Source of the DNA: an uncultured Sutterella sp.
Lineage (GTDB): Bacteria; Pseudomonadota; Gammaproteobacteria; Burkholderiales; Burkholderiaceae_F
Direction: 5' to 3'
DNA length: 30,000 nt
Assembly (NCBI GenBank): GCA_937943605.1
Contig: CALEAW010000089.1
Coordinates: 4,592-34,591 of the forward strand
Shown: positions 1 to 30,000 of the stretch, piece after piece
How the letters are laid out: each line of letters opens with the position of its first letter
Numbering within the stretch: position 1 is the first letter of the stretch
The notes under the pieces: model-generated
Database searches by the model: none
Seen by the model: only the letters and a program-made list of their open reading frames with translations
Told to the model about the DNA's origin: nothing
Translations under genes and position numbers: made by a program

Positions 1-66
1 GCTGGGTGAAACCAAATGACAGTGCGACCTGCCGTGTGCATACGTGCTGGCATCCAACCGAAAGCA

Positions 67-1386
67 TCAGACATGATCAGCCCCCGTCAAAGAGAGATTC
101 TTCGTTTCAGGTGCAAAGAGCACAGAAGTTACGAGACCTACCATAGTGATGAGGAAAGCCCCCATCAATACGGTTTCGCTACCGTACTTCAAAAGAATCG
201 GATACATATAGAAGGTCGTCAAAATCGTGGCAATACGAGTAATAGACATCGCACACCCCACAGCTGTTGCACGAATATCCGTGCTAAAGAGTTCATTGGG
301 ATAAAGCCACTGCAACGTGCCAGGGCCACCAGACACCAAGGCGTAGGTCACGAGACCAATGAAGAGCACCACAGGGTTCGTGCTCCAGATCACCATTGCA
401 CCTAACGACAAGGTCATCAAAAGGTAGCTGCTGATGCAAACCACGCGACGACCGAATTCAGTGGTACACCACATGGCTGGGATACAACCCAAGAAAAACG
501 CAATACTGATCACCGTATTGGCTAATAAGGCTTCCTTCGGCGTGACGGCATCGAACCCCGACATGATTTGCGGGCCATACATATAGATCGCAAACATGGG
601 CACTGCCTGGCAAAGCCAAATAGTTGCGACAAAGACCAAGTTACGGAGGTTTTTACCCTGGAAAATGCCCAAGATATTGACTGACTCGACATCGCGATGA
701 ACATCTTTTTCAAGTTCAGAAAGCGGAATATCTAAGCCAAACTTTTTAAAGACTGCTCTCGCTTTAGCGGCTTTGCCGTGCATCAACAACCAACGCGGCG
801 ACTCTGGTACACGGATTCGACCCCACAAAACCAGCACGCAAGGAATTACAGCACTAGCTAACATCCAGCGCCAGCTGTTTTCGAGGTCATAGCAGAAATA
901 GCCTGCGAGGCTCGCACAAATGCCGCCGACAAACCAGATCGCAGCAATCGTACCCATCGCCCACGCGCGGCTCTTAATCGGCGAAAATTCAGCCACCATG
1001 CTCGTCGCGATTGGATAATCGGCGCCGATTAAGAGTCCCATGAAGAAGCGAGCTAATGCCAACTCGGTTGGCGTCGTGACCAAGGCGGACAGAATCGAAC
1101 AGGTCGCCAAGGCAAAAATATTGAAAATAAAGAGTTTTTTTCGACCAATACGGTCAGCGATGTAACCGAACAACGTTGTCCCGATAGCGAGTCCCACAAA
1201 GGTCGATGCGGTAATGACGCCTACCCAAAAGGTATCAAGCGAAAAATCCTTCATCAGATTTTCAAGCGCCACACCAATGATGATCAACACATAGGCATCG
1301 ATGAACGAACCGCCACCCGCGCACAACGTAATGGCTCGATGTCGTCCTGTGAACGGCAGATTGTCAAAATCTTTTAGAGTGTGCAT
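67..1386 (-). CDS. yaaU: MFS sugar-porter-family transporter, YaaU-like
   Basis: Based on the 465-aa track ORF. MFS/sugar-porter motifs are visible: DRIGRKKLF in the TM2-3 loop, PESPRWLL, and PETK near the C-terminus. From MHTLKDFDNLPF onward the protein looks colinear with E. coli YaaU as I recall it, and E. coli yaaU also lies directly downstream of fixX. I therefore prefer the ATG at 1386 over the track start at 1464. An AAGGA lies 10 nt upstream of the 1386 ATG. Confidence 0.75.
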   Translation of the reverse strand: MHTLKDFDNLPFTGRHRAITLCAGGGSFIDAYVLIIIGVALENLMKDFSLDTFWVGVITASTFVGLAIGTTLFGYIADRIGRKKLFIFNIFALATCSILSALVTTPTELALARFFMGLLIGADYPIATSMVAEFSPIKSRAWAMGTIAAIWFVGGICASLAGYFCYDLENSWRWMLASAVIPCVLVLWGRIRVPESPRWLLMHGKAAKARAVFKKFGLDIPLSELEKDVHRDVESVNILGIFQGKNLRNLVFVATIWLCQAVPMFAIYMYGPQIMSGFDAVTPKEALLANTVISIAFFLGCIPAMWCTTEFGRRVVCISSYLLMTLSLGAMVIWSTNPVVLFIGLVTYALVSGGPGTLQWLYPNELFSTDIRATAVGCAMSITRIATILTTFYMYPILLKYGSETVLMGAFLITMVGLVTSVLFAPETKNLSLTGADHV

Positions 1387-1412
1387 GGTCGGAGGGTCCT
1401 TGGTCGGAGGGT
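1387..1412 (-). repeat. Tandem direct 11-mer (ACCCTCCGACC-AAGG-ACCCTCCGACC on the coding strand) abutting the yaaU-like ATG
   Basis: The plus strand reads ggtcggagggt at 1387-1397 and again at 1402-1412, separated by cctt. The copies are identical. The spacer supplies the only purine-rich SD-like element. Confidence 0.8.
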
Positions 1413-1432
1413 GTCCTGTGTAGAGGTCATAG

Positions 1433-1462
1433 GCGACACCGCGCAGGACAACGCGGTGTCGC
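1433..1462 (-). promoter_or_regulatory. Intercistronic GC-rich stem-loop between fixX and the yaaU-like gene (11-bp perfect stem, 8-nt loop, no U-tract)
   Basis: gcgacaccgcg (1433-1443) and cgcggtgtcgc (1452-1462) are exact reverse complements. No T-run follows on the transcribed strand, so this is not a canonical intrinsic terminator. Confidence 0.6.
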
Positions 1463-1490
1463 ATCTTGAAGGGCTCAGAGCGTGAGGTGA

Positions 1491-1772
1491 TTAGCCCTGA
1501 CGGTATTCAATACCGAACGTGCCACGCGGCAGTTCCCACTTATCAAAGAGGGTCTTGCCACAGAGGAAGCGGCAGGTACCGCATTCCAAGCAACCAGCGT
1601 AGTCAAAACGGTAGGAGCCGTCTTCCTGGATGCTGTAAAGGCCAGCTGGACAAGCCTTCACTAATTTCATGAATTCCTTCTTATCGATGTTGGACTTCAA
1701 CACGATGTGAGCGTTTTCTTCGTCAACGTAGAACTTATTAACGCTCAGCTTTTCGTCAACATTCATGCTCAT
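1491..1772 (-). CDS. fixX: Ferredoxin-like protein FixX
   Basis: 93 aa, with CPAGLY...CLECGTC cysteine motifs. It looks colinear with E. coli FixX (about 95 aa) from memory. Its ATG overlaps the fixC TGA as ATGA at 1769-1772. Confidence 0.9.
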   Translation of the reverse strand: MSMNVDEKLSVNKFYVDEENAHIVLKSNIDKKEFMKLVKACPAGLYSIQEDGSYRFDYAGCLECGTCRFLCGKTLFDKWELPRGTFGIEYRQG

Positions 1773-3067
1773 ATTGCCTTACCTCCCTTATAGGCATCCT
1801 TCAAGACGTTCATGAAACCGACTTCCTTGACGCGAGCAGCGATCTTCTTACGGAGCGGTTCAGCGGGCTTGCTACCCAACACGAACATGTCATGCATCAT
1901 GCCGGCCATCATCTTGGGATAGGCGTTGAAGAGACGATCGTTTTCGAAGAAGCTCGGGAGATCACGATAGAGTTCAAGGTCGTGCATCACGAAGCTAGCC
2001 TTCAAGCGGGTTTCGTAGCTCTTCAAGGTATTGGCGCTGAAGTCACCCTTTTCGAGGGCTTCGAGCACGGCTTCACCAGCCTTTTCACCGGAGCAGATAG
2101 CGAGGTCAATACCGCGCACCGTGAAGCCCTGGTTGATACAGAAGCCAGCGGAGTCACCAACAACCATCACGCCATCAGCGTAGAGCTTCGGGCACATGTT
2201 GATACCGGCTTCCGGAACAACGTGGCCAGAGTATTCAACGAGTTCGCCGCCTTCCAAAAGAGGCTTAACCGTCGGATGGTTCTTGAAGTCTTCAAGCATT
2301 TCAGGCACGGTCTTGGAGCTTTCACCAACGTGAGCAAGGCCAGCAACGACGCCGACCGAAACCGTATCCTTGTTGGTATAGATGAAGCCGCCACCCATGA
2401 GGCCGTTAGAAGGCGTACCGGCAAAGAGCCAAGCCGTACCTTCGTCACCTTCGAGCTGGAAGCGAGACTTCAAAACATCTTCCGGCAAGCGGATGAGTTC
2501 CTTGGCACCGACAGCCACAGCGGTCGGATCGCAAGGACGGGTAGCCATGCCTAACTTTTCCGTCAGGATGGTGTTCACACCCTCAGCGATGATCACGCAC
2601 TTAGCATCGATGCGATCGCCGTCGGCTTCAATACCGCAAACCTTACCGTTTTCGTCACGGATCACTTCGTCAACGCGCACACCGTAAATGATCTGGGCGC
2701 CAACTTCTTCGGCCTTACCAGCGAGCCACTGGTCAAACGTGCCGCGAAGCACCGTGTAGGATTCTTCAACTTTGCTCTTGGGTTCATGCGTACGATAGTC
2801 CAGCGTCACGCCAGCTTCGTCCGTCAAGAAAGAAACCTTTTCCGTCGTCACACGACGTTCAACAGGGGCTTCATCAGCGAAACCCGGAATGATCCTTTCA
2901 AGACTATGGGCATACAAACGACCGCCCGTCATGTTCTTGGCGCCAGCATAGTTACCGCGTTCGACTACGAGAACGTTAGCACCAGCCTTGGCCATGACAT
3001 AGGCCGCCGTCGCACCAGCAGGGCCAGCACCGACGACAACGCAATCAAATGCATCTTCTTCAGACAT
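1769..3067 (-). CDS. fixC: FixC, ETF-quinone-oxidoreductase-like FAD flavoprotein
   Basis: 432 aa, with an N-terminal dinucleotide fold VVVGAGPAGATAA...VLVVERG. The size and position between fixB and fixX match E. coli FixC (about 428 aa). An AGGAAG SD lies upstream. Confidence 0.9.
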   Translation of the reverse strand: MSEEDAFDCVVVGAGPAGATAAYVMAKAGANVLVVERGNYAGAKNMTGGRLYAHSLERIIPGFADEAPVERRVTTEKVSFLTDEAGVTLDYRTHEPKSKVEESYTVLRGTFDQWLAGKAEEVGAQIIYGVRVDEVIRDENGKVCGIEADGDRIDAKCVIIAEGVNTILTEKLGMATRPCDPTAVAVGAKELIRLPEDVLKSRFQLEGDEGTAWLFAGTPSNGLMGGGFIYTNKDTVSVGVVAGLAHVGESSKTVPEMLEDFKNHPTVKPLLEGGELVEYSGHVVPEAGINMCPKLYADGVMVVGDSAGFCINQGFTVRGIDLAICSGEKAGEAVLEALEKGDFSANTLKSYETRLKASFVMHDLELYRDLPSFFENDRLFNAYPKMMAGMMHDMFVLGSKPAEPLRKKIAARVKEVGFMNVLKDAYKGGKAI

Positions 3068-3184
3068 GGAATTCTTCCTATGGAGATGGAGTCAGAGAGA
3101 AATTCTTTGCACCGAACCAGAGTGGCTCAGGCTCTCGGAGATAAACGCAGTCGTTAAATAAAAAAAGCGCATGTCTCCGAGAAC

Positions 3185-3232
3185 CCCGGGGCAAGGGGAC
3201 GGCAAACCCTCACATACCGTCCCCTTCCCGGG
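3185..3232 (-). promoter_or_regulatory. Large stem-loop in the 181-bp fixB-fixC gap (10 + 6 bp stem with a 2-nt bulge), with a T7 run about 18 nt downstream
   Basis: aaggggacgg (3193-3202) pairs with ccgtcccctt (3217-3226). cccggg (3185-3190) pairs with cccggg (3227-3232). On the transcribed strand a TTTTTTT run (plus-strand A7 at 3160-3166) follows after an 18-nt gap. Confidence 0.5.
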
Positions 3233-3248
3233 CACCCACCAACCTGGG

Positions 3249-4181
3249 TTACTTAAGGGCAGCCGTCAGCTTCGGGAGAACCTTCTGGAGGTCGCCCACG
3301 AGACCGAAGTCCGCGTACTTGAAGACCGGAGCCTTCTTGTCCTTATTGATGGCAAAGACCACATTGGCGCGGTTGACACCGACCATGTGCTGGATCTGAC
3401 CGGAAATACCAACAGCCATGTAGAAGTCAGGCTTCAACATAACGCCGGAAACACCGATGTAACGTTCACGTTCCATCCACTGTTCGCCTTCGGCGATCGG
3501 ACGGGAGCAGCCAACTTCAGCACCGATAGCAGCAGCGAAGTCGTCAGCGAGCTTGAGGTCTTCCTGCTTGGAGAAGCCACGGCCAACACCGATCACACGC
3601 TTGGCGCGGGAAAGGTCAACACCGCCAACAGCCTTAGCGATCACGCCGATACGACGGATACCGGAAACGGCCGGAGCAACGAAGTCGAGCGTCACGACTT
3701 CACCAGAACGGGAAGCGTCAGCCGGAAGAGCAGCAAAGAGACCGCCACCGATCGTCACGATAGCAACGTCGCTCACAACCTTTTCGTTGGAGACAGCGAG
3801 ACCACCGTAAACGAGGTGAGAGAGAGAATCGTCAGCGCCGAATTCGGAAACATCGTTCACGACACCAGCGTTGAGCATGGCACCGAGCTTGCCAGCGATA
3901 GCCTTGGCACGAACGGAAGCGGGCATGATGACGAGGGCGGGCTTAGCACCTTCGTTGATGGCCTTGGCCATCGTGTCGCAGTAGTCTTCGACGATCACGC
4001 CTTCAGCGGGGGTGCCGAGATCGAACACCTTGTCGGCGCCCATGGCAAAAGCGTTAGCGGCGCGGTCGGCACCGAAGACAAAGGTGTTGACGGCAGCGCC
4101 GAAGCTCTTACCAGCGGCGATGACGTCGGCCTGACGGTCGTTGAGATCACTAAACGTCCAAACGTTAACAAACTTGCTCAT
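3249..4181 (-). CDS. fixB: FixB, electron-transfer flavoprotein alpha subunit
   Basis: 310 aa, with the ETF-alpha C-terminal FAD signature PDFYMAVGISGQIQHMVG. The size matches E. coli FixB (about 313 aa). A GAGGATAGGAA SD region lies upstream. Confidence 0.9.
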   Translation of the reverse strand: MSKFVNVWTFSDLNDRQADVIAAGKSFGAAVNTFVFGADRAANAFAMGADKVFDLGTPAEGVIVEDYCDTMAKAINEGAKPALVIMPASVRAKAIAGKLGAMLNAGVVNDVSEFGADDSLSHLVYGGLAVSNEKVVSDVAIVTIGGGLFAALPADASRSGEVVTLDFVAPAVSGIRRIGVIAKAVGGVDLSRAKRVIGVGRGFSKQEDLKLADDFAAAIGAEVGCSRPIAEGEQWMERERYIGVSGVMLKPDFYMAVGISGQIQHMVGVNRANVVFAINKDKKAPVFKYADFGLVGDLQKVLPKLTAALK

Positions 4182-4205
4182 TTTTAATTCCTATCCTCAA
4201 TCAAA

Positions 4206-4982
4206 TTAGGCAGCGATGGCCTTGCGGATGTGTTCGATAAACTGTTCGATAGCGGCATCGTCATCACCTTCGATGACGACCTGCTGGCGGGCCTTCTGAG
4301 CCTGAGCGAGCACGCTGTTAACTTCGACGGAAGCGCCGTCGATCTGGGCGTTGACATCAGCGGCAGCGAGAACTTCAACCGGCTTCTTGGCAGCAGCCAA
4401 AATGGCGCGCATGGCCGGGATCTTCGGTTCGTTGATGTCGGCGGAAACGCTCACGACAGCCGGGAGCGTGATTTCAAGGGTTTCAACTTCGTTTTCAAGA
4501 CCGCGTTCAACCACGAGCTTGCCGCCTTCGCAGGAGACAATCTTGGAGACGCCGTTGATGGTCGGAACGCCGAGGTACTGACCGAGAAGGAGACCCGTCT
4601 GCTGTGCGTAGATGTCGCCGGAACCATTGCCGCAGAGAACGAGATCAAAGCCCTTGGCGCGCAAAGCAGCGGCGAGGACCTTGGCCGTTTCAGCCGGACG
4701 AAGGGCAGCGTAGGCATCATCCTGGAGAAGCAGGAGCGAATCAGGGCCGCGGGAGAGGACGTCCTTACGGGCCTTCGGGTTGGCCATAATGGCACCGCCA
4801 ACGCTCACAGCGACCACTTCGGTATCGGCCACGGCAGCCTTGAGCTCGCAAGCGGCTTCAATGGCGTTAAGATCGAACGGATTGACCTTGACCGTCGCCT
4901 TGGCTACATCGAGCGTGCGATCGGACTTGACCACAATGTCCTGTTCCTCATGGACGAACTTGAAAGCGGAATAGATTTTCAT
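4206..4982 (-). CDS. fixA: FixA, electron-transfer flavoprotein beta subunit
   Basis: 258 aa, with an ETF-beta-like sequence (MKIYSAFKFV...NPFDLNAIEAA...RKDVLSRGPD...LCGNGSGDIYAQQ). It looks colinear with E. coli FixA (about 256 aa) from memory. Confidence 0.9.
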   Translation of the reverse strand: MKIYSAFKFVHEEQDIVVKSDRTLDVAKATVKVNPFDLNAIEAACELKAAVADTEVVAVSVGGAIMANPKARKDVLSRGPDSLLLLQDDAYAALRPAETAKVLAAALRAKGFDLVLCGNGSGDIYAQQTGLLLGQYLGVPTINGVSKIVSCEGGKLVVERGLENEVETLEITLPAVVSVSADINEPKIPAMRAILAAAKKPVEVLAAADVNAQIDGASVEVNSVLAQAQKARQQVVIEGDDDAAIEQFIEHIRKAIAA

Positions 4983-5074
4983 TTTATTTCCCAGGTGGTG
5001 TTTAAGATGAATGCGAACTGCCCGGTGGGACGGGGACCGACCGTTACCAGACAGTCCGCGAGGGTCAAATTGAA

Positions 5075-5929
5075 TTACTTGTATTCAACGAGACCGAAGT
5101 TGAGGTAGAAGTGACCCGGCTTGTCGCAGTCTTCAACGTTGAAGTGGACGCAGTTGTCACCGAACTTCCAGATGCGCGTACGGATACGGCAGCCCGGGAA
5201 GAGCGGCTTCGTGATACGGGTCTTGAAGCGCGTCAGACGATCGGAGTCGCCGTCGAGAACGGCGTTGATGATGTGACGCACAGCGGTACCGGCCGTGGAA
5301 ACGGCGTGGAGGTTGGGCTTCGGATAGCCAAACTTCTGAGCGTATTCCCAGTCAATGTGCTGCGGATGGTAGTCGCCAGACAAGCGATAGATGCAAGCCT
5401 GGTTGAGCGGAATGACCTGTTCAACGACAAAGTCCGGTTCACGTTCCGGGATTTCGACGATGTCCTTCGGAGCCTTCGGGCCACCCCAGCCGCCGTCAAA
5501 AATGGCGCAGTCCCAGGATTCGTTCGTGAAGAGCAATTCGCCGGTTTCCTTGTCGCGCGTTTCGCCATAGTGCTGGGCGAGCGTGCCACGACCTTCACCG
5601 CGGTCAAAAAGACCCTTGAGGGTAACCATCGTTTCGAACGTGCCGTTGAGCTTGCTGAGCGGCTTCATGATGCGGAAGTCGAAGCCCCAGTGCAAAGAAC
5701 CACCCCATTCAAAGCCCCAGTCGATCGTCTTCGTGACTTCGGAAGCAACGATCGGGCAAGCGGCGATCATCGGGAGGATCTTCTGATCCTTTTCGTAGAC
5801 ATACTTCAGGTCGGTCTTACCGTCGTAGCCAGCACCGCAACCAAGCGCGAACAAGATGAGATCGCGGAAGTTGTAGTTGTAAATGAATGGGCCGTAGGTC
5901 TGGCCGACCATGTCGAGTTTCAGAGCCAT
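5075..5929 (-). CDS. MaoC-like / hydratase-2-type double hot-dog enoyl-CoA hydratase-dehydratase, occupying the caiD slot
   Basis: 284 aa, the typical length of a fused N+C hot-dog hydratase-2 domain. The C-terminal half carries YRLSGDYHPQHIDWEYA. This matches the hydratase-2 motif [YF]-x(1,2)-[LVIG]-[STGC]-G-D-x-N-P-[LIV]-H-x5-[AS], with the Asp and the +5 His kept but N->H and L->Q. A strong AAGGAG SD lies 7 nt upstream of the ATG. Confidence 0.8.
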   Translation of the reverse strand: MALKLDMVGQTYGPFIYNYNFRDLILFALGCGAGYDGKTDLKYVYEKDQKILPMIAACPIVASEVTKTIDWGFEWGGSLHWGFDFRIMKPLSKLNGTFETMVTLKGLFDRGEGRGTLAQHYGETRDKETGELLFTNESWDCAIFDGGWGGPKAPKDIVEIPEREPDFVVEQVIPLNQACIYRLSGDYHPQHIDWEYAQKFGYPKPNLHAVSTAGTAVRHIINAVLDGDSDRLTRFKTRITKPLFPGCRIRTRIWKFGDNCVHFNVEDCDKPGHFYLNFGLVEYK

Positions 5930-5959
5930 TTTTCACTCCTTGGTTAAGTAAAACACCTA

Positions 5960-7558
5960 TTAATTCAGGCGCTCTGTGCCGTCATGGGGTTCTCGGGAGA
6001 GAACTTCCTTGACGATTTTTCCTGTGCAGGTACGCACAAATTCCTCACGGAATTCAATGAATACCGGCCACTTGAATTCAGCCAGGTTGTTGCGGCAGTG
6101 TGCGAGCACTTCTGCCTTGGTCATCGTGACGCCCTCTTTGAGACGCACAAAGGCCTTCACTTCCTGGTCACGGATCGGGTCGGGCACGCCAATGACGGCC
6201 GCTTCCGCGATCTTCGGATGTTCGGTGAGCACGTTTTCAATTTCAGTGCTCGAAATGTTTTCCCCGCTGCGCTTGATCATGTGGATCGAGCGATCAACAA
6301 ACCAGAAGAAACCGTCTTCGTCGATGCGACCCTTATCCTTGGTCAGCATCCAACCGTCACCGACGAGCGTTTCGCGCGTGGCTTTTTCGTTGTTGATGTA
6401 GCCCTTAAAGAGCGTGCGGCCAGGGATGCCGCGGATCATGAAGGTACCGATTTCACCGGGCTTCACGTCGTTACCGTTTTCGTCAACCAGACGGGCTTCG
6501 TAGCCGAAGTACGGGCGACCCACGCTGGGGAATCGACGATCGTCTTCTGGCAAAAGCGTTACGTTGCCAACGAGCGTTTCTGTCATGCCGTACGAGTTGA
6601 TCACGTCAACACCAAAGCGAGCCTTGAATGCGCGATATTCGCTCACAGCCATCGGGAGGCCGTAGAGGATTTCGCGTAAGACGTGATCCTTTTCCCAGGC
6701 ATGCACTGGCTGGCGCATCACGGTGCGAAGAATCATCGGCACAGCCTGCGTGATCGTCGCGCGGTAGAGGCAAATCTGACGCCAGAAACGATGGGCGCTA
6801 AAGCGCTGAATCATGACGAGCGTGCCAGCTACCGTAAAGATCGGCATCGCAGCATTACACTGAAAGTCCACATGGAAGTTAGGCATCGTCGTCAAAAGAC
6901 GATCGCTAGCGTTCATGCGAGCCTGGCAAGACGTAAAGAAACCAGCCCAAACTAAGTTGGCATGCGTGATCATTACGCCCTTCGGGGCAGACGTCGTTCC
7001 AGACGTAAAGAGAATTTCAGCGAGGTCTTCAGGATCAATCGGACGCACTTCAGAAAGAACCGGAGAAGCTTCCTTCGTCAATGCTTCGAGATCGATCGCA
7101 CCCTTGCAGTCTTCTGGCGAACCTTCGCCATTGGGAGCCACGACGAACATGTTGCGGAACTTGTCTTCGCGGTTTTGTTCGTAGCCTTCCCAGGACTTCC
7201 AGAAGCGAACGTCACAAATGCAGTGAACCGCTTCAGAGGTCTTGACGAGGTGGTCAAATTCACGGGCGATATAGCCGTTATTGACACTCACCATGACCGC
7301 ACCGATCTTCGAAAGAGCGAACCAAACCTTGAGGAACCAAGGCGTGTTGGTCATCTGAAGAATGACCTTTTCACCCTTCTGAATGCCGTGCGCAATCAGC
7401 ACATTAGCCACACGGTTAATGTCTTGATTGAGCTCTCCGTATGTGGCAGTCTCGGTATTTCCGTCTTCATACTCAGCCATAAGGCAAACCTTATCTGCAT
7501 GAGCTGCGGCCAACTCATCCCAGAAGCGACGGAGATTTCTGTTTCCTAAGATGTCCAT
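5960..7558 (-). CDS. caiC: Crotonobetaine/carnitine-CoA ligase-like AMP-forming acyl-CoA synthetase
   Basis: 532 aa, with ANL-superfamily motifs LFTSGTTSAPKG, SYGMTET and C-terminal TGKIVK. The N-terminus MDILGNRNLRRFWDEL resembles E. coli CaiC (MDIIGGQHLRQMWDDL, recalled). It sits after caiB. Confidence 0.85.
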   Translation of the reverse strand: MDILGNRNLRRFWDELAAAHADKVCLMAEYEDGNTETATYGELNQDINRVANVLIAHGIQKGEKVILQMTNTPWFLKVWFALSKIGAVMVSVNNGYIAREFDHLVKTSEAVHCICDVRFWKSWEGYEQNREDKFRNMFVVAPNGEGSPEDCKGAIDLEALTKEASPVLSEVRPIDPEDLAEILFTSGTTSAPKGVMITHANLVWAGFFTSCQARMNASDRLLTTMPNFHVDFQCNAAMPIFTVAGTLVMIQRFSAHRFWRQICLYRATITQAVPMILRTVMRQPVHAWEKDHVLREILYGLPMAVSEYRAFKARFGVDVINSYGMTETLVGNVTLLPEDDRRFPSVGRPYFGYEARLVDENGNDVKPGEIGTFMIRGIPGRTLFKGYINNEKATRETLVGDGWMLTKDKGRIDEDGFFWFVDRSIHMIKRSGENISSTEIENVLTEHPKIAEAAVIGVPDPIRDQEVKAFVRLKEGVTMTKAEVLAHCRNNLAEFKWPVFIEFREEFVRTCTGKIVKEVLSREPHDGTERLN

Positions 7559-7587
7559 TTTCAGTGTCAGTCAATAGAGGGTTATCG

Positions 7588-7625
7588 GAGAGGTGGGGCA
7601 GAAAGGAGCGTTCTGCCCCACTCTC
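7588..7625 (-). promoter_or_regulatory. Intercistronic stem-loop between caiB and caiC (about 15 bp with one bulge, 7-nt loop)
   Basis: gagaggtggggcagaa (7588-7603) pairs with ttctgccccactctc (7611-7625). No U-tract follows on the transcribed strand. Confidence 0.55.
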
Positions 7626-7660
7626 TTTGGAGAACGGATCTAGGAGACCCTAGTACTCGA

Positions 7661-8878
7661 TTACTTGGAGGTCACAACGACGCCCTTTTCTTCGAGGGCA
7701 GCGATTGCGGCATCGTCATAGCCGAGTTCGGTGAGCACGGCACGGGTGTCTTCACCACGAGCCGGCATACCACGCCAGATGCGACCCGGACGGTTCTTGA
7801 AGCGCGGCATCACGTTCGGACCCTTGACGGTGCGACCAGCGGAACCTTCCCAGGTCACGATGTCTTCACGGGCGATGTAATGCGGATGCTTTTCAAGTTC
7901 CTTAACGGTCATCATGCGGCCGCCAGCGATCTTGAGGCGAGCCATCACAGCTTCGGCGTCAGCCAACGTCATCTTGGCGAAGTAGGTGTCGAGAGCAGCT
8001 TCGATTTCAGCGCCACGCGGCATGGAAAGGAGAAGCAACTGGCAGCCTTCAGGGCAGCTTTCGGTGCCGAGAAGGTCGGCATAACCGAGTTCGGTCATCA
8101 TGCCAGCGACCTGCTTAACACCCACGAGTTCGACGCACATATAGCCGTCGGTGCACTTGTAGATACCGCAACCAACGCAGAGAGGATCCTTACCCTTCGT
8201 GGAGCGCGGATAGACCTTGCCTTCGTTGAAGTAATCCATCATGTAATATTGACCGACTCGCAAAAGCGCCTCGTACATAGAGATATCGATGGATTCGCCC
8301 TGGCCCGTCTGCTTGGCGCGATAGAGAGCAGCCAAAGCGGAGGAAAGGACCGTGAAGCCAGCGAAGTAGTCACCAGCGTACGGGAAGGCTGGGATCGGCT
8401 GATCGACTTCACCGTTCTGAACGAGGTAGCCAGAGAAGGCCTGAGCAATCAAGTCATAGGACGGCAGATTGACGTAGGCAGGATCGCCCCAGTGGCCATA
8501 GCCAGACAAGTGAGCGATAACGAGCTGCGGGTTGGCACCCCAGAGGAGATCGTCGGTGATGCCGTGGCGAGCCCAGGACGGACCCTTGCTCGATTCGATG
8601 AGGATGTCGGTCGTCTTCATGAGCTTGAGGAAGGCTTCCTTACCTTCTTCCGTGAAGACGTTGATGGTCATCGTATGGAAGTTACGGCGAGCAAGTTCGC
8701 AGTAGTTACGCTGCACACGGATCGTGTCAGGATAGGCCGTGTTTTCGAGCCAAATAACTTCGGCACCCCATTCAGCCATCATATGGGCTGGGAAAGGACC
8801 AGCGATTTCCATAGCGGAAACCACGACACGAACCCCATGGAGCGGGCCAAAATCCGGCGTTTGGATCTGGTTGGACAT
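7661..8878 (-). CDS. caiB: L-carnitine CoA-transferase (family III CoA-transferase)
   Basis: 405 aa, the same length as E. coli CaiB. It looks colinear by eye: GLRVV..IEIAGPF, EWGAEVIW.EN, and PAFPYAGDYFAG containing the family III catalytic Asp. An AAGGAA SD lies upstream. Confidence 0.9.
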   Translation of the reverse strand: MSNQIQTPDFGPLHGVRVVVSAMEIAGPFPAHMMAEWGAEVIWLENTAYPDTIRVQRNYCELARRNFHTMTINVFTEEGKEAFLKLMKTTDILIESSKGPSWARHGITDDLLWGANPQLVIAHLSGYGHWGDPAYVNLPSYDLIAQAFSGYLVQNGEVDQPIPAFPYAGDYFAGFTVLSSALAALYRAKQTGQGESIDISMYEALLRVGQYYMMDYFNEGKVYPRSTKGKDPLCVGCGIYKCTDGYMCVELVGVKQVAGMMTELGYADLLGTESCPEGCQLLLLSMPRGAEIEAALDTYFAKMTLADAEAVMARLKIAGGRMMTVKELEKHPHYIAREDIVTWEGSAGRTVKGPNVMPRFKNRPGRIWRGMPARGEDTRAVLTELGYDDAAIAALEEKGVVVTSK

Positions 8879-8908
8879 TTTCGAAATTCCTTTGCTGTGT
8901 TGAGTGTT

Positions 8909-8935
8909 GTCGGATCCCGGATCTCGGGATCCGAC
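8909..8935 (-). promoter_or_regulatory. Intercistronic perfect stem-loop between caiA and caiB (11-bp stem, 5-nt loop)
   Basis: gtcggatcccg (8909-8919) and cgggatccgac (8925-8935) are exact reverse complements. No U-tract follows on the transcribed strand. Confidence 0.6.
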
Positions 8936-8973
8936 GGTTTGGTCACGAGAGTTCAGATGAACTCAGGGGCGAA

Positions 8974-10116
8974 TTAACGGTACTTCTTGAGAACCGCACG
9001 GCCGAGCGTGAGGATCTGCATTTCGTCCGTACCGCCAGAGACGCGGTCAACACGGAGGTCGCGCCAGAAGCGGGAAACACGGTGGTCGCCAGCGACGCCC
9101 ATGCCGCCGAGAACCTGCATAGCCTGGTCAACAACGCTGAAGGCGGCGTTGGCGCAGTACCACTTACACATGGCGGCGTCGCCAGTGTTCATGACGCCAG
9201 TCTGGTCAGCCTTCCAAGCAGCCATGTAGATCATGTTGCGCATGTTGGCGAGCTTCGTGGCCATGTCAGCGAACTTGAGCTGGGTGAGCTGGTAGCGGAA
9301 GATCTTTTCGCCGAACTGTTCACGCTGGTTGGCGTACTTGGCAGCGTCTTCGAAGGCGCAGTAAGCAACACCGTAGTTCGTGCAAGCGACGAGGAAGCGT
9401 TCAACGTCGAATTCGTCCTTCACGCGCTGGAAGCCCATGCCTTCCTTACCGAAGAAATCCTTTTCTTCGAGTTCAACGTCTTCGAAGTAGATTTCGCAGC
9501 AGGAGTCCATCTTGAGACCGAGCTTCGGAAGCTTTTCCTTCTTGATGCCCGGCTTGGACATGTCAACGAAGAATTCGGAGAAGACAGGCTTATCCGGAGA
9601 AGCAGCGTCACGAGCCATCACGACGAGGTACGGGCAGTAGTAGGAGCTCGTGATGAAGGCCTTGTGGCCGTTCAAGTAGATCTTGCCGTCACGACGGGTG
9701 TAGGTCGTGGTCAAGCTACCAACGTCAGAACCAGCGCCCGGTTCCGTGATGGCGGAGTTCCACATCTGCTGACCCGTGCCGAGCAAGGACGTGATCTTTT
9801 CGATCTGTTCCGGCGTGCCGTTGTGGAGCACGGAGGAAACACCAGGCAACTGGTAGAGGACGTACGTCGGGGCGCCGTGGCGACCGAGTTCTTCCCAAAT
9901 GGCAGCGAGCGTCACGAGGTTGGATTCGAGGCCACCGTACTGTTCCGGAAGGAGGAGACGGTCGATGCCGAGGTCAGCGAGAGCCTTAACCCAACGAACC
10001 GGGTAGGTGCTCGTCTTGTCGCATTCGTCGAAATAGGTTTCCCAGTTTTCGCTTTCCATCAGATCACGGACGCCGGCAACCAGCAATTCCTGTTCGTCAT
10101 TGAGCTGAAAATCCAT
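8974..10116 (-). CDS. caiA: Crotonobetainyl-CoA reductase (acyl-CoA dehydrogenase family)
   Basis: 380 aa, the same length as E. coli CaiA. It looks near-colinear from [11 protein letters not shown] to [12 protein letters not shown] (E. coli, recalled: MDFNLNDEQEL ... [12 protein letters not shown]). Confidence 0.9.
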
Positions 10117-10162
10117 TTTTCTTTCCTTTCAAAAATGAGTCAGGGAGAAGTGTTTGAGGGAA

Positions 10163-11683
10163 TTACTTCCACTCGGTATTTGCACGGGCTTCCTTGAAGA
10201 AGGAGACCGCGACGGCAATGTTCACGAAGAAGAGGAGGCAGCCGCCAACCACGATGGCCGTCTGGAGAGGCTTAATGCCGCCAAGAGCCATCAGAGCGAG
10301 AGCGATAGCACCCACGAGGAGCGACCACACCACACGAACCCAAACCGGCGGTTCGTCGTAGCCACCAACGTCCTTACAGGTGGACATGGCGAGCGTGTAA
10401 GAGCAACCGTTAACCAACGTCAAGGTGGCGAGGAAGCAGAGGACGAAGAAGACAACGATCGTCGCCGTGCTCATCGGAAGGGCAGCCCACGTTTCGATAA
10501 TGGCGCGAGCAACACCGTGCTGTTCGATGATGGCCGGAATGTCAAGAGCCTTCGTCATCAAGAGATGGATCGTGTTGGAACCGAGGATCGGCCAAATCAA
10601 CCAGGTCGTAGCCGTCACGCCGCCAACCACAGCGACAGAGACTTCACGCACCGTACGACCGCGAGAGATGCGGGCGAAGAAGAGGCACGTCTGGATCGTG
10701 AAGATCACCCACCAGGCCCAGTAGAAGACCGTCCAGCTCTGCGGGAAGCCCGTACCGCGGATAGAGTCCGTGTTGAACATCATGCGGCCGAGGTTGTTCA
10801 AGAGAACGCCAACGGAGTCGGTGAAGTAGTTGATCGTGAAGCTGGTAGCACCAACAACGAGAACCCAAGCGAGGATGAGAATCGTCAAGTAGGAACGAAG
10901 GTCAGAGGCGAGCTTCACACCCTTTTCGAGACCGAAGGTCACGCAAATGGCGTTAACGATAATCCAAGCGAGCACGATGCCAGCGTCGAGGCCGAGGGTA
11001 TGCGGGATACCGAAGAGCCACTGCATGCATTCCGTAACCAACGGCGTGGAAAGGCCGAGACTGGTACTCATGGCGAGCAGCAAAGCGACGAGGTAGAGGT
11101 TGTCGATCAACGTGCCGAGGAAGCCCTTAGAAGCCTTCTTACCGATCACGGCTTCAACCGTGCCGGACGGACGAACAACGTCAATCTTCTTCACATAGAG
11201 GAAGTAACCGAAAGCAACCGTAAAGAAGCCGAAGGTAGACCAGGACACCGGACCCCAGTGGAACATGGCGTAAGCCAAACTGGTTTCGATGGCTTCAGGA
11301 GACATCGGAGCGTAGCCAAACGGAGGCTGCGTAGCGTAGTAGTAGACTTCGATGGCACCCCAGAAGAGCACAGCAGCGGAAGTCGAAGACGCGAAGAGCA
11401 AGAAGATCCAGCTAGGCGTGCTGAATTCAGGCGCTTCTTCACCGAGCTTGCGGTTAGCCCACGGCCCAAAGATGAGCCAGAGCCAAAGGATGAGTGTCAC
11501 AACGATGTACCACTCGAAAACCCAACCAAAGGTATGGGTGACGTAGTTAAACGCAGCACTAATCACTGCGTTAGCGGCTTCAAGGTCCTGCATGACCGCC
11601 GCAATCAAGGCCACGGAAATGAGCAAAGGTGGGAAAAACACCTTTGGATCAATCGTGATCTTCTTTTTTGCTTGTTGAACCAT
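10163..11683 (-). CDS. caiT: BCCT-family L-carnitine/gamma-butyrobetaine antiporter
   Basis: 506 aa, with the BCCT signature WTVFYWAWW. Long blocks appear identical to E. coli CaiT as recalled ([40 protein letters not shown]). A GGAAGGAAG SD lies upstream. Confidence 0.9.
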
Positions 11684-11738
11684 GTCTTCCTTCCATCAAA
11701 AGACGTTTGAAAATGTTTTGCCCGCCTTCTCTTCATCG

Positions 11739-11757
11739 GGCATATGCATCATATGCC
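11739..11757. promoter_or_regulatory. Perfect palindrome GGCATATG-CAT-CATATGCC, 56-74 nt upstream of the caiT ATG
   Basis: The 8-bp arms at 11739-11746 and 11750-11757 are exact reverse complements with a 3-nt spacer. It could be an operator or a 5'-UTR hairpin. Confidence 0.5.
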
Positions 11758-11797
11758 TTTTGATACGAATCGGTCTAATCCGAAAACCCCACTCCTA

Positions 11798-11817
11798 ATC
11801 TTGGAAAATTACGAAAC
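11798..11817. repeat. Motif copy A (ATCTTGGAAAATTACGAAAC) of the reiterated intergenic motif
   Basis: It matches copy B at about 17 of 20 positions. It lies 115 nt upstream of the caiT ATG. Related half-sites are ATCTTGTA at 11828-11835 and ATCTTAAAAA at 11871-11880. Confidence 0.5.
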
Positions 11818-12062
11818 TAGATGGGTTATCTTGTATTTTTCCAACTTTACAGTTTGATTAAACTCAAACAAATCTTAAAAAGTCGTCAGACAGGGTTTTC
11901 GAAAGACTTCTATTTTTACGAGACGATGGTGTACTACTTCTCACCACAAAGTTGTTAAAACCCCATTTGACGCCAACTGTCTATTACACACACTTAAACT
12001 ATGTATTAAACTTTGTTTCAGTCGTTTTTGGTTATTTGTCTAAGAAATACACCCTAATACGG

Positions 12063-12087
12063 ATCTTGTAAAATTACAAAATCACTT
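12063..12087. repeat. Motif copy B (ATCTTGTAAAATTACAAAATCACTT)
   Basis: It contains the inverted repeat TTGTA-N4-TACAA and matches copy C at 22 of 25 positions by eye. Confidence 0.6.
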
Positions 12088-12343
12088 ATCCTTTATGATT
12101 AAAAGCACGCTAGTCTATAGTCTAGTTAGTATTGGTTTTATAGACGACACTGACCTACATACTTCCTGGATCAAACTCACCAGCTCGAGACATAAAAAAT
12201 CTAACTAACACAGTATGGTCTGACTGTTATTTATTGCAAATTCTTTCAGACAATCATGTTTATAGTACCAGACCAGTTTAGTTAATTATTTATAACTAGA
12301 CAATTCATATCTAAAAGCCAAAAAGACCAAAAACCAGGGTTGA

Positions 12344-12368
12344 ATCTTGTAAAACAACAAGATCACTT
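12344..12368. repeat. Motif copy C (ATCTTGTAAAACAACAAGATCACTT)
   Basis: It contains the perfect 7-bp inverted repeat ATCTTGT-N6-ACAAGAT and shares the flanking ATCACTT with copy B. Confidence 0.6.
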
Positions 12369-12652
12369 TTCAAAACATGCGTATCTTTACGTAGGTCAAA
12401 CATCCGTGGGCGCACCAGTCACCCCTTTTCTCGCCGCCCTATTCTCGGTGTCGTTCGATTTTGGTCGTGCCTTTTACGGAGTTTTTGAGGTTTAACGAAC
12501 GCTTTGCTACTCAAAAGCCGTCCTTGTCTCTATATAGAAACCGTGACCGATCTTTACTTTTCGTGTCGACCTGTAGCGCTCTCCTTTTGAAGCATGATTG
12601 ACAAAGTCACGCGTTTTATAATGAAGTCTTCTTTGATTTGGAGGCTTTGCCC

Positions 12653-13366
12653 ATGGTTCGCTTTGATATTTCTGGTGGTATTGATCCGTTGTTGAACGCT
12701 ACGCTTGAAAAAGGAGACGCCATCTTGGCTGAATCCAATGCTATGGTGGCTATGGACAGCAAGTTAAGCCTTAAAGGCAAGGCGCGCGGTGGGCTCATGA
12801 GTAGCATTGCCCGCAAGTTCTTGAATGACGAAACGTTCTTTCAGCAGCGTATCGAAGCTGAAGAATGTGGCGGCTCCGTGCTTTTAGCTCCCAATCTACC
12901 TGGCGACGTTCGCATTCTTGATATTGGTGCTTCGCAATACTTATTGACGGATGGCGCTTTTTTAGCGTCTACCGATGGCGTTTCGCTTGAAACGCGCTCT
13001 CAAGGCCTTGGTCGCGCACTCTTAGGCAATTCCGGCGGCCTCTTTATCATGGGTACCCAAGGCCAAGGTCAATTGGTTGTCTCTGGTTTTGGCTCTATTC
13101 GAGAGCTTGAAGTGACACCAGACCGTCCGATCACGATTGACAACGGCCACTTGGTCGCCTGGGAATCTACGCTTGATTATGAACTCAGCCTCAATACTGC
13201 ACGCAGTGGCTTCTTAGGTAAGCTCGTTCACAGTCAAACGACGGGTGAAGGCATCGTGCTTAAATTCCGTGGTCACGGTCGTGTCATCGTTTGTTCTCGC
13301 AACAAGGGCGGCTTTTTAGACTGGATTCTCGGCAATATGCCTAACCAAAAAGACGTCGAGAATTAA
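12653..13366 (+). CDS. AIM24 / TIGR00266 (DUF124)-family protein
   Basis: The track ORF starts at TTG 12638. A GGAGG at 12640-12644 sits 8 nt before the ATG at 12653 (MVRFDISGG...), which I prefer as the start. The overall pattern (F.I.G......L..GD.I..E..AMV.MD, Gly-rich beta-rich body, about 237 aa) is what I associate with the AIM24/TIGR00266 family. Confidence 0.6.
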   Translation: MVRFDISGGIDPLLNATLEKGDAILAESNAMVAMDSKLSLKGKARGGLMSSIARKFLNDETFFQQRIEAEECGGSVLLAPNLPGDVRILDIGASQYLLTDGAFLASTDGVSLETRSQGLGRALLGNSGGLFIMGTQGQGQLVVSGFGSIRELEVTPDRPITIDNGHLVAWESTLDYELSLNTARSGFLGKLVHSQTTGEGIVLKFRGHGRVIVCSRNKGGFLDWILGNMPNQKDVEN

Positions 13367-13401
13367 CCAACACGCATACTTTAGAAGACAATCCTCAGAC
13401 A

Positions 13402-13443
13402 ACAGTGCCACGCAAGCAATCCGCTTCGTGGCACTGTTTGTTT
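13402..13443 (+). terminator. Rho-independent terminator after the AIM24-like gene
   Basis: acagtgccacg (13402-13412) pairs with cgtggcactgt (13427-13437). An inner aagc/gctt extension lengthens the stem. TTGTTT follows. Confidence 0.75.
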
Positions 13444-13656
13444 AATGTGACAAATACTTTTGATCCCTTAAACGATAGGAAGATTCAAATAGTTACGTTT
13501 CACGGGAAAATCCGTGAGATTGACTGCCTAGAGCCTCAAATTTTTCACCACAAACCCCTAAAAACAAGGCATGATATTAAGTAAGGGCACGATGCGCTGA
13601 ATAACCTTTTTTAAGCCTGTGAGACAACCAGTGCAATCGTGCGTGGAGGTAATCAT

Positions 13657-14550
13657 ATGAATATTCTTGTACCGATTGATGGCACTGAACACAGCCTTCG
13701 TGCCGTGGAATTCCTTACGACTCGCACCGACCTTTTGGGCGAAAATCCTCACATCACCATTTTTATGGCACAGATGCCTGTACCCCAGCGTGTCCTTGCT
13801 GGCGTTCAGCCGATTGCTGTCGAGGATTTTTATAAAGAAGAAGCTCAATCCGTCTTTTCATCCGTTCGTGCACTTTTAGGTGATTCGCCCCTTAATATCG
13901 ACATGCGTTATAGCGTCGGTATGCCGGCTGAAGACATCGTCGCTGAAGCTGATCGCCTTGATGCCGATCTCATCATCATGGGGATTCGTGGTCATGGCCC
14001 GGTCAATAGCTTCTTGTTTGGCTCGGTCTCTAATGCCGTCCTCGCTAACACGCATCGTCCTGTCTTGATGCTTCGAAATAAGCTCCCTGAAGGCACGTCT
14101 AACCTGCGTGTGGGTTTGGCTGTTGACGGCTCTAGCTACACCGAACGCGCTGTCGACTTCGTGCTTTCGCACCGTGCACTCTTTGGTGATACACCGCGCG
14201 TTGAACTTTTGAACGCCGGTCAAATCACTCACCCGATCGGCCTCTCTTCAGTGGCCAGCATGATGTCTAGTGGCAATACGGCACGAGACATGCTTGAAAT
14301 GCGTGAACGGGTGTTGGATTCTGTGATGACGCCGTTGCTGCCAAAGTTTATTAAGGTGGGTCTCGACCCGAAGGTGGTACGCCTTGACGGTAACCCAGGT
14401 GACGAAATTGCCCACTACGCCGAAACGACCCCACTTGACCTCTTGGTCATGGGTTCCCACGGCTATGGCAACTTCCGCTCTGCTGTTATGGGCTCTACCG
14501 CGATGAAGATCGCTGCTGAAAGCTCGGTGCCGCTTTTGATTATCCGTTAA
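13657..14550 (+). CDS. Tandem-domain universal stress protein (UspE-like architecture)
   Basis: GGAGG lies 7 nt upstream of the ATG at 13657 (MNILVPIDGTEHS), so the track start at 13639 is probably too early. There are two USP domains. Each carries the ATP-binding-type G-x2-G-x9-G-S/T motif (GIRGHGPVNSFLFGSVS and GSHGYGNFRSAVMGSTA). Confidence 0.85.
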   Translation: MNILVPIDGTEHSLRAVEFLTTRTDLLGENPHITIFMAQMPVPQRVLAGVQPIAVEDFYKEEAQSVFSSVRALLGDSPLNIDMRYSVGMPAEDIVAEADRLDADLIIMGIRGHGPVNSFLFGSVSNAVLANTHRPVLMLRNKLPEGTSNLRVGLAVDGSSYTERAVDFVLSHRALFGDTPRVELLNAGQITHPIGLSSVASMMSSGNTARDMLEMRERVLDSVMTPLLPKFIKVGLDPKVVRLDGNPGDEIAHYAETTPLDLLVMGSHGYGNFRSAVMGSTAMKIAAESSVPLLIIR

Positions 14551-14576
14551 TCGAACATCCAAAGCGACAAACAACC

Positions 14577-14616
14577 AAAAGGCGCTCGACTGATACCTCA
14601 ACGAGCGCCTTTCTTC
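14577..14616. terminator. Bidirectional stem-loop terminator between the convergent USP and Hsp20 genes
   Basis: aaaaggcgctcg (14577-14588) pairs with cgagcgccttt (14602-14612). An A-run lies on the left and TTCTTCT on the right. Confidence 0.65.
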
Positions 14617-14657
14617 TATGCACGGTATTCACTGAATTTGAATACCTTCACTGGTCG

Positions 14658-15098
14658 TTATTCGATCGCGATGCACTTTTTCTCACAGGTCTTCATTTCC
14701 TTCTTCGGAATGGAAATACTCAAGACACCATAATCGTACTTCGCCTTGATGTCTTCTTCGCGTACGCCTTCACCGACGTAGAAGGCACGACTCAAAGCGC
14801 CAGACCAACGTTCGCGGCGGATGCAAGTGCCTTTCTTTTCGTTGTTCTGACATTCTTCGACCGCTTTTTCAGCGCTAACAATCAAATAACCGTCCTTCAA
14901 CGTGGCAGAAATCTGATCCTTCTTAAAGCCCGGCAGGTCGATATCCAATTCCCAGGTTTTGTCGTTTTCGCGTACGTCAGTCTTCATCAAGCGACTGGCA
15001 CGATTGCCAAAGAGCTTGTCACGATTTGTAGTGCGAAAGGCGTCAAACGGGAACGTGTCGTCGAGCAGGTTTTCACCAAATACGCTAGGTAATAGCAT
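14658..15098 (-). CDS. Small heat-shock protein, Hsp20/alpha-crystallin family
   Basis: Alpha-crystallin motifs are present (WELDIDLPGFKKDQI ... YDYGVLSISIPKK). GGAGGAAAACC precedes the ATG at 15098 (MLLPSVFGE...), giving 146 aa. The 179-aa track ORF is a 5' over-extension. Confidence 0.9.
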   Translation of the reverse strand: MLLPSVFGENLLDDTFPFDAFRTTNRDKLFGNRASRLMKTDVRENDKTWELDIDLPGFKKDQISATLKDGYLIVSAEKAVEECQNNEKKGTCIRRERWSGALSRAFYVGEGVREEDIKAKYDYGVLSISIPKKEMKTCEKKCIAIE

Positions 15099-15181
15099 GG
15101 TTTTCCTCCAAGAGTTTCTTGCCGTCGACCATGGCGGCATAGGACGTCGAGCATCACAATTCGGTGCCCGATCTACTTCGT

Positions 15182-15211
15182 ATATGGAGGCGTTCACGCC
15201 CTACACAAGGG
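15182..15211 (-). promoter_or_regulatory. Sigma32-like heat-shock promoter upstream of the Hsp20 gene
   Basis: The minus strand reads CCCTTGTGT-N12/13-CTCCATAT, against the E. coli sigma32 consensus CTTGAAA-N13-14-CCCCATNT. The -35 matches in its CTTG core and the -10 matches at 7 of 8. It lies about 84 nt upstream of the ATG. Confidence 0.35.
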
Positions 15212-15297
15212 CTAAGTTACGATTTGTTTAATCTGTCATACATCATTCATATAGACTGACTTTTAGTTAACTTCATCATTGCGTATTACATAAAAAA

Positions 15298-16491
15298 TCA
15301 ATCCTTTGACACCAAAATACGCTTGAAGACCGGCACCACTCGCCAGAGACAGTAAGCCGCCGCCAAGAGCGCAATACCACCACCCACATAGCCAATCTCG
15401 CCAATCGAAAGGTGCGTACAGACCACGCCGCCCACCAAAGCGCCCGACCCAATACCAACGTTATAGATGCCTGAAAAAACTGACATCGCAATGGCGGTGC
15501 CTGTCGGCGCAGCCGCAATGATGGCTGATTGGAATGTAAGGTTGTAGAGCGTAACCGCAAAGCCCCAGAAGAGACACAACACGAAGACCGTGACTTCGGC
15601 GGTTGCAGCCTCTCGCATCAAAAGTAGGCTCAAAGCCATACCAACCACCGCAGCCTTCATAAAGGTCAGTGGATGGCGATCATAAAAGTGCGAAAAGACC
15701 CAACTCCCTACAATGCCTACTGCACCATAAGCGACCAACACCCATGTAATGTGATCAGGCACCATGCCCGTCACTTGCGCTAAGAAGGGCTCGATATAGC
15801 TATAGACCGTAAAGTTACCGGTCATGATGATAGGCGTCAGAATATAGATGCCAAGCAACGCGGGCTGCGTTAGCAATTTAGGCACTTGGCGGAGTTTGAC
15901 TGCCTGCTGACTTTCAACACTCGGGAAGAAGCGCCACAAGCAAAAGAGCGCCAAAGCGGCCGTCAAACCTATCGCCAAAAAGGTCACGCGCCAACCAAGG
16001 TAAAGCCCCAACACACGCCCCAACGGTAGCCCGGCAATCATCGCAATCGAAGAACCCGCAACCACCATACTCAAGGCCGTCGAGCGCTTGTGTTTAGGCG
16101 CCACTTCAACGGCCAGAGGACTCACTACCGACCAAAAGATGGCATGTGAGCACGCCACGCCGAGTCGTGAAATCAGAAGCATCCAATAGCTTGTTGAAAC
16201 CGCCGACAAACAGTGACTGCCGACAAAGAGCGCCAATATCAGCATCATCAGACGCCGGCACTCCATCTTGGCTGCAAGAAGCATCAGGGGTAGTGATAAG
16301 ATGGCCACCACCCAGGCATAAATGGTCACAAGCCACCCTGTTTGCGCTTCTGTCGTACCAAAGTCTCGCCCGATATCAGTCAACAAACCGATCGGAATGA
16401 ACTCGGACGTATTGAAGACAAACGCACAAAGCGTGAGCGTAAGCACAGGTAGCCACGTCACAAAAGTCGCTTTCAGTGAAGGTGTCGACAT
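15298..16491 (-). CDS. sotB: MFS DHA1-type sugar efflux transporter, SotB/YdeA-like
   Basis: 397 aa. It looks colinear with E. coli SotB (396 aa, recalled): FNT.EF.P.GLL.DI, TIYAWVVA..SLP.ML, HAIFWS, GLPLGR, YSYIEPF, and FSGI.N.GIG.GALVG. Confidence 0.75.
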   Translation of the reverse strand: MSTPSLKATFVTWLPVLTLTLCAFVFNTSEFIPIGLLTDIGRDFGTTEAQTGWLVTIYAWVVAILSLPLMLLAAKMECRRLMMLILALFVGSHCLSAVSTSYWMLLISRLGVACSHAIFWSVVSPLAVEVAPKHKRSTALSMVVAGSSIAMIAGLPLGRVLGLYLGWRVTFLAIGLTAALALFCLWRFFPSVESQQAVKLRQVPKLLTQPALLGIYILTPIIMTGNFTVYSYIEPFLAQVTGMVPDHITWVLVAYGAVGIVGSWVFSHFYDRHPLTFMKAAVVGMALSLLLMREAATAEVTVFVLCLFWGFAVTLYNLTFQSAIIAAAPTGTAIAMSVFSGIYNVGIGSGALVGGVVCTHLSIGEIGYVGGGIALLAAAYCLWRVVPVFKRILVSKD

Positions 16492-16523
16492 CGTTAATCC
16501 AGCCGCATCAAAAGAGATTGATT

Positions 16524-16542
16524 GAGGCTCTCTTTGAGCCTC
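16524..16542 (-). terminator. Possible weak terminator or insulator hairpin between the ABC-2 operon and the sotB-like gene
   Basis: GAGGCTC-tcttt-GAGCCTC forms a 7-bp stem. The T-rich flank is better on the plus strand, which has no gene, than on the minus strand, so function is uncertain. Confidence 0.25.
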
Positions 16543-16622
16543 TTTATAAGATTGAAGGGACTAGATTTTACGCCTAAACGACTGAAACGGTGGCATAAGA
16601 CCGTTAAAAAACCGCAACCGAC

Positions 16623-17729
16623 TTACACGATCTTGTGCCTAAACAAGTAGCTCGCCACGAACATCGAGACCACCCCCATCATCGCCACAGGCCAAGCGAG
16701 TGGCAAGACATCAATGAGCGAAGCACCTTCAAAATAGATGGCGCGTAAAGCCTGGATGCTATAGCGCATCGGATTCAAAATCGTCAACGTTTGCATCCAT
16801 TCGGGCATGGCTCGAACGGACGTCATTAGGCCTGACAAAATCACCATGGGCAGCATCATAAAGATGATGGCCACGATCGATTGTTGAATGTTTTTGGCCA
16901 TAGCCGAAACAGCTAAGCCTAAGCCCACCATGGAGACGCTATAACCTAAGACAAAGAGTCCTAATTCGATGAACGATCCAATAAACGGCAGTTCAAACCA
17001 CCAAAAGCCAATGGCAAAAATCATAAAAGCCTGCACACAGGCAATCAGGGTGGGGATAATGCTTTTGCCAATCAAGATTTCCACACTGTCGGCTGGCGTC
17101 ATCAGCATCATGTCAAAAGAGCCGTCTTCTCGTTCACGCGAAACCGAAAGCCCAGCGAGCAATAGCACTTGAATCGTGGCAAGCGCCAAAATGAGTGGCG
17201 GAACAATGGTATACCGCGTAATGCCGTTTTCATTCCAACGATAGCGTTCTCGAAGTTGCAAACCACCCTCGCCAACACCATGCGCGTCATTCACTTTTTT
17301 GACGATGCTGTATAGATATCCTAACGCAATCCCAGCTGTGGTCGAATTACGTGCATCGGTCACCACCATCATTTCGCCTGAACGCGCAAAGTCGTTCGAA
17401 AAGTAGACACCGACAAGCGATTCAGCTTTGTCAATTGACCGCTCAAAGTCCGTCAAAGAAACAGCGTTTCGTTGCAAATCAAAAATTCCCGTCCCTTCGA
17501 TGCGACGAATGACTTCGGCGGACGCGGACGAATGCGACTCATCAAGAAGCGTCCAAGGGACACGCTCAAGGTTAAAGGTCGCACCGTAACCAAAGAGAAT
17601 GGCTTGCGCAAAAACGGGGACGATCAAAACGACGCGAGAGCCTTTGTCGCCTAAAATGACGGCTAGTTCTTTGAGCACAATCGCATAAATACGGTTGAGC
17701 GACATGAGCCAACGTTGCCAAATGGTCAT
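16623..17729 (-). CDS. ABC-2-type transporter permease, YbhR-like
   Basis: 368 aa from MTIWQRWLMSLNRIYAIVLKE. Its ATG overlaps the TGA of the upstream permease as ATGA (17726-17729), so the 409-aa track ORF is over-extended. It has a long periplasmic loop followed by five C-terminal TM segments, typical of the ABC-2 family. Confidence 0.85.
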   Translation of the reverse strand: MTIWQRWLMSLNRIYAIVLKELAVILGDKGSRVVLIVPVFAQAILFGYGATFNLERVPWTLLDESHSSASAEVIRRIEGTGIFDLQRNAVSLTDFERSIDKAESLVGVYFSNDFARSGEMMVVTDARNSTTAGIALGYLYSIVKKVNDAHGVGEGGLQLRERYRWNENGITRYTIVPPLILALATIQVLLLAGLSVSREREDGSFDMMLMTPADSVEILIGKSIIPTLIACVQAFMIFAIGFWWFELPFIGSFIELGLFVLGYSVSMVGLGLAVSAMAKNIQQSIVAIIFMMLPMVILSGLMTSVRAMPEWMQTLTILNPMRYSIQALRAIYFEGASLIDVLPLAWPVAMMGVVSMFVASYLFRHKIV

Positions 17730-18928
17730 GACGCCTCCTTTGTCAGAGCGGTTGACTTTGGGCGCCTTTGAGACGAACGCTTTTGCAACATCTGTATCGT
17801 CACCAATGCCGCAAGCGTTATCCAGCCTACAAGTATGCACGCATTTTGCCAAACTAAAGGACCATCACCCGCTAAGAAGATTTGCTTTAAGGCTTCCATC
17901 GCATAGGTAGGCGGCAAAAGGCGTCCAACCACTTCAATCCATTCAGGGACGCTACGCAAATCAAACAAGAAACCCGAGAGCATGAGGCTAGGCAAAAAGG
18001 CCAAGACAACCGTGGCCTCAGTGGCCAAAAATTGGCTCTTCGTTTTCGCGGACAAAAAGAGCCCTAAGACGGACGACCATCCCGAAAGCAAGGCAAGCAT
18101 CACTAATAGCGCAAAGAGACTTCCTCGAAGCGGCACTTCAAATAACGTTTGCGCCACGATCAAACACAATAAACTCCCTAAAAAGGTCACCACCCAATAC
18201 GGAAGCCACTTACTCAAGAAGATTTCAAGCACAGAAGCCGGCGTCGCAAATAAGGCCGACATCGTACCTCGCTCCCATTCTCGCGCCACCACAATGGCAC
18301 ACATGAGACCACCCGCAATTCCGGTCACCAAAACAAAGAGCCCTGGCACGATGTACCACGTTGAAATCATGCCTTCGTTAAACCAACTACGAGAGACAAG
18401 GTTTTTCACGGGCAACGCTTGCGCGAGCGTTGCTTCGTCAATATCGATCAAACCGCTCTTTTGCTGCTTGGCAATCGATGTTTGAATCACGCCTTCTGCA
18501 TAGGTCTTAAAAAGCAAAGCTGACTGGCTATCCACACCATAGACGGTGAGTCCCATCAAGGCTTGTCGACCATTCATTAAGTCCGCCGTAAAGCCACTAG
18601 GGATCGTGAGGACAAGTTCGACAGCTCGATTTTCAAAGGCGCTTTCAGCCGCTTGAGACGAATGAAAAACTTCGGTTCTGAAATGTTGATTGGCCGTCAA
18701 GTCAACCGCAATACGGCGAGCAGTGAGTGAACGGTCTTCTAGCACCACGGCAGTAGGAATATGCCGCATATCAAGTGAAATGCCATAGCCGTAAATCAAC
18801 AGCATAAAGATCGGCAAAAAGAGCCCGATCACTAGAGAGGACGGATCACGCAGGATCTGTCGACACTCTTTCAAGAGAAGCGCTCGACATCGGGCGGCTG
18901 AAAACCGTAATCCACCACGCTTAGTCAT
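17726..18928 (-). CDS. ABC-2-type transporter permease, YbhS-like
   Basis: 400 aa with ABC-2 permease architecture. Its start overlaps the ATPase stop by 8 nt (ATGACTAA, 18921-18928). Confidence 0.85.
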   Translation of the reverse strand: MTKRGGLRFSAARCRALLLKECRQILRDPSSLVIGLFLPIFMLLIYGYGISLDMRHIPTAVVLEDRSLTARRIAVDLTANQHFRTEVFHSSQAAESAFENRAVELVLTIPSGFTADLMNGRQALMGLTVYGVDSQSALLFKTYAEGVIQTSIAKQQKSGLIDIDEATLAQALPVKNLVSRSWFNEGMISTWYIVPGLFVLVTGIAGGLMCAIVVAREWERGTMSALFATPASVLEIFLSKWLPYWVVTFLGSLLCLIVAQTLFEVPLRGSLFALLVMLALLSGWSSVLGLFLSAKTKSQFLATEATVVLAFLPSLMLSGFLFDLRSVPEWIEVVGRLLPPTYAMEALKQIFLAGDGPLVWQNACILVGWITLAALVTIQMLQKRSSQRRPKSTALTKEAS

Positions 18929-20804
18929 GAGTCGCTCCTTCGGACGTTATCACACTTTGGCGCGCTCGGCGATCTTCTTCAACCAGCGCAACAAAAGCCT
19001 CTTCAATTGACCGGATGGGTTGGCCGTCAGACACTTGACGCGCCGCAGATCGAATTTCGTTAGGTGTCCCGATCGCCAAAATGCGGCCAGCCTCTTGAAT
19101 CAAGAAGCGATCACAATACTCGGCTTCTTCCATAAAATGGGTTGTCACGACGATCGTTGTCCCTTGCGCAGCGAGTCTAGTTAAACCACGCCAAAAATGT
19201 CGGCGTGAGGCGAGGTCTGCGCCTGACGTTGCTTCATCCAAAAAGAGAATCGCCGGTTGATGTAGTAGTGCACAAGCGATCGCCAAGTCACGCTTTGCAC
19301 CTAACGGTAAGTCGTTCGCTAGCATCTTTCGGTAGCGTGCCAATTCATAGGCAACGAGCGCGTCTTCAACTTGTGTTGTGAGCGTTGCGCCATAAAACCC
19401 GTAGCTTCGTGCAAAGTAACGCAGGTTTTCTTCAACCGTGAGATTGGCATAAAGCGAAAACTTCTGAGCGACATATCCAATCTCGGCGCGTGCCTTGGCT
19501 AAAGCCTTACGTAAATCACGGCCTTCGAGCATGACGCGCCCCGAGGACGGCGGCAAGAGACCACAGAGCATTCGAAAAGTCGTGGTTTTACCCGCGCCAT
19601 TGGGCCCCAACAACCCAAAGATCTCACCACGGCGCACCGTAAAAGATGACGCTGCGACCGCGACAAAGTCACCAAAGTGACGCGACACCTCGGCGGCTTC
19701 AATCACGATAGATGCGTCCTCTGGTGACATACCATTGGACCCTGTTGATGCCGCTTGACCTGTCAAAGCATCAACCGTAATGCCTGGTTCGGCACGATGC
19801 TTGCCTTCAAAGGTCATGAGCGCATACGCGTCTTCCATACGAGCGGGGCGCGTGGTGACGTCGACCGTAGCCACAAACGCACTTCCCCATTGTGCAATCA
19901 ACCAGGCTTTGACAGCTTCAAGTGTTTGAGACTTTTGCGTCAAAAGTTCAATAGCGCCATCGCGCGGTACGACATCAAGACAAAAAGTTTCGTCGCTCAA
20001 CCCTACACGCTGCATCAAACGGCGCGTATAAGTTTGCTTGATCGGGTCAGCTACGTCGCCCAACTGCACACGAAACGTTTGCTCTTGAGCTTTGGATAGC
20101 AAGGCAGTTGGCGTATCTGCAGCCAACAGATGACCATTCGTGAGGCAAATGACCCAATCCGCTTTTTCAGCTTCTTCAAGATAGGCAGTCGAAAAAAAGC
20201 ACGTCGTTTGTGTCAAAGCCATCATTTGATGAATGATGTGCCAAAGCTCACGACGAGAGAGCGGATCAACACCCACGGTCGGTTCATCCAAAATTAAAAA
20301 CCTTGGCGCACGCACGAGTGCAATACTCAACGCGAGCTTTTGCTTCATGCCGCCAGAGAGGTCGCCCGCCAACCGACCTTCAAAACCGGCAAGCCCCGTG
20401 AGTTGAAGTAGTTGACGATAATGCTCGGCCAAACTCATGCCAGCTTTCATGGGCTTTGCACCACGAAGCGTCCCAAAAAGTTCGAGGTTTTCGATCACCG
20501 ATAGGTCTTTATATAGTCCCAAAGACTGCGGCATATAAGCGACCGTCTCTAAAAACCTTTCATCGTCTGGATCTGGCGCTTGACCAAGGACTTCAATATA
20601 TCCATGATCAGGCACTTCTAAACCACACACGAGTCGCATGAGAGTTGACTTGCCAGCGCCATCTGGCCCCACCAAAGCCACCAAGCGCGCCGAAGCTGGG
20701 ATCGATATCGTTAAGCCGTCGACCGCGCGAATCGGCGGACGACCAGGCGCCGCATCAAAGATGCGCGTCAAGTTTTTAGCATCAATCAGAGGACGAGACG
20801 TCAT
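18921..20804 (-). CDS. Fused two-domain ABC ATPase, YbhF-like
   Basis: There are two NBDs. NBD1 has GPDGAGKST / LSGGMKQK / FLILDEPT. NBD2 has GPNGAGKTT / LPLGAKRD / ILFLDEAT / TTHFMEEAE. I prefer the ATG at 20804 (MTSRPLIDAKNL), preceded by GAAGGTG, over the TTG at 20825. Confidence 0.85.
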   Translation of the reverse strand: MTSRPLIDAKNLTRIFDAAPGRPPIRAVDGLTISIPASARLVALVGPDGAGKSTLMRLVCGLEVPDHGYIEVLGQAPDPDDERFLETVAYMPQSLGLYKDLSVIENLELFGTLRGAKPMKAGMSLAEHYRQLLQLTGLAGFEGRLAGDLSGGMKQKLALSIALVRAPRFLILDEPTVGVDPLSRRELWHIIHQMMALTQTTCFFSTAYLEEAEKADWVICLTNGHLLAADTPTALLSKAQEQTFRVQLGDVADPIKQTYTRRLMQRVGLSDETFCLDVVPRDGAIELLTQKSQTLEAVKAWLIAQWGSAFVATVDVTTRPARMEDAYALMTFEGKHRAEPGITVDALTGQAASTGSNGMSPEDASIVIEAAEVSRHFGDFVAVAASSFTVRRGEIFGLLGPNGAGKTTTFRMLCGLLPPSSGRVMLEGRDLRKALAKARAEIGYVAQKFSLYANLTVEENLRYFARSYGFYGATLTTQVEDALVAYELARYRKMLANDLPLGAKRDLAIACALLHQPAILFLDEATSGADLASRRHFWRGLTRLAAQGTTIVVTTHFMEEAEYCDRFLIQEAGRILAIGTPNEIRSAARQVSDGQPIRSIEEAFVALVEEDRRARQSVITSEGATHD

Positions 20805-20814
20805 GACGACACCT

Positions 20815-21801
20815 TCATGGCGCAAAATCCACCGTCACGGGTTGCCCAAGACGCAAAACATTGTCTTTATCTTCAAGGTTAAGTCGCACCTCATAGACCA
20901 AAGTCGTGCGCAAGGCTTGCGTGGCGACGGTCTTAGGCGTGAATTCAGCTTCTGACGAGATGTAGCCAACGCGCGCTTTAATGGGCGGTGTGGTATCTGT
21001 AGTGACCAGAGCCTCGGCACCTTCTTTTACAAAAGCGAGTTGCGTTTCAGAAACAAAAGCACGCACCCATTTCGGATCCATGATGCTCACGTGATAAACC
21101 GCACGCTGCGCTGACGTCATGTCGCCAGGCTCCGCTAAACGCGTGCGAATGGTACCCGTGACGGGTGACGTAAGCACTGACGCCGTTTCAATCTGATAGT
21201 TGAGTGAAGCCACGACGGCGGCTCCAGCATCGCGAGCAGCTTTCGCTTGACGAATTTCATCAGGACGTAAGCCTGCGACTTTGAGGTTATACATCGCTAA
21301 AGCACTCGCACGACGCTTTTCAAGCGCTACGCGACGCCAACGCACGTCTTCTAAGGTTTGCACTGACGTCGCTTGCGACGCATAGAGCTTTTCTTGACGT
21401 GCCTCGGTCTTTTTAGCAAGTGCCAACTCGCTTTCAATGGCCTCGAGTTCAGCCTTAGCAGCCGCCACCTCTTCGTCTCTAAAGCCAGCCTCTGCTAAGC
21501 GCCACTTCGCATCAAGCGCTTCAAACTCCGCTTCGGCACGCTGACGTTCAATCTCTAACGCACGCGTATCTAAGCGCCCGATGACGTCCCCTTTTCGAAC
21601 ACTTTCACCCTCTTCCTTGGTCAAAGCCGCAATGCGTCCTGCGCCCTCAAAAGCCAAAGACACTTCACGCGCATCCACGCTCCCCCAAGCGATACTCGGC
21701 TTCACTTCTCGGGCTTCTTGCCACGACTTGACCCCATAGCCCGCGGCGCCAAGCGCAACGATGCCAAGGATCAAACCTATGATTTTCTTTTTGTTCGCCA
21801 T
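20815..21801 (-). CDS. HlyD-family periplasmic adaptor, YbhG-like
   Basis: 328 aa with an N-terminal TM anchor (IIGLILGIVALGAAGYG). It has a long Ala/Glu/Arg-rich coiled-coil flanked by lipoyl/barrel segments. It lies immediately upstream of the ABC ATPase and two ABC-2 permeases, as in E. coli ybhGFSR. Confidence 0.8.
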   Translation of the reverse strand: MANKKKIIGLILGIVALGAAGYGVKSWQEAREVKPSIAWGSVDAREVSLAFEGAGRIAALTKEEGESVRKGDVIGRLDTRALEIERQRAEAEFEALDAKWRLAEAGFRDEEVAAAKAELEAIESELALAKKTEARQEKLYASQATSVQTLEDVRWRRVALEKRRASALAMYNLKVAGLRPDEIRQAKAARDAGAAVVASLNYQIETASVLTSPVTGTIRTRLAEPGDMTSAQRAVYHVSIMDPKWVRAFVSETQLAFVKEGAEALVTTDTTPPIKARVGYISSEAEFTPKTVATQALRTTLVYEVRLNLEDKDNVLRLGQPVTVDFAP

Positions 21802-21911
21802 ACTGACCTACTATCAATTGTCACGTGAATGTCCAAAACCACGCGCTTTTACGTTACCTGGAGATTAGCATGACAAAAAACCGAAATCGCTTAACGTGTG
21901 CGTCCTCTGTT

Positions 21912-23846
21912 TTAAGCCAGCGCCGCCAATCGATCGGCAAGTCCACTTACGCGCTCAGTGCGGCGTTCGATGGCTGCATCAAGAACCTCTTCGGTACCAA
22001 AAATCGCGACCGACTTTTTGGTTCGCGTGACGCCTGTATAAAGGAGTTCGCGCGTTGCTAAGCCCGATTCTACGTTGTCCGGCAAAAAGACTGCAACGTG
22101 TTCAAACTCAGACCCTTGAGACTGATGAATCGTCATGGCATAGGCCACATCGTGGCGCGGCAAGAGCGTGGGCGGAAGGTTCTTCGTGCCATCAAAGTAT
22201 GCTCGCAATTCGCCGTTCTCATTAGGCAAAACCAACGCCACGTCCCCATTAAAGACCCCAAGCATATCGTCATTCTGACGAATAATCACCGCTAACCCTG
22301 GATAGCGCGTCGAATCATTGAGCCAATGCTTAAAGCCTGCCATCAAAAGACGCGTACGAAGATATTGGTCGGCAAAAGCATTGATCCCCTCAACGCTTTG
22401 TGCCCCTTGACGTTGCGCGCAAAGCGGACGAAAAACGTCAAACGCAGCCCATAGCGCCAGACGACCCTTAGTGAGCATCGATTCGGTTTTGTCTGTGCGC
22501 TCCACCAAAGCCAGATAGTTAATCAAGCGGTCAACATAGCGGCTTAAGTGCCCTTCTAACCAGACTCTGGCTTTTTCGGACACCCCCCAGTCTTTGTCGC
22601 CCACAGGCGGCGTCGAATCCCAGTCAATCTGCCAATCGCCTTCGCGCGTTGTTGGGTCTTCAAACAGCGCATGGACTTCAGCGCGCGCCTGCGCCTTGGT
22701 GAGACCGCCTTCATGGTTAATGGCCGAAGCCAAACGCGCAATCACAGAGCCTTCAGCAAAGCGTCGACTCTTTTTGAGTTCAACGGTATGGGCACCTAAA
22801 GCACCAGTCGATGACGAAATCGCCGCAAAAACGGCCCCAGGCCCCACAGCTGCCAACTGATGCTTATCACCCAAAATAATGACGCGGGTGCGTGATGACA
22901 CTGCTTCAAATAGGCGAGCCGCCAAATGGATGTCAACCATCGAGGCTTCGTCAATGATAAGGACGTCCGCAGGCAAAGGATTGTCAGCAGAAGGCTTATC
23001 GCCTGAGGCCGTCTTGGTGACGAGCCACTTATGAATCGTGTGTTCGCGCACGTGACGCTTTTCAGCCGCGGTCTGGTCATCTTCGACCAAGGCTTTCATA
23101 CGCGGGAAAAAGTGGCCGATCGTCCCTCGGGTCATGAGTTCAATCGACTCACGCATTCGTCCAGTGGCTTTGCCTGTTGGCGCTGCCAAATAGATCATCA
23201 GATCGGGATTGGCTTCTAACAAACACTCAAGAATCAAGACCACGGTCGTGGTTTTGCCCGTACCTGGTCCCCCAGAAATCACCGAAAAGTGATTTTCGAG
23301 CGCCAAGCGCACGGCTTTAGTTTGCAAAGGGTCCGATTGAAAAGCCGTGGTGAGCTTTTCAACTTGCGCAGCCATCTCAGGTGTTAAAGCGCTCCCCTTG
23401 TGACTTGCGAGCGTCCAAAGGGCTTTCGCAAGACGCGCTTCTTCAGCAAAAAATCGCGTGAAATATAGGCGCGACGCGAGACCGCCCGGCCCCTCGTCAA
23501 GCGTTAAAGGCTGAGTCTGAGCGGACACCTCACCCGCGGGTGACATCGCCAAAAGTTGCCACTCGGCCAAATCGGTGAGCTTATCGCGAATGAGCGTATC
23601 GACCAGGGTGGCATCAGCCTCACGATCGTAGCCCCACTTTTTGGCAACTTCACCCAAACTCACACAAACACTGCCGCGTGCGTCCGCTGTTGCAAAGGCA
23701 GCCATCATGGCAGCCATAAACTGATGCATTTCGTCATCAAAAGCCTTTTGCCCTGCCTCAATGCGCGCACGATCACCTAAACGCAAAAGCGCTTCCCCTA
23801 AAGCATGCAAGGGACCAACAACACCACTACCCAACATCACAGTCAT
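21912..23846 (-). CDS. recD: Exodeoxyribonuclease V alpha subunit RecD
   Basis: 644 aa. Walker A is SGGPGTGKTTTV and Walker B is VLIIDEASMV, with SF1 helicase motifs (IILGDKHQL, MTIHQSQGSEF). It follows recB after a 3-nt gap. Confidence 0.9.
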   Translation of the reverse strand: MTVMLGSGVVGPLHALGEALLRLGDRARIEAGQKAFDDEMHQFMAAMMAAFATADARGSVCVSLGEVAKKWGYDREADATLVDTLIRDKLTDLAEWQLLAMSPAGEVSAQTQPLTLDEGPGGLASRLYFTRFFAEEARLAKALWTLASHKGSALTPEMAAQVEKLTTAFQSDPLQTKAVRLALENHFSVISGGPGTGKTTTVVLILECLLEANPDLMIYLAAPTGKATGRMRESIELMTRGTIGHFFPRMKALVEDDQTAAEKRHVREHTIHKWLVTKTASGDKPSADNPLPADVLIIDEASMVDIHLAARLFEAVSSRTRVIILGDKHQLAAVGPGAVFAAISSSTGALGAHTVELKKSRRFAEGSVIARLASAINHEGGLTKAQARAEVHALFEDPTTREGDWQIDWDSTPPVGDKDWGVSEKARVWLEGHLSRYVDRLINYLALVERTDKTESMLTKGRLALWAAFDVFRPLCAQRQGAQSVEGINAFADQYLRTRLLMAGFKHWLNDSTRYPGLAVIIRQNDDMLGVFNGDVALVLPNENGELRAYFDGTKNLPPTLLPRHDVAYAMTIHQSQGSEFEHVAVFLPDNVESGLATRELLYTGVTRTKKSVAIFGTEEVLDAAIERRTERVSGLADRLAALA

Positions 23847-23849
23847 CCT

Positions 23850-26800
23850 TTATAGAAAGAGCTTATCTAAACGTTCAATCCATTCTGCGGGCACCGGGTC
23901 ATAGACCACGCCTTGAATATGGTTACCTTCACGGGTGGCCGTCGCTGAGACGCCGCGCAAGAAGACGTAACACGCCCCACCAATCAATGCCGGACTAAAC
24001 GCATCCCCTAAACGCACCTTCAAAAAGCGCCTGAGTGCCACTAAATAAATGAGGTACTGCAAGCGATAGTGGTGCACCGTCATTTCGTCTGCCATCACGG
24101 GTTGCGTAAAGTCTTCGGGCGCACTCACAGAACGCGTAATCGCATTACTCTTCCAGTCCAAAATCCAGAATTTGCCTTTAGCCCCAAACGCCAAGTCAAT
24201 AAACCCAGTTAAATAACCCGCGAGCTCGTTATCAGCCATGCCGTCTACAGCGTAGTCGGGACCAAATTCGGCCAACGTGGCTTTGAGTGCTTCGGTCGTG
24301 AGGCCATCTCGCAAATGTAATAAGAAAGGCATTTCTGAACTTCGTGCCGACATCGGAACGTCACGCAAATAAATACCTGGCAAGATTTCGGCGTTCACGA
24401 CGTCGTAGAGCATTTGCGATGCGGCCGAAATCGCTTCTTCACGTGCCGTATCATCATCAAACGACAAGAAGGCCTCAATCATGCGTTGCGCAATCCGACG
24501 ACGAACGTCATTGGCTTGAGGCGTATCGGGGGCGATTTCAGTAAAGTCGGCGACTTCTAGCATATTGTGGAGACAGTCACCAGCCTTCGTGCCACGCGGA
24601 AAGCCCATGATACCCGTGAGTTTGGCAGGCTTCTTTTTGGAGCCATACCAACCGATCGCCATATCGTCATCGGTTACCGTGCGATTGATGGACGAAAAGC
24701 TACTGATACGCCAGGAGGGCTGAATGGGTTTTGGCTCGTCATAATCAAAATCTTTCAGCGTATGCGTGACGGGATTCGCCGAAAGGCTCGTACGACGCGA
24801 GAGTTTTTCGTTGATGTCCACAATCACAAAGCCAGGCTCTTCTGCGGCCAATGTCTGCAAGCGTTCAATGACCGCTTTTTGGTTGATCTTGGCTGACCCA
24901 TTTAAAGCCATAAAGAACGCATTTGCGAGCCATGGTTTTGCCCACTCGCGAGGTGCTTCACTTAGCCCCCATTTGACTAAATCTGACTCATCGACGCCGA
25001 GCGTTCCTTTGTTGGCTTTTTGGGGCGCCATCACCACCAAATGCGAGACCGCACGCGTCATCCCAACATAAGCCAAACGCACCTTTTCTTCAAGGCGCTT
25101 CGAAAAATGCGCTGAGGTTTCAGTGAGCGTTTTGTGACCCAACCGAATCGTCATGCCTTGGGGCGTACTCTCTTTATAAAGTAAGTCTTTATTCTGAGCT
25201 TTTGTATTCAACTTTTCGGCATGAGGCAAATACACAATCGGGTACTGAAGACCTTTACTCGCATGAATCGTTTCAACCGTGACGAGGTTGGCGTCAGAGG
25301 CTAAGCGTAGGCGACGCTCTTCAGGCGTACTCGTTGACGACGCACGAACCTGCTCAAACCACGCCAATAAGCTCGAAGGCGTCGTGTACTGACGACCTGC
25401 CTCATGCAAAAGTTCCAAAATATGGGCGTAGTTCACCAAACGCGCTTCACCCTCTTCAATGGGCAACAAGCGCTCAGCCACGTTTTGTGTTTCAAAAAGA
25501 TAAGCAAAGGCCGCAGCTACACCGGCACGACGCCACCGTTCAACCCCTTTTTCAAAGGCAAGACGTAACGCCGTGCGACGCGCTTCATCATCGGTCAAGA
25601 TGTCTGAGAGCTTGTCACCCAAAAAGCGTGTGGTGCGTGCCGCTGCCATCACCTTTTCGTTACTAGGCGACTCAAAGGCATGCAGAAGTCGAACGATTTC
25701 TTCAGCCTCTTCGGTTTGAAAAACATCCCCTTGACCACGCATGGCGACGCGCACTTGTCGTTGGGCGAGTGCCTTACGGATCGCGGTAACGTGTTCGCGC
25801 TTTTGAATCAAGATCGCAATGTCGCCAGGCATCACGGCGCGTAAAGGCACCGTGACCCCATCAACCTCGACCGAGCCAATGACTTCGTCATGAGGACCCG
25901 CTGCGAGCCCCATTTGTTTATAGCGACCTTTGGCAATCAAGCGTGCAATATCGTCCGCAATCGTTTCAGCTGTCACGACACCAATATCATCGACGCCGTA
26001 GTATGCCGTCCACCACTCTAATGCGGGCGCCTCTTGCCAAACACCGTCAATCAGTTCAAAAAGGCCATACACCTTCGAATTGGTCTTGACGGGTTCATAG
26101 CCCAAGTCATGACGCAAAAATGCACTTTCGGTGGGATGCTTAAAAAACGCGTTGACCGCATTCATGAGTTTGGGGCATGAGCGGAAGTTTTTCTCAAGTC
26201 TCGCGTGATGACGAATAAGCGCCTTGGCACGCATATAGGTATCCAAGTCCGCCGATCTAAAGCTATAAATGGCTTGCTTGGGGTCACCCACAAAAAAGAG
26301 CGCGCGCGATGCGTTTGACGCCTCTTCATTTTCTGGGATCTGCAAAAAGAGCTGATTAAAGATCTCAAATTGCACAGGGTCCGTATCTTGAAATTCGTCA
26401 ATCAAAACACCCCGATAGGCCTCACGAATGCTTTGCGCAAACTTGCCATCGGTATCGTTTTGAAGGGCCCACCAGAGGTCTGACAGTAAATCGTCAAAGG
26501 TCCCCGTACGGGTCGAACGCTTAAGGTCGCGTAACGCCTGAGGCGCTTCTTGAACGAAAGCCTCTAAAACAGGGAGCACACAAGAGTCGGCATCTTCGAT
26601 ATTAATCTGACGTGGCGCGAGTGCTGCTGGGATCGCCGTCAAGGTCTCTAATTTCTTTTCCCAATCAACCCCCATCATGATCTCACGACGCACCTCGTCG
26701 GTCGGGGCATTCGCTAACGCACGACGCAAAAAGTCTTCAACCACTTGCTGACGCAAAGGCAAATCGTCGTCTGAATACTCACGATCAAAGTACCCTGAAG

Positions 26801-27521
26801 ACGTAAAGACGTGGTTTGTCAACGTTCTTTGACAAAAGCCATGAATCGTCGAAATCGAGGCATCATCAAAACTTGCCATCGCCGCACGCAGTCGCTTGAC
26901 AGCCTCAGCCTGATCACGTCCTTCGTCAGTCCAACGCGCTGCCTGCGTCACGATCATGCTGTCCACGTCAGAAGCACCCAAGTGACCAGTCAAAAAGCCT
27001 AGCATTTCACTCAAATGGTCACGAATACGGGTTTTGAGTTCAGCCGTCGCCGCACGCGTAAAAGTCACCACGAGGAGCTTTTCGATCGGCATCTTTTCTT
27101 CAACAATCAAACGTAAGACGAGGTGTTTGATCGAAAAGGTTTTGCCAGTCCCAGCGGACGCTTCTAAAAGCGTGGGCGTTGTGAGCGACGCTGTCACCAC
27201 GTCAAAGGCGGGCGTCACGCCATCGCTCGCCTTAGCCCCATCAACAGGGTCAATGGCTTGCGTCGGTTCGTGCGCTTTCGGTGCTTTGGTCATTTCGAGC
27301 TCTCCGGCTGCCTTGGGTGTTTCGGGGACGACGGGCGTTTCAAGAGCGTCCATCGCCATAGATGAAGCCATCAAAGACACCTCGGTCTCGTCGTCCATAG
27401 GCGGCATATCAGCCATAGCGTCCCAGGCAGCCAAGCTCGCATCACTTTCGGTAGCCACGACGCCAACATCGTCGTCACTCATCGGCGGGACTTCATCAAA
27501 CATTGAATCATTTGGCTTCAT
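23850..27521 (-). CDS. recB: Exodeoxyribonuclease V beta subunit RecB (UvrD-like helicase plus C-terminal PD-(D/E)XK nuclease), with an approximately 98-aa acidic N-terminal extension
   Basis: 1223 aa, with LLEASAGTGKTF (Walker A at aa 124-128), LIDEFQDTD, and the C-terminal nuclease motif GFIDLAF...WILDWKSN...Y.LQY.IY. Its ATG overlaps the recC TGA as ATGA (27518-27521). Confidence 0.9.
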   Translation of the reverse strand: MKPNDSMFDEVPPMSDDDVGVVATESDASLAAWDAMADMPPMDDETEVSLMASSMAMDALETPVVPETPKAAGELEMTKAPKAHEPTQAIDPVDGAKASDGVTPAFDVVTASLTTPTLLEASAGTGKTFSIKHLVLRLIVEEKMPIEKLLVVTFTRAATAELKTRIRDHLSEMLGFLTGHLGASDVDSMIVTQAARWTDEGRDQAEAVKRLRAAMASFDDASISTIHGFCQRTLTNHVFTSSGYFDREYSDDDLPLRQQVVEDFLRRALANAPTDEVRREIMMGVDWEKKLETLTAIPAALAPRQINIEDADSCVLPVLEAFVQEAPQALRDLKRSTRTGTFDDLLSDLWWALQNDTDGKFAQSIREAYRGVLIDEFQDTDPVQFEIFNQLFLQIPENEEASNASRALFFVGDPKQAIYSFRSADLDTYMRAKALIRHHARLEKNFRSCPKLMNAVNAFFKHPTESAFLRHDLGYEPVKTNSKVYGLFELIDGVWQEAPALEWWTAYYGVDDIGVVTAETIADDIARLIAKGRYKQMGLAAGPHDEVIGSVEVDGVTVPLRAVMPGDIAILIQKREHVTAIRKALAQRQVRVAMRGQGDVFQTEEAEEIVRLLHAFESPSNEKVMAAARTTRFLGDKLSDILTDDEARRTALRLAFEKGVERWRRAGVAAAFAYLFETQNVAERLLPIEEGEARLVNYAHILELLHEAGRQYTTPSSLLAWFEQVRASSTSTPEERRLRLASDANLVTVETIHASKGLQYPIVYLPHAEKLNTKAQNKDLLYKESTPQGMTIRLGHKTLTETSAHFSKRLEEKVRLAYVGMTRAVSHLVVMAPQKANKGTLGVDESDLVKWGLSEAPREWAKPWLANAFFMALNGSAKINQKAVIERLQTLAAEEPGFVIVDINEKLSRRTSLSANPVTHTLKDFDYDEPKPIQPSWRISSFSSINRTVTDDDMAIGWYGSKKKPAKLTGIMGFPRGTKAGDCLHNMLEVADFTEIAPDTPQANDVRRRIAQRMIEAFLSFDDDTAREEAISAASQMLYDVVNAEILPGIYLRDVPMSARSSEMPFLLHLRDGLTTEALKATLAEFGPDYAVDGMADNELAGYLTGFIDLAFGAKGKFWILDWKSNAITRSVSAPEDFTQPVMADEMTVHHYRLQYLIYLVALRRFLKVRLGDAFSPALIGGACYVFLRGVSATATREGNHIQGVVYDPVPAEWIERLDKLFL

Positions 27522-30000
27522 TTAGCGGCCTCCGTCGGCGCTTCTTGGATTGACAGACAAAAATCATTGGGTAGCGTCAAATCGCGATTTTCTTCAAGCA
27601 TCGCAAACCTCAATAGTGATGCAAGGTCAATTTTCACGGCGTCATAAGCCCCTGGGGCATTCCCCATCACAAAGTTCGGCAACATGCTGCTCAACGCCTT
27701 TTCGCGTTCATACGTGATCGATTGCGCCTCTTCCAGATGTCGACCGCGCCACAAGATTTGGTCTGCACGTTGGTCGGGTGTGCCGCTCTGAGAAAAGCGC
27801 TGACCATTAAAGTCGGTGCCAATGAGCGGGCTTTGTGAGCGCACTAAATACGGAATCATAAAAAGACGCAAGAAGTCTTTGGCGAGCGTCGCATCGCAAG
27901 CGGGGAGCTGCAAGCACACCAAACCATGCGCGTCAGCCTCCTCTTTTTTCATGAGCTTTTGAAGGTTTTTATCCCACACGCAAACGAGCCACGCTTCATT
28001 GATCTCGTTCGCAGCGCAAGCCACGAGATAGGTCAATAGTTCACGCAAGATCGATAAACTTGATGACTTCGAAGCACTCAATCGCACCAAACGACGACGA
28101 TCCTCTTTGACATAGATCCCTTTGAGGCGTGCCAAGAGGTGAGGCATATCGTTACCCAAATCAAGGTCCACATCGATATCGTCGACAGGGGTGTCAACCG
28201 CTAACGTCTGATGGTATTGGAAGAGCGCCTGACCAAATGCTGTATCCGCCTCTCCATACCATTCACGCACGCCTTGTGCCCCATACAAGGGGTTCGCTTT
28301 GACACAGGTGTCCCAAGCTTCGGTCGTACACCCGGCTAAGAAAGCTTGATAAGCATCATGGCGCCGCTTCCAACGACCTAACCCCTTTTCTTCAGGCAAC
28401 AAGCCTTCGGCGGCACCTTCATCTTGCGCTTCTAACCAAATGCCCGCTGCCCCTAATGTGCGTGTGGAAGGCTTTTTCCAAAAGTCGACCAAGGCACGTA
28501 ATGTGACCGTTTGCATCGGTTGATCTTTGAGCCCTGTATCCGCAAAGACAGGATCAGCCTCACTATAGTCGGACGCCATGGCTTTTTGGACAGCCTCAAA
28601 TAAACGCGCATCGTGACTACGCCAATCGCGATTGCCATACATAAAGTTCGATTGCGAGAAGGCGTTGAGTGGCACAGTGACCGTGAGTTGATCGGCCACC
28701 TGACGGCGCTCGTCTCGATTGTCGGTAAAGTCGAGCAACCAATCACGCAGCTCTTGGGCAACAATCGAAGGTTGACGTTCGTTCGCGGCTTCGCCAGTGC
28801 CACAGACATATGAAATCAAGAAACGGTCGCGTGCGGCTAACAATAAGTCTAAGAAGACATTGCGATTATCCACGCGACTATCTCGGTCACCTCGACGGGG
28901 TGCAACTGCCATCAAGTCAAATTCATGTCGACGCATGGTGCCCGGAAACGAACAATCGTCGTTGAGCCCCACAATGGCAATGATGCGATAAGGCAAGGGA
29001 CGCAACTGTGCCATGCCCGTGAGGGTCACTCGGTTGCTAGGCAACCCGCCGCCTGGGGCCATCTCTAATTGCGACTCAACGGACGACATAAAGAGGTCAA
29101 AAGGCACTGCCATGGGTGTCTCCCCAAAGCTTGCGCGTTCAATGTCTTCACGCACAGCCGCCGCAGCCTGGCGCACACGATTAAAGCCATTTCCCTCTTC
29201 TTTAAAGAGTAACGTCATCGCATCCATGAGCCAAGCCATCCACTCACTCGCGGTGGCGGACTCGACAATACGCGTTCGGAAAGCTTCTAAATAGCTCGAC
29301 AGACGTGCCAGGGCATCCAATAAGACAGGACGGTCGCCCACAGAAGTCCACCCTCTTTCTTCTGTCCCTACGACTGGTAGCGTGTCAAATAAGGGGGTCG
29401 ATACGTCGTTTGGCAAGCAAAAGCCGAGCGTCAAGCGTTCAATTGCACGCGCGAGCGTCATGTCTTTTGCAACCGCAAAGGTAACTGGATCGAGTGTATT
29501 GAGATGCGCGTCAGAAAGCCCGTATCGGTAACCTGCCGTACGTAACCACATTTCAATCGTGGGCATATCGTCGCTAGTTAAACCAAATTTGCTTGCGACG
29601 GGCGGCAACGAAATCCAGGCCATCAGCGATTCGCGAGTCGCACGACCTGTGAGCAATTTACCTAGCCCCAGCACAGCCTGCGCAGCTTGGTCACCATCTA
29701 AATAGGAGAGCCCAGAGATACGCCACTCAATCCGCGCGTCAGCTGGTTGGCTTTCAAAGACTTTTTCCATCAAAGGCGCGGTTGCTGACAAATCAGGCGT
29801 CACGATTAAAACGTCGTCCGGTCTTAGGCTAGGATCCTCACGGAATCGCGCCTGCAACCAATCGAGCAAAGCCTCAAGCTCACGCGTTGCCGTGGGCGCA
29901 CGCATGAATTGTAAAGAGCGATCTTCAGGGTTAAAAAGCGGCGCACCATCCGCGGTCAGTTTGAGGTCAGGATTGAGATTCAAAATCGAATCTTGAATAC
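27518..30000 (-). CDS. recC: Exodeoxyribonuclease V gamma subunit RecC (5'-partial, continues beyond the window)
   Basis: The reading frame stays open from 29983 to the window edge, and the track 'M' at 29983 is a TTG. About 827 aa are visible, against roughly 1120 aa for full-length E. coli RecC as I recall. It sits immediately upstream of recB and is translationally coupled to it. Confidence 0.8.
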   Translation of the reverse strand, partial: IQDSILNLNPDLKLTADGAPLFNPEDRSLQFMRAPTATRELEALLDWLQARFREDPSLRPDDVLIVTPDLSATAPLMEKVFESQPADARIEWRISGLSYLDGDQAAQAVLGLGKLLTGRATRESLMAWISLPPVASKFGLTSDDMPTIEMWLRTAGYRYGLSDAHLNTLDPVTFAVAKDMTLARAIERLTLGFCLPNDVSTPLFDTLPVVGTEERGWTSVGDRPVLLDALARLSSYLEAFRTRIVESATASEWMAWLMDAMTLLFKEEGNGFNRVRQAAAAVREDIERASFGETPMAVPFDLFMSSVESQLEMAPGGGLPSNRVTLTGMAQLRPLPYRIIAIVGLNDDCSFPGTMRRHEFDLMAVAPRRGDRDSRVDNRNVFLDLLLAARDRFLISYVCGTGEAANERQPSIVAQELRDWLLDFTDNRDERRQVADQLTVTVPLNAFSQSNFMYGNRDWRSHDARLFEAVQKAMASDYSEADPVFADTGLKDQPMQTVTLRALVDFWKKPSTRTLGAAGIWLEAQDEGAAEGLLPEEKGLGRWKRRHDAYQAFLAGCTTEAWDTCVKANPLYGAQGVREWYGEADTAFGQALFQYHQTLAVDTPVDDIDVDLDLGNDMPHLLARLKGIYVKEDRRRLVRLSASKSSSLSILRELLTYLVACAANEINEAWLVCVWDKNLQKLMKKEEADAHGLVCLQLPACDATLAKDFLRLFMIPYLVRSQSPLIGTDFNGQRFSQSGTPDQRADQILWRGRHLEEAQSITYEREKALSSMLPNFVMGNAPGAYDAVKIDLASLLRFAMLEENRDLTLPNDFCLSIQEAPTEAAK

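What the first reader, a model, noticed from the sequence alone, without database searches (positions are those of the whole stretch)
67..11683. Unidirectional caiTABC-(hot-dog hydratase)-fixABCX-yaaU super-operon lacking caiD, caiE and caiF
In E. coli the anaerobic carnitine genes form two divergent operons, caiTABCDE and fixABCX, with caiF nearby and yaaU just past fixX. Here ten genes run head-to-tail on one strand. Gaps are short, fixC/fixX overlap as ATGA, and I see no convincing terminator until after the MFS gene. CaiT, CaiA and CaiB look about 60-70% identical to the E. coli proteins by eye, so the substrate class is probably the same. The crotonase CaiD, the hexapeptide protein CaiE and the activator CaiF are all absent from the window. 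The electron-input module FixABCX is physically fused to the reductase module. That fusion is the genetic arrangement expected if Fix feeds CaiA. This looks like a distinct architectural variant of the carnitine-to-gamma-butyrobetaine respiration pathway, a pathway relevant to gut TMA/TMAO precursors.
Basis: partly seen in the sequence, partly recalled or inferred. Interest (0 to 1): 0.7.

Follow-up and report, generated by a model that had tools for sequence, protein, structure and literature searches.

The report
Carnitine-reduction operon with MaoC dehydratase
A gut-type Sutterellaceae bacterium carries the known carnitine-to-gamma-butyrobetaine pathway as one long one-directional operon in which a hot-dog-fold (MaoC) dehydratase replaces the usual CaiD enzyme, a variant that occurs in at least 80 species but has hardly been described.

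Summary
Ten genes lie head to tail on the minus strand: caiT-caiA-caiB-caiC-maoC-fixA-fixB-fixC-fixX-yaaU-like MFS. CaiT, CaiA, CaiB and CaiC pass NCBIfam equivalog cut-offs. No caiD, caiE or caiF lies in the window or in the 10 kb beyond its start.

Three corrections:
- The operon does not end at the MFS gene. A hydrolase gene overlaps its stop by 8 nt, a second hydrolase follows, and only then comes a strong hairpin, giving 12 genes.
- The fixB/fixC gap holds a very stable hairpin (z = -4.9).
- The layout is not unique. The MaoC protein has 57-94% identical homologues in 80 species representatives of at least five phyla. All sit in cai/fix clusters, 69 of them fully one-directional.

CaiD accompanies MaoC only in Shewanella and Ferrimonas. 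The MaoC clade keeps the catalytic Asp and His of hydratase 2 but has an invariant altered motif (GDxHPQH...DW). One paper (Scoary2, Propionibacterium freudenreichii) noted such a cluster in passing. No biochemistry exists.

Best reading: a working carnitine/acylcarnitine reduction operon in which MaoC does CaiD's job. The open point is stereochemistry, because canonical hydratase 2 chemistry would give D-carnitinyl-CoA, not L-carnitinyl-CoA.

This is a new variant of a known pathway, of moderate interest.

The parts
10163..11683 (-). caiT, BCCT L-carnitine/gamma-butyrobetaine antiporter (506 aa)
   Evidence: NCBIfam equivalog NF002887 scores 783.6 bits against a cut-off of 541. Pfam BCCT. 62% identical to E. 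coli CaiT.
8974..10116 (-). caiA, crotonobetainyl-CoA reductase (acyl-CoA dehydrogenase fold, 380 aa)
   Evidence: NCBIfam NF002885 scores 705.1 bits against a cut-off of 540. 75% identical to E. coli CaiA.
7661..8878 (-). caiB, family III CoA-transferase (405 aa)
   Evidence: NCBIfam NF002914 scores 602.8 bits against a cut-off of 413. 57% identical to E. coli CaiB.
5960..7558 (-). caiC, betaine-CoA ligase (532 aa)
   Evidence: NCBIfam NF005947 scores 675.8 bits against a cut-off of 651. 43% identical to E. coli CaiC.
5075..5929 (-). cai-associated MaoC-type double hot-dog dehydratase (284 aa), the proposed carnitinyl-CoA dehydratase / crotonobetainyl-CoA hydratase
   Evidence: Pfam MFE-2_hydrat-2_N plus MaoC_dehydratas; no NCBIfam family. 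Best PDB sequence match is 1s9c, E = 1.9e-35. AlphaFold model pLDDT 88.7, TM 0.85-0.87 to 1s9c and 3khp. Catalytic D186 and H191 are kept; H188, Q190 and W194 are invariant in the clade. Homologues sit in cai clusters in 80 of 80 species loci.
4206..4982 (-). fixA, electron-transfer flavoprotein beta-type subunit (258 aa)
   Evidence: NCBIfam NF002888 scores 337.9 bits against a cut-off of 219. Pfam ETF.
3249..4181 (-). fixB, electron-transfer flavoprotein alpha-type subunit (310 aa)
   Evidence: Best NCBIfam match is NF002889 (FixB) at 331 bits, below the cut-off of 549. Pfam ETF plus ETF_alpha. 46% identical to E. coli FixB.
3068..3248 (-). fixB/fixC intergenic element: GC-rich 18-bp hairpin, with a U7 run 18 nt later; a possible attenuator or mRNA-stability element
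   Evidence: MFE -79.8 kcal/mol against shuffles of -59.7 +/- 4.1, z = -4.9. L008 and L009 have strong hairpins of unrelated sequence in the same gap. The simple terminator scan did not flag it.
1769..3067 (-). fixC, ETF-quinone-oxidoreductase-like flavoprotein (432 aa)
   Evidence: NCBIfam NF007450 scores 584.3 bits against a cut-off of 466; the FixC model NF007542 scores 583.6, below its cut-off of 610. Pfam ETFQO_UQ-bd.
1491..1772 (-). fixX, ferredoxin-like protein (93 aa); its ATG overlaps the fixC stop as ATGA
   Evidence: NCBIfam NF011993 scores 137.7 bits, below the cut-off of 166. Overlap read directly from the sequence. 64% identical to E. coli FixX.
67..1464 (-). YaaU-like MFS transporter (465 aa)
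   Evidence: Pfam Sugar_tr and MFS_1. 46% identical to E. coli YaaU. Follows maoC directly in 48 of the 80 loci.
1..74 (-). 5' end of abh1, an Abhydrolase_2 paralogue that lacks the nucleophile Ser. Its ATG (74-72) overlaps the MFS stop (69-67). The gene runs off the window. abh2 and a hairpin terminator follow in L001.
   Evidence: Sequence read. 24 of 24 residues match abh1 of L001. Gene map of L001. Pfam. Terminator at L001 12902-12929. Active-site alignment.
11748..11777 (-). candidate sigma-70-type promoter 65-95 nt upstream of the caiT ATG (weak consensus match only)
   Evidence: TAGACC-18-TATGAT, 9 of 12 positions. Such matches are no more frequent here than in shuffled sequence, so this is only a candidate.
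12063..12363 (.). two copies of a 20-bp palindrome ATCTTGT-N6-ACAAGAT (12063-12082 and 12344-12363) inside the 954-bp AT-rich region upstream of caiT; a candidate operator
   Evidence: Repeat family D1. 6 matches at up to 3 mismatches against 1.05 expected, with 0 of 100 shuffles reaching 6. A related palindrome lies about 150 nt upstream of caiT in L008.

Best explanation
This is a 12-gene operon of about 13 kb from an uncultured Sutterellaceae bacterium. It carries out CoA-dependent anaerobic reduction of L-carnitine or crotonobetaine to gamma-butyrobetaine, using the betaine as an electron sink.

Proposed steps:
1. CaiT exchanges carnitine for gamma-butyrobetaine across the membrane.
2. CaiC primes the CoA-ester pool.
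3. CaiB passes CoA from product to substrate.
4. The MaoC-type double hot-dog enzyme, not a crotonase CaiD, dehydrates carnitinyl-CoA to crotonobetainyl-CoA.
5. CaiA reduces crotonobetainyl-CoA with electrons delivered by FixAB (ETF) and FixCX.
6. The YaaU-like MFS transporter and the downstream esterase abh2 probably widen the substrate range to O-acylcarnitines by releasing free carnitine.

Shown here: gene identities, order, operon boundaries, fold and catalytic residues of MaoC, and the obligate cai context of its family. Inferred: the reaction catalysed by MaoC, its stereochemistry, the esterase substrate, and co-transcription.
For: - CaiT, CaiA, CaiB and CaiC exceed NCBIfam equivalog cut-offs. 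FixA passes its own model's cut-off, FixC passes only a related subfamily model, and FixB and FixX have Fix models as best match below cut-off. Identity to the E. coli proteins is 43-75%.
- Gaps are short, fixC/fixX overlap as ATGA and MFS/abh1 overlap by 8 nt. Terminator-like hits are all inside genes and at chance level, 16 against 15.3 expected. A 12-bp-stem hairpin follows abh2.
- MaoC has the hydratase 2 fold with catalytic Asp186 and His191 conserved in 81 of 81 clade members. The motif definition comes from PMC3823801.
- All 80 species loci found with MaoC carry other cai/fix genes. caiC sits directly upstream in 63 of them. 67 have no CaiD within 10 kb on either side.
- A more distant Coriobacteriales homologue (50% identity) lies in the same kind of cluster.
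- MaoC is as conserved as CaiA (57-72% across phyla) and has 93 invariant residues.
- In P. freudenreichii, strains with an intact caiABC-hydratase-MFS-fixABCX cluster deplete acylcarnitines and raise carnitine and putative gamma-butyrobetaine. A strain with split fixABC accumulates carnitine. The authors suggested the hydratase fills the CaiD gap.
- Carboxylesterase genes of two unrelated alpha/beta-hydrolase families are attached to these clusters. Abhydrolase_3 is present in 53 of 80 loci, and Abhydrolase_2 in the window's lineage.
Against: - No biochemical data exist for any member of this MaoC clade.
- Canonical hydratase 2 enzymes make (3R)-hydroxyacyl-CoA. Because CIP priorities swap at C3, that geometry corresponds to D-carnitinyl-CoA, not L. 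This is inference from established stereochemistry.
- The clade has changed the motif Asn to His, Leu to Gln and Pro to Trp. The catalytic Gly is Ala in 68 of 81 members, so the chemistry may differ.
- Thirteen Shewanella and Ferrimonas species keep CaiD (84-89% identical to E. coli) and MaoC side by side, which argues against simple redundancy.
- A crotonase elsewhere in the 2.8 Mb genome cannot be excluded.
- A stable hairpin between fixB and fixC could split transcription.
Confidence: 0.62

Rival explanations
1. MaoC keeps the family's usual facial selectivity. It interconverts crotonobetainyl-CoA and D-carnitinyl-CoA. Together with an L-specific crotonase (CaiD in Shewanella, an unlinked enzyme elsewhere) it forms a two-hydratase carnitinyl-CoA epimerase. 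This would resemble the peroxisomal 3-hydroxyacyl-CoA epimerase activity produced by hydratase 1 plus hydratase 2. In clusters without CaiD it would allow only crotonobetaine or D-carnitine to enter.
For: - Hydratase 2 fold and catalytic dyad.
- CaiD and MaoC are kept adjacent in 13 of 13 Shewanella and Ferrimonas species.
- E. coli extracts show a 'carnitine racemase' activity linked to CaiD whose basis was never fully settled (review PMC2131755).
- The CIP analysis is inference.
Against: - D-carnitine is not a known natural metabolite, so selection across five phyla would be hard to explain.
- 67 of 80 clusters have no CaiD nearby.
- The P. freudenreichii phenotype involves natural L-acylcarnitines from milk.
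- The altered motif suggests a remodelled active site.
Confidence: 0.18
2. The cluster acts on a related but different substrate, such as another beta-hydroxy or enoyl quaternary amine or a non-betaine acyl-CoA. The 'Cai' names are then over-transferred, and MaoC marks the different substrate.
For: - CaiC is only 43% identical to E. coli CaiC and barely clears its cut-off (675.8 against 651).
- FixB, FixC and FixX fall below the Fix-specific cut-offs.
- The MaoC active-site motif is unique.
- Extra transporters (MFS, SSF) vary between lineages.
Against: - CaiT, CaiA and CaiB score far above their equivalog cut-offs.
- CaiA is 75% identical to the E. coli enzyme.
- The Shewanella clusters are E. 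coli-like throughout (CaiB 81%, CaiD 84-89%) and still include maoC.
- P. freudenreichii metabolomics points to carnitines.
Confidence: 0.1
3. The ten (or twelve) genes are not one transcription unit. The hairpin in the fixB/fixC gap terminates or strongly attenuates transcription, so caiTABC-maoC-fixAB and fixCX-MFS-abh1-abh2 are expressed separately.
For: - The gap is 181 nt and folds with z = -4.9, with a U7 run downstream.
- A strong hairpin is conserved in position in L008 and L009, and the L009 one is followed directly by a T-rich run.
- In other taxa an SSF transporter gene is inserted at this same junction.
Against: - In the window the U-run lies 18 nt after the stem, not next to it, and the scan did not call it a terminator.
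- No promoter-like site was found in the gap.
- FixCX would be needed in step with FixAB.
Confidence: 0.25

Closest known systems
E. coli / Proteus caiTABCDE + fixABCX + caiF carnitine pathway
   Same: Orthologous CaiT, CaiA, CaiB, CaiC, FixA, FixB, FixC, FixX and YaaU (43-75% identity). The order caiT-A-B-C and fixA-B-C-X-yaaU is the same. The presumed chemistry through CoA esters is the same (review PMC2131755).
   Different: It is one unidirectional operon, not two divergent ones. There is no crotonase CaiD, no CaiE and no CaiF. A MaoC-type dehydratase lies between caiC and fixA. Two alpha/beta-hydrolase genes are coupled to the MFS gene. A different candidate regulator (p298) and palindromic sites are present.
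Propionibacterium freudenreichii caiABC-(enoyl-CoA hydratase)-MFS-fixABCX cluster (Scoary2; PMC11007987)
   Same: It lacks caiD and has a hydratase plus an MFS transporter between the cai and fix genes. Alpha/beta-hydrolase and MFS genes in it are linked to acylcarnitine depletion. It is the only published note that such a hydratase 'might fill the gap'. Propionibacteriaceae loci L056, L068 and L076 show the same family of MaoC.
   Different: The Actinomycetota version lacks CaiT, orders the genes differently, and uses an Abhydrolase_3 esterase with a second MFS transporter upstream of caiA. The paper does not name the hydratase family. That it is the MaoC type is inferred here from related loci.
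Hydratase 2 / MaoC (R)-specific enoyl-CoA hydratases (MFE-2 hydratase domain 1s9c, M. tuberculosis 3khp, PhaJ)
   Same: Double hot-dog fold (TM 0.85-0.87). The catalytic Asp and His sit in the hydratase 2 motif.
   Different: Identity is only 24-31%. The motif reads GDxHPQHxDW, whereas the canonical form is GDxNxLHIDP. The catalytic Gly is mostly Ala. The clade has invariant aromatic and acidic residues (D70, W81, F83, D84, E137, W139, D140, D145, W194) and an obligate cai-cluster context.
gbu/bbu cluster of Emergencia timonensis (gamma-butyrobetaine to trimethylamine)
   Same: It is also a CoA-dependent gut pathway for carnitine-derived betaines that uses acyl-CoA-dehydrogenase-like and CoA-transferase enzymes (titles and abstracts listed; details from my own knowledge).
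   Different: It acts one step downstream, on gamma-butyrobetaine, and releases trimethylamine. Nothing in the window resembles that step. The window encodes the upstream step that produces gamma-butyrobetaine.

Membership tests
cai/fix anaerobic carnitine reduction system (E. coli type) | CaiT BCCT carnitine/gamma-butyrobetaine antiporter | tested here: met
   NF002887 equivalog scores 783.6 bits against a cut-off of 541.
cai/fix anaerobic carnitine reduction system (E. coli type) | CaiA reductase, CaiB CoA-transferase and CaiC ligase | tested here: met
   Scores against cut-offs: 705.1/540, 602.8/413 and 675.8/651 bits. Identity to E. coli: 75%, 57% and 43%.
cai/fix anaerobic carnitine reduction system (E. 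coli type) | Crotonase-fold CaiD crotonobetainyl-CoA hydratase | tested here: not met
   E. coli CaiD gives no tblastn hit (E < 1e-6, at least 50% coverage) in the window or in L001-L006, which cover 10 kb past the window start. The rest of the genome was not searched.
cai/fix anaerobic carnitine reduction system (E. coli type) | CaiE and the activator CaiF | tested here: not met
   No hits in the window or its flank. CaiF is absent from all 80 related loci. p298 is not similar to CaiF.
cai/fix anaerobic carnitine reduction system (E. coli type) | FixABCX electron-transfer module | tested here: met
   All four are present. FixA is above its cut-off. FixC is above the NF007450 cut-off but below that of the FixC model NF007542. 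FixB and FixX have Fix models as best match but score below cut-off. Identity to E. coli is 46-64%.
cai/fix anaerobic carnitine reduction system (E. coli type) | Two divergent operons sharing one control region | tested here: not met
   All genes lie on one strand, with fix downstream of cai. E. coli layout for comparison.
cai/fix anaerobic carnitine reduction system (E. coli type) | Conversion of L-carnitine or crotonobetaine to gamma-butyrobetaine | not testable with these tools
   This needs expression and metabolite assays. The only indirect support is the P. freudenreichii metabolomics.
Hydratase 2 / MaoC (R)-specific enoyl-CoA hydratase | Double hot-dog fold | tested here: met
   Model pLDDT 88.7. 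Foldseek TM 0.85 to 1s9c and 0.87 to 3khp. Pfam MFE-2_hydrat-2_N plus MaoC_dehydratas.
Hydratase 2 / MaoC (R)-specific enoyl-CoA hydratase | Hydratase 2 motif Y-R-L-S-G-D-x-N-x-L-H-I-D-P with catalytic Asp and His | tested here: inconclusive
   Asp186 and His191 are present and invariant. Asn, Leu and Pro are replaced by invariant His188, Gln190 and Trp194. Motif taken from PMC3823801.
Hydratase 2 / MaoC (R)-specific enoyl-CoA hydratase | Catalytic Gly of the 'LHG' segment (Gly216 in the human hydratase 2 structure numbering) | tested here: not met
   The window protein has Ala209. The position is Ala in 68 and Gly in 13 of 81 clade members. A G217A mutant loses activity in the P. capsici enzyme.
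Hydratase 2 / MaoC (R)-specific enoyl-CoA hydratase | (R)-specific hydration of trans-2-enoyl-CoA | not testable with these tools
   This needs an enzyme assay with chiral product analysis.

The most novel reading that the evidence does not exclude
The cai-linked MaoC clade is a new enzyme family, a hot-dog-fold carnitinyl-CoA dehydratase with a remodelled active site (GDxHPQH...DW, and Ala where the catalytic Gly normally sits). Either it has reversed the facial selectivity of its superfamily so that it handles L-carnitinyl-CoA, or it is D-specific and pairs with CaiD as a two-hydratase carnitine epimerase. In either case a large and unrecognised set of gut, oral and marine bacteria would produce gamma-butyrobetaine: Sutterellaceae, Actinomyces and Trueperella, Coriobacteriales, Bacillota, Desulfovibrionales. 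Surveys that require an intact caiTABCDE would miss them.
Probability: 0.3. Interest if true: 0.7.

Novelty: new variant of a known kind. Interest (0 to 1): 0.5.

Why it matters
Gamma-butyrobetaine made from dietary carnitine is the obligate intermediate of the anaerobic gut route to trimethylamine and TMAO. That step is currently credited almost entirely to Enterobacteriaceae with caiTABCDE (abstracts; PMC10694575).

The gBMGC database builds its models on the six genes caiT to caiE. It would therefore probably not count clusters that lack caiD and caiE (inference).

The MaoC-type cluster shows that the pathway exists without CaiD, CaiE or CaiF in at least 80 species of at least five phyla. 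These include common gut and oral lineages.

The enzyme also poses a clean, testable stereochemical question for the hot-dog-fold superfamily. The attached esterases suggest direct use of acylcarnitines, which rise in the gut in inflammatory bowel disease. The conserved position of YaaU-like transporters gives a first functional lead for E. coli yaaU.

Tried and rejected
- NCBIfam has no model for the MaoC protein.
- Cluster look-up returned no organism or product names for the window's proteins. The taxon label therefore rests on three MAG titles with 82-94% identical Cai proteins.
- A literature search for MaoC + carnitine + caiD gave one irrelevant paper. The Psychrobacter plasmid and Shewanella MTB7 papers mention cai genes but not the hydratase.
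- Rfam gathering-threshold scan of the whole window found no RNA family.
- Consensus terminator and promoter scans were at chance level and not informative on their own.
- p298 as a CaiF analogue: no similarity to CaiF and no match to any solved structure. Only a sub-threshold Crp-like HTH hit (E = 0.006). It is kept only as a side observation.
- The palindrome upstream of caiT is enriched in the window and has a relative in L008, but not in L009. L001 does not extend upstream of caiT, and its hits are at chance. The evidence is weak.
- Plasmid search found only one partial cluster, on a Curtobacterium plasmid, so there is no evidence that plasmids carry the intact system.
- A whole-genome search for caiD in the 2.8 Mb source contig was not possible with these tools.

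Full report
**Observation**

The minus strand of window 67-11683 carries ten consecutive ORFs. NCBIfam and Pfam identify them as follows:

| Gene | Coordinates | Score / cut-off (bits) |
|---|---|---|
| caiT | 10163-11683 | 783.6 / 541 |
| caiA | 8974-10116 | 705.1 / 540 |
| caiB | 7661-8878 | 602.8 / 413 |
| caiC | 5960-7558 | 675.8 / 651 |
| MaoC-type (MFE-2_hydrat-2_N + MaoC_dehydratas) | 5075-5929 | no NCBIfam family |
| fixA | 4206-4982 | 337.9 / 219 |
| fixB | 3249-4181 | 331 / 549 |
| fixC | 1769-3067 | 583.6 / 610 (FixC model); 584.3 / 466 (NF007450) |
| fixX | 1491-1772 | 137.7 / 166 |
| YaaU-like MFS | 67-1464 | Pfam Sugar_tr, MFS_1 |

I fetched the E. coli K-12 cai/fix region for comparison. 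Identities are CaiT 62%, CaiA 75%, CaiB 57%, CaiC 43%, FixA 54%, FixB 46%, FixC 56%, FixX 64% and YaaU 46%. The fixC/fixX ATGA overlap is real. E. coli CaiD, CaiE and CaiF find nothing in the window. The rest of the window holds ordinary genes: AIM24-family, Usp, small heat-shock protein, MFS sugar-efflux, an ABC-2 exporter with a HlyD adaptor, recD and recB.

**Source and true extent**

The MFS protein is found with an identical sequence on contigs in 31 blocks of the assembly collection (24 contigs read). One of them is a 2.8 Mb contig, which I hold as locus L001. The closest species representatives are titled Sutterellaceae or Sutterella MAGs and have 82-94% identical CaiT, CaiA, CaiB and MaoC proteins.

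L001 shows what lies past the window start:
- An ATG at window 74-72 overlaps the MFS stop at 69-67 by 8 nt and opens an Abhydrolase_2 gene, abh1.
- A second Abhydrolase_2 gene, abh2, follows.
- Then comes a hairpin with a 12-bp stem.
- Then comes a convergent 298-aa gene, p298.
- Further on lie dprA, lysE, a flavin reductase, thioredoxin and ribonucleotide reductase genes.

The transcription unit therefore probably has 12 genes. No caiD, caiE or caiF lies within 10 kb on that side.

Terminator-like matches inside the cluster are all within genes and at chance level, 16 against 15.3 expected. The longest gap is fixB/fixC, 181 nt. It folds into a very stable GC-rich hairpin (-79.8 kcal/mol, z = -4.9) with a U7 run 18 nt downstream. 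The two related Sutterellaceae loci have strong hairpins of unrelated sequence in the same gap. Desulfobaculum, Maridesulfovibrio and Endozoicomonas have an SSF transporter gene inserted at that same junction. So fixAB|fixCX is a module boundary, and some attenuation or mRNA processing there is possible.

**The MaoC protein**

- It aligns over residues 7-266 with the hydratase 2 domain of human MFE-2 (1s9c, E = 1.9e-35) and with M. tuberculosis 3khp.
- An AlphaFold model built from 32 homologues is confident (pLDDT 88.7, pTM 0.88). It superposes on 1s9c and 3khp at TM 0.85-0.87.
- The published hydratase 2 motif is Y-R-L-S-G-D-x-N-x-L-H-I-D-P, with a catalytic Asp and His plus a Gly (PMC3823801).
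- The window protein reads YRLSGD(186)YH(188)PQ(190)H(191)IDW(194).
- In 81 cai-linked homologues Asp186 and His191 are invariant. The motif Asn, Leu and Pro are invariably His, Gln and Trp. The catalytic Gly position is Ala in 68 and Gly in 13.
- Ninety-three of 284 positions are invariant. They include many aromatic and acidic residues (D70, W81, F83, D84, E137, W139, D140, D145). I infer, but did not show, that these form a pocket for the trimethylammonium group.
- Databases call the protein 'MaoC/PaaZ C-terminal domain-containing protein', 'acyl dehydratase', or mislabel it as a bile-acid enoyl-CoA hydratase.

**Distribution**

A scan of one genome per GTDB species with this protein returned 115 confirmed relatives, of which the best 80 were kept as loci. 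I mapped the window's ten proteins and E. coli CaiD, CaiE and CaiF onto them. Every locus carries other cai or fix genes.

| Group | Loci | Typical order |
|---|---|---|
| Sutterellaceae | 3 | as in the window |
| Desulfobacterota | 4 | caiTABC-maoC-fixABCX |
| Endozoicomonas | 4 | caiTABC-maoC-fixABCX-caiE |
| Shewanella / Ferrimonas | 13 | caiTABC-caiD-maoC-caiE, with fixAB divergent |
| Bacillota | 14 | caiT-A-B-fixABCX-caiC-maoC-MFS |
| Actinomycetota (incl. Actinomyces, Trueperella pyogenes, Arcanobacterium, Propionibacteriaceae) | 41 | caiA-B-C-maoC-MFS-fix, no BCCT transporter |
| Dormiibacterota | 1 | fixCX-caiA-B-C-maoC-fixAB |

- caiC directly precedes maoC in 63 loci.
- All mapped genes share one strand in 69 loci.
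- CaiD appears only in the 13 Shewanella/Ferrimonas loci, CaiE in 17, and CaiF in none.
- A Coriobacteriales homologue at 50% identity sits in the same kind of cluster.
- One partial cluster lies on a Curtobacterium plasmid.

**Accessory genes**

- An Abhydrolase_3 carboxylesterase is part of 53 of the 80 loci. It follows caiE in Shewanella. In Actinomycetota it pairs with a second MFS transporter upstream of caiA. In Sutterella MAG023 it follows the YaaU-like MFS.
- The window's lineage has two Abhydrolase_2 genes in that role. abh2 has an intact GFSQGG / Asp / His set. abh1 has Gly at the nucleophile position and lacks the Asp and His.
- YaaU-like MFS genes follow maoC in 48 loci. They are 50-60% identical to E. 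coli YaaU in Bacillota and Actinomycetota.

**Literature**

The established pathway is as follows (review PMC2131755):
- CaiT is the antiporter, CaiC the ligase and CaiB the CoA-transferase.
- CaiD is the enoyl-CoA hydratase and CaiA the reductase.
- CaiE has no known function, and Fix transfers electrons to crotonobetaine.

The only mention of a CaiD-less cluster that I found is the Scoary2 paper (bioRxiv 10.1101/2023.04.19.537353; Genome Biology PMC11007987). It reports the following for Propionibacterium freudenreichii:
- The strains lack caiD and caiT.
- An adjacent MFS plus alpha/beta-hydrolase pair associates with loss of octanoyl- and decanoylcarnitine and a rise in carnitine and putative gamma-butyrobetaine.
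- A strain with split fixABC accumulates carnitine.

The gBMGC database defines gamma-butyrobetaine producers by the six genes caiT to caiE.

**Mechanism**

I commit to a carnitine/acylcarnitine reduction operon in which MaoC replaces CaiD. Carnitine enters by CaiT, and perhaps acylcarnitine enters by the MFS transporter and is de-esterified by abh2. CaiC and CaiB make carnitinyl-CoA. MaoC dehydrates it. CaiA reduces crotonobetainyl-CoA with electrons from FixABCX. CaiB releases gamma-butyrobetaine, which CaiT exports.

The series Endozoicomonas (maoC + caiE), Shewanella (caiD + maoC + caiE), Enterobacteria (caiD + caiE) fits stepwise non-orthologous displacement. This is inference.

The main difficulty is stereochemistry. 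L-carnitine is (R). Because the CH2N+ group outranks CH2COSCoA at C3, it has the spatial arrangement of (S)-3-hydroxyacyl-CoA, which is the crotonase product. A canonical hydratase 2 would give the D form. So either the remodelled active site binds the enoyl group differently, or the enzyme is D-specific and works with a crotonase as an epimerase. Retention of both enzymes in Shewanella keeps this rival alive. A third rival, a different substrate altogether, is unlikely given the CaiT, CaiA and CaiB scores.

**Regulation (weak leads only)**

- No CaiF is present.
- The 954-bp AT-rich region upstream of caiT holds two copies of ATCTTGT-N6-ACAAGAT. This gives 6 matches at up to 3 mismatches against 1.05 expected. 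L008 has a related site about 150 nt upstream of its caiT.
- p298 is 63-65% conserved and sits next to the cai cluster in three Sutterellaceae species, even though its position differs between them. It has only a sub-threshold Crp-like HTH hit, no similarity to CaiF and no relative of known structure.

**Verdict**

The finding is real and mostly well interpreted, but three points need correcting. The unit is longer than described. The architecture is widespread, not singular. The equivalence of MaoC and CaiD is unproven and stereochemically non-trivial.

It is a new variant of a known pathway. It has been noted once in the literature and never characterised.

Interest is moderate (0.5). It is higher if the enzyme turns out to be stereochemically unusual, or if these taxa prove to be major gamma-butyrobetaine producers.

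Noticed in passing
window 3068-3248 (minus strand); L008 and L009 fixB/fixC gaps: The fixB/fixC gap holds a very stable GC-rich hairpin (z = -4.9), with a U7 run 18 nt later. Related species have hairpins of different sequence in the same gap. Other taxa have an SSF transporter gene inserted there. It may be an attenuator or an mRNA-stability element.
   Followed up: partly
window 11684-12637, especially 12063-12082 and 12344-12363: The intergenic region upstream of caiT is unusually long (954 bp) and AT-rich (about 42% GC). It holds two good and two weak copies of the palindrome ATCTTGT-N6-ACAAGAT, spaced about 265-280 nt apart. No Rfam family matches there.
   Followed up: partly
L001 12950-13846 (just beyond the window start, opposite strand); L008 14409-15281; L009 2220-3098: A 298-aa protein of unknown family, with only a sub-threshold Crp-like HTH hit, stays next to the cai cluster in three Sutterellaceae species although its position differs. 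It is a candidate regulator standing in for CaiF.
   Followed up: partly
window 1-74 and L001 11391-12110 (abh1); L001 12186-12878 (abh2): abh1 has Gly at the nucleophile Ser position (GLGQGG) and lacks the Asp and His of the triad, also in its L008 orthologue. It looks like a conserved dead paralogue. abh2 has an intact GFSQGG / Asp / His set.
   Followed up: partly
L001 1-1310 and 5517-6353: In the 2.8 Mb ENA assembly the gene caller picked the antisense ORFs (518 aa and 278 aa, no Pfam hit) and so missed caiT and maoC. The same long antisense ORFs exist in the window (10154-11710 +, 5111-5947 +). Such miscalls could hide this cluster in annotations.
   Followed up: no
window 67-1464; E. coli yaaU in L087 12308-13639: YaaU-type MFS transporters are conserved members of cai clusters across phyla, next to maoC in 48 of 80 loci and 50-60% identical to E. 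coli YaaU in Bacillota and Actinomycetota. This suggests that the uncharacterised E. coli yaaU belongs to carnitine metabolism.
   Followed up: partly
L012 and L016 (Endozoicomonas), upstream of the main maoC: A second, divergent maoC paralogue (46-47% identity) lies in tandem between caiC and the main maoC gene.
   Followed up: no
L059 12288-12965 (Trueperella pyogenes); L090 10040-10672 (Curtobacterium plasmid): An MBL-fold metallo-hydrolase gene follows the MFS gene (T. pyogenes) or maoC (plasmid). It could be a thioesterase-type accessory of the Actinomycetota clusters.
   Followed up: no
window 12638-29983: The rest of the window looks ordinary: AIM24-family protein, tandem-Usp protein, small heat-shock protein, sugar-efflux MFS, a HlyD-adaptor/ABC-2 exporter operon, and recD and recB. 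The 821-aa ORF at 27518-29983 was not scanned and is presumably recC.
   Followed up: partly

Follow-up and report, generated by a model that had tools for sequence, protein, structure and literature searches.

A double hot-dog, hydratase-2-like protein in the caiD position of a Sutterella carnitine operon as a probable non-homologous analogue of CaiD

In its first step, the main anaerobic route to TMA turns L-carnitine into gamma-butyrobetaine. In E. coli and Proteus, CaiD occupies the slot directly after caiC, in the neighborhood of CaiT, CaiA, CaiB, CaiC, FixABCX and YaaU. CaiD has the crotonase fold, in which two Glu residues form the catalytic pair. The textbook case of two folds with mirror-image products is that of crotonases and hot-dog hydratases, and in fatty-acid oxidation a crotonase and a hydratase 2 jointly give 3-hydroxyacyl-CoA epimerase activity. 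The CIP rules make L-carnitine (R), yet it belongs spatially to the L/(S)-3-hydroxyacyl series; this argument, made in an earlier note on the DNA described here, was re-derived and holds. The opposite stereochemistry of the crotonase and MaoC families, on which the same note relied, is borne out by the literature (PMC8204306). In M. tuberculosis, the MaoC-like ChsH3 and the crotonase EchA19 act on the same enoyl-CoA, and their products are opposite diastereomers that feed different branches (PMC8204306). CIP re-derivations for beta-methylmalyl-CoA and citramalyl-CoA also give the D/3R-like series for MaoC/hydratase-2, and, together with the published comparison, D/3R-like stereochemistry is that of every characterized MaoC/hydratase-2 enzyme. 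A hot-dog-fold enzyme acting on L-carnitinyl-CoA would have no precedent, because the characterized members of the fold give the opposite stereochemistry.

In Propionibacterium freudenreichii, esterase- and MFS-type genes of a caiABC...fixABCX cluster without caiD were associated with the depletion of natural acylcarnitines and with increases in carnitine and in a compound putatively identified as gamma-butyrobetaine (Roder et al. 2024, Scoary2, PMC11007987). In passing, 'an enoyl-CoA hydratase' that 'might fill' the gap is mentioned there, with no fold or sequence family, no stereochemistry and no enzyme assay given for it (PMC11007987). This is the only mention of a possible gap-filling hydratase that was found in the literature.

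The DNA analyzed here, referred to as the window, is a stretch of 30 kb from an uncultured Sutterella sp. It contains a ten-gene operon in the order caiT-A-B-C-X-fixABCX-yaaU, in which X, after caiC, is the gene of the hot-dog protein under study. The features are as follows, with percent identities referring to the proteins of E. coli K-12.

10163..11683, minus strand: caiT, L-carnitine/gamma-butyrobetaine antiporter (BCCT); NCBIfam NF002887, 784 bits (cut-off 541); 62% to E. coli
8974..10116, minus strand: caiA, crotonobetainyl-CoA reductase; NCBIfam NF002885, 705 bits (cut-off 540); 75% to E. coli
7661..8878, minus strand: caiB, L-carnitine CoA-transferase; NCBIfam NF002914, 603 bits (cut-off 413); 57% to E. 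coli
5960..7558, minus strand: caiC, crotonobetaine/carnitine-CoA ligase; NCBIfam NF005947 equivalog, 676 bits (cut-off 651); 43% to E. coli CaiC
5936..5941, minus strand: Shine-Dalgarno sequence AAGGAG, 6 nt 5' of the ATG; direct sequence reading
5075..5929 (stop codon included), minus strand: gene of the putative CaiD analogue, double hot-dog (MaoC/hydratase-2-like), 284 aa; ORF and translation
4206..4982, minus strand: fixA, ETF beta-type subunit; NCBIfam NF002888, 338 bits (cut-off 219); Pfam ETF
3249..4181, minus strand: fixB, ETF alpha-type subunit; Pfam ETF and ETF_alpha; 46% to E. coli FixB
1769..3067, minus strand: fixC, ETF-quinone oxidoreductase-like flavoprotein; NCBIfam NF007450, 584 bits (cut-off 466); 56% to E. 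coli
1491..1772, minus strand: fixX, ferredoxin-like; best NCBIfam match NF011993 FixX, 138 bits, below the cut-off of 166; 65% to E. coli FixX
67..1464, minus strand: yaaU-like MFS transporter, last gene of the operon; Pfam Sugar_tr/MFS_1; 46% to E. coli YaaU

CaiT, CaiA, CaiB and CaiC all score above their NCBIfam equivalog cut-offs, at 43-75% identity to E. coli, and FixABCX are identified by Pfam or NCBIfam matches, at 46-65% identity. As here, yaaU follows fixX in E. coli. The 284-aa reading frame and its place between caiC and fixA, both claimed in the earlier note, were confirmed, both neighbors passing profile identification (NCBIfam); the strand, which that note did not give, is minus. 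The start codon is an ATG at 5929-5927, and 30 nt separate the caiC stop from the gene. No crotonase was detected in the 30-kb window by tblastn with E. coli CaiD, even at E<1, and CaiE and CaiF likewise gave no tblastn match in the window. The locus thus differs from the caiTABCDE-fixABCX system by the absence of a CaiD crotonase, caiE and caiF from the window, and in addition its fix genes are co-linear with the cai genes and not divergent from them. Upstream of caiT, neither an Rfam match nor a caiF homologue was found, and a promoter scan of this region returned fewer matches than in shuffled sequence. The locus is best read as a known pathway that would here carry a non-homologous hydratase in the caiD slot.

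Within the hot-dog protein, two domains and one motif were located.

5516..5881, minus strand: N-terminal hot-dog domain, residues 17-138; Pfam MFE-2_hydrat-2_N (PF22622)
5153..5455, minus strand: C-terminal MaoC dehydratase domain, residues 159-259; Pfam PF01575 (MaoC_dehydratas)
5339..5389, minus strand: hydratase-2 motif YRLSGDYHPQHIDWEYA, residues 181-197; sequence, alignment and outgroup comparison

Both Pfam matches exceed the gathering cut-off of 27 bits, MaoC_dehydratas with 60.1 bits (E 2e-16) and MFE-2_hydrat-2_N with 43.3 bits (E 4e-11), and the protein has no crotonase (ECH) match in Pfam and no match in NCBIfam. An AlphaFold2 model (pLDDT 89.5, pTM 0.88) has the two-domain hot-dog fold, with N-domain beta-strands at residues 78-87, 96-109, 116-126 and 132-142. 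Among PDB entries, Foldseek ranks human MFE-2 hydratase 2 highest (1s9c; TM 0.89, E 2e-29), and 3khp, a MaoC protein of M. tuberculosis, is matched at TM 0.86-0.87. The HMM search and the structure prediction that the earlier note had proposed therefore agree with its reading of the protein as a hydratase-2/MaoC double hot-dog with catalytic Asp and His and as no crotonase-fold CaiD. In sequence and fold, CaiD and this protein are unrelated; an Asp/His pair stands here in place of the two Glu residues of crotonases, and the usual facial selectivity of the hot-dog fold is opposite to that of CaiD. With the peroxisomal MFE-2 hydratases 2 of human (1s9c) and Candida tropicalis (1pn2/1pn4) and with 3khp, the protein shares the fold, about 29-30% identity, the elements Y-R-L-S-G-D...H-x-D and, downstream, L-H-[GA], as well as the catalytic residues. 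Unlike the MFE-2 enzymes, it is encoded by a stand-alone gene of a carnitine operon, outside beta-oxidation, and it would presumably act on a short quaternary-ammonium acyl-CoA of the L-series and not on a (3R)-hydroxy fatty acyl-CoA.

The motif YRLSGDYHPQHIDWEYA quoted in the earlier note is found in the translation at residues 181-197. D186 and H191 align with the Asp and His of G-D-x-N-P-L-H in 1s9c and 3khp, and both are invariant in all 81 orthologues from the genome-locus search. The strict hydratase-2 consensus is G-D-x-N-P-[LIV]-H, whereas the protein reads G-D-Y-H-P-Q-H, and the two substitutions, Asn to His and Leu to Gln, are invariant in the clade. The invariant clade motif is G-D-x-H-P-Q-H-x-D-W-x-Y, in which H188, Q190, W194 and Y196 are clade-specific when the family is compared with outgroups; relative to the MFE-2 enzymes and 3khp, P-x-F has also become W-x-Y. 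The earlier note had suggested that the Asn-to-His and Leu-to-Gln changes might reflect altered facial selectivity. The changes themselves are real, as seen in the 81 orthologues, but Asn to His is no proof of such selectivity and is insufficient by itself, because the Asn position already varies (N/F/Y/L) in the nearest bacterial outgroups. The N-domain also differs from that of the MFE-2 enzymes and 3khp: W81, F83, Q119, H120, E137, W139, D140 and C141 are invariant and specific to the clade, while the outgroups have G/Q and aliphatic residues at these positions. Aromatic and acidic invariants thus stand in for aliphatic residues in the N-domain sheet.

By its sequence, the protein is a member of a sharply bounded, unnamed clade. 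It scores 381 bits against its own 50%-identity cluster representative and 225 bits against the next more distant one. The clade occurs in Pseudomonadota, Desulfobacterota, Bacillota, Actinomycetota and Ca. Dormiibacterota, and every one of the 80 genome loci has the gene within a cai/fix cluster. In 63 loci it is directly 3' of caiC and in 13 it is 3' of caiC-caiD, the remaining four being placed behind a tandem paralogue (two) or cut by a contig edge (two). caiA, caiB and caiC are present in all 68 genome loci whose upstream DNA extends for 6 kb or more. In Enterobacillus tribolii, a member of the Enterobacterales, the E. coli layout yaaU-fixXCBA<->caiTABC is present with the hot-dog gene in the caiD slot, and this cluster is without caiD and caiE. 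No DNA-level relative was found among 5,426 complete E. coli genomes. A plasmid search found a real relative only on a Curtobacterium plasmid, which carries a partial cluster; all further plasmid matches were rejected as generic MaoC proteins (32-36% identity). P0123, a seeming fusion of the CaiC C-terminus with a hot-dog protein, is garbled in its middle segment; it is apparently a frameshifted gene call and was not used.

The conservation of the gene bears on whether it is functional at all. Orthologues are 57-94% identical across five phyla, and an alignment of 38 homologues, paralogous subfamilies at 46-51% identity among them, has 49 invariant columns. The identical protein sequence is recorded in 109 blocks of the assembly index. 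In a Ferrimonas pair, dN/dS is 0.027 for the hot-dog gene and 0.072 for caiD. These values, together with the intact frame and the strong ribosome-binding site, speak against a decaying or non-functional passenger gene, a reading that is extremely improbable and that the conservation has effectively refuted already.

The distribution of the gene relative to crotonase genes is close to either/or, and this is a further likeness to CaiD. Using tblastn with CaiD, no crotonase match was obtained in 67 of the 80 genome loci, even at E<1. The 13 loci that keep a crotonase as well, in the order caiC, caiD and then the hot-dog gene, are from Shewanella and Ferrimonas, in which both genes are under strong purifying selection; a Coriobacteriia-like lineage also carries both. 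A separate, unbiased sample was anchored on CaiB and comprised 60 evaluable metagenome loci. Here, 35 clusters had a crotonase only, 22 the hot-dog gene only (25 of 60 contain it) and three had both, and none was without either. Close sister clusters differ only in the hydratase type that they carry. The crotonase-only cluster L155 shares 79-87% (CaiA) and 81-84% (CaiB) identity with L156 and L162, which have both genes, and 73% (CaiA) and 75% (CaiB) with the hot-dog-only L082; similarly, crotonase-only L128 shares 79-80% (CaiA) and 73-75% (CaiB) with the hot-dog-only L129 and L096. All three states persist in sister clusters, which makes the swap a clear example of non-orthologous gene displacement. 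The non-homologous replacement of CaiD proposed in the earlier note has strong support in comparative genomics, but replacement is not complete in the 13 Shewanella and Ferrimonas loci and the Coriobacteriia-like lineage, in which the crotonase is retained.

The same comparisons can be set against the idea that the protein serves some other function in the cluster, while a crotonase elsewhere in the genome dehydrates carnitinyl-CoA. It could act on a different enoyl-betaine-CoA, eliminate the acyl group of O-acylcarnitinyl-CoA, work as a thioesterase or be a non-catalytic partner of CaiB or CaiC. Crotonases are common, and the window covers just 30 kb of the Sutterella genome. In addition, the catalytic Asp has been lost in paralogous subfamilies (D to N in P0099 and P0121, D to I in the Endozoicomonas tandem copy) that still adjoin CaiB-like CoA-transferases, and hydratase chemistry is therefore not needed by every member; CaiB divergence tracks hydratase type, which might reflect a physical partnership. 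However, Asp and His are kept throughout the main clade (81/81), no evaluable CaiB-anchored cluster (0/60) lacks both hydratase types, and the two non-enterobacterial clusters without the hot-dog gene each carry an in-operon crotonase. Furthermore, CaiT, CaiA, CaiB and CaiC score as carnitine-enzyme equivalogs. Another role is thus unlikely. A different physiological substrate, one of three options in the earlier note, was set aside on similar grounds: CaiA of hot-dog-only clusters shares 75-85% identity with its E. coli counterpart, a sign that the enoyl-CoA intermediate is the same as in E. coli.

The hot-dog protein is quite probably a non-homologous analogue of CaiD, that is, a carnitinyl-CoA dehydratase acting on natural L-carnitine, so that the proposed reaction equals that of CaiD. 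We infer its catalytic activity, the role of a remodeled pocket and the preference for the L-enantiomer. The gene would supply the dehydratase step of anaerobic carnitine respiration. CaiT would bring in L-carnitine, and CaiC and CaiB would make L-carnitinyl-CoA, which the hot-dog protein would convert to crotonobetainyl-CoA and water via the Asp/His pair of hydratase 2. With electrons from FixABCX, CaiA would form gamma-butyrobetainyl-CoA, and CaiB would move the CoA to the next carnitine and set gamma-butyrobetaine free. The acyl-tail side of the N-domain, where invariant Trp, Phe, Tyr, Asp, Glu and His have been brought in, is a candidate pocket for the trimethylammonium head group. Many hot-dog clusters also encode an Abhydrolase_3 esterase and an MFS transporter, the two kinds of gene associated with acylcarnitine depletion in P. 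freudenreichii, and this counts as evidence for L-carnitine as the substrate. A point against the CaiD analogue is that Shewanella, Ferrimonas and the Coriobacteriia-like lineage keep both genes, which is unexpected if these are fully redundant.

This co-occurrence leads to the possibility of a canonical-face, D-specific hydratase that interconverts crotonobetainyl-CoA and D-carnitinyl-CoA. With a crotonase it would form a two-hydratase carnitine racemase; alone, it would allow only the use of D-carnitine or crotonobetaine. The coexistence of caiD and the hot-dog gene under purifying selection in the 13 Shewanella and Ferrimonas loci, and the Coriobacteriia-like lineage with both, favor this possibility, as does the stereochemical rule of the fold (PMC8204306). 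The ChsH3/EchA19 pair, a hot-dog hydratase and a crotonase working on one enoyl-CoA in the same organism, is comparable to the Shewanella and Ferrimonas clusters with both genes. The molecular basis of the enterobacterial 'carnitine racemase' activity, moreover, is only loosely assigned to CaiD (PMC2131755). On the other hand, the locus is without a crotonase in 67/80 genome loci and in 22/25 hot-dog-containing CaiB-anchored loci; with a D-specific enzyme, such clusters could not use natural L-carnitine, yet many are animal-associated and encode an acylcarnitine-type esterase. To our knowledge, D-carnitine is no abundant natural compound, and this scarcity also argues against D-specificity. 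The existence of crotonase-only, hot-dog-only and both-type sister clusters fits interchangeability better than obligate complementarity. Unlike ChsH3 and EchA19, the two hydratase types swap between sister cai clusters, which suggests a shared substrate enantiomer. A D-specific enzyme is thus improbable, and the use of D-carnitine only, another option of the earlier note, is disfavored by this interchangeability and by the esterase.

Altered facial selectivity therefore appears to be the likeliest of the three options raised in the earlier note. Whether the clade is the first hot-dog-fold enoyl-CoA hydratase on the L/(S)-type series, with crotonase-like facial selectivity on L-carnitinyl-CoA, is in our judgment an even call. 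In such an enzyme, the short cationic tail would be re-anchored in the new aromatic/acidic pocket, and the opposite face of the double bond would meet the Asp/His-bound water. Should the L-preference hold, hydration would occur on the face opposite to that used by every characterized member of the fold. Stereochemistry would then not be dictated by fold in the hot-dog superfamily, and the taxonomically widespread carnitine dehydratase would be the hot-dog enzyme rather than CaiD. More generally, if a hot-dog enzyme takes over from a crotonase on a natural substrate that is chiral, either the rule is broken or bacterial carnitine stereochemistry is unexpected.

Hot-dog-type clusters were found in Sutterella, Actinomyces/Schaalia, Trueperella, Coriobacteriales, Bacillota and Desulfovibrionales. 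Carnitine marker sets demand an intact caiTABCDE and report only 20 genera, mostly Enterobacterales (PMC11857547). Because of this requirement, hot-dog-type clusters would be missed by surveys of gut carnitine and TMAO.

In the literature, including papers since 2020 that mention carnitinyl-CoA, no characterization or biochemical study of the clade was found. A Psychrobacter plasmid paper was irrelevant, as its module holds just caiA and caiB. The P. freudenreichii cluster has the same gene order as the Actinomycetaceae loci, e.g., L048. Neither homologues retrieved from a Propionibacteriaceae query nor the members of its cluster included a named P. freudenreichii sequence, and the link is therefore one of matching gene order only. 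The clade is without an NCBIfam model. Its members are named 'MaoC/PaaZ C-terminal domain-containing protein' or 'acyl dehydratase' in databases, and a misleading name, '3-alpha,7-alpha,12-alpha-trihydroxy-5-beta-cholest-24-enoyl-CoA hydratase', is also in use.

The gene at 5075-5929 lies on the minus strand and comprises 284 codons, with its ATG at 5929, an AAGGAG ribosome-binding site (read from the sequence) six bases 5' of the ATG and a gap of 30 nt to the stop codon of the upstream gene. Its product, here called the hot-dog protein, carries the motif YRLSGDYHPQHIDWEYA at residues 181-197. Pfam places an MFE-2 hydratase-2 N-terminal domain at residues 17-138 and a MaoC dehydratase domain at residues 159-259, both above the gathering cut-off, and gives no crotonase match; the protein is recognised by no NCBIfam model. 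Sequence comparison with solved structures gives human MFE-2 hydratase 2 (1s9c, E 2e-35) and the MaoC protein 3khp of Mycobacterium tuberculosis as the best relatives. Each of these has the canonical G-D-x-N-P-L-H, whereas the hot-dog protein has G-D-Y-H-P-Q-H, missing the strict hydratase-2 consensus at two positions. An AlphaFold2 model built with 38 homologues as input (pLDDT 89.5, pTM 0.88) has the two-domain hydratase-2 fold, and its top PDB match in Foldseek is again 1s9c (TM 0.89, E 2e-29), followed by other two-domain hydratase-2 structures. Domain content, fold and catalytic pair place the protein in the MaoC/hydratase-2 superfamily, and it stands outside the CaiD family because a crotonase fold was looked for and not found. 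The earlier note had read the ORF, motif, domains and fold correctly in every particular; only the minus strand has to be added.

The hot-dog gene is number five of ten co-directional, tightly spaced genes; CaiT, CaiA, CaiB and CaiC each exceed the NCBIfam equivalog cut-off for the respective carnitine enzyme:

10163-11683, minus strand, caiT
8974-10116, minus strand, caiA
7661-8878, minus strand, caiB
5960-7558, minus strand, caiC
5075-5929, minus strand, hot-dog gene
4982 down to 1491, minus strand, fixA, fixB, fixC and fixX
67-1464, minus strand, yaaU-like MFS transporter gene

The operon products are 43-75% identical to their E. coli K-12 counterparts, and yaaU follows fixX in E. coli as well. 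No caiD, caiE or caiF was found in the 30-kb window by tblastn, even at E<1. The closest genome relatives are Sutterella/Sutterellaceae assemblies (93-94% identity), and the exact sequence of the hot-dog protein is present in 109 blocks of a public assembly index.

A database search returned 662 relatives, the best ~100 of which are 55-100% identical and 280-293 aa long. The names of the top relatives are generic or misleading, such as 'MaoC/PaaZ C-terminal domain-containing protein', 'acyl dehydratase' and '...cholest-24-enoyl-CoA hydratase'. A library with 50%-identity clustering reduces the protein and its cai-linked orthologues (the clade) almost wholly to one representative (381 bits). 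The clade is sharply bounded, since the second representative, P0178, reaches just 225 bits at 45% identity, and below it scores drop gradually to about 170 bits and less (32-37% identity). Residues D186, H188, P189, Q190, H191, D193, W194 and Y196 are invariant in 81 cai-linked orthologues. H188, Q190 and W194 occur in none of the 22 nearest outgroup sequences, apart from one with His at 188; these have N/F/Y/L, L and P, respectively. The alignment thus marks the Asn-to-His change as a signature of the clade. As the Asn position is already variable in bacterial relatives, this change by itself is uninformative on facial selectivity. The N-domain beta-sheet has additional clade-specific invariant residues (D70, W81, F83, Q119, H120, E137, W139, D140 and C141), at positions where outgroups have glycine, glutamine or aliphatic residues. 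This sheet presumably lines the fatty-acyl tail pocket in MFE-2 structures, and aromatic and acidic side chains there would be as expected for a trimethylammonium head group.

A scan of one genome per species gave 115 relatives, and 80 loci were retained and mapped with the proteins of the window and of E. coli. In this sample, which is anchored on the hot-dog gene itself, the gene lies inside a cai/fix cluster in all 80 loci: right after caiC in 63, after caiC-caiD in 13, and after a tandem paralogue in 2, with 2 loci cut by a contig edge. Where at least 6 kb of upstream DNA is available (68 loci), caiA, caiB and caiC are always all present. The hosts include, on the Pseudomonadota side, Sutterella, Shewanella, Ferrimonas, Endozoicomonas and Enterobacillus; in Desulfobacterota, Desulfovibrionales (Desulfobaculum, Maridesulfovibrio, Pseudodesulfovibrio) and a Geopsychrobacteraceae MAG; in Bacillota, Schinkia, Neobacillus, Desulfitobacterium, Sporomusa and Syntrophomonas; in Actinomycetota, Actinomyces, Schaalia, Trueperella, Arcanobacterium, Cellulomonas, Propionibacteriaceae and Coriobacteriales; and one MAG of Dormiibacterota. 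Only 13 of the 80 loci, all in Shewanella or Ferrimonas, also have a crotonase, in the order caiTABC-caiD-hot-dog-caiE. Enterobacillus tribolii (Enterobacterales) has the same layout as E. coli, with yaaU-fixXCBA divergent from caiTABC, but with the hot-dog gene exactly at the place of caiD-caiE. No DNA-level relative of the hot-dog gene was found in complete E. coli genomes.

Because this first sample was hot-dog-anchored, metagenome contigs were also scanned with a CaiB protein alignment, and the 60 loci with DNA present after caiC were classified. Thirty-five carry a crotonase only (33 of them Enterobacterales-like), 22 a hot-dog gene only, 3 both and none neither. The two most informative exceptions are L155 and L128, loci without a hot-dog gene whose near kin have one. 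L155 has the order crotonase-MFS-esterase-caiA-caiB-caiC-MFS; in CaiA and CaiB it matches L156/L162 (both hydratases) at 79-87% and 81-84% identity and the Coriobacteriales locus L082 (hot-dog only) at 73% and 75%. L128 has the order fixAB-crotonase-SSF-esterase-caiTABC-fixCX, with CaiA 79-80% and CaiB 73-75% identical to those of the hot-dog-only loci L129/L096. Thus, no classified cai cluster is without a hydratase of one fold or the other, and all that distinguishes close relatives is which of the two they carry. Such an either/or pattern across sister clusters is the hallmark of non-orthologous gene displacement and the main reason why a CaiD-like function is assigned to the hot-dog protein, which most likely works like CaiD. 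That it is the carnitinyl-CoA dehydratase of its cluster is considered probable. The interpretation in the earlier note is supported in part: the replacement of CaiD has good support, although it is not universal.

In Shewanella and Ferrimonas, caiD and the hot-dog gene are kept side by side, and a Coriobacteriia-like lineage likewise has both hydratases. In the former, dN is low (caiD 0.03-0.09, hot-dog gene 0.06-0.16) with synonymous sites saturated between species, and the sole unsaturated pair gives dN/dS values of 0.072 (caiD) and 0.027 (hot-dog gene). Since both genes are retained, full redundancy is not the whole story; in these genomes the hydratases may have opposite stereospecificities and so form a two-hydratase racemase, may differ in kinetic role or may serve a second substrate. 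CaiB divergence follows hydratase type rather than taxonomy: the E. coli protein shares 81% identity with CaiB of Shewanella and Ferrimonas (caiD present) and 62% with that of Enterobacillus (hot-dog only), whereas for CaiT and CaiA the order is reversed, with E. coli closer to Enterobacillus. The caiB genes compared were window 7661-8878, L081 4402-5616, L013 6277-7488 and L087 7122-8336. Either mosaic transfer or co-adaptation may account for this pattern.

The argument that (R)-carnitine spatially belongs to the L/(S)-3-hydroxyacyl series, made in the earlier note, holds on recheck, because CH2N+ outranks CH2COO- in carnitine, but CH2COSCoA outranks the alkyl side in 3-hydroxyacyl-CoA. This geometry fits CaiD being a crotonase. 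By the same bookkeeping, the MaoC-type products (3R)-hydroxyacyl-CoA, (2R,3S)-beta-methylmalyl-CoA and (S)-citramalyl-CoA all arise from one canonical face. Opposite stereochemistry has been described for the crotonase and MaoC families, with a 22S product for ChsH3 (PMC8204306). D-carnitinyl-CoA would thus be expected from a canonical hot-dog enzyme, and the earlier note had offered altered facial selectivity, a D-carnitine or racemising route, or a different substrate as explanations. Four observations argue for processing of natural L-carnitine in these clusters. The hydratase types are interchangeable in sister clusters, and CaiA of hot-dog-only clusters is 75-85% identical to E. coli CaiA, indicating the same enoyl intermediate. 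In addition, an Abhydrolase_3 esterase, often adjoined by an MFS transporter, is co-encoded in 78 cai loci of both hydratase types:

L048 3696-6015 and 12288-12965; L155 1144-3499; L128 5509-6477; L089 11040-11672, esterase, MFS and MBL-fold hydrolase regions

This pair matches the hydrolase/transporter pair linked to acylcarnitine depletion in the Scoary2 study (PMC11007987). That work on P. freudenreichii, which also argues for L-carnitine, includes the authors' remark that the missing caiD 'might' be compensated, since 'an enoyl-CoA hydratase' encoded between caiABC and fixABCX 'might fill' its place (Roder et al. 2024, PMC11007987); on gene order alone, that cluster resembles Actinomycetaceae loci such as L048 (MFS, esterase, caiA, caiB, caiC, hot-dog, MFS, MBL hydrolase, fixABCX). 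The hot-dog protein is thus most likely an L-carnitinyl-CoA dehydratase, which would imply an inverted facial selectivity for its fold, and altered selectivity is the favoured explanation among the three. Whether the protein truly breaks the stereochemical rule of its fold is an evenly balanced question.

In the searchable literature, the passing remark in the Scoary2 paper is the only mention of a hydratase that might stand in for CaiD. A gamma-butyrobetaine gene-cluster database demands an intact caiTABCDE and consequently lists only 20 genera (PMC11857547); it would miss every hot-dog-type cluster. Here, an uncharacterised clade of unrelated fold has probably taken over one step of a known pathway; it spans more phyla than the textbook CaiD form and poses a valid stereochemical puzzle that is concrete and testable.

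Several variants of the hot-dog gene were observed. In Endozoicomonas (L006, L010; 9108-9959, plus strand), caiC and the main copy are separated by a tandem paralogue of 47% identity; the catalytic Asp is substituted in this paralogue (FRLIGIYHHLHADWEYA), which could serve as a non-catalytic partner subunit. A second cai-like cluster of Ferrimonas lacks caiC (L086, CP072679.1, 3272-15864; fixABCX-MFS-CoA-transferase-hot-dog-BCCT-ABC-acyl-CoA dehydrogenase); its hot-dog protein P0099 has Asn for the catalytic Asp (FRLLGNYHPLHVDWDYA) and may act on a different betaine. A two-gene unit of a family-III CoA-transferase and the Asp-to-Asn variant P0121 is present at L084 8735-10873 and L085 5416-7554, with no caiA, caiC or fix genes at either; the L084 unit is flanked by GerE regulators, with a flavoprotein and cytochrome c3 pair about 6 kb upstream. 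The metagenome contig L096 carries two hot-dog genes about 7.5 kb apart (at 5952 and 13531), 66% and 68% identical to the window protein and both with the motif GDTHPQHVDWDY, with an esterase homologue between them.

A yaaU-like MFS transporter accompanies the cluster in 50 of the 80 genome loci (for example, L048 10911-12284 and L082 10785-12224), and in Actinomycetota, which are without a BCCT-type CaiT, its gene immediately follows the hot-dog gene. This transporter may carry carnitine/gamma-butyrobetaine, and YaaU of E. coli could be part of that system too. SSF (sodium:solute symporter) genes, which may provide an extra or alternative uptake system, are placed between the fixB and fixC genes of Desulfobaculum and Endozoicomonas; in L128 the gene follows the crotonase:

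L004 13516-15138; L010 13001-14599; L128 3911-5512, SSF genes

An MBL-fold hydrolase recurs downstream in 44 loci, mostly actinobacterial and including a Curtobacterium plasmid, with a few weaker matches (28-32%) outside this group. At L082 14523-18741, directly after the cai/fix/hot-dog cluster, genes for a molybdopterin oxidoreductase, a 4Fe-4S protein and an NrfD-type membrane subunit form another anaerobic-respiration module.

Upstream of caiT, a spacer of about 950 bp (11684-12637) without an Rfam match lies in the most AT-rich stretch of the window (GC 0.42 in the 12001-13000 block, 0.48 in 11001-12000). No caiF-like activator gene was found in the window or in any non-enterobacterial locus; Coriobacteriales and Curtobacterium clusters are flanked by GerE/LuxR or IclR genes. 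The remainder of the window (12638-30000) is seemingly unrelated to the hot-dog gene. Reading of translations suggests ORFs of 242, 303 and 179 aa and an MFS-like membrane protein. By the same reading, a double ATPase and a periplasmic adaptor-like ORF accompany two ABC-2-type permease-like ORFs, and another three ORFs, all large (644, 1223 and 821+ aa), resemble a RecBCD-type helicase-nuclease.
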